Source of the DNA: Puniceicoccaceae bacterium
GTDB taxonomy: Bacteria > Verrucomicrobiota > Verrucomicrobiia > Opitutales > JAFGAQ01
Assembly: GCA_040224245.1 (NCBI GenBank)
Contig: JBEGIR010000004.1
Location: 26,707-90,706, forward strand
DNA: 64,000 bases
Reading direction: 5' to 3'
This document shows positions 1 to 64,000 of this stretch, piece by piece; the first letter of the stretch is position 1, and the number at the start of each line of letters is the position of its first letter. Made by a program: the position numbers and the translations under genes. The notes beneath the pieces are model-generated. The model saw nothing but the letters and a program-made list of their open reading frames with translations. It searched no databases and had not been told where the DNA came from.

Positions 1-286
1 TGCCAACAAGAGCAGTGACACCACAAACAGTAGGATCTTCCAGAGAAGGGACCAGACCGATTGAAGGATGTGCCGGAATACTTGCATAGCGAATGCCCCG
101 CACCGACGGACCACAGGGACAATAGAACTGGAGCATCGCTCATGCAGGCGTGCCGGGGCAATTTAAATTTTGAGATTGTTTCACGGCAGCGGATATGCGA
201 GAAATCGAGGCTTTCTCATGGGTTGGACTGCGCAACGCGTACCAACCCTTCCGACACGTTGACGGATGTCATCATCCTGAACGCTC

Positions 287-1555
287 ATGAGCCAAGCACC
301 CGCATCCATTCGCTATTCTTCTGTTGGAGAAACCCTCGAAGTCCCGGTCATCAATCAGTTGATGTCCATCCCGCTCGAATATCCGGACATCCTGTCCCTC
401 GCTGCCGGCTTTACCGACAACGCCGTGCTGCCGAGCGATCTGATCGGAGAAATCGTAGCCGGGCTGCCGCACACCAATCCGAATCACGAATACCTGCAAT
501 ACGGCACCACCCAGGGCCGCTCCATCCTTCGAAAGCTCACCTGCGACCGGCTCAACGCCCTGCCAATGGAACAGGAGCATGCCTTTGACAAGGATCTCAC
601 CTTCATCACCAACGGCTCGCAACAGGCACTTTTTCTGGCTACCCACACCCTTTGTGACCCCGGCGATTATGTGCTGGTCGAAAGTCCGACATACTTTGTG
701 TATCTCTCCATGCTTCAGGGGCTGCAGGTCCGGCCCATTGGCATCCCGGTGGATGCACAGGGTCGTATCGACGCCGATGCGCTCGAGGCAATTCTACAGG
801 ACCTCAAAGCCCGGGGCGAGCTACCCAGGCTCAAAGCAGCCTACCTCATCGGCTACCACGCCAATCCCTCATCCCGCTGTCTGAAACTCTGGGAAAAGGA
901 AGCGGTCGCCCGCTTGCTCGAAAACATGCAGTGCCGCATTCCCGTGATTGAAGATGCCGCATACCGCGAACTCGCCTATGATGAGCTCGACCCCACACCC
1001 AGCATCATGAGTCTGCCCTGCTTTGACGCATTTCCAAAGCTTTACCTGGGAACCTATACCAAACCCCTGGCTACCGGACTGAAAATCGGCTACGGCACCT
1101 GCTCCGATCCCGAATGGTTCGCCAAGATGGTGTGCGCGAAAGGAAATCAGGACTTTGGCAGTTCCAACTTCTCTCAGGCAATCATTGAACAAGTGCTGCT
1201 GCGCAACGCCTATGATTCGCTGACTCACCAGCTCGGTCAGCACTACGGTCGCAAGGCGGAATTGCTCGACTCCACCCTGCGTGAGTTTGGTTTGCACGAG
1301 CGCGGATGGCACTGGGAAAAACCCGCCGGAGGCCTGCTCTTCTGGCTCCGTGCCCCCGAATCCATCAACACGGACATGGGGGAAATCTTCAGTGAAAAAT
1401 GCAAACAACAGGGCGTCATCTACGTGCCCGGTAGCTTCTGCTTCGCCCCACAAGCTCCCAGGAACTTTATTCGCTTGAGTATCGGCGCGCTTTGCGATGA
1501 TAAACTCGTGGAAGCTTCCAGGCGCTTCTGTGAAGTCGCTTCCATCTCATCATAA
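287..1555 (+). CDS. PLP-dependent aminotransferase, class I/II fold (ARO8/LysN-like), 422 aa
   Basis: ATG at 287 and a full-length ORF. Aminotransferase-like segments [14 protein letters not shown] and ESPTYFVY, plus a Lys-containing PLP-site-like segment [14 protein letters not shown]. Overlapping ORFs 272-646(-) and 869-1453(-) look like shadow frames. Confidence 0.8.
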
Positions 1556-1577
1556 CCTACCTACTACCCAATTTCTC

Positions 1578-2972
1578 ATGAAAATTTGCTGTATCGGAGC
1601 CGGATACGTGGGCGGACCCACCATGGCCGTCATCGCTCACAAGTGCCCGCACGTTCAACTGACCGTCGTTGACATCAATCAGTCGCGCATTGACCAGTGG
1701 AACTCAGATCACCTGCCGATTTTCGAGCCTGGGCTGGATGACATCGTGAAAGCATGCCGGGGGAAAAATCTGTTCTTTTCCACCGATGTCGACACCCACA
1801 TCAAAGAAGCAGACCTGATCTTCATTTGCGTCAACACCCCAACCAAAACGTACGGAGTCGGTGCGGGTTCGGCCTCCGATCTGACCTACATCGAAGCCTG
1901 CGCACGCAGGATCGCAGATGTCTCGGAGTCGAGCAAAATTGTCGTCGAAAAATCCACGCTTCCCGTCAAAACCGCCGAGTCGCTCAAAAAGATTTTTGAC
2001 TCGCGCAAACTGGATTTCCAGGTGCTGTCCAATCCGGAATTCCTCGCCGAAGGCACTGCTGTCGAAGATTTGCTGCAACCTGACCGCGTGCTCATCGGCG
2101 GCGAAGAGAGTCCCGAAGGCCAGGCCGCCGTTGAAACCCTCGCATCGATCTACGGTAGCTGGGTTCCACGGGAAAAAATCATCACCACCAATCTCTGGTC
2201 CTCCGAGTTGTCCAAGCTCACCGCCAACGCCTTTCTTGCTCAGCGCATTTCAAGCATCAATTCAATCTCTGCACTCTGCGAAGCGACCGGAGCCAATGTG
2301 GATCAGGTCGCTCACGCCATCGGAACTGACTCTCGCATCGGCCCCAAGTTCCTCAAGAGTTCAGTTGGATTTGGGGGTTCGTGCTTTCAAAAGGACATTC
2401 TCAACCTGGTTTACCTTTGCGATACATTTGGACTGCCTGAGGTTGCCGAATACTGGCGCCAGGTCGTCTCGATGAACGATTATCAGAAGCGCCGCTTCTC
2501 ACGACGCATGCTCAAGGAGATGTTCAATACGGTGACCGACAAAAAAATCGCGGTCTTTGGGTTTGCTTTCAAAAAAGACACCAACGATACACGGGAATCC
2601 GCCGCCATTTACGTCTGCCGGGACTTGCTCGAAGAACGCGCGATGCTGCACATCTACGACCCCAAGGTGACCGAGCGGCAAATCTTCCACGATCTGCAGC
2701 AGCCCGCACAGATGTCGGATGCCTCACCCAATCCGTATGTAACGATTTGCCAAGACCCTTACGAGGCAGCCAAGGATGCAGATGCCATCATCATCCTAAC
2801 GGAGTGGGACGAATTCAAAACCCTCGACTACGCCCGCATTCAGAAGTCCATGCGCAAGCCTGCTTTCCTATTCGACGGTCGCAACCTGCTGGATGTCAAT
2901 GCCATGCAGGCACTGGGATTTGATGCTCACGCCATCGGAAAAACAGCGATCCCCCGAATCGGGAAAGCCTGA
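1578..2972 (+). CDS. ugd: UDP-glucose 6-dehydrogenase, 464 aa
   Basis: The tracked ORF starts at 1497, but ATG at 1578 gives the canonical N-terminus [15 protein letters not shown] (Rossmann GxGxxG). Catalytic Cys motif [10 protein letters not shown] is present, with eukaryote-like UGDH length and C-terminus. Confidence 0.9.
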
Positions 2973-2998
2973 TCATCCGTTGCGGTATTAAATGAAGT

Positions 2999-3028
2999 CC
3001 ATCCGGATCGACACTTTCATCCGGATGG
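2999..3028. terminator. Perfect 10-bp stem / 10-nt loop hairpin between convergent ugd and yjbR-like genes
   Basis: CCATCCGGAT-cgacactttc-ATCCGGATGG read directly. There is no adjacent T-run on either strand, so it is only a candidate bidirectional terminator. Confidence 0.4.
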
Positions 3029-3093
3029 CAATCATGCACAACACCACCTCAATGCACTCGACACTCTGTGGAGAGATGCAGCCGTGTTTGCGA

Positions 3094-3528
3094 TCAGATG
3101 CCGCGACGCAGATCCTCGCGCAGGGATTCGCGTTCCCGCGTGGCGGGTGACTCCGAGCGGGCATTCGACTCCAGCTGTTTTCGGATTTCCTGCTGGCGCG
3201 CCTTGGGCATGCCCTTCAATACACACTCAAAGGAATGGCGAACCCATTCCAGAAACACGGCGTCGGGCACGGAGCCATCGAGCGTCACTGTATTCCAGTG
3301 TTTTTTATTCATGTGGTAGCCGGGTTCCACGCATCGGTGGGCATCACGCAACTGTTGGGCGCGTTCCGGGTCACACTTCAGGTTGATGCGCAGTGGAAGG
3401 GTATCCCAATCGGTGAGGGCAAACATCTTGCCATCCGTTTTGTAAACAACCGCATCCGGTCCAAAAGGAGTTTCTTCGCTCACCTCTGGAAACCCAAGCA
3501 AGTATGACCGCAGTGCTTCGGGTTCCAT
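3094..3528 (-). CDS. MmcQ/YjbR-family (putative DNA-binding) protein, 144 aa
   Basis: ATG at 3528. Segments typical of the YjbR family: FPEVSEETPFGPDAVVYKTDGKMFA ... RINLKCDPE ... GYHMNKKHWNTV. Confidence 0.7.
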   Translation of the reverse strand: MEPEALRSYLLGFPEVSEETPFGPDAVVYKTDGKMFALTDWDTLPLRINLKCDPERAQQLRDAHRCVEPGYHMNKKHWNTVTLDGSVPDAVFLEWVRHSFECVLKGMPKARQQEIRKQLESNARSESPATRERESLREDLRRGI

Positions 3529-3608
3529 CTGATTCCCAATTCTCTTCTCTTTTACGCCTGCCGGAAATCCTGTGACTGACGCGCGAAACCAAATCCGGGG
3601 TCTATCGC

Positions 3609-4187
3609 TCAGCGAACAATCAAAATGTCCACTCGTCGCTCCTCCGCCATTTGACTGGGGCTTGCGTTGACTACGGCATCCAGATCGCCGCGAGAGAGCA
3701 CACTGATGCGACCGCCGTCCACTCCCAGTTGCACCAGGAAATCCTTGACGCTGTTCGCACGTCGCTCACCCAGGGCGAGATTGTAATCCGTAGTGCCCCG
3801 CCAGTCGCAGAAACCGGTCAGCAACACCTGAAGTTCAGGACGATCCATCAGGGTTTGTGCAGCACTCTCAACCAGTCCTTGGTCTGCCGGTCGAACAACC
3901 CACTTGTCGAGGTCGAAATACACGGAAATCTTGGGTCGGCTGGGGTCTCCCCAAATTTCAGGATCCACCAGAGCGGCCTGGCGCACTTCCAGTCCTTCTT
4001 CTTCAAGCTCCTCCAGCACAATGCCCTGTTCACCGAGATCGAGTTCCTGGATCCAGTCGGGGCGGATCTCAGAGGTATTAACCAATACAGTATCCTCGGG
4101 GCTTGGCCCGGTCATGGTATCCGAGCCACAAGAACTGAGGAGTATGGCTAAAGCCGTCAGAGCGATAGGCTTGATAAGCTTGAACAT
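3609..4187 (-). CDS. OmpA-family peptidoglycan-associated lipoprotein (Pal-like), 192 aa
   Basis: Signal peptide with lipobox LLSSC. C-terminal OmpA_C motif GTTDYNLALGERRANSVKDFLVQLGV ... RRVDILI. Confidence 0.8.
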   Translation of the reverse strand: MFKLIKPIALTALAILLSSCGSDTMTGPSPEDTVLVNTSEIRPDWIQELDLGEQGIVLEELEEEGLEVRQAALVDPEIWGDPSRPKISVYFDLDKWVVRPADQGLVESAAQTLMDRPELQVLLTGFCDWRGTTDYNLALGERRANSVKDFLVQLGVDGGRISVLSRGDLDAVVNASPSQMAEERRVDILIVR

Positions 4188-4342
4188 ATCTAACTCATAA
4201 AAGCCACGAACTCAGTATCGTCAAATCATTAAACGACCCGAAACCACGGATTTGCGACAGCAACGAAGGGATTTCACAAGAGTTTGACTTGGCCCGAATC
4301 GGCAATGCCTGCAGCGGAAGCTCTTAGACTCTCAGATCCCCG

Positions 4343-5200
4343 TCACTCAACCCATCGGCTGAGTGTCAGCACCAATACCGATTGGGTGTTGAAAAACGTG
4401 TGCATCCAAATGCTCGTACGCAGGTCCCCCGTATCCAGATAAATCTTGCCAAGAAGAAACCCGAGCACCGCGATCGGCAGAAACGAATCGAGGTTGAAAT
4501 GCAACAGGGCAAACAGCAACGAACTCACGATCAGCGCAACCCGGCATGAGGTCTGCCCGATCAGAAAGCGCAGCACAATGCCCCGAAACAATAGCTCCTC
4601 CAGCAGGGGAGCCGCCACGATTGCGAGCGTTGCCAATGCGAGAAATTTCCAAGGATCTTCGATACGCTGCATCAGGGTAACTGCTTCCTGTTCACCCGAA
4701 CTGATCCCCAATTGCTCATTGACCCAGATCGACAGCAGTGATGCCGCCCAGATCAATGGGAGGTAGCGCAACAATCGATCCAAGGCTATCAGCGAGGGGG
4801 ATGTTGACACACCTGAACGAAAAAAGCGCAGTTTGTAGGCATAGCGCGCACCGAGCAGAGTGAGCAGCATTGCCAGCTGGATGCTTGAGCTGTAGAGTAT
4901 CGTGTACCAACTCGTCTCCAGGCCGTCCATGGATTCAATCGCCGGATCAAATCCCGCCGGAAACACGAACCGTATGATGCCCATCGCAATCCCAAAATGC
5001 AGCATCACACCACACCACAGCACCAGCAGGAGGTCGAGCCACCCCGCGCTCCACGCATCTTGTGATGTCAACGGACTGGTTCCCGTCTCCGCAGGGCCAA
5101 CTCTCCAGCGTCTCAGCCAGAAATACAGGCAGCCGGCGAGCAGGGTCAGTCCGGCAACATTAGCGAGGGTCTCTGCGATATTGGAGGGAGAGTCATTCAT
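4343..5200 (-). CDS. CPBP (CAAX/Abi-type) intramembrane metalloprotease, about 285 aa
   Basis: Multi-TM protein with the three CPBP motifs EELLFRG, FALLH and WMHTFFN. ATG at 5200 forms an ATGA overlap with the upstream stop (5197-5199). The tracked start at 5215 is a GTG. Confidence 0.8.
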   Translation of the reverse strand: MNDSPSNIAETLANVAGLTLLAGCLYFWLRRWRVGPAETGTSPLTSQDAWSAGWLDLLLVLWCGVMLHFGIAMGIIRFVFPAGFDPAIESMDGLETSWYTILYSSSIQLAMLLTLLGARYAYKLRFFRSGVSTSPSLIALDRLLRYLPLIWAASLLSIWVNEQLGISSGEQEAVTLMQRIEDPWKFLALATLAIVAAPLLEELLFRGIVLRFLIGQTSCRVALIVSSLLFALLHFNLDSFLPIAVLGFLLGKIYLDTGDLRTSIWMHTFFNTQSVLVLTLSRWVE

Positions 5201-5664
5201 GGGTTGCGCCACCACTGAGGCCAGTTTGCGCTCGAATTGTCAAGTAACAGACGTTGACGGTCGCCATCGAGTTGGCAAATCTGCTTGCGAAACGGTAGAG
5301 CGCGTCGCACACGCGCGACCCCGCGATAAAGTAAATTCCTGACGCTGCGGGGAATCCAACGCAACCCATGCATCCATCTAACGGGTGCCCGCATGCCCGC
5401 GCACAGCTCCAGCACCGCATCGGAGCGTTCATAGATCTCATCAGGGCGCACCAGCAGGAGCGTCGTGGGTTCCGGTTCCCTGTGATTGGCGGACAACCAG
5501 CGCTGTCCGGCCTCGCTCTGTGAGGGCAGGAAGCCGGTATCGGGTTGACGTAACCACCGGATCGCCCAGCCCACGAACTGATTGCACATGCCACAGTCGC
5601 CGTCAAAGACCACGACCTGCCGAATCAATGGCCAGTTGGCCGGATCAGAGCGGGTCAATTTCAT
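5197..5664 (-). CDS. DCC-family (DUF393) thiol-disulfide oxidoreductase, 155 aa
   Basis: N-terminal signature VVVFDGDCGMCNQFV (DGxCxxC). ATG at 5664 overlaps the upstream TGA (5661-5663) as ATGA. Confidence 0.8.
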   Translation of the reverse strand: MKLTRSDPANWPLIRQVVVFDGDCGMCNQFVGWAIRWLRQPDTGFLPSQSEAGQRWLSANHREPEPTTLLLVRPDEIYERSDAVLELCAGMRAPVRWMHGLRWIPRSVRNLLYRGVARVRRALPFRKQICQLDGDRQRLLLDNSSANWPQWWRNP

Positions 5665-8081
5665 GACAGGTAGTGTTGGCGCACCAGTCGCAGTAATGCA
5701 AGAATTCCGATGGGTTTACCACCGCCCTTTCGAACCTGGTCACCGATTTCAAAGGCACTTCGCCAATGCTCCATCAACAATCGCCAGGCATGCCACACCC
5801 GGTATTTTGGATCATACATGTGCGCAGGTTCGGAGGTCAGCAGGTTTAACTCGAGGATCTGAATGGACTCTCCATTTGTCAGGGACGATTCATCCGGAAC
5901 TTTCAGATCAAAACGTCCCAGATAAAACCCATGCACAGCGTGACTGACCCGATCCAGAAACTGCCGCAAGGCGTCGCTGGTAAATTCGCAAGCATCCAGA
6001 AAAAGGGAACCGCGTGCATGAGTTCCGATTTCCACGAGCGGCACCCTTTCTCCGTCAGCCGGAATGCTGTAGATGGATTCGGCGTGCCGCTTCAAAAGGG
6101 AGGATGCATAACAGACCGCGCGTTCATCCTTGAGGATCAATCGCTCCAAGGTGCTCACTCCATCTCCCACGACTGAGGTGTAGAGCTTTCGGGTGATCGA
6201 AGGAATGCACCCTTCACTCTGCATTGGCAACCTCCGGTACAACACACCAAACTCAATCCCTGCGACATACTGCTGCACAATCAGGCGTTGGGACTGCCCG
6301 TGAAACGCATCGTCAAGATCGCTTTCCGAGCGCACAATGCACACTCCACGACCACGCTCACCGCGCTCAGGTTTGATTACGACGGGAAACTGCCATCCCT
6401 GTTCCTCCATCACTGCCCGCAATCGATGGACCGTGAGTTCATGGGGTTCCAACACGGCAAAAGGTGCCACCGGTACGCCCGCATCTGCAAGCTGACGCAG
6501 AATCTCAATTTTTGACTCTCCCAGCCATCCCCCACATGGAACCATGGGATTGCTAAGAGACGGAAGCGTCAGGCTGCGGTATCGCACTGCTAATCCCATA
6601 ATGTAAACGAAAACCGGCAAATACAGCAATTTGGAGGGCCAGAATTCCCATCGAATCACTCGCATCCACTTTCCATAGGCCAACCTTCGTCCCCGAAAGG
6701 TGAACAGGGGAATGCCTTGATGCAGGAGGGTCACCAGCGCGATCATCGCAGCCAGCATCATCCACCCCGTCCAGAACCCAAATTCATCGTACCAGTGCAG
6801 CATGCGTTCGCCCAGCCAGCTCGACAGACCGACTAACAGCGGAACCCACACGACAGCTGCACCGAGCAATACTGCCGACACGCGCCACCAGGGAGACTTG
6901 AGGATGCCCGCTGCCAGAAACACGGGCACCCGGGTGCCCGGCAGGAAGCGGCTTGCGATCAATACCCAAATGCCATTGCGCAAAAACCACCGCTCACTCG
7001 CGAGCAGGGTCTCCCTCGAGAGCATCCAACAAAAGGGTCGATGAATCAGGACTTTCTCCCCCAAAAACCGTCCCAATGCGTAAAGGGCGATGTCGCCGAA
7101 AAAAATCCCCAATACGCATCCAGCCACCGCAGGCAGAAAGGCCAGTGCTCCGTGGGAGACCAGCAACCCCGCACCCACACAGGCCAGGTCTTCGCTCATC
7201 AGGGTCGAGAGTGCGATCAAAACCACGGCTACCCACAGCGCCCGCCCCTGCCACAGTTCATGTCGCGCCGCCCACGTGTTTCGAATCTCTGCTCGCTCGT
7301 TTGGCGTGAGTCTGAGAACTTGGTGGGGTTCGGTTAGTTCCACCCGTGCAGTGAGATCCGGAACGATCCGTTCCTCATCGGCAGCGCGCATCAGACGGGA
7401 GTGAGGAATCCAGCGGTGAAGCACGCGACTCTGCTCCAGCTCCTGCCCCTGTGACACCGACAGGGAAACGGGCATCTGCAGGTCGAGCGTGTCGAGCAAG
7501 GATGGAACCGAACCACTGGCAACAATGGCTGCCGCCAATTTGGTCTCCACCAGTGATGGCGCCAGCGCCCACGCAAACGGAACCCCATGCCGCAGCATCC
7601 AGGCTATCCCACCCTGCAGACTTCGAAGACTGCGATCCAACAGGGGATGCCCAAGTGTTTCAAATGCAGGCAGCCCTTTTGCATCAATGAGAACCAAATG
7701 CGAACACCACTCTGGATGTTCATTGGCAAATGCGAGTGCGGTCATGCAGGCATAGGATTCTGCAACAATGACGACAGGGGCTTGACTGCTTGTGAAATCC
7801 ATCTCTGGCACCTTCAGCCCTCCAGTCATGCCCTCAAAGGTGCGTACAATCGCGTGGAAACGGGTTGCATCTTTCACCCAAACCCTGCCGTCATCACTAA
7901 ACCACACTGCGGCCTCAAACTGGCTCAGAAAACGCACCATGCTTTCGCTTGCCGGAGGTGAATCCTGCGTGTCACCAACGTGCAGATCATGCAGGCGGGC
8001 AGAGAGTGCCAGCAGCAGGAAGTAGATGAGTCCCGACACCAGCATCCACCAACGTTTTCGAGTCTGCATCATGTCGATCAT
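5661..8081 (-). CDS. Multi-domain membrane protein, 806 aa: N-terminal TM helix, alpha/beta-hydrolase-like region, DedA/VTT domain and C-terminal ATP-grasp ligase domain
   Basis: Hydrolase-like VVIVAESYACMTALAFANEHPEWCSHLVLID. DedA/VTT core GDIALYALGRFLG...IASRFLPGTRVPVFLAAG. ATP-grasp FPVVIKPERGERGRGV, QQYVAGIEFGV and ILELNLLTSEPAHMYD. ATG at 8081 overlaps the NRDE stop as ATGA; the tracked start at 8111 would overlap it by 34 nt. Confidence 0.75.
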   Translation of the reverse strand: MIDMMQTRKRWWMLVSGLIYFLLLALSARLHDLHVGDTQDSPPASESMVRFLSQFEAAVWFSDDGRVWVKDATRFHAIVRTFEGMTGGLKVPEMDFTSSQAPVVIVAESYACMTALAFANEHPEWCSHLVLIDAKGLPAFETLGHPLLDRSLRSLQGGIAWMLRHGVPFAWALAPSLVETKLAAAIVASGSVPSLLDTLDLQMPVSLSVSQGQELEQSRVLHRWIPHSRLMRAADEERIVPDLTARVELTEPHQVLRLTPNERAEIRNTWAARHELWQGRALWVAVVLIALSTLMSEDLACVGAGLLVSHGALAFLPAVAGCVLGIFFGDIALYALGRFLGEKVLIHRPFCWMLSRETLLASERWFLRNGIWVLIASRFLPGTRVPVFLAAGILKSPWWRVSAVLLGAAVVWVPLLVGLSSWLGERMLHWYDEFGFWTGWMMLAAMIALVTLLHQGIPLFTFRGRRLAYGKWMRVIRWEFWPSKLLYLPVFVYIMGLAVRYRSLTLPSLSNPMVPCGGWLGESKIEILRQLADAGVPVAPFAVLEPHELTVHRLRAVMEEQGWQFPVVIKPERGERGRGVCIVRSESDLDDAFHGQSQRLIVQQYVAGIEFGVLYRRLPMQSEGCIPSITRKLYTSVVGDGVSTLERLILKDERAVCYASSLLKRHAESIYSIPADGERVPLVEIGTHARGSLFLDACEFTSDALRQFLDRVSHAVHGFYLGRFDLKVPDESSLTNGESIQILELNLLTSEPAHMYDPKYRVWHAWRLLMEHWRSAFEIGDQVRKGGGKPIGILALLRLVRQHYLS

Positions 8082-8830
8082 TGGGTGGATTCCCGTTGCA
8101 AGCTCAGGCATAGGGGAGCTGAAAATTCGGGACCCTCTCCCATGGGTTCGCTGTAGGCAAAACGAACGTGTTGTGCGTCCACATCCACGCGCGAATGACT
8201 CACGGTGCGCGCATCCTCACGCACCATGTTGACCGATTCCGCACCCTGCCCCGGGATTCGGTTGCGGTGGAAATACTCCAGTTCACAAAGGCGTTGCTGC
8301 CTCTCGGTTGCTCTCACTTGTGCTGCAAAACTGGCCCGGCGCGCGCCAACAATTCGATCATTTTCGAAGGATGAACTGCTAACGGCCGCATCACACCTCC
8401 ACGAATGCTCATGCAGCTGCACTTCGGACCCATCCCAAAACAAGCTGTGCACTCCCTGAATCGGATCAAATTGAAAGAGATGAAACGCAGGATAGCGCTT
8501 GAGATCAAGTTCCTGAATTCGCATCTGAGTTTCGCTCCAGCCCGAGCTGTCGCGAAGCGTCATCACCAACCAGCCACGGCTTTCAAATTCACCTGAGCAA
8601 GCATCCGCTGAACCTACATCAAACCGATTCAGCAGGCAGGTGGTGACTCCCGCCGCATTAACCACCATCCAGGTTCCCCCTCTGGCACCGTCTCGCGCAT
8701 GGATGCAGCGCCGCTCATTCCCAGCTCCCGTGATTTGAATGGGCTCAGCGGGAGCACGTTCCCGGCGTTCGTCACGGTTGAACAATACCGTGTACTGATC
8801 GAGTGCGAATTCCCAGGTCAAGGTGCACAT
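8078..8830 (-). CDS. NRDE-family (TANGO2/DUF833-like) protein, 250 aa
   Basis: ATG at 8830 gives MCTLTW...VLFNRDE, the Met-Cys start and NRDE motif of the family. The tracked start at 8854 adds 8 residues and overlaps the DinB stop. Confidence 0.75.
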   Translation of the reverse strand: MCTLTWEFALDQYTVLFNRDERRERAPAEPIQITGAGNERRCIHARDGARGGTWMVVNAAGVTTCLLNRFDVGSADACSGEFESRGWLVMTLRDSSGWSETQMRIQELDLKRYPAFHLFQFDPIQGVHSLFWDGSEVQLHEHSWRCDAAVSSSSFENDRIVGARRASFAAQVRATERQQRLCELEYFHRNRIPGQGAESVNMVREDARTVSHSRVDVDAQHVRFAYSEPMGEGPEFSAPLCLSLQRESTQ

Positions 8831-8850
8831 GTTCAAGCATCCCCAATATT

Positions 8851-9387
8851 TCAAGCACCCGTATTGCGAGCAGCCCGATAGTGCAAGGTGGATGGTGCCA
8901 CCCCAAAAACCTCTGGAACTGTCACTCCCATGGCTTCACAATGCATCGCAATGATCGCAAAATGGTGCACGGTGTGACTGACAAGGAACTGCCATTCTCT
9001 GCCAACACTGGATAAACAGGAATCCGGCTGTTGGCTGTCTGCATTCATTCCCGTCTGCATGCAAACCCGCAAGGGCTGTTCCATTGAGGGGGTCTTCAGA
9101 TTGCGCAAGCGACTCAGGATCAAATCGATACAGTCTGCCGCATGTTGGACGGATTGTTCCTGCTCTGGGGAACGATTGCGGTGATCGTAGTCCACCATGT
9201 CCCGCTCATTTTCCAGACAATCCAGTAAACATTCGTAATGATCCGAAACATGACGCAAGTGTGCTCCGATGCCCGATTTGCCACCGGGAACCTGCACCTG
9301 CGAAAATCGCTCATCATCCAATGCAGCAAGCAGTGTTTTAGCAGATTCCAAAAAAGTGATATTGGCTTCAATCAAGGCAGGAGGCAT
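8851..9387 (-). CDS. DinB-superfamily (four-helix bundle, metal-binding) protein, 178 aa
   Basis: ATG at 9387. His-rich motifs HLRHVSDHYECLL and HTVHHFAIIAMH are typical of DinB/YfiT-like proteins. Confidence 0.7.
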   Translation of the reverse strand: MPPALIEANITFLESAKTLLAALDDERFSQVQVPGGKSGIGAHLRHVSDHYECLLDCLENERDMVDYDHRNRSPEQEQSVQHAADCIDLILSRLRNLKTPSMEQPLRVCMQTGMNADSQQPDSCLSSVGREWQFLVSHTVHHFAIIAMHCEAMGVTVPEVFGVAPSTLHYRAARNTGA

Positions 9388-9510
9388 GGGGTGAAACGCT
9401 GGAAAGGGTGTGGTTACAGATCGCGTTCGGGATCGCGAAGCGATTGCCTGAAATTAGAGTTCCTCTGCGCATTGTCCAATTCAATTTCGAAAGCACCCCA
9501 CTCACACGGC

Positions 9511-9538
9511 AAAAAGCCGCCATGCAACGTCTGGCAGC
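9511..9538 (-). terminator. Rho-independent terminator candidate downstream of the DMT transporter gene
   Basis: On the minus strand: GCUGCCA-gacguugca-UGGCGGC (7 bp including one G-U) followed by UUUUU. It lies 6 nt after the stop at 9544. Confidence 0.55.
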
Positions 9539-9543
9539 AGCTC

Positions 9544-10473
9544 CTATGAAGGCGTTGACGCCGGAGTGACAGGTTCGTTCTCAGAACCAGTCGTCTTGCC
9601 GCTTGGATCGATCATTTGCGGTCTGCGGTGGGTCAGAATCGCCACCACGCAGGACGCGACAATAAAGGTGCTGACGAGATAGAAGACTGCATTCGGGGCT
9701 TCGCCAAACACCCAAAATGCCAGCACACCCGCAAACAGAAACTGACTCACATTCATCACACCGACAATTTGCCCGCGGAGGTGACGCATCGCATTATTGA
9801 TCAGTGTATGACCCATCGCACCCGGGATCAGTGCCAACAACAAAGCCATCAGGTAATCGCGAGGACCATTGTCCAGAAGCTGCTCAAATCGAAGAAGGCT
9901 GACCGCGAGGCACATGGCTGATGCACTCACATAGACTGGAACAATGTAAACAAAGACGGAATGTGCGCTGCGGTTCTTGCGCCCAAGCGACAGATAGGCA
10001 GCAAAGAGCAACATCGATGCAAAACAGATGAGATCTCCCATCATGTGCTCCCGGGAGAAGTGGTAGTCATTCATCGCCAGTATCGCGATGCCCGCCATCG
10101 AAACCAGGGTCGCGACCACCTCCACTCGGTTCACCCGCTCGCGGTGCGTCAGCCACAGCAAAAACGGTAGTGCGATGGGTACCATGTTGACAATCAGGGT
10201 TCCATGAGCCGCCAGCGTCAACCGCACACCCTCGTTCCAGGTGATGAAATGCGCCGCGAGAAAAAAGCCTGCCGGAAGGGAGGAAAGCCAGATTCGCCGA
10301 AACTGAATATTGCCTGCCCGACGACAGTCCCGAATAAACCAGGGAGCCAGCAACAAGGATGCCATGAGCAGTCGAAGACCCGCGAGGTAGGCAGGATCCA
10401 TCGTCGTGGATTTGATGAAAATCACCGATGACGAACAGGCAACAATGCCAAGAAAAAGTCCGACCCAAACCAT
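9544..10473 (-). CDS. DMT-superfamily transporter (two EamA domains), 309 aa
   Basis: About 10 predicted TM helices. The N- and C-halves are internally duplicated in the EamA pattern, with a hydrophilic C-terminal tail. Confidence 0.85.
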   Translation of the reverse strand: MVWVGLFLGIVACSSSVIFIKSTTMDPAYLAGLRLLMASLLLAPWFIRDCRRAGNIQFRRIWLSSLPAGFFLAAHFITWNEGVRLTLAAHGTLIVNMVPIALPFLLWLTHRERVNRVEVVATLVSMAGIAILAMNDYHFSREHMMGDLICFASMLLFAAYLSLGRKNRSAHSVFVYIVPVYVSASAMCLAVSLLRFEQLLDNGPRDYLMALLLALIPGAMGHTLINNAMRHLRGQIVGVMNVSQFLFAGVLAFWVFGEAPNAVFYLVSTFIVASCVVAILTHRRPQMIDPSGKTTGSENEPVTPASTPS

Positions 10474-10489
10474 TGGAAAATGCAGCGCA

Positions 10490-11389
10490 TTATTTGCGCA
10501 TCCATCGACGAATCAACAGGAAAGTCAGTACGCAGCCCGCAAAGATCTGCGCCGAAAGCAGGATTGCGCTGCCACTGATCCCCTCGATCCACAGCAGGCG
10601 ATCAAGGGTGTCCCCAAACTCATCTTCGAGAATCGACCTCCCCCATTTCTCGGCGGTTTCGGGATCCAGTTCAAACAGTCCATGCACAGCCTCCACAAAC
10701 TCTATCGTCTGCATCGGCTCGTAACCAAGCCAGCCGATTTCGCTCAGATCCGGTGCAAATACCCGCAGTTCTGGAATGGTGGACACGGGACGCTGCTGCA
10801 AAGGTTCGCCATCCGGAAATATCTCGCCTGCACTCGATGATCCCTCGAGTTGCGGTGCTTCAAACCACAACAACACCAGAAAATCCTGCGCGTAATGGAC
10901 AAATTCGGGACTGCGAAAATGTCGCTCCCATTCCCGACAGGAAGAACAGTCCTCTGCACTCGAAATCACGACGAGCAATGGACGCTGCTCTTGAACGGCC
11001 ACTTCGCTTGCCTGCTTCCAATCGCTGTACCAAGACAGTCCGGTATCCGACTGTCTTGCCTCAGGGGCAGAAGTTGCGCCGCCCGATGACTCAGCACCAT
11101 GGTTTGTTTCGGACAAATTGCGCTGCCAGGAGCTTTCTCCAGATTGCCGGATGATCTGGTCAGCACTGCCATAAAAGCCTTCACTCAATCGCACCACCCG
11201 TCCATCCCTCACATGCACGCCACCCTGTGGATAGCTGTAGATCGTGGTCGTTCCCCGCAGGATTTCTGCTGTCGGCTCCCCCAGCTCCAAGCGCATTTTG
11301 CTGACGCTGTCACCCGGTTCCAGTCTGGCATAGCTGACACTTGCAGCACACAGAAATAGACTCAGAAACAGAAAAAAGACAGGTTTCAT
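10490..11389 (-). CDS. Exported, C-terminally membrane-anchored thioredoxin-fold protein with a CSSC (CxxC) motif, 299 aa
   Basis: Internal ATG at 11389 gives the signal peptide MKPVFFLFLSLFLCAASVSYA. Trx-like segment LLVVISSAEDCSSCREWERHF and C-terminal TM helix ILLSAQIFAGCVLTFLLI. The tracked 463-aa version runs antisense through the tauE gene. Confidence 0.55.
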   Translation of the reverse strand: MKPVFFLFLSLFLCAASVSYARLEPGDSVSKMRLELGEPTAEILRGTTTIYSYPQGGVHVRDGRVVRLSEGFYGSADQIIRQSGESSWQRNLSETNHGAESSGGATSAPEARQSDTGLSWYSDWKQASEVAVQEQRPLLVVISSAEDCSSCREWERHFRSPEFVHYAQDFLVLLWFEAPQLEGSSSAGEIFPDGEPLQQRPVSTIPELRVFAPDLSEIGWLGYEPMQTIEFVEAVHGLFELDPETAEKWGRSILEDEFGDTLDRLLWIEGISGSAILLSAQIFAGCVLTFLLIRRWMRK

Positions 11390-11485
11390 GATGCGTGGGG
11401 ACGAGATCAGACGTTCAGTCCAGCTATACCTGAAATTTTCAATCTTTCGAGTCGAAATCCCCCGGAAATTGCGAAGACTGCGAGC

Positions 11486-12250
11486 ATGATGCTCGGACTC
11501 GACCTGATGGATTGTGCAATTGGCATACTCGCGGCATTGCTGGTGGGACTGGGGAAAGGTGGACTTCCGGGTGCCGGAAACCTTTCTGTCATTCTCATGG
11601 CCATGATCTTCCCAAGCCGGGAATCGGTTGGCATTCTCTTGCCCATCCTCATCTGTGCCGATGTGGTGGCCGTAGCGGTCTATCATTCCCACACCCAGTG
11701 GACACACCTGTGGCGACTGCTTCCCTGGACCCTGCTCGGGGTGGTGGCAGGGGCTTTTGTTTTTCAAAACATGGACGACGCACTGCTGACACGCGTGATC
11801 GGTGCCATTTTGCTGCTCATGGTCGCACTGACACCCCTGCGCAAGTATTTCCAGCAACACCCGGATGAACTTCCCGGACAACGCCTGACCTTCAAGCAGC
11901 AGGCCTTCGTCGGATCGACAGGTGTGCTCGGAGGCGTCGCCACCATGGTGGCCAACGCAGCAGGCCCGGTCATCGGTATCTATCTGATGATGTCACGCCT
12001 TCCCAAATTTGCCTTCATCGGCACGGCAGCCTGGTTTTTCTTCATCATCAACCTGTGCAAGATGCCCATCCAGGTCGGCATTGGCAACATCACATGGGCG
12101 TCACTGAAGTTGAGTGCCGGATTTGGCGTTTTTGCCGTAGTCGCAGCCATGATCGCACCTCGCCTCATGAAGTGGGTGCCCCAGCACATTTTCAGCTTTC
12201 TGGTGTGGCTTTTCATTGTTGTCGCAGGGGTGAAAATGCTGTTGTTTTGA
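11486..12250 (+). CDS. TauE/SafE-family sulfite/anion exporter, 254 aa
   Basis: ATG at 11486. Polytopic membrane protein with the family-typical GLGKGGLPGAG and duplicated 4-TM halves. Confidence 0.85.
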   Translation: MMLGLDLMDCAIGILAALLVGLGKGGLPGAGNLSVILMAMIFPSRESVGILLPILICADVVAVAVYHSHTQWTHLWRLLPWTLLGVVAGAFVFQNMDDALLTRVIGAILLLMVALTPLRKYFQQHPDELPGQRLTFKQQAFVGSTGVLGGVATMVANAAGPVIGIYLMMSRLPKFAFIGTAAWFFFIINLCKMPIQVGIGNITWASLKLSAGFGVFAVVAAMIAPRLMKWVPQHIFSFLVWLFIVVAGVKMLLF

Positions 12251-12295
12251 AGCCGAAACCTCCATCCCTCCAAGCTCTCGCAATAACGCCTCCAC

Positions 12296-12721
12296 ATGTT
12301 CTCCCATCTGCGCATCCGCCTGCGATCCCTCTTCGCGGCAATCTCCAATCCTGTCGCCCACGACCGCAGAAGCATGGGACAACTCGGCGAACAGCTGGCC
12401 GCCCAATTCCTGAAACGCCACGCCAGATTCAAGGTGCTGGCAAGCAACTGGAGCAACGGTCAGCAGGAGATTGATCTGGTCTGTCGGGAGGGGAACGTTC
12501 TGGTTTTTGTGGAGGTCCGTGCCCGACAGGATGGAGCACGGGTACCCGGCTTTGCATCGCTAACCCGCAAGAAACGACGCAACCTGCGCAAGGCAGCCTA
12601 CGCCTACCTGCGAACCCTGCGACCCCGACCCCGCACCTACCGTTACGATGCCGTTGAGTTGCGCATGCAGGGGACAGATGCGACTGAGATTCATCACTTT
12701 CGCAACATCGATGTATTCTGA
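12296..12721 (+). CDS. YraN-family (UPF0102) endonuclease-like protein
   Basis: Core GEQLAAQFLKRHARFKVLASNW...GEIDLVCREGNVLVFVEVRAR matches the YraN pattern. The start is ambiguous: ATG at 12296, or at 12374 giving MGQLGEQ. Confidence 0.7.
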   Translation: MFSHLRIRLRSLFAAISNPVAHDRRSMGQLGEQLAAQFLKRHARFKVLASNWSNGQQEIDLVCREGNVLVFVEVRARQDGARVPGFASLTRKKRRNLRKAAYAYLRTLRPRPRTYRYDAVELRMQGTDATEIHHFRNIDVF

Positions 12722-12752
12722 ATCCACCTGTTCAAGCGTGTAGAATCCAGAT

Positions 12753-13229
12753 TCAGCCCGGCTGTTGCTCCAACAGAAAATCCGCAATGGCTTCGATTTC
12801 AGATTCACTGAGCAGTGCCGTCATCGGAAGCATGCCCTTCTCCAGCAACCCCTCCCTTAGAATTTGCAGAATCGACTCCCGTGTGAAGGGTCGCTCCGAC
12901 TGCCCGTCAAACAAATCACTGCCGGTCAGGCCCGCCACCCGCGGCTCACCCGGCATACCGTGACAGGAAGCACAGTGCAATTGGTAGGTTTTCCGCACCA
13001 TGGGATTCGCACTGGACACCTCCGTGAACTCCTGCGATGCCGGAGGCAACTCCGGCACAGTGCCACCCGCAACAGTCATAGCTGGTGCCGTTCGCACCAG
13101 TGCACTCTGCTCTGGATTCAGCCAGCGCACCGACGTCACGACCAAGGTAAAAACAAGGATGCTCCCCCATATTCCTATGAGACTCTGGATCTGCTGATTC
13201 GAGGAAACCTGCGATGACCGGCTGTGCAT
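12753..13229 (-). CDS. Membrane-anchored c-type cytochrome (class I domain), 158 aa
   Basis: ATG at 13229, N-terminal TM helix, heme-binding CxxCH motif CASCHG, and a distal Met region (GMLPM). Confidence 0.7.
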   Translation of the reverse strand: MHSRSSQVSSNQQIQSLIGIWGSILVFTLVVTSVRWLNPEQSALVRTAPAMTVAGGTVPELPPASQEFTEVSSANPMVRKTYQLHCASCHGMPGEPRVAGLTGSDLFDGQSERPFTRESILQILREGLLEKGMLPMTALLSESEIEAIADFLLEQQPG

Positions 13230-13423
13230 GGACGCGATGAAAACAGTTGATGATCCCAGCTATGCAGGCACCCAGCCCTCCTGTCAGCAACAACCGGACG
13301 AAGCGTCAACCCAGTCTACCATGCGCAGGAAGCGCTCAGGAACGGACGCCGCCAGCCATCAGCGGTCCTGCATCAACCCTCGGCATGCGCCAAGGTTTTA
13401 ACTGAGGCATCGCAGAAATTCCA

Positions 13424-13478
13424 CTTTCGCAACGCTCAAACATTGCAAATGCATGGCTTTCCCCTTTCTTTGCGAAAG
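13424..13478 (+). promoter_or_regulatory. Leader inverted repeat covering the zwf ribosome-binding region
   Basis: CTTTCGCAA (13424-13432) and its exact complement TTGCGAAAG (13470-13478) are 37 nt apart. The right arm ends 2 nt before the zwf ATG (13481). Confidence 0.3.
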
Positions 13479-13480
13479 AT

Positions 13481-15028
13481 ATGGCTGAGAACCAACGACA
13501 TCCGTTCCTGACAGGGCTTAGCAAACACCGCGGGGCTAACCCAACGATCCTCGTGATCTTCGGTGCCTCCGGAGACCTCACGCAGCGCAAGCTCATTCCT
13601 GCGCTCTACAACCTGGGAGTGGATAATCTGCTGCCCTCAGACTTCACCCTCATCGGATTTGGCCGCAAGGAGATTCCCAATCCGGAGTTCCGTCAGTTCG
13701 CGCGCGATGCCGTCGAAACCTTCTCGCGCCGGGGTCTCGACAAAGACATCTGGGAACGCATCGAACCCAATATCGAATACCTCGCTGGTTCCTACGACGA
13801 TCTGAATGCCTTTCAACGCCTGCACGACCGCGTACACGAAATTGAGGCCGAACATGATCGCCAGTTCCAGCTGCTCTACTACATTTCAACACCACCGAGC
13901 GTGTTCGAACCCATTGTCACCAATCTGGGCGAAAGCAAGCTGTCCCGCCACGGGCACTCCTCTGGACTCAAACCCAAAATCGTAATCGAAAAACCGTTCG
14001 GCAAGGATCTTGAAACGGCACGGGAACTCAACCGAACCATCCTTCAACAGTTCGACGAAGATCAGGTCTACCGCATCGACCACTATCTGGGCAAAGAAAC
14101 GGTGCAGGATCTGCTCGTACAGCGTTTTGCCAACGCCATTTTTGAACCCATCTGGAACCGCGAATACGTGAGCTGTGTGCAGATCACGGTAGCAGAGCAG
14201 CTCGGCGTCGGATCGCGCGCTGGCTACTACGACCAGAGCGGTGCCCTGCGCGACATGATTCAGAATCACACGATGCAGCTGCTCTCCCTCACGGCGATGG
14301 AACCACCCGTGTCGCTCGACCCCGAGTCCATCCGCGATGAGAAAGTGAAGGTGCTCAAGGCCATCCAGCCACTGGAGCTTCGCAAGGATGGGGGAGATGC
14401 CGTGCGCGCCCAGTATCGGGAAGGTCTGGTGGAGGGCAAGCGCGTCCCGGGATACCTCGACGAGCAGGACGTTCCCCAGCGCTCCACAACCGAAAGCTAT
14501 GCCGCGCTTCGCCTGTTCATCAACAACTGGCGATGGAAGGGAGTCCCGTTCTACCTGCGCTCAGGCAAGCGCATGGCCCGGCGCATCAGTGAAATCGCCA
14601 TCGAATTCAAACGCCCCCCCGGCATCCTGTTCAGTGAAGGCAACCGATTCGACCTGTCGCCCAATGTCATGGTGATTCGCGTGCAGCCCGACGAAGGAGT
14701 GACTCTGCTGCTCAACTCCAAAATCCCCGGTTTGGAAACGCGAACCCAGCCGGTGAAAATGCATTTCAACTACTCAACGACCTACGGCTCCAATACTCCG
14801 GAAGCCTACGAGCGCCTCATCCTTGATGCTCTCGTCGGAGACAGTACGCTCTTCATACGTGGTGATGAAACAGAGGAATCCTGGCGCATCATCACGCCGC
14901 TTCTTGACTATTGGAAAGAACATGGGCAACAGGGTCTCGAAACCTACTCGGCAGGCTCATGGGGACCGCTCGCCGCCGAACGCATGCTCTGGGATCTTCG
15001 TCACGAGTGGCGTCGCCCCAGCGTCTGA
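13481..15028 (+). CDS. zwf: Glucose-6-phosphate 1-dehydrogenase, 515 aa
   Basis: NADP-binding motif FGASGDLTQRKLIPAL, active-site motif RIDHYLGKE, and full-length G6PD architecture. Confidence 0.95.
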   Translation: MAENQRHPFLTGLSKHRGANPTILVIFGASGDLTQRKLIPALYNLGVDNLLPSDFTLIGFGRKEIPNPEFRQFARDAVETFSRRGLDKDIWERIEPNIEYLAGSYDDLNAFQRLHDRVHEIEAEHDRQFQLLYYISTPPSVFEPIVTNLGESKLSRHGHSSGLKPKIVIEKPFGKDLETARELNRTILQQFDEDQVYRIDHYLGKETVQDLLVQRFANAIFEPIWNREYVSCVQITVAEQLGVGSRAGYYDQSGALRDMIQNHTMQLLSLTAMEPPVSLDPESIRDEKVKVLKAIQPLELRKDGGDAVRAQYREGLVEGKRVPGYLDEQDVPQRSTTESYAALRLFINNWRWKGVPFYLRSGKRMARRISEIAIEFKRPPGILFSEGNRFDLSPNVMVIRVQPDEGVTLLLNSKIPGLETRTQPVKMHFNYSTTYGSNTPEAYERLILDALVGDSTLFIRGDETEESWRIITPLLDYWKEHGQQGLETYSAGSWGPLAAERMLWDLRHEWRRPSV

Positions 15029-15078
15029 TGCACAATGCGATCCGGGACTTACTTCTCCCCGACACAACCGATTGATCC

Positions 15079-16074
15079 ATGGCTTCCATTTTAGACAATC
15101 TACCCGGCGTTCCCATGCCGATCTCCGAAATCTCCCGCCAACTGAGAGAAATGTGGCGTGGCGACGAGGATTCGAAGACCTCTGCTCCCTCAGAGTTTCG
15201 CGCCTCACAGCTCAATCTCATCCTTCACGTGGGTTGGGATACCAGTGAATCCGAGGCCCAGTCCCTCTTTGAGGCTGCGATCCAGTTTACGCAACGCCAT
15301 CCTGGCCGCATTCTGTTTTTGGCCCCCTCTGAAGATGCCGGAGAGGCCGATGTGCTCAAGGGCAAACTGTTCACTCAGTGTTACATTGGTGAGAGTCACC
15401 GGGAAATGTGCTGCTGTGAGGCTGTACTGTTGGAATATGCATCGAGCGAACCTCGTTCGCTGTTCAACCAGGTATCGGTGTGGCTGGAAAGCGACCTCCC
15501 GATCTATCACTGGTTCCACCGCATGCCCGTAAAGGCCGTGAAGAACAAATACCTCGCATTTGTGAAAAACTCGAAGCGCATCCTGTACGACTCCGCCGTG
15601 GAGAGCGATGACTATCAGGAAATCCCAACCCCAGACCCCTGGCGCATCCGGGACCTTGCAGATGCACGCATGCTCCCGATCAAGCAATCCATCGGACAAG
15701 TCCTCAGTACGTTTGACCCCGCACTCATTGTGGATGGACTGCACACCATCGAAGTGCGCTCCCATAAAGCCCATCGTGCCAATGCTCACCAATTGCGCAA
15801 CTGGCTCGAACGCTGTCTTGATCAAACACCCGCATTTCTCGGCACAAAACCCTCGGTCCCTTTCCGGTGCTGCGAATTGGAATGCGAGGATACCAGCCTT
15901 GAGGTCGAGTTTCTGTATGACAATGCGCAGCGGTTTCACTGGATACTCTGTGCATCGGGAAACGAGGCAACCTCAACCTCCGTCCTGGGTAATCGCAGCG
16001 GCACCCACCACGCCAGCTTTCGCCCGCTCGAACCTGTCAGCGTACTCGCAGAGGCGATCTTTTTCGGTCGCTGA
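15079..16074 (+). CDS. opcA: OpcA-like G6PD assembly/effector protein, 331 aa
   Basis: Lies immediately downstream of zwf on the same strand (50-nt gap). N-terminal pattern ...ISRQLREMW...RASQLNLILHV resembles OpcA proteins. Call rests on synteny plus weak motif recognition. Confidence 0.55.
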   Translation: MASILDNLPGVPMPISEISRQLREMWRGDEDSKTSAPSEFRASQLNLILHVGWDTSESEAQSLFEAAIQFTQRHPGRILFLAPSEDAGEADVLKGKLFTQCYIGESHREMCCCEAVLLEYASSEPRSLFNQVSVWLESDLPIYHWFHRMPVKAVKNKYLAFVKNSKRILYDSAVESDDYQEIPTPDPWRIRDLADARMLPIKQSIGQVLSTFDPALIVDGLHTIEVRSHKAHRANAHQLRNWLERCLDQTPAFLGTKPSVPFRCCELECEDTSLEVEFLYDNAQRFHWILCASGNEATSTSVLGNRSGTHHASFRPLEPVSVLAEAIFFGR

Positions 16075-16153
16075 GAACCAACGTCTGTTTCCAACCCGCA
16101 GTGGGGAACACTCATTGCACCTATATCGTCAGGCAGGAACCACCATCCCTGTT

Positions 16154-17248
16154 TTACAACGGGATCTCGATCACAATCGATCCATATGAGACATCCCTAC
16201 GGGTTTCCGACCCGTTCGAAATCACATCCGCATGAATGTTTTCGAGCAGCGGACTTGAGAATACCAGTCCGACTCGCAAGGTGAAGCGATTTCGAATCTG
16301 ATAGGAAGTCGTGATCCCCAAACTGACTATCCCTGGCTTTCGCTCAACCTTTCGATCATCACTGGTCAACATGCTTCCATCATAGATGACCGAGTATGCA
16401 ATCCAATTTGCACCCAGCGACAGATCGAATTCGAGCGACTGACTCGATGCTCCCTCATCCAATGGAGCAAACCCTCCATCTGCAATGCCAACACCTGGTG
16501 GAGCGGGTTCGGGTGAGAATCCGACAGGTAAATTCCACCCCCAGCGCAAAGCGACACTTGTATCCAAGCCTGTCATCAAGTTCCCAAACTGTCCGCCCGA
16601 TGCGACCAGCAAAGACCCCGACCAATCATTCTGCCTTACTCCCCAACGCCACAACTTTCGTTTGTATTGAATCGCCAGGTTCAACAGTAACTCCGTCTCC
16701 CGCTGAGTATCCCAACCTTCAGGGCTTTGTCCCAAACCCAGTTTCGAATGAACGAAATCCTGAATGCGTCCACCTGCAGACTCATCTCCAAGCACACCTG
16801 CCGTTAATTGCAGAGCGCGTTGTTCTTCTTCGTTGAAAAACTGCCAGATCTTCGAAAGCGTCAGCGTGCTCCCATAAGGTAACTCCCCCTCCTCCCAGGT
16901 CTCCGCCTGAAGATCCCCCGGCGTCACCAGCAACTGACCCACAGCATAGCCTTCCCTGATCCACCCACTTTTCCGACTCCCGGCAACCCATCTCAGCGGC
17001 CAGTTGAATGCATTTCCGGATCCGAAATTCTCGCCATCTGCTGCCCTCAAATCATCGAAAAACTGGATGCTCAACCCACTCGTAAAATTGGAGTCCTCCT
17101 TGAGGAAGGCATCATTTCCGATTTCAACCCTCCAAAATCCTCCTGCTTCACCAGCTTCTTGATGGACCTCAGCTTGCGCTGGAGTGACAACCCCGCCAGA
17201 GAGCATGACGAATACCAGCAACTCGGTACGCACGAGCATGCTCAGCAT
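16154..17248 (-). CDS. LpxR-family (DUF2219) outer-membrane protein, putative lipid A 3'-O-deacylase
   Basis: Signal-like MLSMLVRTELLVFVMLSGGVVTPAQA begins at ATG 17248. Family-like segments VEIGNDAF...FTSGLSIQF and GGRIQDFVHSKLG...PEGWDTQRETELLLN. Confidence 0.6.
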   Translation of the reverse strand: MLSMLVRTELLVFVMLSGGVVTPAQAEVHQEAGEAGGFWRVEIGNDAFLKEDSNFTSGLSIQFFDDLRAADGENFGSGNAFNWPLRWVAGSRKSGWIREGYAVGQLLVTPGDLQAETWEEGELPYGSTLTLSKIWQFFNEEEQRALQLTAGVLGDESAGGRIQDFVHSKLGLGQSPEGWDTQRETELLLNLAIQYKRKLWRWGVRQNDWSGSLLVASGGQFGNLMTGLDTSVALRWGWNLPVGFSPEPAPPGVGIADGGFAPLDEGASSQSLEFDLSLGANWIAYSVIYDGSMLTSDDRKVERKPGIVSLGITTSYQIRNRFTLRVGLVFSSPLLENIHADVISNGSETRRDVSYGSIVIEIPL

Positions 17249-17413
17249 TCCCCGGATCGCTTGCACCCCAAAGCGTGCAAACCCAATGCCATTCTGAGTT
17301 TTCCGCAAAACGTGGGAAAAATGTATTCGACAAAAACGCATTCAAAATCGTGCGATGGCTATCATTCCATATTCGCTCCAGAACCGACCAGACAGGACGC
17401 AAGCAGAACAAGA

Positions 17414-18046
17414 TCAGATCTCAAAAATCTCGCGAAACACCCGCTCGAGTTCTGATAGCAGGGAATCATTCATGATTTCCGGAACCATGCGGGAGCGAAC
17501 CGCAAATCCATCAAAAATCACCCGGATAAGAAAGATTTTCGCCTCTATTTCCTTATCCGAAAGGGTGCGCCCTTGTTGCGCGTAACAGTGAGTCAAACAC
17601 GACTTGAACAACGCTTCATCCTTGGAATCCCATTCCCGAATGATGGCGTCAATCGCGGGATTGCGGTTCGCCTCCGAGTTCAGCTCAATCTCAAGAATCG
17701 TATCCTTTTGGGGATCATGCTCATCCGTTCCCAGTGATTTGACGTGATTCACAACTGCCGCGATAATCGCATCAAAGTCCTTCAACCCAGACACAAAGAT
17801 TTGCAACCGTTTCTGTTCCTCAATGGCGATGGCTTCAGTAATGGCATCCTTATTCTTGAAATAGCGGTAGGCCAAGCCCTGACTCACCCCGGCATACTCG
17901 GCAATCAGGCTCATGGTTGCCGCATGAAAGCCGCGCTCCCGAAAGGCCCTCCTCGCAGCATTCAGGATGTTTTGTCGCTGCATCTGCATCCGCTCTGCCA
18001 ACTTTGTCATTTTGCTAATGTATTTGTTTATACGGGATTGACGCAA
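17414..18046 (-). CDS. TetR/AcrR-family transcriptional regulator
   Basis: N-terminal HTH region RRAFRERGFHAATMSLIAEYAGVSQGLAYRYFKNKD. It is the last gene of the RND efflux gene string. The start is ambiguous (18046 or 18010). Confidence 0.85.
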   Translation of the reverse strand: MRQSRINKYISKMTKLAERMQMQRQNILNAARRAFRERGFHAATMSLIAEYAGVSQGLAYRYFKNKDAITEAIAIEEQKRLQIFVSGLKDFDAIIAAVVNHVKSLGTDEHDPQKDTILEIELNSEANRNPAIDAIIREWDSKDEALFKSCLTHCYAQQGRTLSDKEIEAKIFLIRVIFDGFAVRSRMVPEIMNDSLLSELERVFREIFEI

Positions 18047-18122
18047 TGCTCAGTGTGCTACAAAGAACCGCAGGCATCCAAAGTCAATTTCTTCTCCTCT
18101 GCCTGCAGTTCTCATCGTTCTC

Positions 18123-19556
18123 TCAGAATATACCTGCCACCTCCGCATTTATGTCCTCTGCAGTAAACCCGCCTCCCAGGCTGCGATAGAGCGACACATT
18201 GCTGCGCTCCACCTGTCGAACAGACGCAAGCAGTGATTGTTTGCCGTCAACATAGGCACGCCTTGCTTCCAATAACTGGTAATAGTCCATCGATCCCGCA
18301 TCGAATCGAACCTGCGATATCCGCAAGACCTCTTCAAGTGCCTGCAATCGATTGCGGTTTGCCTGCAACACCTGCTCGCTTTCTGCCCGCTGTGTCAAGG
18401 CATCGGAAACCTCCCGAAATCCCTGTTGAATCGAACGTTCATACTGGGCTACCGCCATTTCACGCGACGCCTCGGAAGCGTCCCGGTTGGCAATCAGGCG
18501 CCCACCCTGGAAAAGTGGAATCCGGATGCGCGGCACAAAGCTCCAGACATCCGTTCCACTGGAGAACAGATCCGTGAGGTCACCACTGGCACTTCCGACT
18601 GCCCCCGTCAGAACAATGGAGGGAAAAAACGCCAGTCGGGCTGCTTCCAAATTCGCCTCAGCAGCGACCAGCGTCCATTCTGCGGCCCGGATATCGGGTC
18701 GCCGCAGTAACAATTCGGAGGGAAGACCTTCGGGAATCTGAAACGCACGTGTCACAGCCAGATCCAGCGTCATCCCCAACCCAGCAAGGTCGAGCGGTTG
18801 CCCGACAAGCAGAGTCAAGGCATTGAGCGAAGTGTTCATCGATGCCTTGTAATTCGCCACGCTGGCCGCAGCTTGCTCCATGACAGCGCGCGTCTGGCTG
18901 ATTTCGAGTGACGATGCTGTTCCAAACCGGATTCGTTCCTGCAGAATACCCATTTGTTCTTGATAGTTCTTCAGAGTCTCCTCTGCCAATGCCAGTGCTT
19001 CCGCATTATAGACGTAGTCAAGGTAGGCATCCGCCACTTCCGCCAGCAATGTCAGCCGAACCGTATGCTGTGCTTCTTCGGTTGCGAGATACTGGTGCAG
19101 TGCCTCCCGGCTCAGTTGTTTGACACGTCCGAACAGGTCAATCTCGAACTGTGCAAGACCCACCTCTACACGGTACGATTCCACGGATTCACCACCACCT
19201 CCACCGGATCGCGTCAATGATCCATCCACAGCGAAAAACGGATATTGATCCGCACGCTGGATGCGGTACATCGCCCGCGCTCGCTCCACATTGAGAATGG
19301 AAACCCGCAGATCCCGATTATTGGCCAACGCCATCTCCATGAGGTCTTTCAGTCCCGCGTGCTGGTAAAACGCTTCCCAATTGACCACGTTTTCCCAATC
19401 TGTGCCACCGTGCATGGAGGTTCCCTGAGGAACTTGCCACTGCGTTGAGACAACTGGAGTGGTCGATTCCACTGATTTCGGCGGCAGCGTAGCGCAACCA
19501 CTTAGTAAAATGATCGTTGCTCCCAACGATGCCCATTGAATAAAGGCCTTATGCAT
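18123..19556 (-). CDS. RND efflux outer-membrane factor lipoprotein (NodT/OprM family), 477 aa
   Basis: ATG at 19556 gives MHKAFIQWASLGATIILLSGC (lipobox), 2 nt after the RND pump stop. Two tandem OEP repeats are present. Confidence 0.9.
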   Translation of the reverse strand: MHKAFIQWASLGATIILLSGCATLPPKSVESTTPVVSTQWQVPQGTSMHGGTDWENVVNWEAFYQHAGLKDLMEMALANNRDLRVSILNVERARAMYRIQRADQYPFFAVDGSLTRSGGGGGESVESYRVEVGLAQFEIDLFGRVKQLSREALHQYLATEEAQHTVRLTLLAEVADAYLDYVYNAEALALAEETLKNYQEQMGILQERIRFGTASSLEISQTRAVMEQAAASVANYKASMNTSLNALTLLVGQPLDLAGLGMTLDLAVTRAFQIPEGLPSELLLRRPDIRAAEWTLVAAEANLEAARLAFFPSIVLTGAVGSASGDLTDLFSSGTDVWSFVPRIRIPLFQGGRLIANRDASEASREMAVAQYERSIQQGFREVSDALTQRAESEQVLQANRNRLQALEEVLRISQVRFDAGSMDYYQLLEARRAYVDGKQSLLASVRQVERSNVSLYRSLGGGFTAEDINAEVAGIF

Positions 19557-22500
19557 GAGTTCCTTGTGGTTTTCTCCGTATGAAGAGACGTTCAATCACA
19601 TAAAAGAATAGGGGCACGAGAAAGATACCCAGTGTCGTGCCCACAATCATCCCACCAAGCACTCCAAATCCAATGGCGTTCTGCGCACCCGACCCAGCAC
19701 CATCGGCCATCGCAAGCGGGACAACCCCAAATCCAAATGCGAGCGAGGTCATCAGGATGGGTCGCAAACGATCCCGCACTGCTGCCAGAGTGGCCTCCCG
19801 CAATCGCATGCCCTGTTTGAGATTGAGCGTTGCAAATTCAACGATCAAAATCGCATTTTTGCTGGTGAGGCCCACTGTCGTGAGCATGGCAACCTGAAAA
19901 TAGATGTCCCGCTCCAGGCCTGACAGAACCGCTGCCAGCAGAGACCCCAACACTCCCAGCGGAGCCGCCATGATCACGGCGGTAGGGATGCTCCAACTCT
20001 CGTAAAGCGCTGCCAGTGCAAGGAATACAATCACCAGCGACAGCAAATACAGCCCCGCCGTTTGATTCCCAGCCTGACGCTCTTGATAGGAAGTCGTCGT
20101 CCACTCAATTCCAAAACCCTGTGGAAGCATTTTCGCAAGGTTTTCGATCTCATCCATCGCTTGTCCCGAACTCACTCCGGGTGCGCCCTGGCCCTGAATG
20201 TTGACCGCTGCAACACCGTTGTAGCGCTCCAGCCGCGGAGACCCGTAAGTCCAATGGGTCTGTGCAAACGCGGCAAAAGGCACCATTTCCCCAGCCGCAT
20301 TTTTGACACTCCATTCGAGAAAATCCTCTTCCTGCATTCGGAAGGGAGCAGCTGACTGCAGGATCACTTTCTTCACGCGCCCATTGTCGATGAAATCATC
20401 GATGTAACGGCCGCCCCATGCGACCCCAAGCGTGTTGTTGACTTCCGCCACGTTGAGTTGATGAGCCACCGCCTTCCGCGTGTCGACCTCCAGCTGCAGT
20501 TGCGGTGCATCCTCCATACCGTTGGGTCGCACATTGGCCAGAAGCGGATTTTGCGAAGCCATGTACAGAAGCTGGTTCCTTGCATCCATCAGTGCCCGAT
20601 GCCCTAGCCCTGCATTGTCCTTGAGGTAGAAGTCAAAGCCTGTCGAATTGCCCAGCTCCATGATGGGTGGAGGTGCAAAAGCAAAGACCATGGCTTCCTT
20701 GATTCCCATGAACGCAGCACTAGCCCTTCCCACAATTGCAGAAACGTGTTTTTCAGGTTCTTTGCGTTCAGACCAATCTTTCAGATCCACAAACGCCATG
20801 CCGCTATTCTGACCTGATCCCGCAAAACTAAATCCCTGCGCAAGGAAGATATTTCGAATCACATCACTCTCATGATTCATGAGGTAGTGCTCCATTTTTT
20901 TCACCACCTCCGTGGTATTCTCTTCCGTCGAACCAGTTGGCCCCATGATCATTGCAAAAAAGCTTCCTTGGTCTTCGTCGGGCAGAAAGCCTGTCGGAAC
21001 GCGGAGGAAGGCAAAGACCATCAATCCAACGATGACTGCATACGCCATCATTCCCCGGATACGACGGGAGGTTATGGCATCAACCACCCGCTGGTAACGG
21101 GAGTTTGCTGCATCAAAACTACGGTTGAACCAGCCAAAGAATCCCTTCTCACGAATATGGTGTCCTTTCTCAATCTGCTTGAGCATCGTCGCGCACAGAG
21201 CAGGCGTAAACACGATGGCCACGATGACCGAAAGCGTCATTGATGAAACAATGGTGATCGAAAATTGACGATAAATCACTCCTGGTGCTCCCGCCATGAA
21301 GGCCATCGGCAAAAAGACAGCAGAGATCACAACACCGATTCCGATCAAGGCACCCGTTATTTGATCCATTGATTTTCGCGCTGCTTCTTTGGGGGTCAGA
21401 CCCTCCTCAGACATGAGGCGTTCCACGTTTTCCACCACGACAATCGCGTCATCCACCAAAAGACCGATCGCCAGCACCATGGCAAACATCGTAAGCATGT
21501 TGATCGAAAACCCAAATGCCGCCAACACCCCGAAGGTTCCCAGCAACACCACCGGAATCGCAAGGGTTGGAATCAGGGTGGCCCGCCAGTTTTGGAGGAA
21601 CAGAAACATCACCAGAAACACCAATAGGATCGCTTCGAGCAATGTCTTCACCACTCCTTTGATCGCCACCTTGACAAAGGGAGTGGTATCAAAGGTTTTG
21701 GAAACCTGCAGCCCAGATGGAAGGTATTGCTGCTCTTGCTTCATGAATGCTTCCACCTTCTTTGCCGTATTCAGCGCATTTGCCCCTGTTGCGAGAGAAA
21801 TCGCCACACCCGTCGCTGCCTTGCCGTTGTAGCGGCTTCTCATGGCATGACTTTCTTTTCCCAGCTCCACCTCTGCAATGTCACCCAGTGTCAGGCTCGA
21901 ACCATCTGCCAGACTCGAAACAATGATTTCGCGGAACTGATCTGCTGTCTGAAGACGGCCACGGGTGTTTACCGTGAAGTTGATCTGTTGTCCCTCGACC
22001 AGCGGACTGCCTCCCAACGCCCCAATCGCTACCTGCTGATTCTGCGACTGAATCGCTGCCATAACCTCACTCACCGATAACTTGTAGGCTTCGAGCAACT
22101 TGGGGTTTAGCCATATCCTCATGGCATATTGCGAGTTGAATACCTGAACCGAACCCACTCCTTCGATGCGCCCGATAGCCTCTTTGAGATTCGAGGAAAC
22201 ATAGTCCCCAATCTCACCATCACTCATGCTCCCATCCTCGGAGTAGAATGCGATCACCATCAGAAAGCTATCATTGCCCTTATTCACGGTGACTCCTTGC
22301 TGCTGCACACTCAAAGGCAGCAGTGGCATCGCCGCCTGCAGTTTGTTTTGCACCTGCACCTGGGCAATGTCCGCATCGGTGCCAGTTTCAAAGGTGAGTG
22401 TGATTTGGGCTGATCCATTGGAGGAGCTGTTCGAAGACAAATAAATCAGCCCATCCAGTCCCGTAAGATTTTGCTCGATGATCTGCGTTACCGAGTTCTC

Positions 22501-22671
22501 GATCACACTGGCAGAAGCGCCCGGATAAGCTGCCTGAATCGTCACCGACGGCGGTGCGATTTGCGGATACTGTGAAATGGGAAGGGTGACCATGGACAGT
22601 CCCCCTGCGATCATGATGATCAGTGCAATGACCCACGCAAAAATGGGCCTGTCGATAAAAAACCGTGCCAT
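19549..22671 (-). CDS. RND multidrug efflux permease (HAE1, AcrB/MexB-like), 1040 aa
   Basis: N-terminus MARFFIDRPIFAWVIALIIM. 12-TM architecture with two large periplasmic loops and conserved TM4 segment AIGLLVDDAIVVVEN. Confidence 0.95.
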   Translation of the reverse strand: MARFFIDRPIFAWVIALIIMIAGGLSMVTLPISQYPQIAPPSVTIQAAYPGASASVIENSVTQIIEQNLTGLDGLIYLSSNSSSNGSAQITLTFETGTDADIAQVQVQNKLQAAMPLLPLSVQQQGVTVNKGNDSFLMVIAFYSEDGSMSDGEIGDYVSSNLKEAIGRIEGVGSVQVFNSQYAMRIWLNPKLLEAYKLSVSEVMAAIQSQNQQVAIGALGGSPLVEGQQINFTVNTRGRLQTADQFREIIVSSLADGSSLTLGDIAEVELGKESHAMRSRYNGKAATGVAISLATGANALNTAKKVEAFMKQEQQYLPSGLQVSKTFDTTPFVKVAIKGVVKTLLEAILLVFLVMFLFLQNWRATLIPTLAIPVVLLGTFGVLAAFGFSINMLTMFAMVLAIGLLVDDAIVVVENVERLMSEEGLTPKEAARKSMDQITGALIGIGVVISAVFLPMAFMAGAPGVIYRQFSITIVSSMTLSVIVAIVFTPALCATMLKQIEKGHHIREKGFFGWFNRSFDAANSRYQRVVDAITSRRIRGMMAYAVIVGLMVFAFLRVPTGFLPDEDQGSFFAMIMGPTGSTEENTTEVVKKMEHYLMNHESDVIRNIFLAQGFSFAGSGQNSGMAFVDLKDWSERKEPEKHVSAIVGRASAAFMGIKEAMVFAFAPPPIMELGNSTGFDFYLKDNAGLGHRALMDARNQLLYMASQNPLLANVRPNGMEDAPQLQLEVDTRKAVAHQLNVAEVNNTLGVAWGGRYIDDFIDNGRVKKVILQSAAPFRMQEEDFLEWSVKNAAGEMVPFAAFAQTHWTYGSPRLERYNGVAAVNIQGQGAPGVSSGQAMDEIENLAKMLPQGFGIEWTTTSYQERQAGNQTAGLYLLSLVIVFLALAALYESWSIPTAVIMAAPLGVLGSLLAAVLSGLERDIYFQVAMLTTVGLTSKNAILIVEFATLNLKQGMRLREATLAAVRDRLRPILMTSLAFGFGVVPLAMADGAGSGAQNAIGFGVLGGMIVGTTLGIFLVPLFFYVIERLFIRRKPQGTHA

Positions 22672-22680
22672 ACTCGCTCC

Positions 22681-23811
22681 TTATTGCGGGTTCGAATTCG
22701 ATGAAGATTCAACAGCTGGAGCACCTGGACGAACCCACTGCATCCCACCGACAATCACCCGAGTCCCTGCTTCGAGTCCACTGCCAACGATCCAGTCATT
22801 GTCGTGGCTTCCTTCCAGTGTTACTTCACGGCTTTCAACCTTGCCATCATCATTCAGGATGAGCACTGAGGTGGTGCCCGCTTCACTTCGCTGCACAGCT
22901 TTCTGCGGCACCAGGATCGCATTTTCTTTGACCGCAAGATTTACCCGTGCCTGCAAAAACATACCCGGTAGAAGAATGTGGTCAGGGTTCTCCACTCTCA
23001 CCCGTAGCAATGAGCTTCCTGTTACCGGATCAACTGTCGTTTCCGAATACAGAACTTCGCCCGGCTGCCTGAGCGAACGCCCATCTTCCAAAGTCAGCTT
23101 CACTGGGTGCCGAATCGCCTGTTCAAGGGTTCCTTCACGAATCCGTGCCTGCAGTGTAGTCCACTCACGACTGGCCATCCTCAAGTTCACATAAACGGGA
23201 TCGAGCTGCCTCACCACTGCAAGCGCTGTACCCTGACCTGCCATCACAAGTGCCCCGCGAGTGACATCGGACTTTCCAATAATGCCTGCGATAGGAGACT
23301 CGATCCGTGTGTATCCCAGGTTCACTTCACTGGCAGCGGCAGCAGCCTCCGCAACCTGCACTTCAGCCTCGGCACTGAGAAAAGCAGCCTCCGCATCATC
23401 GAAGGCCTGTTGACTGATCGCAGTGGCCTCTACCAGAGCCGAAGCCCGTTCGTAAGTTTTGTAGGCGAGTTTTGCAGACACCTGCGCACGGTTAAGCGTT
23501 GCAAGGTTTCGCTGGTGCTCGGCCTCAAACATGGCGTCATCCAGGACGTAGAGCTGCTGTCCCTCCGTCACTGCCGAACCTTCCTCAAAGAGCACCTCGC
23601 GAATGATTCCACTGACTTGGGGGCGAACCTCTGCTTCCGATACCAAATCCACCCGCCCCACAAGGTCGCGGGTCAGCACTATCGATTCGGGTTGAACCCG
23701 TACGGTAGACACTTCTGGAGGAGGGAGTTCATGCGTTGTTTCCGAATGCTTGCTACAGCCCATCAGGCTCAGAACAATCAGGATCGCCAGGAAATTTGAT
23801 TTCATCTTCAT
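22681..23811 (-). CDS. RND efflux periplasmic adaptor (AcrA/MexA family), about 376 aa
   Basis: ATG at 23811 gives the lipoprotein signal MKMKSNFLAILIVLSLMGC. Has the coiled-coil hairpin and barrel-sandwich pattern, and sits 9 nt upstream of the pump gene. Confidence 0.9.
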   Translation of the reverse strand: MKMKSNFLAILIVLSLMGCSKHSETTHELPPPEVSTVRVQPESIVLTRDLVGRVDLVSEAEVRPQVSGIIREVLFEEGSAVTEGQQLYVLDDAMFEAEHQRNLATLNRAQVSAKLAYKTYERASALVEATAISQQAFDDAEAAFLSAEAEVQVAEAAAAASEVNLGYTRIESPIAGIIGKSDVTRGALVMAGQGTALAVVRQLDPVYVNLRMASREWTTLQARIREGTLEQAIRHPVKLTLEDGRSLRQPGEVLYSETTVDPVTGSSLLRVRVENPDHILLPGMFLQARVNLAVKENAILVPQKAVQRSEAGTTSVLILNDDGKVESREVTLEGSHDNDWIVGSGLEAGTRVIVGGMQWVRPGAPAVESSSNSNPQ

Positions 23812-23871
23812 TACTTTGAATTGTTGATCCACCGAAAATGACGGAGCAAAATGATCCGTCAATAAAAATGG

Positions 23872-23887
23872 ATGAATGTTTATTCAT
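23872..23887. promoter_or_regulatory. Candidate TetR operator upstream of the RND operon
   Basis: Perfect inverted repeat ATGAAT-gttt-ATTCAT in an AT-rich stretch, 61-76 nt upstream of the adaptor start codon. Confidence 0.4.
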
Positions 23888-23962
23888 TATTACGAAATTC
23901 AAAAATCCTCTTCCTGTAGTCGTAGGGACCATTTGCGATCAACGGTGTGATTGACAGGTCGT

Positions 23963-25228
23963 TCAGGATTTGCGCTTCCTGCGCTTGGGACGCCGGTCTT
24001 CGTAGAGTCCCTGCTCCTGCACAAGCGTTTCCAACGAGTCAAAAAGGGCTTCGGGTTCGGCGTCGGTCTTTTTCATGATCTCAACCGTTCGACGATAGGC
24101 CTTTCGACCTACACGCAGCTCATCGACGGGTTTTTGGATAAACGTTTCGATTTCCTCGAGCACGCTGCGCTCTTCTTCTGAACAGAAACTGATCGCTACT
24201 CCCTTGCTCGTGCCGCGACCGGTGCGTCCGACGCGATGCACGTAGTTGGCCGTCTTCACAGGCAGGTCGTAATTGATCACAAACTCCACGTCGGGCACAT
24301 CAATACCGCGCGCACTCACGTCGGTTGCGACCAACACGCGATGCTGACCCTCGCGAAACGCATCCAGCACCGAAGAGCGCTCTGCCTGCTCCATTTCTCC
24401 ATGCAACAGAACACAATCGAGTCCCACCCGCGCCATTGCCTTGACCACGCGTTCCGCACGTACCCGCGTGCGCACAAAGACGATCACTTTGCTCTCCGCA
24501 TGGTCGTTCAGAAACTCCTCGAGGAAAAAACGTTTGTCATCATGCTTCACAAACATGACAAAATGCTCGACGTTCTTGGCCACCGGGTCCTTTGGCGAGA
24601 GCTGGATGCGGATCGCGTTTCCCCGCACCAGCGCATAGGCCGTTTTTTTGATGTGCTTGTCAATGGTCGCCGACATGAAGACCGTCTGATGTCGGGTCGG
24701 CAGCATCTTTTTCACATACCGAATATCATCGATAAATCCGAGATCGAGCATGTGATCGGCCTCATCGAGAACCAGCATCTCCACAGTGGAAACATCAAGG
24801 TGCTGCTGGTGAATCAGATCAAACATGCGACCGGGTGTGGCGATCAGCACATCAATGCCCTTTTGCAATCGCAGAATCTGCGGGTCCTGCTCCTCTCCCC
24901 CATGCAGGGAATACACCGACACACGGCTGTGGGCTGCCAGACGCTCAAACACTCCTGCAATTTGTTTGGCCAGCTCACGGGTGGGCACGAGGACCAGGCA
25001 TCCGATGCCCTCCACCCGTTTGCTCACCTTGCCGGTGTGAATGCGTTCGATGATGGGAATCGCAAACGCCGCCGTCTTTCCCGTTCCCGTTTGCGCGATT
25101 GCGAGCACATCCTCGCCCCTCAAAATCGGTGTGATGCTCTTGAACTGAATGTCTGTCGGACGGTGAAACCCGTGGTTTGCCAGGTTTCGCTTAAGCGGTT
25201 CGCACAGGGCATATTTTTCAAATTTCAT
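23963..25228 (-). CDS. DEAD-box ATP-dependent RNA helicase (RhlE-like), 421 aa
   Basis: Motifs AQTGTGKTAAF (I), VLDEADHMLD (II, DEAD), SAT (III) and HRVGRTGR (VI). Basic C-terminal tail. Confidence 0.9.
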   Translation of the reverse strand: MKFEKYALCEPLKRNLANHGFHRPTDIQFKSITPILRGEDVLAIAQTGTGKTAAFAIPIIERIHTGKVSKRVEGIGCLVLVPTRELAKQIAGVFERLAAHSRVSVYSLHGGEEQDPQILRLQKGIDVLIATPGRMFDLIHQQHLDVSTVEMLVLDEADHMLDLGFIDDIRYVKKMLPTRHQTVFMSATIDKHIKKTAYALVRGNAIRIQLSPKDPVAKNVEHFVMFVKHDDKRFFLEEFLNDHAESKVIVFVRTRVRAERVVKAMARVGLDCVLLHGEMEQAERSSVLDAFREGQHRVLVATDVSARGIDVPDVEFVINYDLPVKTANYVHRVGRTGRGTSKGVAISFCSEEERSVLEEIETFIQKPVDELRVGRKAYRRTVEIMKKTDAEPEALFDSLETLVQEQGLYEDRRPKRRKRKS

Positions 25229-25842
25229 ACCAGGGGTTCTCCTTCAGACCCATTCATTCCAGGCGATGCATTGCCCGCTTTCATGCGCTTGGAAACTTCA
25301 CGCTTTGTCTCAAAAAAGGCCTGCACCAATGTGCGGCACTCCTGCTCCATCACACCAGTTGTTACCTCCATGTGGTGCCAGGCATCCTGCAGGGCATTCA
25401 CATCCATTGCTCCGCCCAGGCAGCCCATGCGAGGGTCGGAAAACGCATAAACCACACGGGACACACGGGACAGCAAAGCCGCACCCGCGCACATTGGGCA
25501 GGGTTCCTTGGTGACGTAGAGCGTTGCTCCAACCAAACGCCAATCGCCGGTCGCACGCGAGGCCTGGGTGATCGCAAGCACCTCGGCGTGCGCCGTCGCA
25601 TCACAACTCCCGATCACCTGATTGTGCGCACTCGCGATGATTTCACCGCCCAGTTCGATCACCGCGCCGACGGGCACCTCGTCCTCCCTCCAGGCTTCAA
25701 TCGCCTGATTATAGGCCAGTGCCATGTAAAACGCATCATCCCTATGAAGCTGGGATGGATGAATCTTGGGAAAAGGACACGGCTGTTTCTGCATGCCATC
25801 CGCATTCCCATACTTTTGATCAAAAGGCAACTGATCAATCAC
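25225..25842 (-). CDS. tadA: tRNA adenosine(34) deaminase, 205 aa with N- and C-terminal extensions
   Basis: CDA zinc motifs HAEVLAI and PCPMCAGA. The stop overlaps the helicase start as ATGA (25225-25228). Confidence 0.85.
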   Translation of the reverse strand: MIDQLPFDQKYGNADGMQKQPCPFPKIHPSQLHRDDAFYMALAYNQAIEAWREDEVPVGAVIELGGEIIASAHNQVIGSCDATAHAEVLAITQASRATGDWRLVGATLYVTKEPCPMCAGAALLSRVSRVVYAFSDPRMGCLGGAMDVNALQDAWHHMEVTTGVMEQECRTLVQAFFETKREVSKRMKAGNASPGMNGSEGEPLV

Positions 25843-25948
25843 GGCGGTCTCGTCTCAGACTCCAGTTTTCACGGTTACATTTTGCCTGCTGGTCGACGCT
25901 CACACTGGGGACTCGCGAAACTTATCGGAACTACGAGGGAATTCAGAT

Positions 25949-26548
25949 TCAGTATGGCTCGCTTGAGTCGTTCTCTTCGCGGAAGGCTGCATGCATGGAT
26001 TCAAGCTCCCGAAGTCGGGGCAGATCGCTTCGGGTCAGCCCGAGTTGAATCACAAGATACATGAGCGGGATCGGGATCAAGGTCGTGAGATACCACCCCA
26101 GACTGAAGTTCTGCTGAACTGCAATAAAGTTCACCGTCGCAAATGCAAAGTAGGGCAACCCCACCCAGTAAATCATCGATTTTGAGAAGCGCACATGATC
26201 GCGTTGACGGTGAACGGCCCGAGCCAAATGCCCGGCAAGATTCTGCTCGAAGCGAAATTCAATCCCCTGCTGAATCTGCCTGCGGCGTAATACATAGAAG
26301 GCGAGACCGAAAAAAATCCCCGCTCCGAACAGCTTGTGATATCCATTCCCGGTCACGAGAGGCACGGCCAGCAGAAACAGCCCCGTGAAGAGATATATGC
26401 CCAGGGTGGTCCAGTCACGACAGTTGATTCGATGCTGAGTTTCTGCACAGCGTTTCTCAATATGCTGATTGAAGGATTGTTCGTCGAAGGTGAAAAATCC
26501 TTCTGCGTGTTGTTCGTTCCACATTTGTTTGATTTGCTTATAGTTCAT
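25949..26548 (-). CDS. Four-TM membrane protein coupled to the ECF sigma gene (putative anti-sigma/partner), 199 aa
   Basis: ATG at 26548 (MNYKQIKQMW) overlaps the end of the sigma gene by 11 nt. Four hydrophobic helices. I could not see a ZAS or RskA-type anti-sigma motif. Confidence 0.45.
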   Translation of the reverse strand: MNYKQIKQMWNEQHAEGFFTFDEQSFNQHIEKRCAETQHRINCRDWTTLGIYLFTGLFLLAVPLVTGNGYHKLFGAGIFFGLAFYVLRRRQIQQGIEFRFEQNLAGHLARAVHRQRDHVRFSKSMIYWVGLPYFAFATVNFIAVQQNFSLGWYLTTLIPIPLMYLVIQLGLTRSDLPRLRELESMHAAFREENDSSEPY

Positions 26549-27050
26549 GGGTGGTTTCCTGAGATAAAGTTTGCGTGAGCGCTTTTTTGATGCGACAGAT
26601 GCGCACACCGACGTTGCTTTCTGAGAGACCAACGATTTCTGCGATTTCCCGATACCGAAATCCGTCGAGTAGGAGCAGTGCGAGCGAACGATCAGGCTCC
26701 TGAAGCCGCGCGATCTGCTCATAGAGCCAGTCAAGCCGCTCGCTGTGAAACGAGCTTCCTTCATTCAAAAACGGTTGTGCTTGCTCGAGCTGCTCACGCG
26801 TTTCTCGCCTCCGGCGCTCCTTGTGCGCCCAGGAGGATGCAGAATAAAAAGCGACCCGATAGATCCATGTGGTTTCGGCGCAACCGTTGCGAAAGTTTGG
26901 AATCGAATTCCAGAGTTGCACTGCAATTTCCTGAAAGAGATCTTCGTTGTCGTGTCGAGTGTTCGAATAGACACGCACGACTTTAAAGATGATTCCGCGA
27001 TGCTCGCTCAGCCATTTGTTGAAGATTCGCTTTTGCTCACTAACTCTCAT
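26538..27050 (-). CDS. ECF (sigma-70 family, group IV) RNA polymerase sigma factor, 170 aa
   Basis: Region 2 EDLFQEIAVQLWNSIPNF...TWIYRVAFY. Region 4 HTH YREIAEIVGLSESNVGVRICRIKKAL. Confidence 0.85.
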   Translation of the reverse strand: MRVSEQKRIFNKWLSEHRGIIFKVVRVYSNTRHDNEDLFQEIAVQLWNSIPNFRNGCAETTWIYRVAFYSASSWAHKERRRRETREQLEQAQPFLNEGSSFHSERLDWLYEQIARLQEPDRSLALLLLDGFRYREIAEIVGLSESNVGVRICRIKKALTQTLSQETTHEL

Positions 27051-27147
27051 GATTCATAAGCACTAGTGGCAGAGCATGCCCCAATCCTTACAAAATGAAT
27101 GGAATGGATCGGATGAAAGTCGCAAATCACCTGTGATCGTTATCGGA

Positions 27148-27846
27148 TCACTGTCCAACTGGAGTAAAACCGGCCCTTTGTATGGCTTCCTCAACAATGC
27201 GCTTTCCGTCGTGCTTGATGATCGCTCCATGGGCGACCACGACGTGCTCAAAGTCCCAGGCCAACATTGCCTGCAGGGAATGGACAAAAGCGTTGCGGTC
27301 CTTCACTGCCCAGCGCACGGGGCGGTCGACTGCAGGCCATTGCTTCACACCCATGAGGTGCCGCATGCACCAGCGGGTCCATCCCGTAGCCTGAACCAGA
27401 TTGAACAGCAAGTCGCAGACGATCAAGGTGCGGGAAGTGCGGTGAAAGCAGGCATATTCATTGAGCATGCGCATCCCTTCGAGGCGCAATACCTGGATTT
27501 CGCCCTTCGTTCTGCCTTCGATCTCCGCGATTGAACCTGTTCGGCTCCCCATCGCTGCCTTGGGAAAATGCTCTGGCACCAGGTAAGTGCTCGTGGGAAA
27601 TGCACGTTGCCCCTCCCGACTGAAGGTATCATGCAGAATGGTTCCCTCCAGGAGGAATTCCACTCGCCCGAGTGAATGGATTTCGCGAACTTGCTCTTCA
27701 TTAAAGGGAGCTGTGGAATGGATGACCAGCTGGTCCCCGGGTAACCGCATCACACAGACCCGACGACCCAACTGCATGCCCAGAAAGCGAAGCGGGAACG
27801 CAAGTGTCCAGACTTCATCACCCATTTTTTCCAATTGAGATCTCAT
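27148..27846 (-). CDS. DUF4336-like (metallo-beta-lactamase-fold related) protein, about 232 aa
   Basis: ATG at 27846. Pattern VWTLAFPLRFLGMQLGRRVCVMRLPGDQLVIHS...VEFLLEGTILHDTF resembles DUF4336 proteins. Recalled by eye only. Confidence 0.5.
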   Translation of the reverse strand: MRSQLEKMGDEVWTLAFPLRFLGMQLGRRVCVMRLPGDQLVIHSTAPFNEEQVREIHSLGRVEFLLEGTILHDTFSREGQRAFPTSTYLVPEHFPKAAMGSRTGSIAEIEGRTKGEIQVLRLEGMRMLNEYACFHRTSRTLIVCDLLFNLVQATGWTRWCMRHLMGVKQWPAVDRPVRWAVKDRNAFVHSLQAMLAWDFEHVVVAHGAIIKHDGKRIVEEAIQRAGFTPVGQ

Positions 27847-28027
27847 GGGAGTAGGGATACCCAGAACGCTTCGAATCACAATAAGGCAGTGCAAGAACGC
27901 TGACCACAGTGAACACCACGACTGCAGGTATTGTGCAAGCCGACAATTTCATTGCCATTCCGGCCATTTTCCGTTCTAGTTGTTCTTTTATTCAACACGA
28001 TGATGATTCAAAAAAGGACTTTTATAT

Positions 28028-28303
28028 TTGGTTATGGCAGATGATGAAATTGAAGTGAGTGGCACAATTGTAGCGGTACTCCCGGGCACTATGTTCCGGG
28101 TAGAACTTGAAAATGGACACCGCGTCTTGGCCCACATTTCCGGAAAGCTCCGGAAAAATTTCATCAAGATCACCACTGGAGACATGGTGAAAATGATCAT
28201 GAGTCCATACGATCTCGAAAAGGCGCGCATCACCTATCGCATCAAGAATGCAAATACCCATCGCAACGCACCCCGTCGCAGTTACGGACCGCGTCGACGC
28301 TGA
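28028..28303 (+). CDS. infA: Translation initiation factor IF-1 with an 18-aa basic C-terminal tail
   Basis: S1-like core [63 protein letters not shown], followed by [20 protein letters not shown]. Confidence 0.9.
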
Positions 28304-28428
28304 TTTTGTTTTGAATAATCCCGATTTTGGAATAAAGCTTCCTCTGGAACTTTTCCGACGGTTGCGTGCATCAACCGCTTGAAGCGAGCTGACCGTCAAA
28401 TCGTTCATCACATCATCGAAGGAAAATC

Positions 28429-29391
28429 ATGGCATTAGCAACGAACATCATCGAAACCATCGGGAACACCCCACTGATCAAGCTGGAGCGCATCTCCAGA
28501 GAGGTCGGTGCAGAAATTTTCGTCAAAGGCGAATTCTTCAATCCGATGGCAAGTGTTAAGGATCGCATTGGCCGCGCAATGATTGAAGCCGCCGAACGCG
28601 ACGGAAAACTCAGCGCAGACAGCGTGGTCATCGAACCGACCTCTGGCAACACTGGCATCGCTCTCGCCTTTGTCTGCGCAGCCAAGGGCTACAAGTGCAT
28701 TCTCACCATGCCTGAGTCCATGTCACTCGAACGCCGGGTGCTGCTGCGCATGCTCGGCGCAGAGATTGTACTGACTCCGGCCCCCAAAGGCATGTCCGGA
28801 GCGATCGCCAAGGCTCAACAGCTGGTCGAAAAATACGGCAGCAAGGCCTTCATGCCACAACAGTTTGAAAACCCGGCCAACCCTGAAGTACACCGCAAAA
28901 CGACTGCTGAGGAAATCTGGAACGACATGGGTGGAAACATCGATGCATTCGTCTCAGGCGTCGGCACTGGTGGCACGATCACCGGGGTATCCGAGGTCAT
29001 CAAGGCACGCAAGGCCCTGCACTCCGTTGCAGTTGAGCCAGATGCGAGTCCCGTGATTTCAGGCGGCAATCCCGGACCCCACAAGATTCAGGGCCTCGGA
29101 GCAGGGTTTATTCCAAAGAACCTGAACACCGACATCGTCGATGAAGTGATTCAGGTGAGCAATGAAAATGCCCTGGCTACGGCGCAAATGCTGGCAACCA
29201 AGGAAGGCTTGCTGGGCGGAATTTCCACAGGAGCCAATGTCTGGGCGTCGATTCAGCTCGCCTCACGTCCCGAAATGGCGGGCAAGCGCATCGTCACCGT
29301 TGGCTGCAGCTTCGGTGAGCGCTACCTGAGCACGGCTCTGGCAGAAAAGGCACTCGAAGAAGCCAAGGCCCTGCAGGCCGAAGCCATTTGA
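28429..29391 (+). CDS. cysK: Cysteine synthase A (O-acetylserine sulfhydrylase), 320 aa
   Basis: PLP-lysine motif [21 protein letters not shown], and glycine loop [10 protein letters not shown]. Confidence 0.92.
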
Positions 29392-29425
29392 GTGATCTCA
29401 CCGATAACATCCTGCTTTTCAAGAG

Positions 29426-29456
29426 GCGTCCGGGGAACAAATTCGGACGCTTTTTT
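29426..29456 (+). terminator. Rho-independent terminator of cysK
   Basis: GCGTCCG-gggaacaaatt-CGGACGC followed directly by TTTTTT, 35 nt after the cysK stop. Confidence 0.65.
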
Positions 29457-29526
29457 ATGGACGCGCTCGGTGCTTTCAATCGTCACCAGACTTGTTTCCC
29501 TGCCACTCATTTCCCATGATTGAACC

Positions 29527-30903
29527 ATGTGTGCGACATCATCGCATTCCTCCAAATCTGAGAACTCGTCTTCAACCGCCCGCGACAAGGGGTGGATGGA
29601 TTCCCTCTATGACCGCCTCGCCGAAGACGACGAAGGGCGGGTCTGCAAAGGTATCAGCGAGAAGGCCTGTCGTGAAACGCCGGGGAATTTTTTTAAATTC
29701 CTGGTTGCCAATGCATTCACGAGTGTCGGAGACAAACTGGCCAGTGCAAAGACCACGCTTCCCTGGTTGCTCAGCGCACTCGGCAGTCCTGCGTGGGTGA
29801 CCAGTTTACTGGTGCCGATCCGGGAAGCGGGTGCCATGGTGCCTCAACTATGGATCGGCGCATGGGTGCGCCAGCGTGCGGTTCGAAAATCGCTCTGGAC
29901 CCTGGGCAGCCTGCTACAAGGACTGGCACTCTTTGTCATGGCCTGGATTTCGGTCAGTCAGAGCGGCGCCGCAGCCGGAATTGGCATCCTGCTTTGCCTG
30001 ATCGGGTTCAGTCTCGCACGCGCGCTGTCCTCAGTCGCCTACAAGGACGTACTTGGAAAAACGATCCCAAAAACCCGGCGGGGCCGACTTTCGGGCTGGA
30101 TATCCGCACTGACCGGATTGGGATCGATGGTCGTGGGCGGGATGCTCGGATGGTTCGCCAAAGATGCCTCGATCAATAACTTGACCCTCTTGCTCAGTCT
30201 TTCGGGCGGGCTGTGGATCCTGGCTGCCTGGGTATTTCTTCAGATCGTGGAATTCCCGGGAGAGACTGACGGTGGCGAGGAGGGATGGTCGCACATGCTC
30301 GGACGCCTCTTGCTCCTTCGGGAGGATCGCGCTTTTCGCCGCTTCGTCGTCGCCCGGGCACTGGCGATGGGCAGCGCGTTGGCAGCACCGTTCTATGTGA
30401 GCATCGCGCGCGAGGATCTGGGTGATGCCAACCGCTATCTCGGACTCTTCCTCGCAGTCGAGGGACTTGCGGGCTTGCTGAGTGCTCCCCTTTGGGGCCG
30501 TTGGGCTGATCGCTCCAGTCGGCGCGTCTTCATCGTCGCGAATGCATTGGCTTCGGTGCTCACCCTGACCGTGGTCCTGGTGACGATCAGCAACCTGTCA
30601 GCGGCGGTTGCAATCTGGTTTTATCCGGCTGCGTTTTTTCTGCTGGGCCTTGCACACGCCGGAGTTCGCCTTGGCAGAAAAACCTATCTGGTCGACATGG
30701 CGGATGGAAATCAGCGGACCGACTATGTCGTTGTGAGCAATTCCGCGATGGGCATTTTGCTGCTTGCGGGAGGTCTCATCGGTGCGCTGCTCGCAAGTGT
30801 TTCGATTCTGCTTGCCTTGACGATCTTTGGCATCGCTGGACTTCTGGCCTCGTTTATCGCACTGCGCTGGAAGGAACTGAACCTTGACAACCCAACATCC
30901 TGA
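29527..30903 (+). CDS. MFS transporter, up to 458 aa
   Basis: 12-TM pattern after a hydrophilic, Cys-containing N-terminal segment (GRVCKGISEKACRETPGNFF). The start is ambiguous (29527 or ATG 29596, MDSLYDRL). Confidence 0.8.
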   Translation: MCATSSHSSKSENSSSTARDKGWMDSLYDRLAEDDEGRVCKGISEKACRETPGNFFKFLVANAFTSVGDKLASAKTTLPWLLSALGSPAWVTSLLVPIREAGAMVPQLWIGAWVRQRAVRKSLWTLGSLLQGLALFVMAWISVSQSGAAAGIGILLCLIGFSLARALSSVAYKDVLGKTIPKTRRGRLSGWISALTGLGSMVVGGMLGWFAKDASINNLTLLLSLSGGLWILAAWVFLQIVEFPGETDGGEEGWSHMLGRLLLLREDRAFRRFVVARALAMGSALAAPFYVSIAREDLGDANRYLGLFLAVEGLAGLLSAPLWGRWADRSSRRVFIVANALASVLTLTVVLVTISNLSAAVAIWFYPAAFFLLGLAHAGVRLGRKTYLVDMADGNQRTDYVVVSNSAMGILLLAGGLIGALLASVSILLALTIFGIAGLLASFIALRWKELNLDNPTS

Positions 30904-31000
30904 TCATGACCGCTTTGAGAATAAGTGCTCGATTGACAAATAAGGGGAGGCATGGGAGGATGAAACCTGTTCTCCAACCTGTCGGACAACACCGCTTTGG

Positions 31001-31630
31001 GTGACTCGACGGGAGAGTTCAGCTCGAATGAAATCGGACCCCTGTTCCTGTGTTCCACTGCTATCCCGACTCAGGGAAGCAACCCGCCCCATGCACGACC
31101 GCCTGGAGCACAATCACCGTATGGCGCAACTGCTCTCACCGGACCTGACACTCGATCAGTATGGCGAGGTATTGCAACGCTTTCATGCGCTGATTGATCC
31201 ATTCGAGAATCACCTGTGCAACTATGAATCCGATTGGGATCGGCTCGGATATCCGGCTCTGAATCGAACAAAAACCAGTCGTTTGCTTCGAGATCTCGAT
31301 TGGCTTGGCATTCAGCCGCTTTCGACCGCTGAGATTCCGGATGATGCAGTGTTGGCCTGTCACTGCTTTCCTGCTCTGCTCGGGTCGCTCTATGTGATCG
31401 AAGGCTCGTCGATGGGAGGAAGGGTGATCACACGCCACCTTCAAAAACACCTGAACATTCAACCCGATTCAGGCGGAGCCTATTTCTTCGGAGACGGGCC
31501 GCAAACCCACCGGCATTGGCGTACATTTCAGAACATGCTCGAGAACTACAGTTCGTTGGATTATGATACCGATGCAACCGTCGCGGCAGCCTGCGATGCA
31601 TTTTCCACCTTCGACAGAATGCTTCAATGA
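31001..31630 (+). CDS. bphO: Biliverdin-producing heme oxygenase (BphO-type)
   Basis: N-terminal helix LLSRLREATRPMHDRLEH with the proximal-His context. The stop overlaps the bphP start as ATGA (31627-31630). The tracked start is GTG at 31001; an in-frame ATG lies at 31028. Confidence 0.75.
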   Translation: MTRRESSARMKSDPCSCVPLLSRLREATRPMHDRLEHNHRMAQLLSPDLTLDQYGEVLQRFHALIDPFENHLCNYESDWDRLGYPALNRTKTSRLLRDLDWLGIQPLSTAEIPDDAVLACHCFPALLGSLYVIEGSSMGGRVITRHLQKHLNIQPDSGGAYFFGDGPQTHRHWRTFQNMLENYSSLDYDTDATVAAACDAFSTFDRMLQ

Positions 31631-34600
31631 GCGAACACACTGTCAACCCATCTAACGAGATTCCCCTGACCGAATGTGACGGGGAACAAATCCATCGCAT
31701 TGGAAGCATTCAGGCACACGGGTTACTGATCGCGGCAGAGGTGGAGTCCCTCCATGTTACCCATGTCAGTGCCAACGCTGAGAACTGGCTGCACCGACCG
31801 GTTTCAGCAATCCTCGGTTCCAGTCTGATGGATCTGTTGCCCGAACAGGCACAGCACTACCTCAAAAATCGCTCGAATCCCTCAAGTGGAAAGGAGTTTT
31901 ATTTTGCCATGGAATGCGAGGACCTGCGCCTGGATGCATCTCTGTTTCAAACAGACATGCACTGGGTCCTCGAACTCGAACCCTGCCAACTTTCCATGGC
32001 TTCCGACCCGCTGCGCGCTCCTTCACTTCTGCGCGACTGGAGCCAACAACTGCAGAAGTGCCAAGACTGGGAATGCACTGCTGCCCTGGCTGTGAAAGAA
32101 ATTCGCAACCTCACAGGCTACGACCGGGTCATGGTTTATCACTTCGAAGAAGACCAACACGGTCGGGTTGCAGCCGAGAGCAAGCGAGAGGACTGGGAAT
32201 CCTACCTGAATCTGCACTATCCCGCCACCGACATTCCCCTTCCCGCACGCCGTCTTTTTGTAGAACATCCATTGCGCCAAATTCCTGATGTACATGCCTC
32301 TTCGATTCCCATTATCGGCACCAGTGGAAGCGCGCAAGGCTCCGAACTCGACTTGACCCGCTCAGCACTGCGCCAACCCTCCTCTCTTCATGTTGAATAC
32401 CTGGGCAACATGGGAGTCGCGGCGACGCTCACCGCTTCCATTCTGTGTGAGAACCGTCTCTGCGGCCTCATTGCATGCCACCATGGCACTCCCATGCGAT
32501 TGTCACGACGCCTGCAGGCCAAGGTGCTGTCCATGGCTCAACTGCTCGGCCACCGCTATTCATTTCTGCAATCCCGCGCGGCATTGCGCCACCACACGGC
32601 ACGTACAAGCCTGGAGAACCTGATCCGCAATGCACCCTACCCTCCACAGAACTGGCTAGACAACCTGCAAGTTTCTTCATTTTCAGAATTGGTATCCCCT
32701 CACATCGAGTCGATCCTTCAGCTCACTCAATGCAGTGGCGTAGCTTTTCTTCTGGATCAATCCCTGATCACATTTGGTGATACACCGAATGCAGAAACCC
32801 TTCAGAAGTTACTGGATTATTTTGAGTCCGATACTTCGGAAGCATCCATTCACACCCATCAACTTACGCAGGATTTCCCCGATATCGCTATCGACATTGA
32901 AGCTCCAGCCGGGGTGTTGGTGCATTTCCACAACCGCGCAGAGCATCGTGCGGTAATCTGGATTCGCCCGGAAAAAGTCGAAGTCGTGAATTGGGCAGGT
33001 GATCCGCGCAAAACCATCGAAGCGGTAAGGGAAGGCAATCGAAGCATCGCTCCCCGTCAGTCGTTCAAGGTGTGGCAAGAGACAAACCGGGGAAAATCGG
33101 AACGTTGGGGTTATCTGGAAATCGAGTCAGCCCACGCACTCAGCCGAAGTCTATGGGCACGCTGGGATCACCTGCTCCGGATTCGTGCCGAAACAGAGTG
33201 GATCAAGGCTAAGGAGGCTGCCGAAAAGGCCAACCAGGCAAAATCTGAGTTCCTGGCTAACATGAGCCATGAGATTCGCACTCCGATGAATGGCATCATG
33301 GGGATGACTGGCTTACTACTCGAAACTTCACTCACGACCGAACAGCATGATTATGCACTGACCATAGAAAAGAGCGTCGATCATCTGCTCGTCATCATCA
33401 ATGACATTCTGGATCTCTCAAAAATTGAGGCGGGCAAACTCGAAATCGAATGGATCGAATTGAACATCCGGGAGGAGGTGGAAAACGCCGTATCCCTACT
33501 TGCAGAGCGTGCAGTGGAAAAGGGATTGAATCTCTTTGTATCGGTCGATGCCACCATTCCCGAAAGCGTTAAGGGTGATCCTGTGCGGCTACGGCAAATC
33601 CTCACCAATCTGGTCGGAAATGCCGTTAAATTCACAGAGCAGGGAGAAGTGGTCGTCGCTGTGCAACCTATCCCAGGATCTCCCCAAGGTCGATGCGGCA
33701 TTCGCTTTGAGGTTTCGGATACCGGTATTGGCATGTCCACCGATCAGGTTGAGCGGTTATTTCAAAAATTCGAGCAGGCCAGTGCAGAAATCAATCGTCG
33801 TTTTGGAGGAACTGGCCTCGGACTGGCCATATCCAAACAATTGACCGAACTGATGGGCGGCAGCATCGGGGTCAGCAGTACACCTGGTCGTGGATCTACC
33901 TTTCACTTCAGCATCGAATTTGAAGTGTTAAAGCCGCCACCACTGCCACTGCTGACACTGATCTCCCCATCCGAGGAACGGTACCGACACGTTCTGGTTG
34001 TCAGTGATTCCACGACCCAGCGGAGTCTGCTCAGCTCATTGCTACAGTCCTGGGGTTTTTGTGTTTCTTTTGCAACCGCTGCAGAAGAAGCCATGCAGCT
34101 ACTTCAACATCCACCAACTGGAAAAGACCAAACCGGAGTGGTCTGCATCGACTTGGAATTGCCCGAAAAGGAAGGGTTCCGTTTGGTCGATCAGATGGAG
34201 TCCGCTTCGGAGCTGGATGAAATCAAGCGCATCTTGCTAACAGCTGTGGGAAATCATCCTAAATTTGACGTTCCGGTGGAATTGCTCGTGAAACCCTTGC
34301 GGGAACGGGCCATGCGCAGTGCGCTTTGCAGGGCAGTCACTGGCGCCTCCCATGTGGACGGCATCACTCGCGTAATCCCAGAATCAACGGGCGAACAACG
34401 TTCCGGTATACGCATCCTCGTCGCTGAGGACAATCAGACCAATCGAAAGGTAACCCGCCGCCAACTTGAAAAACTCGGTTACCAAGTCGAATTTGCAGTG
34501 AATGGGAAACAGGCTGTGGAAGCACAACTCTTGCATTGCTTTGACCTCATTCTGATGGATGGACGCATGCCGGAAATGGATGGGTATGAAGCAACCCGGC

Positions 34601-34785
34601 AGATTCGCGGGAACGAGGCCCAAAAAGGGCTGCCAAGGGTTCCCATCATCGCGCTCACTGCAGAGGCCGGCACCGAAAATCAGGAACGTGCCATCGCAGC
34701 TGGCATGGACGCTCACCTGCCAAAACCCGTCAGGTTGAGAGATTTGAAGCTGATGCTGAAACGATTCGATAACTCAGACAACTGA
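31627..34785 (+). CDS. bphP: Bacteriophytochrome hybrid histidine kinase, 1052 aa (PAS-GAF-PHY, HisKA-HATPase, receiver-like domain, C-terminal REC)
   Basis: Cys17 (TGT 31675-31677) in [22 protein letters not shown] motifs [15 protein letters not shown] and [14 protein letters not shown] tongue WAGDP...[11 protein letters not shown]-box [17 protein letters not shown]-boxes DTGIGM and [20 protein letters not shown]...[13 protein letters not shown]. Confidence 0.9.
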
Positions 34786-34940
34786 TATCATCAACGATCT
34801 TGGAGGAATGCATTCCAGAAACCTCATCAGGAAGGATCCTGGATATTTGGGCAGCACCTTCATTCCGGTTTTGTCCGAGTTGAACACTTCTGCAAATCCA
34901 CTTTGAGCAAGGTGATCCCCGTTACCTGACAGCGTAACCC

Positions 34941-35285
34941 TCACCCCGGGGGCCAGGTGAGTGAGCGTTTTCCCAATAGGTGTACGTGTAAGTGGGGCAC
35001 CGTTTCGCCCCCAAACGACCCATTGTTGATCACCAATCGAAACCCCTGCTCCAATCCCAGCTTGCGCGAGAGTTCTCCCGCCACCCACATCAAATGCCCG
35101 ATCAGTTGTTGATCCTCAGGCAGCATCTCCGCGATGCGCGGAATCGGTTTTTTGGGAATGATCAGCACATGCACCGGTGCCTGTGGCTGGATGTCGTGAA
35201 TCACGATGCAGTGATCGTCCTCGTGTTCAATGTTTGCGGGAATCTCCCGCTCGATGATTTTAGTGAAGAGAGTTTTTTCGCTCAT
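34941..35285 (-). CDS. HIT-family (histidine triad) nucleotide-binding protein, 114 aa
   Basis: Histidine triad VPHLHVHLLG and N-terminal FTKIIEREIPA. Confidence 0.88.
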   Translation of the reverse strand: MSEKTLFTKIIEREIPANIEHEDDHCIVIHDIQPQAPVHVLIIPKKPIPRIAEMLPEDQQLIGHLMWVAGELSRKLGLEQGFRLVINNGSFGGETVPHLHVHLLGKRSLTWPPG

Positions 35286-35317
35286 GACAGTCGTTTGTAA
35301 TCAACACTCGGGATTGC

Positions 35318-35788
35318 TTAAATGTAAATGAGGTTGAGCTGATATCCATCGGGTTGCCATTCTGCGGCAACCGTTTCCAGATAGTCGCGTCGGTAACGGA
35401 ACTCCGTTTCCATCTTTTGTGTCCAGTACTTCTGATGGCCGCCCACAGTTTCACGCAGCCCAAAGACCACCACCGTGCTGGTGCGATAATGTCGCAGGGT
35501 TTCCAACTTCTCCAGAAATGAGGCACGCATCCAAAGGGGTTCGCAGTCGCTATCATCCAGGCTCCAGAAACACAGCCCCTGTCGCTTTTTCCCTTCGACA
35601 TGGATGTCGAGAATGTCCTGGGCAAACTTGGAGACCTGCATTGATTCCGATTCAACCGACTGCAGTTCGTCGATGTAAAAGTCCACCGCTTTGCGAATCT
35701 CGATCGCCTTCTCGGGATCGGAGGCGTGGATCACGCTCAGCAGCGAATTCAGGACCCGGAGCCGCTGTACAGGAGAGGTCTTAGGCAT
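35318..35788 (-). CDS. Hypothetical protein, 156 aa
   Basis: ATG-initiated ORF with normal amino-acid composition, 32 nt upstream of the HIT gene on the same strand. I recognise no motif. Confidence 0.45.
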   Translation of the reverse strand: MPKTSPVQRLRVLNSLLSVIHASDPEKAIEIRKAVDFYIDELQSVESESMQVSKFAQDILDIHVEGKKRQGLCFWSLDDSDCEPLWMRASFLEKLETLRHYRTSTVVVFGLRETVGGHQKYWTQKMETEFRYRRDYLETVAAEWQPDGYQLNLIYI

Positions 35789-36103
35789 CGACTGAAATGC
35801 AAACCGGATTCAGGAACAACGTAAAGCGCAAAGCTGGCGGTGTGAATAACTTGGTGGTTCCGGCAAGTTCTGCAAGCTCTTCTCCTCGACAGAAACGTCG
35901 GGATTTCCGCTGTCGAAATTGCTTCATACCCTTGAGATTGTTTGGAATTCAACTTCAGCGCACTGCAGGATACATCACCTTCGCGCGCAATTTTCGTCAG
36001 ATTTTTTTCCTGAAGCCCTATTTTAATGCAAATTCTTGCGAAGGGATTCCACTTGACTATATGGGTATTTTGGTATCCCACCCCACACAAAAATTCCCCA
36101 TGG

Positions 36104-36658
36104 ATGAGTGACCAACTCACAGAACTCGAAAGACCGGCATTCGGTATCGATGAGCTTTCGAGCATTGACCCTGAGATCTATGCCGAACTCAAAAAGCTTG
36201 CTGCCCGAAGAATGGCGCAGCAATACCGGGGGATCACGTACCAGCCCACCATGCTGGTTCATGAAGCATGGTTGCGCCTGTCGGCCAACAACAAAACGTG
36301 GAATGATCGCCAGCACTTTATTGCCACAGCTGCCATCACGATGCGGCATATCCTGGTCGACAACGCGCGCCGAAAATCCCGGCTGCGGAACGGCGGAGCC
36401 TATGTCCGGACCCAGAGTGATCGGATCGGCATGTTGGCCGCTCCGAGTCCGGATGATGCGATCATTCGGGTCGATGAGGGCGTCTGTGAACTGGAAAAGC
36501 TTCACCCCTTGAGAGCGCGGATCGTGATCGGCAGGTTTTTTGCGGGGCTGACCAATGCGGAGATTGCCGAAAGTCTCGGAATCGGTCAGCGAACCGTGGA
36601 ACGACACTGGTCCGCCGCAAAGCTGTGGCTCTACCGGTGGATGCAAAATACTATTTGA
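36104..36658 (+). CDS. ECF-type sigma factor of the PF07638/TIGR02999 kind, 184 aa
   Basis: ATG at 36104 (MSDQLTEL). Diagnostic stretch IYAELKKLAARRMAQQ...YQPTMLVHEAWLRL...RQHFIATAAITMRHILVDNARRK. Region 4 LTNAEIAESLGIGQRTVERHW. Confidence 0.8.
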   Translation: MSDQLTELERPAFGIDELSSIDPEIYAELKKLAARRMAQQYRGITYQPTMLVHEAWLRLSANNKTWNDRQHFIATAAITMRHILVDNARRKSRLRNGGAYVRTQSDRIGMLAAPSPDDAIIRVDEGVCELEKLHPLRARIVIGRFFAGLTNAEIAESLGIGQRTVERHWSAAKLWLYRWMQNTI

Positions 36659-36660
36659 AC

Positions 36661-38781
36661 ATGACGCCTACGGCCCCTCCAGAAATGCCGGACCGCGCAG
36701 AAGAAATCTTCCTAGAGGTTCTGGAAATTCAGGATCCCCTGGAACGTGAGATCCGGCTCGACGAATTGATTGATGGAGATCGAGAGCTGCGAACCTCCGT
36801 GCAATCCATGTTGGACGATTATCCGAAAGCATCAGAATTCTTCCAATTCACGACCCGGCATTTGAATTATCCCGAGGAACTCCTCCCCAACGAGCATCTC
36901 TACGAGGGAAACCTCATCGGTTCGTATCGCATCATCAAACTGCTCGACGAAGGGGGTAGCAGTAACGTTTACGAAGCGGAACAAACAGAACCCGTTCAGC
37001 GAAAAGTAGCCGTTAAAATCCTCAAGTTCGGCATGGACTCGAAGACGGTGATCCATCGCTTTGAGGCAGAACGTCAGACCCTTGCCATGCTGGAGCATCC
37101 AAACATTTCCCAAGTGTTCGACGCCGGGATTACCTCTCTGGGCAGACCCTTTTTTGTCATGGAATTGGTGGGTGGCGAGAAAATCACCAGCTTCTGTCGT
37201 CGGCACCAAACCTCGGTCGACCAACGGATTCGCCTGATGATCAAGGTTTGTTCTGCGGTGCAACACGCTCACAACAAAGGTGTCATCCATCGCGATATCA
37301 AACCCTCCAACATCCTGCTTTCTTCGGTCGATGGAATGCCCACACCCAAACTCATCGACTTTGGAATCGCCAAAGTCACGGATACTGCCAGTTCCGAAAT
37401 GAGAACGATGTTTGGGCAACCCATGGGCACACCTGCCTACATGAGTCCGGAGCAGATCCGTGGCGACTTGATCGACACCCGTTCCGATGTCTATAGCCTT
37501 GGCATTTTGCTCTACGAACTGCTTGCGGGGCGAACACCCATCGATAACGAAACACTGGTGGGCACCGGAACATACGAAATGCAACGGCGAGTCCTGTTCG
37601 ATATTCCTGCCAAACCCGTCAATCCCCGAACAAATCGGGAATCCAGTGCGAGAGAAGAACTCAACTGGATCGTGATGAAGGCAATCGAAAAGGATCGCGA
37701 AGATCGGTATTCGACCGCTCACGCACTCGCTGCAGATTTGGAGTGTTATCTGGCCAACGAACCCCTCAGGGCGCATCCTCCCAGTCGCCTCTACCGCTTC
37801 CGCAAACTCATTCAGCGAAATCGCCTGGCTTCAGCAACCACTGCCATCGCGATCATTGCATTGACCATCGGTTTTACCGTTTCGTCGTTAATGTATTTTC
37901 GGGCACGAGCTGCCGAAATCGAACAAACCCACCTCAAAGAGCTGGCCGAAGAACGCGCCTATGTGACCAAAGCCGCCATTTTGATCATGCAGGACAAAAT
38001 CGCGGAGGCCGATGCGGAAATTCAGCGAATGGGTGGACTGCTGACTCAACCCTCCATCGAAGCGACCAACGTCTTTCGCACCCTGGCACTGTGGAACGGA
38101 AAAAACGGAAACTGGAAAACTTCGGCAGACCGTTGGCTCGCCATGGCACGCGTCAACCAATTTGACGAGAGCGACATGTCGGAGAAGGTCACCGAAAATC
38201 TCCTGCCCATCGCCCCCATCCTCGTGATGACTGGGGACTTTGAACGCTACCACGAACACCAGAATTTCCTTCTGGAACGGCTTGCAAACACCCTCTATCC
38301 CATTGCCACCGAACACCTGATCAAGCTTTGCCTGCTGACCCCTGCGAACGAAGCACTGCTGGAACGTCTGAGACATGCCGCTGGCATTGCTGAAAGTTCG
38401 CTCCCGGGCGATGAAACCACAGCTCCCGCAGGCCGAATGGAATCCTGGCGCTGTGTCTCTCTCGCTCTCTGGTATTTGCGAAACCAGCAGCCACACGAGG
38501 CGCTCTCCTGGAGCAATCGCGCACTATTGTTTGAGGACTGGGAAAAGGCACGTAACTGCATTGCAACGTTGATCCGGGCGATGGCTCGGGAATCCATCGG
38601 AGATCGGCAAGGTGCCCTGTCCGACTTAAAAAGTGGACAAGCGGTCGTTTCTCTCTACCTGAATGATCCGATCGACAATCCTCGATTCGGTCACTTCCAC
38701 GATTGGCTCATCGCCGACATCATGCTCAAGGAGGCGCAGATGCGGATGAACGCGTCCGCAAGCCATTCTCCGCCTGCATGA
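36661..38781 (+). CDS. Ser/Thr protein kinase with one TM helix and a C-terminal helical-repeat (TPR-like) sensor domain, 706 aa
   Basis: ATG at 36661, 2 nt after the sigma stop. Hanks motifs VAVKILK, HRDIKPSNILL, DFGIAK and GTPAYMSPEQ. TM helix LASATTAIAIIALTIGFTVSSLMYF. Confidence 0.85.
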   Translation: MTPTAPPEMPDRAEEIFLEVLEIQDPLEREIRLDELIDGDRELRTSVQSMLDDYPKASEFFQFTTRHLNYPEELLPNEHLYEGNLIGSYRIIKLLDEGGSSNVYEAEQTEPVQRKVAVKILKFGMDSKTVIHRFEAERQTLAMLEHPNISQVFDAGITSLGRPFFVMELVGGEKITSFCRRHQTSVDQRIRLMIKVCSAVQHAHNKGVIHRDIKPSNILLSSVDGMPTPKLIDFGIAKVTDTASSEMRTMFGQPMGTPAYMSPEQIRGDLIDTRSDVYSLGILLYELLAGRTPIDNETLVGTGTYEMQRRVLFDIPAKPVNPRTNRESSAREELNWIVMKAIEKDREDRYSTAHALAADLECYLANEPLRAHPPSRLYRFRKLIQRNRLASATTAIAIIALTIGFTVSSLMYFRARAAEIEQTHLKELAEERAYVTKAAILIMQDKIAEADAEIQRMGGLLTQPSIEATNVFRTLALWNGKNGNWKTSADRWLAMARVNQFDESDMSEKVTENLLPIAPILVMTGDFERYHEHQNFLLERLANTLYPIATEHLIKLCLLTPANEALLERLRHAAGIAESSLPGDETTAPAGRMESWRCVSLALWYLRNQQPHEALSWSNRALLFEDWEKARNCIATLIRAMARESIGDRQGALSDLKSGQAVVSLYLNDPIDNPRFGHFHDWLIADIMLKEAQMRMNASASHSPPA

Positions 38782-38905
38782 TCACCGGGAATTTGTAGAA
38801 CACTTAACGCACGACTCATGACGCCCCAGATCTTCAGTCCATCCAGTCCACATTCTGTTAACCGCAGCTCTGGGCAACGGAAACCCATGCGCTACACCGA
38901 TCAAC

Positions 38906-41365
38906 TCAGTCGGCAGCCCTGGGGCCAAGGGTGTTGACCACAGCGATTGCAGATGAAAGACCCTCGGCACTTGCCGTCAGGATGAGCGGTTCCGAATGTT
39001 CTGGAGCCTGCACAATGACTTGGGCAAGCCCGTTAAAGAGGCTGCGTCGCATGGCCTTGTCGGACTCATGACTGCTCGGATCACCATTTCCAACACCGAT
39101 GATCTTCCCTGCTTTTACTTCGAACTCAACCATCGCGTTGGCTGTCGGTACAGGTCGACCCTGAGCATCAACTGCGGAGACCGTGAACACCGCGATGTCG
39201 CTCCCATCAGCACGGATTTCATCCCGATCCGGAGTCAACACCAACTGCACAGGCTCGCCAGTGGTTTCCACGGTCGTGCTGCAAACCAATTCCCCACTGC
39301 GATAACCCTGAGCAAGCAGGGTTCCCGACGCATAGGGCACTGACCATTCAAGATGAGAATACGGCACCAGCGTTTGTCGCCCAAGACTTTCACCATTGAG
39401 GAACAGCTCAACTTCATCACAGTTGCTGTAGGCCCATACCTCAATGGATTCGCCTTCCTTGCCCGCCCAGTTCCAATGCGGGAAGAGGTGCAACAGGGGT
39501 TCCTCGCTCCACCATGCCTTGAAATAATAGGCGGAGTCCTTGGCAAATCCGCAGGTATCGAGAATGCCAAACTGTGAACTGATCGCGGGCCAACCAAAAG
39601 GCGTGGGTTCACCGCGATAGTCAAATCCCGTCCAGATGAACATGCCTGCAAGGAAGCGGTGTTTCGCATAGTGGGACCAAGCCTGCTCTGCGCTCGAACC
39701 CCAGTCAGAGGGATCCCAGTCGTAGGCGCGAAGATGGCAGGAATCCAAGTCATCCATGTAGACGCCGCGTGTCTGGGTCAATGCACACTCCTCAGACCCA
39801 AGCAGGATCTGATCCGGACGCTTCTCATGCCACTGTGCCGGGGAATATCCGGACTTCGCCATGTTATCGAGATAGTTGATGCCCACCACCTCAATCGGAC
39901 CTGAATTTCCTCCACCCCAGCCACCGCTGATCGCAACCGTCGCCAAGCGGGTGGGATCCAACTGCTTCACAAACGCCTGAGTCGCCGCCGTGAGCCGGGC
40001 ACCCACATCCGTTCCTTCCACAGCCCATTCCTCATTCGCAATCGACCAGAGAATGACACTGGCATGATTGCGGTCGCGTCGGATCATTCGCTCCAAGTGA
40101 TCATAGTGGTAGGTCGTCGTACCCAGCAATCGATTCTCGTTGATCACCAACATGCCCAGCCGGTCACAGGCATCCAACAACTCGGGTGCGGGTGGATTGT
40201 GTGAACTGCGGTAGGCATTGCTCCCCAGTGCCTTGAGCTTGCGAATGCGGAAATCCCAAAGGGCGTCCGGCACTGCAACTCCAACACCAGCGTGGTCCTG
40301 ATGATTGTTGGTTCCTTTCAGCACCACCCGTTTGCCATTCAGAAAGAACCCTTCATCCGCGCTCCAACGCAGCGTGCGAATTCCAAAACTCGTCTCGTAT
40401 CGATCCACAAGTTGCCCTGACTCATCAGAAACGAGGGTTTCGATGCGATGCAATATGGGAGACTCAATCGACCACAGTTCCGGTTCGGAAACCCAAAGCG
40501 AGGTGGACACTTCAACCCATGCTCCACCCGTGACTTCCTGGTTGCGGAGAACTCTGCTCGACAGCAGGGTGTCGTCGGAACCCAAGAGTCGCTGCTCGAG
40601 GTGAAACACCGCATCACTTGCAGCATCATTTTGAATGCGAGTCTGGATCGAAACCTCTGCTTTTGAATGATCGGGATTCACTTCACTGGTTACAAAGGTC
40701 CCCCATCGTGCAACATGCAGGGGCGAGGTCTTGCAGAGCCATACGTGACGGTAGATGCCTGCTCCTTCATAGAACCAACCTTCTTCCAGTGACGCATCCA
40801 CCCTTACCACCACCACATTGTCGCCGCCGTAGTTGAGTATCTCAGAGATATTGTAGGCAAAACTACTGTAACCACTCTGCTCCGTCCCAAGGTAGTGCCC
40901 ATTGACCCACACAATCGAATTTCGGAAAACACCATCAAACTCCAGTGAGATGCGTTTCCCAAGGTCCGATTCAGGAATGTGGAAGGTTTTGCGGTACCAT
41001 CCCACACTGTTCTCGGGGAAATTGCGTCCGATCGCCTTGAAACCATGCGAACCACTGCCCTTTTCACTGAACGGCAGCTCCACGGCCCAGTCATGCGGCA
41101 GGTCAAGCGTGCGCCAGTTTGAATCCTCAAATTCCACTGCCGACGCACCCGATGCAAACCCAGCCTTGGCAAAATAGGAAAAAGTGCCAGTGGCATGATC
41201 AAAGTCCTTCGCCGGGTCACTCGCATGGCCGAGTGCAAATCGCCAGTCCGCGTCAAACTGGATTCGCTCGCGCACGACTTGATCCGAAGCATGCAGCACA
41301 ATGGGAGGAAGCCCTGCCATTACCAACATGGCCGTCAGGGTCAGAATGTATCGGGATCTTTTCAT
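38906..41365 (-). CDS. Secreted glycoside hydrolase family 2 enzyme (beta-galactosidase/beta-glucuronidase-like), 819 aa
   Basis: Signal peptide MKRSRYILTLTAMLVMAGL. GH2 sugar-binding, Ig-like and TIM-barrel order. Acid/base region ILWSIANEE. Confidence 0.85.
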   Translation of the reverse strand: MKRSRYILTLTAMLVMAGLPPIVLHASDQVVRERIQFDADWRFALGHASDPAKDFDHATGTFSYFAKAGFASGASAVEFEDSNWRTLDLPHDWAVELPFSEKGSGSHGFKAIGRNFPENSVGWYRKTFHIPESDLGKRISLEFDGVFRNSIVWVNGHYLGTEQSGYSSFAYNISEILNYGGDNVVVVRVDASLEEGWFYEGAGIYRHVWLCKTSPLHVARWGTFVTSEVNPDHSKAEVSIQTRIQNDAASDAVFHLEQRLLGSDDTLLSSRVLRNQEVTGGAWVEVSTSLWVSEPELWSIESPILHRIETLVSDESGQLVDRYETSFGIRTLRWSADEGFFLNGKRVVLKGTNNHQDHAGVGVAVPDALWDFRIRKLKALGSNAYRSSHNPPAPELLDACDRLGMLVINENRLLGTTTYHYDHLERMIRRDRNHASVILWSIANEEWAVEGTDVGARLTAATQAFVKQLDPTRLATVAISGGWGGGNSGPIEVVGINYLDNMAKSGYSPAQWHEKRPDQILLGSEECALTQTRGVYMDDLDSCHLRAYDWDPSDWGSSAEQAWSHYAKHRFLAGMFIWTGFDYRGEPTPFGWPAISSQFGILDTCGFAKDSAYYFKAWWSEEPLLHLFPHWNWAGKEGESIEVWAYSNCDEVELFLNGESLGRQTLVPYSHLEWSVPYASGTLLAQGYRSGELVCSTTVETTGEPVQLVLTPDRDEIRADGSDIAVFTVSAVDAQGRPVPTANAMVEFEVKAGKIIGVGNGDPSSHESDKAMRRSLFNGLAQVIVQAPEHSEPLILTASAEGLSSAIAVVNTLGPRAAD

Positions 41366-41398
41366 GTTCGAACGTTTGGGGATGGGTTTGGGTGTTTC

Positions 41399-44719
<3,321 letters not shown>

Positions 44720-44735
44720 TCAGGGTCATCTCCAC

Positions 44736-46826
44736 TCATTCCGTAATCACATCAAGCTCGGCATATCCGGCTACTGCGTCACCAGCGGTATTGCTCAACG
44801 CCTGCAACTTCACATACCTGGCAACCACGGGATCAAAGGGTTTCGTCTGCATCACCGGATTGTTCCGGATATTGGAAAACTCACCGTCACTCACGAGTTT
44901 CCAGTCACGTCCATTCTCAGACACCTCGAATCGATAATTCACAAGTATCCCGCGACTCCACTTTTCCTGATCCGGAAGGTATCGAAACCCCTTGAGCGTG
45001 TGCTTCTCACCCAAGTCAATGACCAGATCCACGGGCATTTTTGCGCCGTCCTGTTGATGCCAGGCCGTCGACGGATCCCCGTCCAACACCCTGTTTGCAT
45101 CCTCATCGTCAATGCCAACCAGTTTCCAGTGCTGCTTTGAAATATCAAAGGTTGCACTACCCATGGCACCGGATTTCCCCGTGCCCGGATCATATGCAAT
45201 CGCTCGTATTTCGCACTTTCCATCCATTTGAAACGGTCCCTGGTACAGATTGGATTCGAGCGTCGGTTCGCTTCCGTCAACCGTGTAATAAAACAGGGGA
45301 CCCACATCGACAGAATGGATTCGTACCCTACCTTCCTGGTTCCTTTCAATCTGTGGGGCATTCAGGAAAAGCGGTGCATTGAAGATACCGATGTTCGAAA
45401 TCAGCGGACTGCACTTGGCATCTTCAATCACGATTCGCACTTCTGTTGCCTCAACGGAGGGGAAGCGAAGGATGCGTTTGTACCCGATTGTTGTCCCCCT
45501 CGCAATCTCCTGCCATGTCTGACCAACACGGGTTTCCAGCCGAAAGGATCGCACGCGTTGCCCAAGGGGGATGTGTTCCTGAACCAGAAAGCGGTTGAAC
45601 AGTCTGGGTTCGTCAAACGTCATCGTCAAGGTAGCCTCCACCACTGAGTCATCCGTTGCCCAGTATGTTGTGGGGTCCTCATCGGCAACCATCGCCGCAC
45701 AAAAACGCTCCACACCTCCACGCACATTGCATGCCTCAATCCTTGCATCCGCCAGCAGATTTTCATCAAAAATCTCCTTCAGCGCCTTCGCCAATCCCAA
45801 TGCCGCGCTTTGGTCATTTTCATGAATGCTCCCGTCGGGCATGATCGGAAAATTCAGCAACAGTGTGGCGTTGCGCCCGACAGAGTGATAGTAAGTATCG
45901 AGGAGTTGCGGCACGGTTTTCACGCGATCATCCTCATTCGGATGGTAGAACCACTCCGGTCGGATCGAGGTATTCACCTCTGCCGGAACCCATGCGTTTC
46001 CATCTTCCAATCCATAGTGCAGCATCCTCCACTCCACCTCTCCGGTTGCATTCAAGAGACTCCAGTTGGTCTCTCCGACATAACCTTCTTCCGTGCCAAC
46101 CCAGCGCAGGTCTCCCCGCTTGCCCCCATCATTCCAGATCACGATATCAGGCTGGAGTTCCCGAACCAATGCGTAGGTATTTTCCCAATCGTAATAGACG
46201 GACCGATCCACATTTCGCACCTCATTTGCGCCTCCATAATACCCGTCACCGCCATGTGCTCCGTCGAACCATACTTCAAAGATCGGCCCGTACTGCGTGA
46301 GCAGTTCCGTCAACTGATTCCGAAAATAAGTGATGTACTCTGGGCGACCATAGTCCGCATGATTGCGATCCCATGGCGACAGGTAAACTCCAAACTTGAG
46401 TCCAAATTCGCGACAGGCTTCCGATAGTTCCTGAACCAAATCACCGTTTCCGTTTTTCCAGGGTGCGTTCTTTACCGAATACTCTGTGTATTTTGACGGC
46501 CACAGGCAAAACCCACTATGGTGTTTTGCGGTAAGAATAATGCCCTTCATTCCAGATTCCTTGCAGATGCGTGCCCATTCCCGACAATCCACGTTCTCTG
46601 GATTGAACAGTTCGATATCCTCATTTCCATACCCCCAGGGCTGGTCCGTGTAGGTGTTCAAGGAGAAATGGATAAACGCATAGTATTCCATCTCCTGCCA
46701 GCGCAGTTGGTTTTCCGATGGTGTCGGCCCGCAGGCTTCAGGTTCGGTAACTTGTGCACCACAATGCCATGCAAGGAAAAGCATCATGCTGGCGACGAAT
46801 TTGCGGATCATTTGTATTGCTTTCAT
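44736..46826 (-). CDS. GH29 alpha-L-fucosidase with two F5/8-type-C (CBM32-like) modules and a CHB_HEX_C-like module, 696 aa
   Basis: Signal peptide. GH29 segment GIILTAKHHSGFCLWPSKYT. Discoidin-type DGDPSTAWHQ and DEDPTTYWAT. FYYTVDGSEPT module between them. Confidence 0.88.
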   Translation of the reverse strand: MKAIQMIRKFVASMMLFLAWHCGAQVTEPEACGPTPSENQLRWQEMEYYAFIHFSLNTYTDQPWGYGNEDIELFNPENVDCREWARICKESGMKGIILTAKHHSGFCLWPSKYTEYSVKNAPWKNGNGDLVQELSEACREFGLKFGVYLSPWDRNHADYGRPEYITYFRNQLTELLTQYGPIFEVWFDGAHGGDGYYGGANEVRNVDRSVYYDWENTYALVRELQPDIVIWNDGGKRGDLRWVGTEEGYVGETNWSLLNATGEVEWRMLHYGLEDGNAWVPAEVNTSIRPEWFYHPNEDDRVKTVPQLLDTYYHSVGRNATLLLNFPIMPDGSIHENDQSAALGLAKALKEIFDENLLADARIEACNVRGGVERFCAAMVADEDPTTYWATDDSVVEATLTMTFDEPRLFNRFLVQEHIPLGQRVRSFRLETRVGQTWQEIARGTTIGYKRILRFPSVEATEVRIVIEDAKCSPLISNIGIFNAPLFLNAPQIERNQEGRVRIHSVDVGPLFYYTVDGSEPTLESNLYQGPFQMDGKCEIRAIAYDPGTGKSGAMGSATFDISKQHWKLVGIDDEDANRVLDGDPSTAWHQQDGAKMPVDLVIDLGEKHTLKGFRYLPDQEKWSRGILVNYRFEVSENGRDWKLVSDGEFSNIRNNPVMQTKPFDPVVARYVKLQALSNTAGDAVAGYAELDVITE

Positions 46827-47103
46827 GTGTATTGTGGAGCTTGAAAAAATCGAAGTGCCTGCGTTAGCAAAACGCTCGGCATGCGCTCGGGAAGCAGCAA
46901 GGCTTTGGAACTAGTGAACCCGGCGACGGGGATAGAGCTGTGCCAACTGAACTCAGCCCTCTTCCCTTCAGCATATCGTCATGGCCGATTCATTTTCCCA
47001 TCAAACAGGGTGGTGGATGCATCTCAAGCAGCCACCACCGTGTTGCATGGACCCCGACCCCCATGGACGGAGTCCCATTTTCTCGAACCCAAAAATGCTT
47101 CAA

Positions 47104-47159
47104 ACCGAAATGCCTCTCCCGACGGGATATAGTTCCCATCGGGAGAGCAAAGTTTCGGT
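47104..47159 (-). terminator. Long imperfect hairpin immediately 3' of the TBDR gene
   Basis: Outer arms ACCGAAA/TTTCGGT. Inner 14-bp stem CTCTCCCGACGGGA/TCCCATCGGGAGAG (one C-A mismatch) with loop tatagt. It starts 2 nt after the stop at 47161 and has no clean U-run. Confidence 0.5.
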
Positions 47160-47160
47160 A

Positions 47161-50100
47161 TCAGAACATGAATTTCATAGTGAAATTGAAGGTTTGTCCC
47201 TCCTGAATGCGCTGCTGGGCAACATCCCCGTTCGGGTTGAAGGACACCGGCACCAGACTGATGCTTTCGCCAACGTTTCTGACGTTGAGCTGCACCCTCC
47301 AGTCGATCTTGTCGGTCAAGCGACGCTGGTATCCAATCCAGAGATCCACATGCGAATCCGTTGGCCCATAGATGGGCTGGTTGACGTCAGCGATCCATGA
47401 GGTTTCACCGTAAATCTCGGTTTCATGGATGCCATATCCCAGAATCGCCTTGTCCTGCCAGCGAAAGGCACCACCGACGTTCAAACCTTCCAGAGTACCC
47501 TCCCGGAACGAGTAGTTCGTGATGAGGTTGAAGCGGTATTTCCGCAACTCCGGCTGTTCCGTGCCAATCAACGCAATTTGCGTGAGATAGGGTGCCCAGA
47601 GGTCGGTCAGGAAACTGTTTTTCGCTCCTTCAAACCCGCCCCAGATGCCTGCATACTGCAAACCACTTCCGAGGAACAGGTCCGCCATGCCCTGCAACTG
47701 GTGCTGTGCCGATTCACCAAGACCCGTCTGGGTGGCGTCCACTTTGGAACCGTTGAATGTGATATCCCAGTTCTTGAGCGGTCGGAACGTAACTTCCAGT
47801 TCCCATCCCTTGGATTCCAGGTTCTGGTCAATGGTGGGATATTCACCATGGATGGTGTCTCCGCCTCCGAGGAATGGGGATTCCCAGGACGGGAAATCCG
47901 TTCCCTTAATGATGTTAAACCAGTCGCCCGCTTTGATGGCCGCAACATCAATGTTGTAGCCGTAGGCATCCCAGTATTCCTGCGGGTACAGCTCGGTGAA
48001 TTCATTCATCATCGCTTCGTTCACCATCGCCGCCTCTTGAGGATGGTCGCTCATCCAGCCATAGGGCCAGTTCGCCCACGACTCCTTGGTCCAATCGTAC
48101 CAATCCGAGGAGGGAAGAACAAAATATCCGTTCTCATCAATCGGCAACGACTGGTGCGCCATGCTGTAAGCATGCTGAGTGAGCACCCATTCCGGCAGGG
48201 CACGGATCATGAAGGTGCCGAGCGGCTGTCCCACCGATGCAGATGCGTGCTGGTTTTTCGTTTTGAAGTAGGTCAAACGCGCAGTGAGACGACCGTCCAT
48301 GGCATCCAGCTGAACCGAATAGTCATCCGTTTCGCCCTTTTCATTGGGAAGTTGCGAACCATCAATGGCATATCGAATACGAGGAGTTTCATTCTCACCG
48401 TGGAAATAATAGAACGTGAGATCCGTTCCTTCGGGGAGCAGCTTCTTCAACGACTTTGGCAAATGCACGGCAACACCATAACTCGTGGACGTCGTCGTTG
48501 CCTCAACTCCCTCATCGATGATATCGTAATCGAGATTGTAGATCCGGGTATCCGGATCCCGGAACTGACTTGCTTCATTGCCACGCTGCAGCGTGGTATC
48601 TTCACGATAGCCAAACGAGGGGATGATTGTTCCCTCCCAAAGATGACCCTGATACAGGAACGCCTTGGAAGTGAGCCGCTGGTAGCGCTTGTTTCCTCCA
48701 GTTGCGAGCACATCCGGAAGCGAGTCACCATAAATCGTCGGCACCGTCGCACGGTAGTAGCCCCGATAATTGGCAGGATTGTCCGCCTGCACCTGGGTGA
48801 TTTCGTTTCCTTCCCGTCCGGTATACACCCACGGATCCGATGGATCAACCGAGTCACCTGCAGTCCATTCTCTCGAAAAGACAGTATAACCATAGGAACT
48901 CGGCGGGATCAAATCATGCTGCAGGTTGCTCAGGTTCGCACCTGCACCCGAGGTGCCCAGCATCGAGGGTCCCAAATACGCCAGCCAGTTGAAACCATTG
49001 TCAACCGGGAGCGGATTCGAGTTGTCACCGGAGTAGACTTTATAGATCGGATCCACTCCATTCAGCTTGTAGTTCCGGGATTCTTCCTTCCGCGTATAGC
49101 GTCCTCCAAGGAATGTGAACTCATGCCGGCCCAGCAGTTTTCCCCAAAATCCATCACTGCCAAAATCCCGCTCAAAATCGAGGTTGTAGGCCGCCGTGAC
49201 CTGATAATTATCACGCGTGGTCTTGTGAAAGTTGTTATGCCCCTGACTGCCATAGATTGCCGGTCGACCGACATTGGGATTGGTGGTTGCTCCCGGTAGC
49301 CAGGTCGGAGTCTTGAGGTTATGACTGTTCAGATCGAGAGTGATCAAAGGCGAACTCAGGATACCTTTATCGCCTCGCTCATACTCCTGATGATCCGCAA
49401 CCGCCTGGATCACCAGACGATCCGAAAACAAGCCTTGGACCACGCTCACATTGTAAGCCTTCCAGTCCTGCCATTCCCGTTTGTTGTTTCCGTCGATCAA
49501 TTTGTTGTAGAAATCAAAGATGCTGGAATCGTGCAGGGTATTGTCAAAATACCGCACCGTTCCGCGGTAGGCACCTGCGAACTCTCCGCCATCAGCATCA
49601 TTATTTGCCTGCCGATAGAAATAATTCATCGCCTTGGCGTAGGAGCTGTACCCGCCCGTGTGAACGTTCCACGTGTTTTCCAGCGTGTCATATCCATTGC
49701 CCGTGGGTGAAGTGAAGCTCGCCTGACCGGCATCCTGCAGCTGGCCCGTTGCCGCATCGTAGTAGAACTGAGGAGATCCATTACCCCACTGGTATTGATT
49801 GGAAAGGGACCCGCTTGAACTCCACAGACTTGCGTTGGGATCGATGCTGATGGACGTATTCATTGCGTAGGTCCACGGATTATAGCCCGTTGCACTCGCA
49901 TTGGGATCATTCAGGTATCCGGTTACGTAGTCGATGGGAGGAAGTGTGCGCGGGTTGTTCGATTCCACATCACCGGATTCGTAGCTTGCCTGGATTTTGG
50001 TGTAGGCGGTGTCAGTTCGGAGGAATTGAGGATCATAACGCACCGCAGCATAGAAGCGCTGGGCATCGCTGAACGCGGGTTCCTGCCGATACTCTGTGCG

Positions 50101-50862
50101 CTCGTCCAGAAGATTGACCCGAACCGAAAGTTCTTTGGCGATCAGCTCCCGATTGTAGTCGAGGGATGCACGCGCAGATCCATAGCTACCATAGCGAACT
50201 TCCAACGTTCCAAAGGTATCAAAAATAGCTTCGTTGGTTGAAACATTTGCAATGCCCGACGGGCTGCCAGTTCCAAACAAAAAGGAATTGGGGCCGCGCG
50301 AAATATCGACACGACTGATGTTGAATCCGTCCCAAGGAATATCACTCGGAAAGTAGTTCCGCGTGCTGTCCATCGCCGTAAGACCCCGAGCGCGATTGAC
50401 GCCGCCGGGATTATTCAGTCGCGTTCCTTCCGACGCTCCCGACGGGATACCTTGACCCCGAACACTCAGTCCCGAGAAATTTCCGTCCAGACCTGCGATT
50501 TCGGTGTTCAATGTGTAAATGAGCAGGTCTTCGGCATCTGTCACCGCCAAATCTTCCATCAGTTTGGGCGTGATGACTGAAATCGCCGAAGCGGTGTCTG
50601 CCAGGCTCGTGCGAACCCTCGAACCACCCAACGTGTCGACGGCTTTGTATCCTTCAAAATCCGTGCTTACAGTGAACGGATCGAGTTCAAATACCTCTTC
50701 TTCATCAATGCCTGCATCCGAGGCATCGGGCGCAGGTGTCAATTGGGCTTTCAGCGAACCCAACGGGAGAACAAGTAACGAAAGCAACAGCAACAGAGAC
50801 CAGGATGCGGTCTGTGAAAGCCGTCGAATCGAAACCTGAGATAACAGCATAGTATGATTCAT
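47161..50862 (-). CDS. TonB-dependent outer-membrane receptor, 1233 aa
   Basis: Signal peptide. Plug region FELDPFTVS...LGGSRVRTSLADTASAISVITPKLMEDL. Long beta-rich barrel with aromatic-rich strands and a terminal Phe (...FTMKFMF). Confidence 0.85.
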   Translation of the reverse strand: MNHTMLLSQVSIRRLSQTASWSLLLLLSLLVLPLGSLKAQLTPAPDASDAGIDEEEVFELDPFTVSTDFEGYKAVDTLGGSRVRTSLADTASAISVITPKLMEDLAVTDAEDLLIYTLNTEIAGLDGNFSGLSVRGQGIPSGASEGTRLNNPGGVNRARGLTAMDSTRNYFPSDIPWDGFNISRVDISRGPNSFLFGTGSPSGIANVSTNEAIFDTFGTLEVRYGSYGSARASLDYNRELIAKELSVRVNLLDERTEYRQEPAFSDAQRFYAAVRYDPQFLRTDTAYTKIQASYESGDVESNNPRTLPPIDYVTGYLNDPNASATGYNPWTYAMNTSISIDPNASLWSSSGSLSNQYQWGNGSPQFYYDAATGQLQDAGQASFTSPTGNGYDTLENTWNVHTGGYSSYAKAMNYFYRQANNDADGGEFAGAYRGTVRYFDNTLHDSSIFDFYNKLIDGNNKREWQDWKAYNVSVVQGLFSDRLVIQAVADHQEYERGDKGILSSPLITLDLNSHNLKTPTWLPGATTNPNVGRPAIYGSQGHNNFHKTTRDNYQVTAAYNLDFERDFGSDGFWGKLLGRHEFTFLGGRYTRKEESRNYKLNGVDPIYKVYSGDNSNPLPVDNGFNWLAYLGPSMLGTSGAGANLSNLQHDLIPPSSYGYTVFSREWTAGDSVDPSDPWVYTGREGNEITQVQADNPANYRGYYRATVPTIYGDSLPDVLATGGNKRYQRLTSKAFLYQGHLWEGTIIPSFGYREDTTLQRGNEASQFRDPDTRIYNLDYDIIDEGVEATTTSTSYGVAVHLPKSLKKLLPEGTDLTFYYFHGENETPRIRYAIDGSQLPNEKGETDDYSVQLDAMDGRLTARLTYFKTKNQHASASVGQPLGTFMIRALPEWVLTQHAYSMAHQSLPIDENGYFVLPSSDWYDWTKESWANWPYGWMSDHPQEAAMVNEAMMNEFTELYPQEYWDAYGYNIDVAAIKAGDWFNIIKGTDFPSWESPFLGGGDTIHGEYPTIDQNLESKGWELEVTFRPLKNWDITFNGSKVDATQTGLGESAQHQLQGMADLFLGSGLQYAGIWGGFEGAKNSFLTDLWAPYLTQIALIGTEQPELRKYRFNLITNYSFREGTLEGLNVGGAFRWQDKAILGYGIHETEIYGETSWIADVNQPIYGPTDSHVDLWIGYQRRLTDKIDWRVQLNVRNVGESISLVPVSFNPNGDVAQQRIQEGQTFNFTMKFMF

Positions 50863-50887
50863 GTTTTTATGGATGGGGTTATTCCAA

Positions 50888-50904
50888 TTAGCGAAATTCG
50901 CTAA
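50888..50904. promoter_or_regulatory. Perfect 17-bp palindrome (8-1-8) upstream of the TBDR gene; candidate operator
   Basis: TTAGCGAA-A-TTCGCTAA read directly, 26-42 nt upstream of the TBDR start codon (50862). Confidence 0.35.
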
Positions 50905-51117
50905 ATCTCTTCATTGGGTAACCGACATCCAGGCACGAAAGCCGCCAATTTTTTCAATTTTCTTTCGCTTCCAGCCTAAGCGCGAAATGGGGAACCAAAC
51001 CCAGCATGTATTTCTGCGCACGGCTCAACCCTGCAGGTTTTTCAGCCAGCTCCGATTCCAACTTGGAGTGTCACCACTGTTTGCGTTCCCTTCACCCCCC
51101 ACAAACCTTCCGGGAAA

Positions 51118-51546
51118 TCACACTTTCAGTTCTGATTGTTCGGCAAAGGGGATGTAGCTGCTGGCATAGCGAACATAAGCGACAGTGTCGATGGTCTTGA
51201 GCGCAGCCATTGCACGCTCAGCGATCGCACGCGTCGGAATTTCGGAATCAAACTCGCTGTCCAGCGACCGCATGAGGTCGGACATCAACATCGAGATTCG
51301 CTCCCCTTCCACTGGTCGCTTGTGAAGAGCTGTGCGCAGGCTTTCGAGCAGCTTCTTTGGGTCAAAGTCCTCAATGGTGCCGTCTCGTTTGACGACCACC
51401 ACGCCGTCCCGGATAATTTCCTCGGCAGTGGTAAAGCGCGCGCCACAGGCATTGCACTCGCGCCGACGTCGGATGGACTGTCCATCCTTGCCAGCGCGCG
51501 AGTCAATGACGCGAATATCCGTCGATTTGCATTGGGGACATTTCAT
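51118..51546 (-). CDS. nrdR: Transcriptional repressor NrdR, 142 aa
   Basis: Zinc ribbon MKCPQCKSTD...CNACGARFTTAE followed by an ATP-cone. Confidence 0.92.
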   Translation of the reverse strand: MKCPQCKSTDIRVIDSRAGKDGQSIRRRRECNACGARFTTAEEIIRDGVVVVKRDGTIEDFDPKKLLESLRTALHKRPVEGERISMLMSDLMRSLDSEFDSEIPTRAIAERAMAALKTIDTVAYVRYASSYIPFAEQSELKV

Positions 51547-51567
51547 GCTGAATGGAACTATGGAGGT

Positions 51568-52152
51568 TCAGCGGATGGAATCGAGAAAGTTTTGTAAAAT
51601 TTGTTTCCCGGCTGACGTAGAGTAGGACTCCGGGTGGAATTGCACTCCAAAAATAGGCAAATCACGGTGCTTGAGTCCCATGATCAGTCCATCCCTTGTT
51701 TCTGCCGTGATTTCGAGGCAATCGGGAAAGGTGCTGCGCTCCACAATCAGGGAATGGTAGCGTGTTGCGACAAAGGGATTTTCGATCCCGGCAAACATCG
51801 CATCGCCCTGATGCAGGATTTCCGAGGTCTTGCCATGCATGAGCATGGGCGCATGAATGACCCTTCCTCCAAAAAACTGGCCCATGCTCTGATGGCCCAG
51901 GCACACTCCGAACATTGGAAGCTGCCGATGATACCTGGCAATCACGTCAAGCGTCAGTCCCGCATCATTCGGCGTGCAGGGTCCCGGCGAGATCACAATC
52001 GCATCCGGTTTCAACTCCTCGATCTGGTCCAGCTCAAACCGGTCGTTCCGCCACACCGCCAACTCAACACCGAGTTCGCCCAAGTACTGAGCGATGTTGT
52101 AGGTGAATGAGTCATAATTATCGATCATCAAAATCATACCGGTCCTTTTCAA
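51568..52152 (-). CDS. trpG: Glutamine amidotransferase subunit of anthranilate/aminodeoxychorismate synthase, 194 aa
   Basis: Class-I GATase triad context GVCLGHQSM and VQFHPES. N-terminus ILMIDNYDSFTYN. TrpG and PabA cannot be told apart by eye. Confidence 0.88.
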   Translation of the reverse strand: MKRTGMILMIDNYDSFTYNIAQYLGELGVELAVWRNDRFELDQIEELKPDAIVISPGPCTPNDAGLTLDVIARYHRQLPMFGVCLGHQSMGQFFGGRVIHAPMLMHGKTSEILHQGDAMFAGIENPFVATRYHSLIVERSTFPDCLEITAETRDGLIMGLKHRDLPIFGVQFHPESYSTSAGKQILQNFLDSIR

Positions 52153-52213
52153 AATGCCCGTCCCCAGTCAGGTGTCGGAAAGCTCTCTGTGTCGCCGCGA
52201 TTCATGCATTTCC

Positions 52214-53182
52214 CTATGCCTTCGGTTCCGCTGCTGGTGAAGCGTCTCCGGGTTCCATCAAGGGTTTGAGCGGATCAAAATGCGTGTTCTGATAAATAAA
52301 GTTGATCCAGTTCGAATAGAACACCTGAGCATTCGCCAGCCAGCTGCAGCGCGGTTGTTTCGACGGATCATTGTCAGGGAAATAATTTTGAGGCATCTCC
52401 ACGGGTATGCCCATCGCGATGTCCCTGCGATACTCATTTCCAAGGGTGTCACGGTCGTATTCTGGATGCCCCTGCACAAAGACTCTTCTTCCGTTCTGAC
52501 TGGCAATCAGGTGTGTGCCCGCAGTTTCGCTCTCGATGAGAATTTGCAAGTCCTCGACGTTGGCAACCGCCTCCGTCGGAATGCCTGTCCACCGGGAATA
52601 GGGGATATTGACATCGTCATCCATGCTTTGCGTCAGCATGCAGCCGTGTTCGTGATGCACGCGATGCGGAAAGACCCCCAATCGCTTGGTTCCGAGATTC
52701 ACCCGCTTGATCCCGTAGTGGATGTAGAGTCCAGCATGCGATGCCCAGCATCCATAGATGGTGGAGGTGACGTGCGCATCAGCCCACAACACAAAATCCT
52801 TGAACTCTTCCCAGTAGCGCACCTGCTCAAACTCATAGTGTTCCAGATTTGCCCCGGTAATGATCAACCCGTCCAGACCGATTTCCTTGATCTCCGAGAA
52901 CTTCACATAAAATCTCTCGAGGTGATCTCCCGCCGACGCAGACTTGTGGTTGTCAAAATACACCAGGTATGGATTGATCTGGAGCGGCGAACGCGCCAGC
53001 AGGCGCAGATACTGAATCTCCGTTGCCTCCTTGGCTGCAGTGGGCATGAGGTTGAGGATTCCAATATTTTGCGGTCGGATGTCCTGACGCTCCGCCCGGG
53101 ACTGTGGGATCAGCGGAACCCGTTCCTGTTCCAATACCCGGAAGGCGGGCAGTGCTTCGCGATGTGAGACAATCAATGGCAT
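52214..53182 (-). CDS. metA: Homoserine O-acyltransferase, MetA family, 322 aa
   Basis: IGILNLMPTAAKEATE motif, catalytic Cys context IYGCWASHAGLY, and GHPEYD. Confidence 0.9.
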   Translation of the reverse strand: MPLIVSHREALPAFRVLEQERVPLIPQSRAERQDIRPQNIGILNLMPTAAKEATEIQYLRLLARSPLQINPYLVYFDNHKSASAGDHLERFYVKFSEIKEIGLDGLIITGANLEHYEFEQVRYWEEFKDFVLWADAHVTSTIYGCWASHAGLYIHYGIKRVNLGTKRLGVFPHRVHHEHGCMLTQSMDDDVNIPYSRWTGIPTEAVANVEDLQILIESETAGTHLIASQNGRRVFVQGHPEYDRDTLGNEYRRDIAMGIPVEMPQNYFPDNDPSKQPRCSWLANAQVFYSNWINFIYQNTHFDPLKPLMEPGDASPAAEPKA

Positions 53183-53197
53183 GGCTCCGTTTTAGCG

Positions 53198-54505
53198 TTA
53201 ACGAATTTCTCCTTTTCCAAAAATCAAGAACTTGTAGGTGCAGAGTTCCCGCAGTCCCATCGGTCCTCGAGCGTGCAACCGGTCCGTCGAAATGCCAATT
53301 TCGGCTCCAAATCCAAACTCAAACCCATCGGTAAAGCGCGTACTGGCATTCCAGTAGACTGTCGCTCCGTCCACCCCATTGAGGAATTGCTCAGCTACCT
53401 TCGCATCTTCCGTCACAATGGCGTCACTGTGTCCCGATCCATAGGTGTTGATGAAGTGGATTGCCTGCTCGACAGAGTCCACGACCTTGACCGACAGAAT
53501 CAGATCGAGATACTCCTCGGCATAATCTGCTTCACAGACTGGTTTGCAGGGCAGTCCCGCCGATTGCAGCAACGATTGCAGGGGGGCGTCGACACGGAGT
53601 TCCACACCACGCTCTACCAGACGTTTTGCGATGGCCAGCCCGTGTGATTCGAGAACCTCCCGGTGCAGGATCAGGTTTTCAATCGCATTGCAGACTCCCG
53701 GGCGTTGACACTTCGCATTTTCCGCAATCTGAACCGATTGGTCCAGATTTGCTTTTTGGTCCACGTAGAGCGAACAGACACCCGTATAGTGCTTGATCAC
53801 CGGAATCGACGAATTCTCCACCACAAAGCGAATCAGGGCATGTCCACCACGCGGAATAATGCAGTGAATGAAGGCATCCTGCTTGAGCAATACCTGCATG
53901 GCTGCACGGTCCGTCGTGGGGATCAGAGCAACGGCGTCTGCGGGCAGGTTCAGGTCGAGCAGTGCATCGCGAATCAGGGCTGCCAATACTTGATTGGAAT
54001 GGAAGGCTTCCTTTCCACCTCGCAGGATGCAGGCATTGCCTGACTTGAGGCAGAGTGCGGCACAGTCAATCGTCACGTTTGGACGGGATTCGTAAATGAT
54101 GCCAATGACTCCGATCGGTACCCGCACTTTACGAATGTCCAGCCCCTGCGGTGGTTGAAGGCGTTCGATCTCTTCTCCTACCGGATCCGGCAATGCGGCC
54201 ACCTGGCGCAATCCCTCCATCATCTGATCGATCCGGGCATCGTTTAACCGCAGACGGTCGAGCATCGCTGTGGAAAGTCCCTGCGCCTGACCCGCATCAA
54301 TATCCTTTTGATTTGCTTCGCGAATTTCACTGCGGCGCTCATTCAACAGCTCTGCAATGCGATGCAGAACGGCATCCTTTCGATCACGAGGCAGCGCGGC
54401 AATGGGATAGGATGCTGCCCTCGCAGCCTTTGCCATCGCCACAACCTGATTGGCCAATTCGTTCGAAACTTCTTGAGACATAGATGCAACAGCATGCCCA
54501 TTCAC
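53198..54505 (-). CDS. proA: Glutamate-5-semialdehyde dehydrogenase, 435 aa
   Basis: Catalytic Cys context QRPGVCNAIENLILH, GSGHSDAIVTED, and NASTRFTDGFEFG. Confidence 0.93.
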   Translation of the reverse strand: MNGHAVASMSQEVSNELANQVVAMAKAARAASYPIAALPRDRKDAVLHRIAELLNERRSEIREANQKDIDAGQAQGLSTAMLDRLRLNDARIDQMMEGLRQVAALPDPVGEEIERLQPPQGLDIRKVRVPIGVIGIIYESRPNVTIDCAALCLKSGNACILRGGKEAFHSNQVLAALIRDALLDLNLPADAVALIPTTDRAAMQVLLKQDAFIHCIIPRGGHALIRFVVENSSIPVIKHYTGVCSLYVDQKANLDQSVQIAENAKCQRPGVCNAIENLILHREVLESHGLAIAKRLVERGVELRVDAPLQSLLQSAGLPCKPVCEADYAEEYLDLILSVKVVDSVEQAIHFINTYGSGHSDAIVTEDAKVAEQFLNGVDGATVYWNASTRFTDGFEFGFGAEIGISTDRLHARGPMGLRELCTYKFLIFGKGEIR

Positions 54506-54578
54506 GCTACAGAATCAACTTCATTTCTGGGAAGCAGGCTTGTGCTGCAGCTGTGCTTCCATTACGATAGACGTTGTT

Positions 54579-54995
54579 ATGGAATCCAACATACCTACTC
54601 CACCCGAAACCCAATCTCAATCCGGGACCGTATCTGCGTCGGAAAACGAAACCCTGTTCGCCTGCATCACACACCTGATGCCGCTTGCGGGCTTTATCCT
54701 GCCCGCACTGGGAACCCTGCTGGGACCCATCCTCTGGTGGGCGCTGATGAAGGACAAATCTCCCTCCGTGCGCGACCACGGTCCGGAAGTCATCAACTTT
54801 GCGATCAGCTTCAGCATCTACTCACTGGCTTGCATTCCACTTGTATTTCTGCTCATCGGTATTCCGCTGTTGCTGGTGATCACGGTGGCCGTGATTGTCC
54901 TGGCAATCATCGGTGCCGTCAAGGCGGCCAACGGTGAAATGTTTCGCTACCCGCTCATTCTGCGATTTCTCAAACCATCGGAAAGCCAGACATAA
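54579..54995 (+). CDS. DUF4870-like small membrane protein, 138 aa
   Basis: ATG at 54579 (the tracked start at 54540 is TTG). Pattern ACITHLMPLAGFILPALGTLLGPILWWALMKDKSPSVRDHGPEVINF is typical of DUF4870. Confidence 0.6.
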   Translation: MESNIPTPPETQSQSGTVSASENETLFACITHLMPLAGFILPALGTLLGPILWWALMKDKSPSVRDHGPEVINFAISFSIYSLACIPLVFLLIGIPLLLVITVAVIVLAIIGAVKAANGEMFRYPLILRFLKPSESQT

Positions 54996-55028
54996 GTCTG
55001 CAGTAGTGGAGTGCCTGCAAGCAGTTGC

Positions 55029-55454
55029 TCACTGAGCGGCGGGAGCCGATCCCATTGGCATCGGGGGAATCGGACAAACCGCAAGCGGCAGGCTCGCCAG
55101 CGCATTCCCATCCATGCGCAAGTCGACTTGATAGTCACCGAAATAGGGAAATTTTACGCGTACAATGTTGAGCACAAAATTCATGGATCCTGAGTGAGCA
55201 TCACTGCTGAAGTTGACTTCCACTTCACCTTTGAGCGGTTTGATGATGTCGCGTCCGTCCTGATCGACAAAATGAATTTCGAAGGAATGCGTTCCGACCT
55301 CAGCGCGACTGAAGCGTACCCGCATCGCTACGGTACAGCCCTGATAGAGTGTCGGGGTTTCTTTCACAAACACCCGGTCAAATGCACCCAGGACGTTGAG
55401 CTTGCCCATCGTGTCGGTCGCAGCATCACACAGCAAGAACGCTTCCACTTTCAT
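55029..55454 (-). CDS. Hypothetical beta-rich protein, 141 aa
   Basis: ATG at 55454 (MKVEAFLLCDAATDTMGKLNVLGAF...). No catalytic motif recognised. Pro-rich C-terminus. Confidence 0.45.
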   Translation of the reverse strand: MKVEAFLLCDAATDTMGKLNVLGAFDRVFVKETPTLYQGCTVAMRVRFSRAEVGTHSFEIHFVDQDGRDIIKPLKGEVEVNFSSDAHSGSMNFVLNIVRVKFPYFGDYQVDLRMDGNALASLPLAVCPIPPMPMGSAPAAQ

Positions 55455-55616
55455 AGACGATGACTCAAGTGGAAGCGCTGCAGGACTGCAACCTTTCAAT
55501 CATGCCTGAGCAACCCGGACTCAACGAGGAACCGATGCATGGCTGCCAGATGGGTTCCTTCACACTTTCAGAGCAGCGAGGGTTAGTCGCCCCCGCCGCA
55601 GGACCTGCGCTCACCC

Positions 55617-56750
55617 TCATTTCCCGTGCTTTTCACGGTATTCATCGCTCGACCGAATGTGTTTCTTGATTTGCTCAAACGACCACCCCTCGCGAACTCG
55701 CTGCGAATAAAACTGGATGCCATACGGATCCGGCTTTCGATTGAGCAACTCCGCATAGGCAAGATCAATCATCTTTCCCACGGTCTGAGTACGGTACTCG
55801 TGACTTTCGCGAAGGTGGGCATTGACGTCCTCCAGCGACCAGTCCCGGCGTACAATCTCGCGCACCAATGTGTAGGCATCGGCATCGGGTTCACGAAGCA
55901 GTGTTTCCCGGTAGGCGGTTTCAATCAGTCGACGCGGACGATCATAGGTGTATTCGCGGCTCTTTTTAATCATGCTGCGAAGCTTGGACTCATCCCAGCG
56001 GTGACGGATCATGTCCTGCACGTAACCATCCCGTTCACGAGGACTCGGAGTGCGGTCGAGTAAATCCTCATAGGCCCGGACCACATACTTTTCATACCGC
56101 CCGCGGACCAGCTCGGGACTGCTCAGGATATCTTTCCTTACCCGACGCTCGGACCAGCCGTCATCCAGCATCAGTCGACGATATTTGCGCAGCGAGGTTT
56201 CGTCCACTTCCTGGTCCAGTTCGGTCCTGAAAATGTCGGCGATGATCCACTCGACCTCCTCGTTACCGGAGTAGCGATCAAAATCATAGGAGGCATCATC
56301 GCGGTAATATTCGCGCTGGCGTCCACGAAAATCGTCAGCGATTCGGCGATCAAGCTGAGTGCGATTATAACCATGATCGAGGCACAGATCACAATAGGAA
56401 TCCATCTCCATGCGGGTGGGAAGCCGACCAAGGTGTTCTTCAAATGATGCCTCAATCCAGCGGCGGCTTTCGTAGGCATCGCGACTGGAATGACGACGGC
56501 TGTCCCGGCGATCCTGCCCGGAGCGCTCACCTGAGTGGCGGTATTCCAGCTCGCGCTTCAGCTCGGAGTAACTCCAGCGCTCCCGTTCAGTTCGATCCGC
56601 GTAATAATTGAGTTCATCCCTTGTTGGCCGACGGTCGAGCACTGCTTCAAACGCATCATAGACCACATCCTCAACCGACTGGGCGGAAACGGGAGCGACA
56701 AGGGTCAGAAGGGACAACAGGGAGAGGGTATAGATTGCAAGCGTTTTCAT
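55617..56750 (-). CDS. Secreted, highly charged protein with six DUF4214-like repeats, 377 aa
   Basis: Signal peptide ...LVAPVSAQS. The best-conserved repeats read AYEDLLDRTPSPRERDGYVQDMIRHRWDESKLRSMIKKSREY, AYRETLLREPDADAYTLVREIVRRDWSLEDVNAHLRESHEYR and AYAELLNRKPDPYGIQFYSQRVREGWSFEQIKKHIRSSDEYR. Confidence 0.6.
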   Translation of the reverse strand: MKTLAIYTLSLLSLLTLVAPVSAQSVEDVVYDAFEAVLDRRPTRDELNYYADRTERERWSYSELKRELEYRHSGERSGQDRRDSRRHSSRDAYESRRWIEASFEEHLGRLPTRMEMDSYCDLCLDHGYNRTQLDRRIADDFRGRQREYYRDDASYDFDRYSGNEEVEWIIADIFRTELDQEVDETSLRKYRRLMLDDGWSERRVRKDILSSPELVRGRYEKYVVRAYEDLLDRTPSPRERDGYVQDMIRHRWDESKLRSMIKKSREYTYDRPRRLIETAYRETLLREPDADAYTLVREIVRRDWSLEDVNAHLRESHEYRTQTVGKMIDLAYAELLNRKPDPYGIQFYSQRVREGWSFEQIKKHIRSSDEYREKHGK

Positions 56751-56872
56751 GGCGACAATACAGGATTAACAAAGACTTGGTACCCAAAATAGGACGAACA
56801 GTTCGCGCCATTATTCAACTATCAACGGCACTTTCTGTTTGGCCAGGCATGCTCCTGATCGTGATTTGCCAA

Positions 56873-58135
56873 TTATCCAAAGATGCGTAGCCCGTAGGCG
56901 AGCGCGATGCTCACCAGCAATCCGATGATCACCTTGCCCGCATCCCTGCCCATCAATTTTGCGGCAGAACGAAGGGTGAGTCCATCCTTGCGATAGCCCA
57001 GCGAAAATGCAAATTCGCGACCAGCCAATAGGCCGATAAATACCCATGTCGTGCTCATGGGTACATTGCTCTGGATCTTGAAAAAATAAAGCACCACCCC
57101 ATAGATGAGGTCCACGATGGTAGCTGACCGAATGTCATGTGTATTGGTCTTGGTAGTGACAATTTGCTGAATCTTGCCGCCCTTGGTGTAAAAGATGAAG
57201 CCCTGAATCGCGACCATCCAGCATACGCACAGCACGAGTGCGACCGCCGGAAGAGGGCGTGGAACGTAGACAAAAACGTTGGCCATATCCTGAATCAGCC
57301 ACATGCTCCAAAGGAACGCCGTCGAACTCCACTGGGCCAAGACCCACCAGCGCGATATCCCGGTATCGCCCTTGATGCGCCAGTGTTTTTCAACCACACG
57401 CATGACCGTCAGGTAGACGATGATGGCCACTACAAATGCGAGGAAATATCCACTGACCGATTTTACCAGCATCGACCCAAGCACCGCTGGCTGGAAGGTG
57501 ATCAGGATCAGGAATGACGTGCTCACTGGAAACCCAAAATACGTCAGCAGTAGCAAGACAATCGGAGGCAATACGTAATACCACTTGAAAAAATCCCTTA
57601 CATCACGGTGCCCCAACATGCCCTCAATGGCTGCATCCGTTGCACTTGCGGCCTGCTCAAGCAACGCCTGCTGCTGCACATTCCATTCGGGTCGTGAGAC
57701 AGACTCTCGCAGGGATTGCATCTGCGATGACCAGGTTTGCAACTGCTGCTCAAGCAGGGTATTGTCACCGAGATAAACAGTTTCAGCCCCTTTCAGCCCC
57801 TCTCGAATGGACTGAATCCAGCCCCGGACTGAAGAATCCTGGCTGACAATATCGGAAGACTCGACGGCTTGCAGCGCCTGACGGGCACTTTTAAAATCCA
57901 CCATTTTGGCGTAGACTTTGTCGAGGCGATCATAGGACACATCCCCGTTGTAGTTCGCCCAACCATACAGGACCACGGCGACCATGATTGTGCTCGAGTA
58001 GAGCCAGAGCATCCACCACTTTCGGTGTGCGTTGGAATGCAAAAAGGTTCCTAGCGTCTGAATCGAGTCATTCGCGATCACCGAATAGGATGCCAACATG
58101 AACCCAACGGCGATGATGATAAGGGAAGCGTCCAT
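56873..58135 (-). CDS. PiT (PHO4)-family-like permease with an N-proximal soluble insert, 420 aa
   Basis: PiT-like signatures VIANDSIQTLGTF and FPVSTSF in the first half, and QDMANVF and VPMSTTWVFIGLLAG in the second. Hydrophilic, Q-rich segment of about 120 aa at residues 64-185. Confidence 0.45.
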   Translation of the reverse strand: MDASLIIIAVGFMLASYSVIANDSIQTLGTFLHSNAHRKWWMLWLYSSTIMVAVVLYGWANYNGDVSYDRLDKVYAKMVDFKSARQALQAVESSDIVSQDSSVRGWIQSIREGLKGAETVYLGDNTLLEQQLQTWSSQMQSLRESVSRPEWNVQQQALLEQAASATDAAIEGMLGHRDVRDFFKWYYVLPPIVLLLLTYFGFPVSTSFLILITFQPAVLGSMLVKSVSGYFLAFVVAIIVYLTVMRVVEKHWRIKGDTGISRWWVLAQWSSTAFLWSMWLIQDMANVFVYVPRPLPAVALVLCVCWMVAIQGFIFYTKGGKIQQIVTTKTNTHDIRSATIVDLIYGVVLYFFKIQSNVPMSTTWVFIGLLAGREFAFSLGYRKDGLTLRSAAKLMGRDAGKVIIGLLVSIALAYGLRIFG

Positions 58136-58218
58136 AACCGCTCCAAGAAAGCACCGAAATCCCCCGCAGCTGTCAATCCCAGTATCGTTCCTTTTTTCCT
58201 TCCCTGCCGATCACTGAT

Positions 58219-58238
58219 GGTTGCCCCAACAGGCAACC
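58219..58238. terminator. Hairpin between the histidine kinase gene and the PiT-like gene
   Basis: GGTTGCC-ccaaca-GGCAACC, a perfect 7-bp stem 29 nt downstream of the kinase stop (minus strand). No U-run. Confidence 0.3.
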
Positions 58239-58266
58239 CACCAATACGTAATCACATGAATCCCGC

Positions 58267-59979
58267 TCAATCCGCATGAACGGGCAACCAAAACCGAAAG
58301 GTCGTGCCGCGCTCCGAACTCTCGAGGATTTCGATGTTGCCACGATGATCCCTCAGGATGCGTTTGACGATGGCCAGCCCAAGTCCAGTTCCATTGGATT
58401 TTCCGGTGAGAAAGGACTCAAACACAACCTCCCGAATGGGTTCCGGAATGCCGGTTCCGGTATCACAAACGTCAAAAAAGATCTGATGCCCGTCAGGGGA
58501 TCGATGGGAGCGTATGCAGATTTCCCCTCCGTTCGGCATCGCTTCCTCCGCATTGATGAAGAGGTTGAGAAAGACCTGCTGGATTTGCCCCTTGTTGCAG
58601 TTGACCACCGCATTGTCGCTCTCGAGAAAAGTCACCTTGATCTGGCTCCGGCGCAGTTTGAATCGCACCAGCCGGATGCAGTCATTGACAATGTCGTGGG
58701 TGTTCCAACGTCCAAAGATCTGACTCTGGCTCTTTCCAAAATCAAGCACTCGCCCTACGATCTCCCCCAGATTGTCGATGTTGTCTGTCACCACTTTGAT
58801 GTCCCGGTTTCTGGGATCGGATTCGGGAATGTCGAGGCTGAGGCTTTCGACCAGCAGGCGGATGACGGTCAGAGGATTGCGGATCTCGTGGGCAATCTCC
58901 GACGCAAGCGTACCGAGCGTGGTGAGTCGCTCGCTCTGGCGTAACAGATTCTCACTGTCCATGATGCGGGTGTAGAGTTTCGAGTTTTCAATCGCAAACG
59001 CACCAATGTCTGCCAGTGCCCCGAATACCTGTTTTTCCGTGTTTGAAAACCGATACGGCACGGAGGTGTATGCATTGAGAACCCCGATCACCTGTTCTTC
59101 GTAGACCAGTGGAGTACACAGCATGCCGACGATGCGATCCCGAGCATCCAGTCCGATGAAATGGTGTTCCTCAGTCTGGGCAAGATTCGAAACCTCCACA
59201 ATCTTGCAATGGGTCACCGCAGCCCCCATTGAGGTCTCCTGGAGGGAGACCGTCTCGATATGCTCACGTCGACCTTCCCGGTCAATGAGCACTTCCAACT
59301 CCAGCAGATCCGGAGAACGCAGCAGGAACAGCGAACACATCTCGCAGTTGATGATGCGTCGGGCCTCTGAGGTCAGGTCCGCCAAAATACCGTCCAGTTC
59401 GAATCGGTTCGACACCTTGCCGACCATTTTCACCACGGACTCCAGTTGCTTTGATTTTGTCTTCAGGTTGACGACTCTCCAAATCCGATGGAGCACCCGA
59501 ACCAAAGCATCGGCAACCACTTCGAGTTCCTCCAGATTTTCCGGGGAGAAACGGTGTGTTTTTCGGCTCTCCAGCGAGAGCACTCCCAAAGTCGTCGATT
59601 CATACCGCAGGGGGACGGCCATCACGGATCGCAGTCCGTCCACGATGCGCACATAGCGGGAATCACTTGTCACATCGTCGGAGAGCAGGCTGCGGTTGTG
59701 CAGGGCGACCCAGCCAGTAAGTCCAACCCCCATCGGCAGGGTCCATTCCCTGCAGTTATCGGGAAGTCCCACAAATGCCTCAATGTCCAACCGGTGGGTG
59801 CCCGGATTGAACAGGCTGATCGTGCCATACCCTACCTCAAAATAACGCACAACCTCCACAAGCACGGATTGCATCACTGCTTGCGGGTCTTCACTGGTGT
59901 GGATGCTCTCTCCAATGTGGTAGAGCAACTGGAGAAATCGAATATCCTGAACGTTCGAGCTCATGAAAAATGGCAGCAA
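58267..59979 (-). CDS. Cytoplasmic GAF-GAF sensor histidine kinase, up to 570 aa
   Basis: Two GAF-like domains, then H-box LASEIAHEIRNPLTVI, N-box LNLFINAEEAMP, and G-boxes DTGTGIP and [13 protein letters not shown]. No TM helices seen. Confidence 0.85.
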   Translation of the reverse strand: MLPFFMSSNVQDIRFLQLLYHIGESIHTSEDPQAVMQSVLVEVVRYFEVGYGTISLFNPGTHRLDIEAFVGLPDNCREWTLPMGVGLTGWVALHNRSLLSDDVTSDSRYVRIVDGLRSVMAVPLRYESTTLGVLSLESRKTHRFSPENLEELEVVADALVRVLHRIWRVVNLKTKSKQLESVVKMVGKVSNRFELDGILADLTSEARRIINCEMCSLFLLRSPDLLELEVLIDREGRREHIETVSLQETSMGAAVTHCKIVEVSNLAQTEEHHFIGLDARDRIVGMLCTPLVYEEQVIGVLNAYTSVPYRFSNTEKQVFGALADIGAFAIENSKLYTRIMDSENLLRQSERLTTLGTLASEIAHEIRNPLTVIRLLVESLSLDIPESDPRNRDIKVVTDNIDNLGEIVGRVLDFGKSQSQIFGRWNTHDIVNDCIRLVRFKLRRSQIKVTFLESDNAVVNCNKGQIQQVFLNLFINAEEAMPNGGEICIRSHRSPDGHQIFFDVCDTGTGIPEPIREVVFESFLTGKSNGTGLGLAIVKRILRDHRGNIEILESSERGTTFRFWLPVHAD

Positions 59980-60065
59980 TCACATGGGGTTCAAAATGCG
60001 TCTTCTTTGCATACCGACCTGCAGACTCACCTGCAAGCCCGATACACCTCTGCTTCGCTCTTGGC

Positions 60066-60083
60066 GCATTGCGGGTGCAATGC
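60066..60083 (-). terminator. Short hairpin downstream of glnD
   Basis: GCATTGC-gggt-GCAATGC (7-bp stem), 12 nt after the glnD stop. No U-run, so weak. Confidence 0.25.
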
Positions 60084-60094
60084 AGGCACCACCC

Positions 60095-62923
60095 TCAGGC
60101 GGCGAGCCAGTTCTCCGAACTCAGAATTGCAATGAGGCGTTCGCGAATGGCTTCCAATCGCTCAGCATCAATCTTGCGCTTTCGATTCTCGTCACTCAGC
60201 AACAGAGTACCTGTGGCAATTCCATTGTTGGTCGCAATGCGCACCGAATCGATATTCAAACCTTCCTTGGAGAGCGTGCGGCTGACACGATAGAGCAGTC
60301 CGATGCGGTCTTTGCCCTGATAATCGGCCACAATCTGCCGCAACTCCTCGTCAAAATAAAGATCCACCCGCACCGGGAAAGCGGCATCAAATGGATTTTG
60401 TGCGAGCATGGATGCCTTTTTCTGACTGAGTTCATACTGCTCACGAACGAGTTCGAGCGCTTTCTCTCCCTGAACCAATATCGTTTCAATCGAATGTTCG
60501 AATGCAGCACGGACCTGCTCACTTTCGACCAACCCTGATTTCCCATGACTGACATAGAAGGTATCGATCGCAATGTGGTCTTCTCGCGAAATCGCGCGGG
60601 CTTTCAGAATGTTCATGCCCGCAGCACTGATGGCACCCGCAAGTTTGTAAAACAGTCCCGAGCGATCCCAGGTGACCACCGTGATCACGCTGAATCCACC
60701 CACAGCATCATCCTGCCACTCGACGACGGGCTTGAGGCTGCCCAGCGAATCCGCAGATCGAATGGTCTCCAGCAGGCGGTGCACCAGCGAAATGTGCAAT
60801 TCTACATCTTCGACGCTGCGTGTTTCAAAATAACGCACAGGCAGCAACTGAAAATGTGCGTCGATCTCATCGACACCCACACCAGGAATCGCCTGATCCT
60901 TGATTTCCATTCGCGTCATGGCTGAGCGGTTCTCCGTGGTTGCATTCCCAGATTCATGGTGTTGGGGCTCCAGTTCCAGTTGTCGAATCACCTCGGAATA
61001 GATGCTCGAGAGCGTCTCCAGAGAGTGCACTTGCCAGTATTGTGCATTGCGTCCGAGGGAGTCGCAGTAGTGAAACCAGATCGAAAAACGTGCGGTTTCA
61101 TGATCGTTGAGGATGTTGGCAATTTTCTGGATAAATCGAGAGTCATCAGGATCCACACGCTGCCAGAAGCGTGCCACATTTCGATGCTTGTCAATAAATG
61201 TCAGGATTCGCTTCGCCATCTCGGGTTCGACCTGCAACCGTTTCAGAATCGCCCCCACATCAGCGCCCTTTCGCATCGGAGTATCCGCCACGCCAGAGGA
61301 GAGGCCGGGAAAGCGGAGCGAAAACAACAACAGTATCCAATACAGCTCATTGAGCGATGCTCCATCTGGCGGTTCCGGCAAAAACGAACGATGGCGGTGC
61401 TGCGGATCGCACACTACCGCATCCAGTCGCTGGATCGATTTGAGCACTTTCTGATCTTCCGCATAGCGCACCATGAAATGATCGTGCTGCACCAGGCAGT
61501 GCAGCATCTCAAATTCGGGAATGACCCGCGCTAGAAACCCTGCGTTGTACATTTCCTCCAGCACCGGAAAGACACGACCGGGCTGAGTGAACAACTGGGC
61601 CAGTCGGCAGCAGAAATCCGGACGCTTCAGCAGCTTTCCGGTCAGCTTGGGCAGGTTCGCGGCAACCAGTCGCTGCGTGTCGATGGTGGGTTTAACCTGC
61701 TTTGCCTGAATCAGCTCAAACAAGCGCAGCATCGCCATCGGGTCCGCCATGAAATCGGTTTCATTTGCGACTGAGATGCGGTCACTTTCAATGACAAACC
61801 CATCCACTTCCAGGCGCTGTACTTTTTTCACCGACAGTCGGAACAGGCGTCGGCGCTTGGCGCGCGTCGCATCATAGGTCTCGAGCACGCGCTGCTCCAC
61901 GGAGCGTGCCACCCTCAGGCTGTTGCGGGCGTGAAAATAATAATCCTTCATCAAGTGCTCAACCTGCTCGATGGCGTTGCCCTGATACCCAAGATTGACC
62001 GCTGCCAGTCGCTGCATGGAAAGGGTCAGCTCATCAGTCGCACGTCGGCTGTTGAAGTGCAGCTCGCTACGCACCCGCAACTGAAAATCATAGGCTTCTT
62101 CAAACTCCCGCATGTCCCTCGCAAAGAGGTTGTCGTGGGTGTAAAGGGTCTTGAATTTTGCCCGCCCATACATCAGGTGCAACAACCACTGCACACCCTG
62201 ATAGTCCCGTAGCCCGCCCACTCCGTTTTTCACATTGGGTTCCGGAGCAAATACACTGCCACCATACTGGGAGCGCCGATCCTCCTGCATCTGGATCATT
62301 TCCTCCAGATAGGGACGAATATCCATGCTGTCCAGGAACCGACGATACTCCCCTTCCATTTCCTGGTGAACCGTTGCCGACCCCAGGATGCGGCGGCTTT
62401 CCAGCAGCGAATTCCGGGTCTTGTAGTCCGCCTGCGCCTCATCAATGCACTCCTTCACCGAACGCGTGCTGTGACCCACTTTAAAGCCCAAGTCCCACAT
62501 CGGATACAGGACTTCGTCCGTAAGAATCTGCTTCATGGTCGCGAGCTGCGCAGAATTTGCCTTGTCTGGAAACAGAAACATGATGTCCACGTCGGACAAC
62601 GGGTTCAACTCCCCACGCCCGTATCCGCCCAGCCCCAGCAGTGCAAACTGGCACGGCAGCGTTCCCTGTCGCTCGGAATGGGTCAGAACCGCCGTGCGCA
62701 TGATGGATTCCAGCATCACGTCCACCAGCACTGCACCACAACGAGCCACCTGAAGACCGGAATCCCCCTTTCGATGATGTCGTGCGATCATCTGTCGCTC
62801 GAGTTTGAGGAACTGCTTGTAGGCTTTGAGCCGATCTTTTGCAGGGATCTCCGGCAATAGACGAATCGCCTGATTCGCATGATTGCGAATACGTCGATAG
62901 AGCGGGTCGTTGAGTTTCAGCAT
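60095..62923 (-). CDS. glnD: PII uridylyltransferase GlnD homolog, 942 aa (NTase, HD-like region, two ACT domains)
   Basis: NTase motif LGLGGYGRGELNPLSDVDIMFLF. Two C-terminal ACT domains (VITVVTWDRSGLFYKLAGAIS..., GKDRIGLLYRVSRTLSKEGLNI...). The central HD-like region looks degenerate (see findings). Confidence 0.88.
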   Translation of the reverse strand: MLKLNDPLYRRIRNHANQAIRLLPEIPAKDRLKAYKQFLKLERQMIARHHRKGDSGLQVARCGAVLVDVMLESIMRTAVLTHSERQGTLPCQFALLGLGGYGRGELNPLSDVDIMFLFPDKANSAQLATMKQILTDEVLYPMWDLGFKVGHSTRSVKECIDEAQADYKTRNSLLESRRILGSATVHQEMEGEYRRFLDSMDIRPYLEEMIQMQEDRRSQYGGSVFAPEPNVKNGVGGLRDYQGVQWLLHLMYGRAKFKTLYTHDNLFARDMREFEEAYDFQLRVRSELHFNSRRATDELTLSMQRLAAVNLGYQGNAIEQVEHLMKDYYFHARNSLRVARSVEQRVLETYDATRAKRRRLFRLSVKKVQRLEVDGFVIESDRISVANETDFMADPMAMLRLFELIQAKQVKPTIDTQRLVAANLPKLTGKLLKRPDFCCRLAQLFTQPGRVFPVLEEMYNAGFLARVIPEFEMLHCLVQHDHFMVRYAEDQKVLKSIQRLDAVVCDPQHRHRSFLPEPPDGASLNELYWILLLFSLRFPGLSSGVADTPMRKGADVGAILKRLQVEPEMAKRILTFIDKHRNVARFWQRVDPDDSRFIQKIANILNDHETARFSIWFHYCDSLGRNAQYWQVHSLETLSSIYSEVIRQLELEPQHHESGNATTENRSAMTRMEIKDQAIPGVGVDEIDAHFQLLPVRYFETRSVEDVELHISLVHRLLETIRSADSLGSLKPVVEWQDDAVGGFSVITVVTWDRSGLFYKLAGAISAAGMNILKARAISREDHIAIDTFYVSHGKSGLVESEQVRAAFEHSIETILVQGEKALELVREQYELSQKKASMLAQNPFDAAFPVRVDLYFDEELRQIVADYQGKDRIGLLYRVSRTLSKEGLNIDSVRIATNNGIATGTLLLSDENRKRKIDAERLEAIRERLIAILSSENWLAA

Positions 62924-63034
62924 AAACGGTCAGGACTCGCTGCATTGCACTCGCGTGATTCGGAATCGTCAATCCTGTTTCCGGAAAAAAGACTTTGACA
63001 ACTGCCCGTGCAATCTGGCCTAACAAAAGGGATC

Positions 63035-64000
63035 ATGGCCATCGAAAGCAAAGCGTACCGTCCTGAAAACGTCGAATCCCACTGGTATGAAAAGTGGATG
63101 ACTTCCGGACACTTTCGGGGTGTTGCAAACAACTCGCAGCCCCCCTATTCCATCGTCATTCCACCGCCAAATGTAACGGGGGTGCTGACGATGGGCCATG
63201 TGCTCAATAATACCATACAGGATGTGCTCGTGAGGGACGCCCGCCAGCGCGGTTGCAATGCCATGTGGTTGCCCGGCACCGATCATGCGGGCATCGCAAC
63301 GCAGACCCGCGTGGAGCGCGAACTACGCAAATCGGGAAAGACCCGCCACGATCTCGGACGGGAAAAATTCCTCGATCTTGCGGTGCAATGGCGAGACAAA
63401 CACGGTGGCATTATTCTCAAGCAACTGCAAAGTCTCGGTGCCTCGTGTGACTGGGACCGCACCGTTCACACTCTCGACGAACCCTATAGCAAAGCTGTTC
63501 TGACCGCCTTTGTGGAGTTGTTCAAGCGCGGCTACATCTACCGAGGCAAGCGCATGGTAAACTGGTGCCCCGTCAGCCTCACAGCGCTCTCCGATGAGGA
63601 GGTCATCATGAAGCCCCAAAAGGGTAAGCTCTACAAGATGCGCTATGCGATCGCGGAGTTGCCCGGAGAGTACATCCACATCTCCACCACCCGTCCCGAA
63701 ACCCTCATGGGCGACACTGCGGTTGCAGTGCATCCGGAGGATCCACGCTACCAGCACTTGATCGGTAAACACGCGATTCGCCCCTTCCCTCAGGCCGAAA
63801 TCCCCATCATTGCCGACACTCACGTGGAACGCGAATTTGGCACCGGGGCACTCAAGGTGACCCCGGCCCACGACAAGGCAGACTTTGAGATCGGTCAACG
63901 CCACAACCTTGAGGTCATCGACGTATTCCACCCCGATGGCACACTGAACGAACTCGCGGGTGCTCCCTTTGTCGGCATGGACCGCTTTCAGGCACGCGAA
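63035..64000 (+). CDS. valS: Valine--tRNA ligase, N-terminal 322 codons (3' end beyond the window)
   Basis: Not in the ORF track because it is open at the window edge. My own translation from ATG 63035 gives MAIESKAYRPENVESHWYEKW...IVIPPPNVTGVLTMGHVLNN...WLPGTDHAGIATQ...TTRPETLMGDTAVAVHPED...GTGALKVTPAHD. Confidence 0.95.
   Translation, partial: MAIESKAYRPENVESHWYEKWMTSGHFRGVANNSQPPYSIVIPPPNVTGVLTMGHVLNNTIQDVLVRDARQRGCNAMWLPGTDHAGIATQTRVERELRKSGKTRHDLGREKFLDLAVQWRDKHGGIILKQLQSLGASCDWDRTVHTLDEPYSKAVLTAFVELFKRGYIYRGKRMVNWCPVSLTALSDEEVIMKPQKGKLYKMRYAIAELPGEYIHISTTRPETLMGDTAVAVHPEDPRYQHLIGKHAIRPFPQAEIPIIADTHVEREFGTGALKVTPAHDKADFEIGQRHNLEVIDVFHPDGTLNELAGAPFVGMDRFQARE

Follow-up and report, generated by a model that had tools for sequence, protein, structure and literature searches.

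MprF is an aminoacyl-phosphatidylglycerol synthase fused to a flippase, which draws on aminoacyl-tRNA through a DUF2156/GNAT-type synthase, has a flippase fold of its own and is partnered by the hydrolases AcvB/VirJ, PA0919 and AhyD. For the acyloxyacyl aminolipids, a 2026 review lists an ATP-dependent transfer of taurine to the carboxyl group of ornithine lipid for which there is no known gene, records Ser-Gly and Orn-Ser-Gly head groups, assigns the α/β-hydrolase OlsI of the OlsHI pathway as an acyltransferase acting on lyso-ornithine lipid, and places OlsF or OlsH homologues in Puniceicoccales, Opitutales, Gemmatales and Balneolales, with no mention of a DinB protein, a DedA protein or a flippase (PMC12971839). 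DedA proteins are now described as undecaprenyl-phosphate flippases and lipid scramblases, and a survey of ~6,000 genomes found them fused only with rhodanese, PAP2 or pyridine-nucleotide-disulphide oxidoreductase (Todor et al. preprint). Human TANGO2, whose substrate is not known, has been proposed from its structure to be a Cys-Ntn hydrolase, its large pocket being of a size to take a lipid (PMC13044924). Both families figure in the operon described here, and the view of the first-pass annotation of this DNA that none of the families involved had an established role is outdated for DedA and, given a crystal structure and a proposed activity, for TANGO2 as well.

We analysed a 64-kb stretch of DNA (hereafter the window) from a Puniceicoccaceae bacterium, in which a five-gene operon includes a DinB-like protein, a TANGO2/NRDE-like protein and a fusion of hydrolase-like, DedA and ATP-grasp domains. 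These three of the five genes are the conserved unit. From their gene context in other genomes, we think it fairly probable that they form an accessory module of acyloxyacyl-aminolipid (ornithine-lipid-type) metabolism. No prior description of the system was found in the literature, and the gene context points to an undescribed system for remodelling lipid head groups.

A coupled operon in the window

Five open reading frames lie head to tail on the minus strand between positions 4343 and 9387. In order of transcription, they encode a DinB-fold putative metalloprotein of 178 aa (8851..9387), a TANGO2/NRDE-family Cys-Ntn hydrolase-like protein of 250 aa (8078..8830), an 806-aa fusion of a transmembrane (TM) anchor, a degenerate α/β-hydrolase-like domain, a DedA/VTT domain, a putative interfacial helix and an ATP-grasp ligase (5661..8081), a DCC1-like/DUF393 CxxC protein of 155 aa (5197..5664) and a CPBP/Rce1-like intramembrane glutamic protease of 285 aa (4343..5200); the first three are core components and the last two lineage-specific additions. 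The operon is real and coupled: ATGA start/stop overlaps are present at 8081/8078, 5664/5661 and 5200/5197, 20 nt separate the DinB and NRDE genes, and 155 nt separate the last gene from the Pal/OmpA gene, all in agreement with the first-pass annotation. An independent gene caller returned products of 178/253/806/155/285 aa from a contig of 98–99% identity (L168).

The domain calls made from the letters alone were also right, with Pfam gathering scores passed for DinB_2, TANGO2, VTT/DedA, ATP-grasp, DCC1-like and Rce1-like/CPBP. The additional ‘hydrolase-like’ label for the N-terminal part of the fusion holds insofar as this region aligns to relatives with a clear Abhydrolase domain, although the window copy itself has no Pfam match. 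At the site of the terminator proposed upstream of the operon, a hairpin with a 7-bp stem and U5 does follow the EamA gene (9516..9538, minus strand). Its stability does not exceed that of shuffled controls (z = +0.47), and the region holds 10 terminator-like sites against 8.8 expected, which is no enrichment, so it is weak evidence for an operon boundary. The Trx-EamA gene order upstream of the operon is kept in relatives.

Gene neighbourhoods across phyla

Relatives of the fusion occur in at least 591 species-level genomes. Open reading frames were clustered without bias around 86 fusion loci, and partners were counted over the 65 non-redundant loci with enough flanking sequence. The four largest partner clusters were DinB, OlsB-like, PlsC-like and TANGO2 proteins, nearly always encoded upstream and on the same strand: DinB at 38 of the 65 loci, an OlsB-type N-acyltransferase at 36, an OlsA/PlsC-type O-acyltransferase at 33 and TANGO2 at 23, with at least one of them at 58 loci and none at the remaining 7. 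The fullest gene order was OlsB>OlsA>DinB>TANGO2>fusion, with overlapping junctions (L035/L074 type); junctions also overlap at L001 and L003, and a Gemmata locus read DinB>TANGO2>DedA-ligase. Starting reciprocally from TANGO2 in metagenomes recovered the same operon, as well as a ligase-less DinB>TANGO2>OlsB>OlsA form with gaps of ~50–100 nt; here, 26 well-flanked loci yielded DinB at 20, OlsB at 20 and the fusion at 15, with TANGO2 alone at 5. Ligase-less, DedA-less and TANGO2-less forms of the module all occur. A stand-alone ligase lay between TANGO2 and OlsB at one locus (L172), near an OlsC-family hydroxylase, while some others were found in unrelated contexts (L170/L171). MlaE was encoded downstream of the fusion at five loci, and AsmA adjoined OlsF at another (L005).

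The best NCBIfam matches of the partner genes were NF052554/5 for OlsB (E 1e-41), NF052553 for OlsA (E 1e-41) and NF052615 for OlsF (395 bits), and their Pfam matches were Acetyltransf_5, Acyltransferase and Acyltransf_2. OlsB-type partners scored below the equivalog cut-offs (127–143 against 320–350 bits) over full-length alignments (E 1e-37 to 1e-41), as did the OlsA partners; the former belong to the same family as OlsB, with no ornithine specificity implied. In most lineages, core genes are shown to be co-oriented, and often coupled, with OlsB/OlsA genes or to stand beside OlsF; the association extends over several phyla and persists where single parts of the module are missing. This pattern strongly supports one branch of the working hypothesis in the first-pass annotation, namely that the operon ‘builds, translocates and trims’ an amino-acyl- or peptide-modified lipid. 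Set against an aminolipid role are the 7 fusion loci and 5 TANGO2 loci that lack such partners, the stand-alone ligases in unrelated contexts, and the decay of the hydrolase domain, the features of the DedA domain and the published heme role of a bacterial TANGO2 homolog considered below.

The same neighbours could be read as the synthesis of an N-acyl amino acid or lipopeptide natural product instead of a bulk membrane lipid, in which DedA exports a lipoamino acid made by a FeeM/OlsB-like synthase for signalling or as an antibiotic, and in which ATP-grasp and TANGO2 might serve a ‘ligate – modify (DinB) – deprotect’ scheme comparable with the γ-glutamyl handle of ergothioneine biosynthesis. 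The trio of a DinB fold, a Cys-Ntn amidohydrolase and an ATP-dependent ligase does recall EgtB, EgtC and EgtA, and EgtB-type structures were among the weak Foldseek matches of the DinB model; the OlsB-like partner at L172 has a weak FeeM match, and the sub-threshold scores of the OlsB and OlsA partners would also fit. However, an OlsA-type O-acyltransferase, as expected for a diacyl membrane lipid, accompanied OlsB in 33 of 36 cases, genes for MlaE, AsmA and an OlsC-family protein nearby speak for membrane lipids, and DinB-TANGO2 pairs occur with OlsBA where there is no ligase, so that a ligate/deprotect cycle is not obligate. We consider a natural-product role distinctly unlikely.

The window copy is a derived Opitutales/Puniceicoccaceae version of the module, unlinked from a synthase, with a hydrolase domain that appears dead and with DCC and CPBP genes added downstream. 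Hidden Markov models built from the partner clusters detected no OlsB, OlsA or OlsF in the 64 kb, no GH3/OlsH or OlsF was found among window ORFs of at least 380 aa, and most Opitutales-type loci had no aminolipid synthase within 10 kb; the lipid link of the window operon is therefore by homology only. The DCC1-like protein (PF04134, 59.2 against 27.8 bits) carries its CxxC as DGDCGMC, and the Rce1-like/CPBP protein (PF02517, 70.9 against 22.4 bits) carries EELLFRG, FALLH and HTFFN, as first noted from the sequence, and scores far below the cut-offs of all NCBIfam CPBP equivalogs. Co-localisation of the five families beyond close relatives, on which the first-pass annotation had staked its case, was borne out for DinB, TANGO2 and the fusion but not for DCC and CPBP, which adjoin the fusion at only 4 of 65 loci (the window/L168, L008, L009 and L010), all in one Opitutales/Puniceicoccaceae clade.

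It is quite possible, though we lean the other way, that the window unit is not one system, and that the DinB-TANGO2-fusion module is simply co-transcribed with unrelated DCC and CPBP genes. These two genes are absent from every other lineage examined, and synteny in the window clade extends to the unrelated flanking genes Trx, EamA, Pal and YjbR, so that conservation within the clade may reflect nothing but shared ancestry. Yet 4-nt ATGA overlaps join fusion to DCC and DCC to CPBP, a relative with 49% identity (L001) retains the fusion/DCC overlap, and DCC/CPBP arrived in the very clade in which the hydrolase domain decayed or was lost, a coincidence seen in one lineage only (n = 1). DCC and CPBP may replace the lost hydrolase or may be unrelated passengers.

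Predicted activities of the core proteins

In the TANGO2/NRDE protein, the Pfam model (PF05742, 38.5 against 22.6 bits) aligned to the N-terminal half only (residues 1–137), and a precomputed match to the same model was present on 68 of its 69 homologs. The Met-Cys start noted at first reading is confirmed by the sequence; all 27 operon-linked homologs begin MCT, neither M1-C2-T3 nor R19-D20-E21 varies among them and N18 hardly does, and N68, S153 and R164 are also invariant. The family profile matched human TANGO2 (8sv7) at E 2.9e-6, and an AF2 model (pLDDT 92.4) had 8sv7 as its top Foldseek match (E 1.3e-10, TM 0.69), followed by 9bwa and 3gvz and later by penicillin V acylases, bile-salt hydrolases and isopenicillin-N acyltransferase. 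The model places the whole protein in the αββα Ntn fold with solved TANGO2 nearest, including the C-terminal half that the HMM left unaligned, where invariant S152-S154 and R164 fall only roughly at the positions of human Asn157 and Lys166.

A published study gave Shewanella HtpA and eukaryotic TANGO2 a role in heme trafficking (PMC10470608), by which the window homolog would be an HtpA-like heme chaperone whose membrane neighbours assist heme or cytochrome handling. The 2026 crystal-structure paper describes heme binding to TANGO2 as non-specific (PMC13044924). Since this subfamily keeps the predicted Ntn catalytic residues without exception and its neighbourhoods show no recurrent ccm, heme or cytochrome genes, we regard this explanation as extremely improbable.

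The DinB protein passed DinB_2 (PF12867) at 26.8 against a gathering score of 24.8 bits, and its AF2 model (pLDDT 92.7) is a four-helix bundle of the DinB fold, with best Foldseek matches to YfiT-type ‘putative metal-dependent hydrolases’ (3gor, 6iz2, 2qe9 and 1rxq; TM 0.6–0.79). A predicted metal-binding triad, H46/H138/H142, is invariant in sets of 27 and 33 homologs, as are H141, R45, R70, R130 and E131. A further reading, on the thiol theme raised in the first-pass annotation, is that the module makes or recycles an envelope metabolite containing a thiol, or modifies a lipid in a thiol-dependent way, with DinB as S-transferase, DCC as oxidoreductase and the NRDE cysteine in redox or thioester chemistry. 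Bacillithiol and mycothiol transferases do belong to the DinB fold, a DCC CxxC protein is in the window operon and a thioredoxin-like gene is syntenic upstream. Comparative support for the theme did not materialise, and we judge it very unlikely: DCC is limited to one clade, DinB has only a generic predicted metal-binding His triad, with its strongest matches to uncharacterised YfiT-type proteins and only weak ones (E > 0.01) to BstA and mycothiol-dependent isomerase, no low-molecular-weight thiol biosynthesis genes recur nearby, and the NRDE cysteine, invariant at position 2, is the putative nucleophile of an Ntn fold and not a redox thiol, in a protein whose best structural neighbours are N-acyl amidases.

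The fusion has an N-terminal TM helix (residues 12–30; 7992..8048, minus strand; hydropathy and charge analysis) preceded by a K/R-rich segment. In every full-length homolog, 3–7 of the 15 residues ahead of TM1 are K/R, from which an N-in orientation and a periplasmic location of the next domain are predicted; the topology is ambiguous because DedA has re-entrant loops. That next domain (residues ~35–270; 7272..7979, minus strand) aligns with homologs, and matched neither Abhydrolase_1/6 nor any other Pfam model in the window copy, while the family profile matched many esterases (E 1e-12). Relatives at 35–39% identity keep HGSP, S-M-G-G and GGH, whereas the window has AESYA in place of the G-x-S-x-G nucleophile elbow and has lost the HG oxyanion and catalytic His motifs. 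In close relatives, the nucleophile is replaced by D, G or R. Judged from its motifs, the domain in the window is degenerate and catalytically dead, and its decay in several lineages makes it dispensable.

The DedA/VTT domain (residues ~276–455; 6717..7256, minus strand) matched PF09335 over residues 305–419 (42.2 against 33.9 bits), and S296-E297-D298 and R378-x-x-P-G-x-R384 are invariant. Its best NCBIfam match was UptA (NF052604, E 1.5e-13), an assignment rejected at 51.2 bits against a 250-bit equivalog cut-off. This match and the retained phosphate-type Arg pair are the features that count against an aminolipid role and instead favour a place in undecaprenyl-phosphate, envelope-glycan or peptidoglycan metabolism, where DedA would flip C55-P or a C55-P-linked intermediate, the ligase would add an amino acid to a lipid-linked precursor, and TANGO2 and the hydrolase would trim. 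The two invariant Arg in SRFLPGTR resemble the phosphate-binding pair of COG0586 DedAs, the ligase also matches Ddl, two or three Opitutales loci have genes for GDP-fucose synthesis upstream, and Pal or TolQ-type genes are near the operon in the window clade and at L025. Nevertheless, the UptA score is far under its cut-off, a lipid carboxylate would be just as plausible a ligand of the Arg pair, and the neighbourhood clusters show recurrent OlsB, OlsA and OlsF but no recurrent mur, peptidoglycan or glycosyltransferase family; on balance, a C55-P-linked role seems unlikely.

The ligase module begins with an aromatic/hydrophobic helix (RWEFWP...) with basic flanks (6582..6656, minus strand; conservation and charges), in which W478, E479, F480, W481 and P482 are invariant or nearly so; we infer that it is an interfacial anchor placing the ligase at the cytoplasmic face of the membrane. 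The ATP-grasp domain that follows (residues ~505–806; 5664..6569, minus strand; profile against PDB) passed Dala_Dala_lig_C (24.6 against 24 bits) and RimK (23.4 against 21 bits) marginally, and the RimK model matched 9 of 12 members of the ligase family. Its profile matched cyanophycin synthetase (7txv/7lg5) at E 5e-7, and also glutathione synthase (7ta5), GshAB (3ln6), RimK-type 8fxh and Ddl. K570, E744-L745-N746 and GDG(x)STL are invariant, with roles for the Lys and the Mg-binding E-x-N suggested by analogy. The family, for which there is no curated Pfam or NCBIfam model, comprises 1684 clusters (50% identity) at E<=1e-30 in three architectures.

Proposed aminolipid role and comparison with known systems

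The chemistry of an aminolipid module can be inferred from these domains. OlsBA, OlsF or OlsHI would supply an N-(acyloxyacyl)-amino acid whose head-group carboxylate is free. ATP-grasp, which the DedA domain and the conserved interfacial helix would keep at the cytoplasmic face of the membrane, would activate a carboxylate as an acyl-phosphate and join it to an amine such as an amino acid or taurine, so that the head group is extended or amidated; its nearest relatives, cyanophycin synthetase, RimK and GshB/GshAB, form peptide bonds in that way. Passage of the substrate or product through the inner membrane would fall to the DedA domain, and TANGO2, through its N-terminal Cys, would hydrolyse or transfer an N-acyl or amide bond of the lipid in turnover, editing or acyl remodelling. 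Where its triad is intact, the α/β-hydrolase domain, predicted to be periplasmic, could de-esterify or re-acylate on the other side, and the DinB protein could contribute a metal-dependent step alongside TANGO2, its most constant neighbour.

OlsB-, OlsA- or OlsF-type genes of the OlsBA, OlsF and OlsHI pathways are the commonest same-operon neighbours of the module, which, like the modifiers OlsC/D/E/G, would act on a pre-formed aminolipid; DinB, TANGO2, DedA and ATP-grasp are absent from the described synthases and modifiers alike. The proposed ligase reaction, ATP-dependent carboxylate amidation, is the same as that of the orphan taurine:ornithine-lipid transferase (cerilipin, Gluconobacter cerinus) and of the enzymes, also orphan, that extend glycine lipid to Ser-Gly or Orn-Ser-Gly lipids; no Gluconobacter or Bacteroidota member of the ligase family was among the best 80 genome loci. 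The closest solved relatives of the ligase, the cyanophycin synthetase G domain, RimK and glutathione synthetase (E 5e-7 to 5e-4), have the motifs KP-x-G-x-RG, GDG-x-ST-L and E-L-N in common with it; unlike them, the ligase is a family of its own, always starting with RWEFWP and usually fused to a membrane domain.

Human TANGO2 (8sv7) is of the same family and αββα fold as the window protein, with Cys2 and the NRDE motif kept and N75 corresponding to N68, although identity is only 15–18% and the C-terminal half cannot be aligned by sequence; Asn157 seems to be Ser-Ser-Ser, and Lys166 Arg, in the bacterial subfamily, a tentative assignment. The fold is also common to the Cys-Ntn N-acyl amidases and acyltransferases (bile-salt hydrolase, penicillin V acylase, acid ceramidase, NAAA and isopenicillin-N acyltransferase). 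The bacterial TANGO2 proteins are encoded in aminolipid operons, a setting in which TANGO2 had not been reported before and one that suggests the kind of substrate on which the human disease protein might act.

The DedA/VTT domain is common to the window fusion, the flippases UptA and YghB/YqjA and the VTT scramblases TMEM41B and VMP1, with conserved acidic residues close to the first of its re-entrant helices and a pair of Arg in the other. The window protein differs in joining this domain to an ATP-grasp ligase and, as in most of its family, to an α/β-hydrolase as well. In its logic, the fusion resembles MprF, in which a cytoplasmic head-group enzyme is likewise joined to a translocase and an α/β-fold hydrolase removes the modification on the outer face. 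The two are not homologous: the fusion would use ATP through ATP-grasp and DedA as its translocase, and where the lipid of MprF is phosphatidylglycerol, that of the fusion is probably an aminolipid.

The five-gene operon and its surroundings

Five minus-strand ORFs lie head to tail at 4343-9387, at the positions assigned to them by the first-pass annotation, and direct reading of the sequence confirmed the 20 nt that separate the end of the DinB-like gene (8851) from the NRDE gene, which starts Met-Cys at 8830, the ATGA overlaps at all three sites (8081/8078, 5664/5661 and 5200/5197) and the 155-nt gap separating the operon from the Pal/OmpA gene. The domain calls DinB_2, TANGO2, VTT/DedA plus ATP-grasp, DCC1-like and Rce1-like/CPBP were upheld by Pfam and NCBIfam, and the same five genes were called independently (178, 253, 806, 155 and 285 aa) in L168, a public contig 98–99% identical to the window. 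The terminator proposed upstream was sustained only as a motif: a 7-bp hairpin plus U5 exists, but its stability does not exceed that of shuffled sequence (z = +0.47). Terminator-like sites were not enriched in the region, folding of the intergenic regions and of the upstream hairpin was no better than that of shuffles, and Rfam identified no RNA elements in the window. As the Trx-EamA genes upstream of the operon remain syntenic in relatives at about 49% identity (L001/L008, L009), the upstream operon boundary is not certain. Here, a mechanically called 463-aa ORF (10490-11881, minus strand) is over-extended; the same place in L168 (7442-8341) holds a 299-aa secreted Thioredoxin_7-like protein.

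DCC, CPBP and Pal were found downstream of the fusion, an (α/β-hydrolase)-DedA-ATP-grasp protein, only in the Opitutales/Puniceicoccaceae clade of the window (the window and L168, L008, L009 and L010), where the clearly unrelated flanks Trx, EamA, Pal and YjbR are also syntenic. DCC and CPBP are translationally coupled in the window, and the fusion/DCC overlap is retained in L001 at 49% identity. The two genes, confined to one lineage, may compensate for a dead hydrolase domain in the fusion or may be passengers, and the theme of thiol chemistry that had been read across the operon is without comparative support.

Elsewhere in the window, an LpxR-family outer-membrane lipid A 3'-O-deacylase homolog (16154-17341, minus strand; PF09982, E 3e-43) lies ~7 kb from the operon and adjoins a TetR gene and an RND efflux operon (OEP 18123-19595, AcrB-type 19549-22671, MFP 22681-23862). 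A bacteriophytochrome hybrid histidine kinase of 1,052 aa (PAS_2-GAF-PHY-HisKA-HATPase-two receiver domains) is encoded at 31627-34785 on the plus strand, and a 420-aa ORF with no Pfam match at E ≤ 1e-5 (56873-58135, minus strand) neighbours a GAF-GAF histidine kinase (58267-59979) and a GlnD-like uridylyltransferase (60095-62923).

Gene neighbourhoods across phyla

Relatives of the fusion with the same architecture occur in many phyla: a scan of one genome per species recovered at least 591 genomes with a relative, and the module spans Acidobacteriota, Balneolales/Rhodothermia, Verrucomicrobiota, Planctomycetota, Calditrichota, Desulfobacterota and others. ORFs were called in 86 loci, and all neighbours were grouped by unlabelled BLASTP clustering. 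In the ranking of the clusters, the top four partners were DinB-like, Acetyltransf_5 (~270 aa), Acyltransferase (~264 aa) and TANGO2 proteins, almost always encoded on the strand of the fusion and upstream of it. The Acetyltransf_5 partners matched OlsB best, over their full length (L-ornithine Nα-acyltransferase, NF052554/5; E 1e-37 to 1e-41), the Acyltransferase (PlsC-like) partners matched OlsA (lyso-ornithine-lipid O-acyltransferase, NF052553; about 1e-41) and a 669-aa neighbour in L005 matched OlsF with 395 bits. Since all three types score below equivalog cut-offs, we regard them as OlsBA/OlsF-type aminolipid synthases and assign them no particular head-group amino acid.

Among 65 non-redundant loci with at least 3.5 kb upstream, cluster HMMs counted DinB in 38, OlsB-like in 36, PlsC-like in 33, TANGO2 in 23, and DCC and CPBP in 4 each; at least one of DinB, OlsB, PlsC and TANGO2 was present in 58. 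The fullest arrangement, OlsB-PlsC-DinB-TANGO2-fusion, was found in L035 (Blastocatellia), L038 (Calditrichaceae), L049 (Acidobacteriota) and L074, the last with 4-nt overlaps at the PlsC/DinB, DinB/TANGO2 and TANGO2/fusion junctions. Balneolaceae carry OlsB-PlsC-DinB-fusion, Opitutaceae carry TANGO2-fusion with or without a preceding DinB, Gemmata has DinB-TANGO2-DedA-ligase with overlapping junctions (G. obscuriglobus, CP042911, around 1.29-1.31 Mb), and in L005, L007, L028 and L079 an OlsF-type bifunctional gene is adjacent instead. Carriers available in culture include G. obscuriglobus, Fodinibius salsisoli and Pelagicoccus spp. Opitutales-type loci have uninformative neighbours (GDP-fucose synthesis, sulfatase, TolQ/ExbB, DUF4136), and no OlsB, OlsA/PlsC, OlsF or GH3/OlsH-like gene was found within the 64 kb of the window, so the lipid link of its operon rests on homology with relatives.

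A reciprocal search with the TANGO2-like protein against an independent collection of metagenome contigs, annotated HMM-first on six-frame translations, gave 26 loci flanked by at least 2.5 kb in each direction. DinB and OlsB were each present in 20 of the 26 and the fusion in 15, five had TANGO2 alone, and the order OlsB-PlsC-DinB-TANGO2-fusion was again common. Four loci (L094, L103, L131, L157) had a ligase-less form, DinB-TANGO2-OlsB-PlsC, with gaps of only about 50–100 nt, and in L172 a stand-alone ligase of 352 aa with no DedA was intercalated (DinB-TANGO2-ligase-OlsB-PlsC). Because of these ligase-less loci and L172, the synthase linkage holds separately for the DinB-TANGO2 pair and for the ligase, and as an aminolipid synthase is approximately one gene per genome, chance adjacency at the observed frequency is negligible. 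About 1.3 kb downstream of the L172 operon (9973-10872) lies a gene of the Asp/Arg β-hydroxylase family (PF05118, E 2e-50), to which the ornithine-lipid hydroxylase OlsC and LpxO belong.

Further neighbours recur in particular lineages. In five Bacteroidota/Rhodothermia-type loci (L002, 10643-11407; L033, L034, L051 and L063), the fusion has a co-oriented MlaE-family permease gene directly downstream, linking the module to the Mla lipid-trafficking machinery, and in L005 a 1,211-aa AsmA-like gene adjoins the OlsF-like gene. A secreted lipoamino-acid or ‘ligate-modify-deprotect’ pathway is a possible alternative reading of the module, although membrane lipids fit better with an O-acyltransferase of OlsA type and with neighbours such as Mla and AsmA. 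In several loci, a ferric-reductase-like TM plus Rieske [2Fe-2S] membrane protein (~347 aa) is encoded directly upstream of OlsB on the same strand (L002:3907-5786, L014:4621-6526, L056:5288-7160, L073:6051-7100; also L086 and L007), usually preceding a ~257-277-aa protein without a Pfam match; an undescribed oxygenase or desaturase pair that acts on aminolipids is a possible reading. Six Acidobacteriota-type loci (L047:2183-2854, L067:7502-8233, L068:12181-12942, L069, L074:12240-12980 and L075) carry cluster c24 (~246 aa, no Pfam match) after the fusion and on its strand; like DCC/CPBP in the window clade, it may be a component added in one lineage. MAG records titled ‘Heliomicrobium sp.’ or ‘Heliobacteriaceae’ (L039, L046, L047, L062, L066, L074, L075) match Acidobacteriota/Blastocatellia loci in content and order (OlsB-PlsC-DinB-TANGO2-fusion-c24), and these bins may be mislabelled taxonomically.

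Folds and conserved residues

Loss of TANGO2 leads to a severe metabolic disorder in humans, and competing proposals make the protein a heme chaperone, an acyl-CoA binder or an Ntn hydrolase. The operon-linked TANGO2-like members all begin Met-Cys-Thr and all carry NRDE, with C2, R19, D20, E21, N68, S153 and R164 invariant. A single-sequence phmmer search of the PDB with the TANGO2-like protein returned no meaningful match; the family profile reached human TANGO2 (8sv7, E 2.9e-6), aligning NRDE and the equivalent of human N75. The AlphaFold model is confident (pLDDT 92.4), and its best structural matches were human TANGO2 (E 1e-10, TM 0.69) and CV2077, a member of the NRDE family. Next came penicillin V acylases, bile-salt hydrolases and isopenicillin-N acyltransferase, Cys-Ntn enzymes whose reaction is the cleavage or transfer of an N-acyl amide bond. 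A 2026 structure paper reads human TANGO2 as a Cys-Ntn hydrolase whose substrate is probably a lipid-like conjugate above 500 Da and describes heme binding by TANGO2 as non-specific (PMC13044924). Heme trafficking, proposed for a TANGO2 homolog (PMC10470608), finds no support in the gene context. The DinB-like protein is modelled as a confident four-helix bundle (pLDDT 92.7) that matches only uncharacterised YfiT-type ‘putative metal-dependent hydrolases’; its His triad H46/H138/H142 is invariant, and the fold carries no substrate information.

The fusion occurs as 800–900-aa forms with α/β-hydrolase, DedA and ATP-grasp domains and as forms of about 540 aa without the hydrolase, e.g. in Gemmata obscuriglobus. 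A whole-fusion profile against the PDB was dominated by α/β-hydrolases; searched separately, the ligase module found as nearest solved relatives cyanophycin synthetase (E 5e-7), glutathione synthase/GshAB, a RimK-type protein and Ddl, enzymes that activate a carboxylate and then add the amine of an amino acid. Searched at E ≤ 1e-30, a library of 1.84 billion representatives holds 1,684 clusters of the ligase family, which takes three architectures (about 850, 540 and 360 aa), and every ligase module opens with a conserved RWEFWP hydrophobic helix basic on both flanks, a pattern that suggests an interfacial anchor. A 372-aa stand-alone ligase also stands in another conserved context (L170:6001-7119, L171:3844-4962), with an ECF sigma factor, two small ORFs, an Ldh_1_N-like protein and CNNM/CBS transporters; the family may thus be used outside the aminolipid operon too.

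The DedA domain scores above the Pfam threshold and retains E297/D298 and the R378/R384 pair; its best named match, far under the cut-off, is UptA. This UptA-like domain and the Ddl-like ligase would suit a role in C55-P and cell-wall metabolism, but cell-wall genes do not recur in the neighbourhoods. Apart from undecaprenyl-phosphate flippases, we know of no DedA protein with a defined cargo; the joining of a DedA domain to a ligase, within a lipid-synthesis operon, is a strong lead on one. A published DedA survey contains no ATP-grasp or hydrolase fusions (Todor et al. preprint), and our literature search found no paper describing the DedA-ATP-grasp fusion. In distant relatives, the N-terminal domain is a genuine α/β-hydrolase (HGSP, S-M-G-G, GGH); these motifs are lost in the window clade (AESYA in the window; D, G or R at the nucleophile position in relatives). 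By a crude regex triad classification, of qualitative use, the domain is decayed in Balneolaceae and Opitutaceae as well, and triad loss, which affects several lineages, had no clear correlation with TANGO2 presence. By the positive-inside rule, the hydrolase domain would be periplasmic and the ligase cytoplasmic, a topology made uncertain by the re-entrant loops of DedA; published topologies have such loops, and orientation of the termini varies between subfamilies.

A putative aminolipid module and its known parallels

Gene linkage, folds and conserved catalytic residues are established. We read the module as an aminolipid gene cluster with four undescribed accessory families. We consider it fairly probable that the operon core is an aminolipid module; its specific chemistry is proposed tentatively. 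The ligase would amidate or extend the head-group carboxylate of an aminolipid made by OlsBA, OlsF or OlsHI, DedA would move the substrate or product across the membrane, TANGO2 would hydrolyse or transfer an N-acyl/amide bond alongside some metal-dependent step by DinB, and the hydrolase domain, where intact, would target an ester-linked acyl chain or an outer-face modification. A more speculative generalisation, and one that we hold to be rather doubtful, is that the TANGO2 family are N-acyl-amino-acid/aminolipid amidases or transacylases that, with the DinB metalloenzyme, constitute an ancient and widespread bacterial system of amino-acid-lipid remodelling, with the DedA-ATP-grasp protein as third component and first aminolipid head-group ligase/flippase. 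Because the module reaches so many species and phyla, any lipid that it makes is perhaps environmentally abundant and a useful biomarker.

The conserved operon, in which a bacterial TANGO2 is encoded between the N-acyltransferase and the O-acyltransferase of N-acyl-amino-acid lipids, is suggestive of a substrate class for TANGO2, and such operons are simple systems for TANGO2 assays; in a literature search, no paper connected TANGO2 to ornithine lipids or to aminolipids. If the broader generalisation is true, N-acyl amides of amino acids or amines would be a concrete class of substrates on which human TANGO2 could be tested. We know of no aminolipid translocase, and the DedA-ATP-grasp fusion is a candidate both for translocation and for head-group amidation or peptide extension.

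A 2026 ornithine-lipid review mentions none of the module's families and discusses no aminolipid transporter, and it describes chemistry matching the proposed ligase reaction: ATP-dependent transfer of taurine to the ornithine-lipid carboxyl in cerilipin, for which the gene is not identified, and Ser-Gly and Orn-Ser-Gly head groups, for which no extension enzyme is named (PMC12971839). If the broader generalisation holds, the fusion would be the enzyme type behind this orphan ATP-dependent amidation of ornithine lipids and behind peptide-extended aminolipids. OlsF homologues are reported in Puniceicoccales and Balneolales and OlsH homologues in Opitutales and Gemmatales (PMC12971839), so the organism of the window and Gemmata plausibly make aminolipids from genes elsewhere. 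The same review records that OlsI, an α/β-hydrolase, can serve as O-acyltransferase on lyso-ornithine lipid (PMC12971839).

The overall logic of the proposed mechanism parallels that of MprF plus its partner hydrolase, and under the broader generalisation the DedA-ATP-grasp fusion would be the ATP-driven counterpart of MprF.

Follow-up and report, generated by a model that had tools for sequence, protein, structure and literature searches.

Under phosphate, acid and heat stress, phospholipids give way to amino-acid lipids, some of which serve as immune ligands; we know of no enzyme that elaborates the head groups of these lipids beyond hydroxylation or methylation. The head groups described for aminolipids include Ser-Gly and Orn-Ser-Gly (PMC12971839). 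In Gluconobacter cerinus, an ATP-dependent taurine:ornithine-lipid ligase has been known as an activity since 1976-78; it transfers taurine to the carboxylate of ornithine lipid, yielding cerilipin, and its gene was still unidentified according to a 2026 review (PMC12971839). Among membrane-bound hydrolases, PlaF of Pseudomonas aeruginosa acts on glycerophospholipids and is held by a single N-terminal helix anchor, its catalytic domain being directed toward the periplasm (PMC9132575). TANGO2 has been proposed to function in heme trafficking (PMC10470608), and its crystal structure, published in 2026, speaks for a Cys-Ntn hydrolase with fatty-acid derivatives as substrates (PMC13044924).

The window analysed here, a 64-kb stretch of DNA from a Puniceicoccaceae bacterium, encodes a protein in which an earlier note, made from the sequence alone, had recognised a hydrolase-like region, a DedA/VTT membrane domain and an ATP-grasp ligase joined in one polypeptide. 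This architecture is borne out by the Pfam VTT_dom and ATP-grasp models, by AF2 and by Foldseek, and at the level of sequence and model the layout is confirmed as an anchor helix followed by a degenerate alpha/beta-hydrolase, a DedA/VTT domain and an ATP-grasp domain that keeps its catalytic residues (Table 1). The domain boundaries proposed in the note were right, or off by a few codons at most, and each of the motifs it quoted (AESYA, GDIALYALGRFLG, IASRFLPGTRVPVFLAAG, VVIKPERGERGRGV and ILELNLLTSEPAHMYD) was located in the translation. Hydropathy marks residues 12-30, 281-340, 401-419 and 435-460 as hydrophobic. The frame is open over 5661..8111 (-), and the ATG at 8081, which gives the 806-aa product, shares an ATGA with the upstream gene, whose TGA stop it overlaps. 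A local fusion or frameshift artefact, considered in the note as a possible refutation, is ruled out by an independent ENA contig encoding a protein of 806 aa as well (P0001, 99% identity to the window protein) and by 54 three-domain loci found across phyla.

Table 1. Features of the fusion gene and its neighbours (window coordinates; residue numbers refer to the 806-aa product)
Feature	Coordinates	Strand	Basis or remark
Fusion CDS, 806 aa	5661..8081	-	Stop codon 5661-5663; translation read
N-terminal membrane anchor helix, residues 12-30	7992..8048	-	Hydropathy, K+R counts, AF2
Degenerate alpha/beta-hydrolase fold, residues ~40-270, predicted periplasmic	7272..7964	-	Alignment, AF2, Foldseek
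DedA/VTT membrane domain, residues 279-460	6702..7247	-	Pfam VTT_dom, conservation, AF2 helices
Conserved juxtamembrane segment, residues 461-520	6522..6701	-	Invariant columns, charge counts
ATP-grasp ligase domain, residues 521-806, predicted cytoplasmic	5664..6521	-	Pfam, conservation, AF2, Foldseek
DCC1-like thiol-disulfide oxidoreductase, downstream	5197..5664	-	Start overlaps fusion stop; clade-specific (Opitutales) operon member
CPBP/Rce1-like intramembrane protease, downstream	4343..5215	-	Overlaps DCC1-like gene; clade-specific operon member
TANGO2-family Cys-Ntn hydrolase gene, upstream partner	8078..8830	-	Pfam TANGO2, 38.5 bits
DinB-fold metalloprotein gene, upstream partner	8851..9387	-	Pfam DinB_2, 26.8 bits
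EamA-type carboxylate/amino-acid/amine transporter, upstream, co-directional	9544-10473	-	Kept in closest Opitutales loci
Thioredoxin-like protein, upstream, co-directional	10490-11881	-	Kept in closest Opitutales loci

Searches of the PDB with a whole-protein profile were dominated by hydrolase matches, and the C-terminal and N-terminal parts were then searched separately; structure prediction and Foldseek, both proposed in the note, recovered the alpha/beta-hydrolase and the ATP-grasp folds. The hydrolase-like region of the window protein reaches only 15 bits with the Pfam model Abhydrolase_1; it aligns column for column with the canonical hydrolase domains of relatives, and its separate AF2 model (pLDDT 75.7) matches alpha/beta-hydrolases of the PDB in Foldseek with a probability of 1.0 and an E of 2e-5, at a modest TM of 0.3-0.38. 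The family profile of this domain matches the PlaF structure 6i8w along its full length (E 8e-20); judged by sequence, the domain belongs with PlaF, lipases and PHB depolymerases (PhaZ), and the likeness to AcvB/VirJ-type hydrolases remarked in the note is not borne out by homology, VirJ giving no match at E<=1. The four catalytic elements, namely HG, G(A)xSxG, D and H, are all kept in about 42 of the 54 three-domain relatives, whereas the window protein shows QD, AESYA, Q and a gap at these positions, hence neither the HG oxyanion motif, nor the GxSxG elbow, nor the catalytic Asp and His, in the alignment with its relatives. The degeneracy suspected from the letters is thus substantiated, and the domain of the window protein is catalytically dead and probably only structural.

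The membrane domain that follows scores 42.2 bits with VTT_dom (PF09335) over residues 305-419, against a gathering score of 33.9, and is predicted to consist of two re-entrant hairpins and three transmembrane helices, the tips of the hairpins lying at S296-E297-D298 and P381-G382-T-R384. Residues E297, D298, D330, R378, P381, G382, R384 and G392 are invariant among 70 sequences, and the DedA signatures RFxPGxR...AG and GxxxGDxxxYxxGR are present. The domain is a bona fide DedA/VTT member, with a first re-entrant loop that is presumably about six residues shorter than in the DedA proteins of E. coli. In some lineages the VTT domain is dispensable, and a flippase role is therefore not obligatory.

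The best NCBIfam match of the VTT part is UptA (NF052604), an undecaprenyl-phosphate transporter. A polyprenyl-phosphate-linked envelope precursor may accordingly be envisaged as the substrate, a UptA-like DedA handling undecaprenyl phosphate or lipid II while a Ddl-like ATP-grasp extends the peptide stem or a glycan by an amino acid, and Ddl enzymes are good structural matches indeed; however, the UptA score of 51.2 bits falls far short of the equivalog cut-off of 250, CphA and GshF outmatch Ddl, and the conserved neighbours include no murein or polysaccharide genes, which leaves this reading a slight chance.

Between the membrane and the ligase lies a juxtamembrane segment comprising a basic amphipathic helix (RGRR..RWEFWP), a short hydrophobic helix (488-501) and an NP..GG..GESK motif; it stands where ATP-grasp enzymes usually have an N-terminal substrate domain, and stand-alone forms of the family retain its helices, their match starting at profile position 1-4. 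As for the ATP-grasp domain itself, Pfam models exceed their gathering scores narrowly (RimK 23.4 vs 21, Dala_Dala_lig_C 24.6 vs 24), the fold is supported by an AF2 model with a pLDDT of 88.2, and Foldseek matches CphA1, GshF and Ddl with a probability of 1.0, the E reaching 1.3e-9 for cyanophycin synthetase (7wae). The catalytic set is intact, i.e. K570 (VVIKP), the Gly-rich loop G574-G579, E610, R723/D725 (GRFD) and E744/N746 (ELN); it aligns to VIKP and E-V-N of CphA1, and K570, G574/R576/G577, R723, D725, E744 and N746 are invariant among 20-70 homologues. By sequence, the nearest solved relatives are the G domain of CphA1 (E 1e-7), CphA2, GshAB and a RimK-domain protein, and the Foldseek order agrees with this one. 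The closest relatives are primer-extending carboxylate-amine ligases (the cyanophycin-synthetase G domain, GshF and RimK-type enzymes). The fusion fails the equivalog test for cyanophycin synthetase itself (TIGR02068; 39.4 bits over 120 residues against a cut-off of 850), and the Mur-ligase-like M domain of that enzyme is absent from it.

The ATP-grasp domain is predicted to be cytoplasmic and the hydrolase-like domain periplasmic, as the note had envisaged, and the N-terminus to lie inside. Four indirect lines point this way: the charge bias of a K/R-rich N-terminus (mean K+R in the family 4.1 before the anchor helix and 1.0 after it, and 6.4 in the juxtamembrane segment), the N-termini of two-domain forms, the precedent of PlaF, and an N-terminal, cytosolic TANGO2 fusion, in which TANGO2, anchor helix, hydrolase, VTT and ATP-grasp form a single chain. 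In the AF2 model the N-terminal helix spans residues 2-38.

Architecture and predicted topology would both agree with a scheme like that of MprF, in which a glycerophospholipid (PG, PE or PS) would be aminoacylated on its head group by the ATP-grasp and then flipped by the VTT domain, the modification being undone in the periplasm by the hydrolase; DedA proteins are implicated in phospholipid handling, and the hydrolase of the relatives resembles the membrane phospholipase A1 PlaF. Yet ATP-grasp enzymes work by activating carboxylates, a group that is absent from PG; the genes conserved next to the fusion encode aminolipid acyltransferases and are not phospholipid genes; and homology to the MprF synthase and flippase domains or to VirJ/AcvB is lacking, so that we consider the scheme distinctly unlikely. 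The analogy with MprF drawn in the note survives as to architecture and likely topology and fails as to homology, no MprF domain appearing in the Pfam scan at E<=1.

The family is real, widespread in thousands of genomes, and unstudied: literature searches (DedA or SNARE-associated with ATP-grasp; aminolipid with DinB gene clusters) returned no description of it. The ATP-grasp profile has 5,007 matches among 50%-identity representatives, 1,719 of them at E<=1e-30; at least 1,719 such clusters carry the ATP-grasp of the fusion, in three-domain, two-domain and stand-alone forms, and the ligase is membrane-attached in every form. On the genomic side at least 590 loci came to light, distributed over many phyla; the family occurs in Acidobacteriota, Verrucomicrobiota, Planctomycetota, Rhodothermota/Balneolales, Leptospirales and others. 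The best 120 named matches belong only to Gemmata, Frigoriglobus, Leptospira and MAGs, with no producers of cerilipin or flavolipin among them.

What goes beyond the earlier note is the conserved OlsB/OlsA context of the family and its constant partners, DinB and TANGO2. In 56 related loci with at least 3 kb of upstream DNA, an OlsB-like N-acyltransferase (PF13444) is encoded upstream in 44 (~79%), an OlsA-like O-acyltransferase (PF01553) in 37, DinB in 46 and a TANGO2-type Cys-Ntn hydrolase in 23, the prevailing order being OlsB>OlsA>DinB>(TANGO2)>fusion, with co-directional genes that overlap or are tens of bases apart. The best NCBIfam matches of the two acyltransferases are OlsB (142 bits) and OlsA (137 bits), both under the equivalog cut-offs. 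A further case in point concerns a Planctomycetes MAG, which encodes a stand-alone ATP-grasp and, at a distance of 0.7 kb, an OlsF-type bifunctional synthase. Sharing an operon with amino-acid-lipid enzymes in most relatives makes the fusion a strong candidate for a lipid-modifying enzyme.

The same neighbourhoods bear on another interpretation, namely a low-molecular-weight-thiol or redox module, in which a GshB/GshF-like ligase would make a soluble or lipid-anchored thiol peptide, DinB would be the thiol S-transferase, and the VTT domain would anchor or export the product. DinB-fold proteins include bacillithiol and mycothiol transferases, and DinB is the most constant partner; in addition, GshF/GshAB are among the closest structures, and redox genes turn up repeatedly in the vicinity (DoxX in 14 of the 56 loci, AhpC/Redoxin in Gemmata and in the related locus L086, Thioredoxin_7 and the DCC1-like gene in the window). 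We regard this module as unlikely: the strongest and widest linkage is that to the acyltransferases, no GshA-type cysteine-ligase occurs among the conserved neighbour clusters, and attachment of the ligase to the membrane in all cases is a further point against it.

The window itself departs from the prevailing arrangement. HMM searches found no OlsB or OlsA homologues in its 64 kb, and the fusion therefore does not adjoin an OlsBA cluster here; because olsBA is absent, the aminolipid link of the window protein rests on orthology and not on its own locus. Ten large ORFs of the window, scanned for OlsB, OlsA and GH3-like (OlsH) proteins, proved to be unrelated (G6PD, LpxR, RND efflux, helicase, MFS, kinases). 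The Opitutales-type clade of the window and Gemmata have only DinB-TANGO2-fusion, with neighbours of thiol/redox type. The TANGO2 gene most likely starts at ATG 8830 (MCTLTWEF...), which provides Cys2 and an NRDE motif, and 27 of 28 TANGO2 orthologues of related loci share the M-C start and NRD(E); the DinB-fold partner has a conserved His triad (H46, H138, H142). To our knowledge DinB has no role in aminolipid chemistry. As to TANGO2, heme trafficking was not adopted as the role of this partner, given its hydrolase structure (PMC13044924) and the acyltransferase context.

In clades carrying the module without adjacent olsBA, such as Opitutales and Gemmata, the ATP-grasp might instead act as a fourth type of lyso-aminolipid synthase, joining a free (3-hydroxy) fatty acid to an amino acid and replacing OlsB, OlsF or OlsH. 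OlsH, an ATP-dependent and carrier-independent synthase, offers a precedent (PMC12971839); on the other hand, such an activity would be redundant in the ~79% of loci where OlsB adjoins the fusion, and the nearest relatives activate the alpha-carboxylates of peptides and not fatty acids. The chance of this is very slim.

The interpretation we favour, with confidence that is about evenly balanced, is that the fusion acts as both ligase and translocator in a conserved module for amino-acid lipids (acyloxyacyl aminolipids). The domains, the kept and lost residues, the family spread and the synteny are observed; from them we infer what the reaction is, on which lipid it acts and which way transport would run. 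OlsB-like and OlsA-like acyltransferases, encoded next to the fusion in most relatives and elsewhere, or replaced, in the clade of the window, would supply an N-acyl amino-acid lipid whose head-group carboxylate is free. The ATP-grasp domain, held at the membrane surface by the juxtamembrane helices, would activate this carboxylate as an acyl phosphate and join it to the amine of a second amino acid, taurine or a similar compound, by the same logic as when a primer is extended at its C-terminal carboxylate by the cyanophycin-synthetase G domain, GshF or RimK; addition of an amine to the lipid head-group carboxylate at the cytoplasmic face is the most likely activity. The DedA/VTT domain may present the lipid or shift it between leaflets, and the periplasmic PlaF-like hydrolase, dead in the window protein, may in most relatives act on acyl chains at the outer face; DinB and the TANGO2-type Cys-Ntn amidase would take part as constant partners. 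Of the ATP-dependent, tRNA-independent lipid enzyme coupled to a translocator that the note had imagined, the general idea fits; the OlsB/OlsA-like neighbours point to amino-acid lipids, and not to a polyprenyl carrier or an aminoacyl-phosphatidylglycerol.

A bolder extension, possible but doubtful, is that the family represents the missing ATP-dependent aminolipid head-group ligase and forms, together with DinB and TANGO2, an unrecognised two-leaflet cycle of aminolipid building and remodelling. The family is in any case a specific and cheaply testable candidate for head-group elaboration. If this proved true, a ligase class would explain the taurine-ornithine (cerilipin), Ser-Gly and Orn-Ser-Gly head groups, and the family would supply the first example of an ATP-grasp enzyme whose substrate is a bilayer lipid, and of a DedA domain joined in one chain to a defined enzymatic partner. 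TANGO2, on whose native substrate human disease research has not agreed, would then also gain a bacterial substrate class, the N-acyl amide lipids; the tight linkage and occasional fusion of its homologues with the family bear on what TANGO2 hydrolyses.

To compare the fusion with known systems, it shares with MprF and AcvB/VirJ the logic of a cytoplasmic head-group enzyme fused to a membrane translocator, with a hydrolase on the periplasmic side, and the predicted topology matches. Unlike MprF, it has neither LPG_synthase_TM nor LPG_synthase_C (DUF2156) at E<=1 in Pfam, its translocator is a DedA/VTT domain instead of the MprF flippase domain, its energy would come from ATP via an acyl phosphate and not from aminoacyl-tRNA, and its likely substrate is an aminolipid rather than phosphatidylglycerol. 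Unlike AcvB/VirJ, its hydrolase is PlaF-like, belongs to the same chain and lacks the VirJ domain (PF06057). With PlaF it has in common the whole-length profile match and, by prediction, the single-helix N-terminal anchor and the periplasm-facing domain; it differs in that the window protein has lost the Ser-Asp-His triad and the oxyanion HG, and in the nine further membrane-embedded or soluble elements that follow. The Pfam match over the gathering score, the signature motifs and the invariant acidic and basic residues place it with the DedA/VTT family (YqjA, YghB, UptA, TMEM41B, VMP1), from which it is set apart by enzymatic domains on both sides of the VTT domain and by not being a UptA equivalog. 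Cyanophycin synthetase G, the GshF C-terminal part and RimK are its best matches in sequence and structure and share the K/E/R-D/E-x-N set and the GDGxST(L/I)xxLI lid motif, although it scores far under the cyanophycin synthetase cut-off (39 bits vs 850), is integrated in the membrane and has juxtamembrane helices in place of an N-terminal substrate domain. Finally, the reaction proposed for it would be of the same type as that of the cerilipin ligase, one in which ATP drives the formation of an amide at the alpha-carboxylate of the head group of an aminolipid.

The minus-strand frame 5661..8111 is open on translation of the window, and its start codon (ATG, 8081) shares bases with the upstream gene's TGA in the form ATGA, giving a product of 806 aa; a homologue from an independent ENA contig (P0001) has the same length and is 99% identical. 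When all 1.84 billion representatives at 50% identity were scanned, 5,007 proteins matched, 1,719 of them with E<=1e-30; their lengths form three groups, about 830-900 aa for three domains, 520-620 aa for VTT plus ATP-grasp and 350-360 aa for the ligase alone. At least 590 loci occur in the species-representative genome collection, their hosts being Opitutales/Puniceicoccaceae, Blastocatellia and other Acidobacteriota, Balneolaceae/Rhodothermia, Pseudomonadota MAGs, Desulfobacterales, KSB1, Calditrichota, Leptospirales and Planctomycetota. Among the carriers in culture are Gemmata obscuriglobus (GobsT_10620), Frigoriglobus tundricola and Leptospira vanthielii. Judging from its nearest genomes, the window comes from an Opitutales-like verrucomicrobium. 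An artefactual fusion, which the earlier note had named as grounds for refutation, is rejected given the independent contig with an equal product, the thousands of homologues in many phyla and the widespread three-, two- and one-domain forms. In public databases these proteins bear no more specific names than "VTT domain-containing protein", "alpha/beta fold hydrolase" or "carboxylate--amine ligase", and a literature search for the fusion family found no paper describing it.

All the motifs quoted in the earlier note are present in the translation. In Pfam, VTT_dom scores 42.2 against a gathering score of 33.9 (residues 305-419), and many ATP-grasp models overlap at residues 523-613, two barely passing threshold (RimK, 23.4 vs 21; Dala_Dala_lig_C, 24.6 vs 24); Abhydrolase_1 reaches 15 bits only. 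In NCBIfam the top matches, UptA with 51 bits against a cut-off of 250 and cyanophycin synthetase with 39 against 850, are family-level resemblances rather than memberships. With 70 homologues as input, AlphaFold2 gave a confident model (mean pLDDT 88.2); its best PDB match is the cyanophycin synthetase 1 G domain (7wae, E 1.3e-9), and GshF, a bifunctional glutathione synthetase, and D-Ala-D-Ala ligases are also among the top matches. A sequence search with a profile made from the last 347 residues likewise found CphA1 (1e-7), CphA2, GshAB and a RimK-domain protein. Judged from such comparisons, the fusion protein belongs to the DedA/VTT and ATP-grasp superfamilies and lies outside all the characterised families in them.

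The gene neighbourhood gives the main result. In 82 loci all ORFs lying up to 6 kb from the gene were clustered and the top clusters annotated; counts are restricted to the 56 loci whose upstream sequence spans 3 kb or more. A DinB-fold protein (Pfam DinB_2) is present in 46/56, an OlsB-like N-acyltransferase (PF13444; best NCBIfam match OlsB, 142 bits) in 44/56, an OlsA-like O-acyltransferase (PF01553; best NCBIfam match OlsA, 137 bits) in 37/56 and a TANGO2-type protein (Pfam TANGO2) in 23/56; the commonest order is OlsB>OlsA>DinB>(TANGO2)>fusion, with overlaps or gaps of tens of bases. DinB is the most constant partner of the ATP-grasp, even beside the stand-alone 350-aa ligase of Turneriella (L085), which lies directly 3' of it, while that of a Planctomycetes MAG follows AhpC-DinB-TANGO2, with an OlsF-type bifunctional synthase 0.7 kb away. 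That the fusion protein is, in general terms, a ligase/translocator of an aminolipid pathway is an even call. MprF-like action on glycerophospholipids, action on a polyprenyl-linked precursor and a new lyso-aminolipid synthase all have weaker synteny support than the aminolipid pathway, and are less likely readings.

In the window a co-directional run, with several overlaps, comprises Thioredoxin_7, EamA, DinB, TANGO2, fusion, DCC1-like and CPBP protease genes, and the order is the same in an Opitutales MAG at 49% identity. The outer members form an Opitutales-specific extension with overlapping start/stop codons (L001, L006, L008). Redox-type neighbours, DoxX and AhpC, reappear in other phyla, the order in Gemmata being DoxX-DinB-TANGO2-(VTT+ATP-grasp)-AhpC. 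With DinB, Trx and DCC1 they would suit a thiol/redox module, a less likely reading, with weaker synteny support than the aminolipid pathway. No OlsB/OlsA homologue was found in the window's 64 kb, and a 2026 review (PMC12971839) reports homologues of OlsH in Opitutales and Gemmatales and of OlsF in Puniceicoccales; therefore the organism's aminolipid could be made elsewhere in its genome. A side case is a Rhodothermales MAG (L002), where the fusion gene, 3' of OlsB-OlsA-DinB and an unannotated 412-aa gene, has an ABC ATPase gene, called in two pieces, on one side and an MlaE-type permease gene on the other, which hints at a connection to Mla-like lipid transport.

Coordinates of the fusion gene, its neighbours and other features (window positions unless stated)
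Position	Strand	Feature	Remark
4343-5664	-	DCC1-like thiol-disulfide oxidoreductase; CPBP intramembrane protease	Downstream Opitutales-specific extension
5661-8081	-	Fusion gene
8078-8830	-	TANGO2
8851-9387	-	DinB
9544-11881	-	Thioredoxin-like protein; EamA transporter	Upstream Opitutales-specific extension
13481-16074	+	Glucose-6-phosphate dehydrogenase, then OpcA-like assembly protein
16154-17341	-	LpxR-family outer-membrane lipid A deacylase	Pfam, 148 bits
18123-23862	-	Complete RND efflux operon: outer-membrane factor, AcrB-type pump, HlyD-type adaptor	Pump 1,040 aa, 1,219 bits
7308-11426 of L002		Fusion gene locus, Rhodothermales MAG

Within aminolipid gene clusters, bacterial TANGO2 homologues lie between DinB and the fusion gene (window; L003, L013-L018, L086; protein P0177). 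A Met-Cys start and an NRD(E) motif are found in 27/28 TANGO2 genes, and the His triad is conserved in DinB. One single chain of 1,121 aa joins TANGO2 (starting MCT, with NRDE), anchor helix, active hydrolase, VTT and ATP-grasp. The crystal structure of a TANGO2-type Cys-Ntn enzyme led to a proposed action on fatty-acid derivatives (PMC13044924), and the gene context is relevant to the dispute over whether TANGO2 serves in heme trafficking or hydrolyses lipid amides.

As for the hydrolase-like region, an alignment of 20 full-length homologues shows distant members to be textbook alpha/beta-hydrolases (HGSP, G/A-x-S-x-G, Asp, His), elements that the window's protein and its closest relatives lack. 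All four are kept in about 42/54 three-domain loci; catalytic residues are lost in the Opitutales-type clade (window, L001, L006, L007, L019) and in Balneolaceae (L053, L059, L063, L067, L072, L076), losses that were independent, with the fold kept. The family profile of the domain matches PlaF, a membrane phospholipase A1 (6i8w, E 8e-20), as well as lipases and PHB depolymerase. Modelled separately (pLDDT 75.7), the window's own N-terminal region still matches alpha/beta-hydrolases in the PDB (prob 1.0, E 2e-5, TM 0.3-0.38), the best matches of this dead domain being the receptor-type hydrolases DLK2, KAI2 and D14. With canonical residues missing and hydrolase matches retained by profile and model, the earlier description as a degenerate hydrolase is therefore correct; the domain derives from an active ancestor of PlaF-like type. 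In P0054 (1,073 aa), a 637-aa N-terminal region without Pfam match replaces it.

The catalytic set of the ligase is, on alignment, intact: K570, the glycine-rich loop, E610, R723, D725, E744 and N746 are invariant among homologues and line up with ATP/Mg residues of CphA1. At residues 461-501 two helices, one conserved, basic and amphipathic, the other hydrophobic and 14 residues long, replace the usual N-terminal substrate domain; because this segment also persists in stand-alone ligases, the substrate probably comes from the membrane. Family-wide, K+R is 4.1 at the N-terminus versus 1.0 after the anchor helix, and loops 341-369 and 460-487 have 6.6 and 6.4. Two-domain proteins have short uncharged N-termini immediately preceding the first VTT helix, PlaF, which has an equivalent anchor, is periplasm-facing (PMC9132575), and the N-terminal TANGO2 of the 1,121-aa chain must be cytosolic. 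Together these predict an inside N-terminus, a periplasmic hydrolase(-like) domain and a cytoplasmic ATP-grasp, the first VTT hairpin entering from outside and the second from inside.

The nearest relatives of the ATP-grasp activate a primer at its C-terminal carboxylate and extend it by an amino acid; by analogy, the ATP-grasp would most likely activate an N-acyl amino-acid lipid at its free carboxylate and then couple an amine there. The VTT domain may present or translocate the lipid, the periplasmic hydrolase, where active, may trim acyl chains, and the TANGO2-type Cys-Ntn enzyme and DinB would perform undefined steps. Biochemists have known since the 1970s of an orphan activity, dependent on ATP, that transfers taurine onto the carboxylate of ornithine lipid; Ser-Gly and Orn-Ser-Gly also occur as head groups, glycine lipid being an intermediate (PMC12971839). 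The specific reading as head-group extension is offered tentatively and is rather unlikely to hold; the fusion family makes this orphan activity, like the question of the TANGO2 substrate, directly accessible to experiment.

The likeness to MprF plus AcvB proposed in the earlier note stands for the way of working; it does not extend to the domains, none of which (Pfam) is shared with the fusion protein. To sum up, I rate the fusion protein as a variant of an arrangement already known, in which an enzyme that modifies head groups is joined to a lipid translocator.
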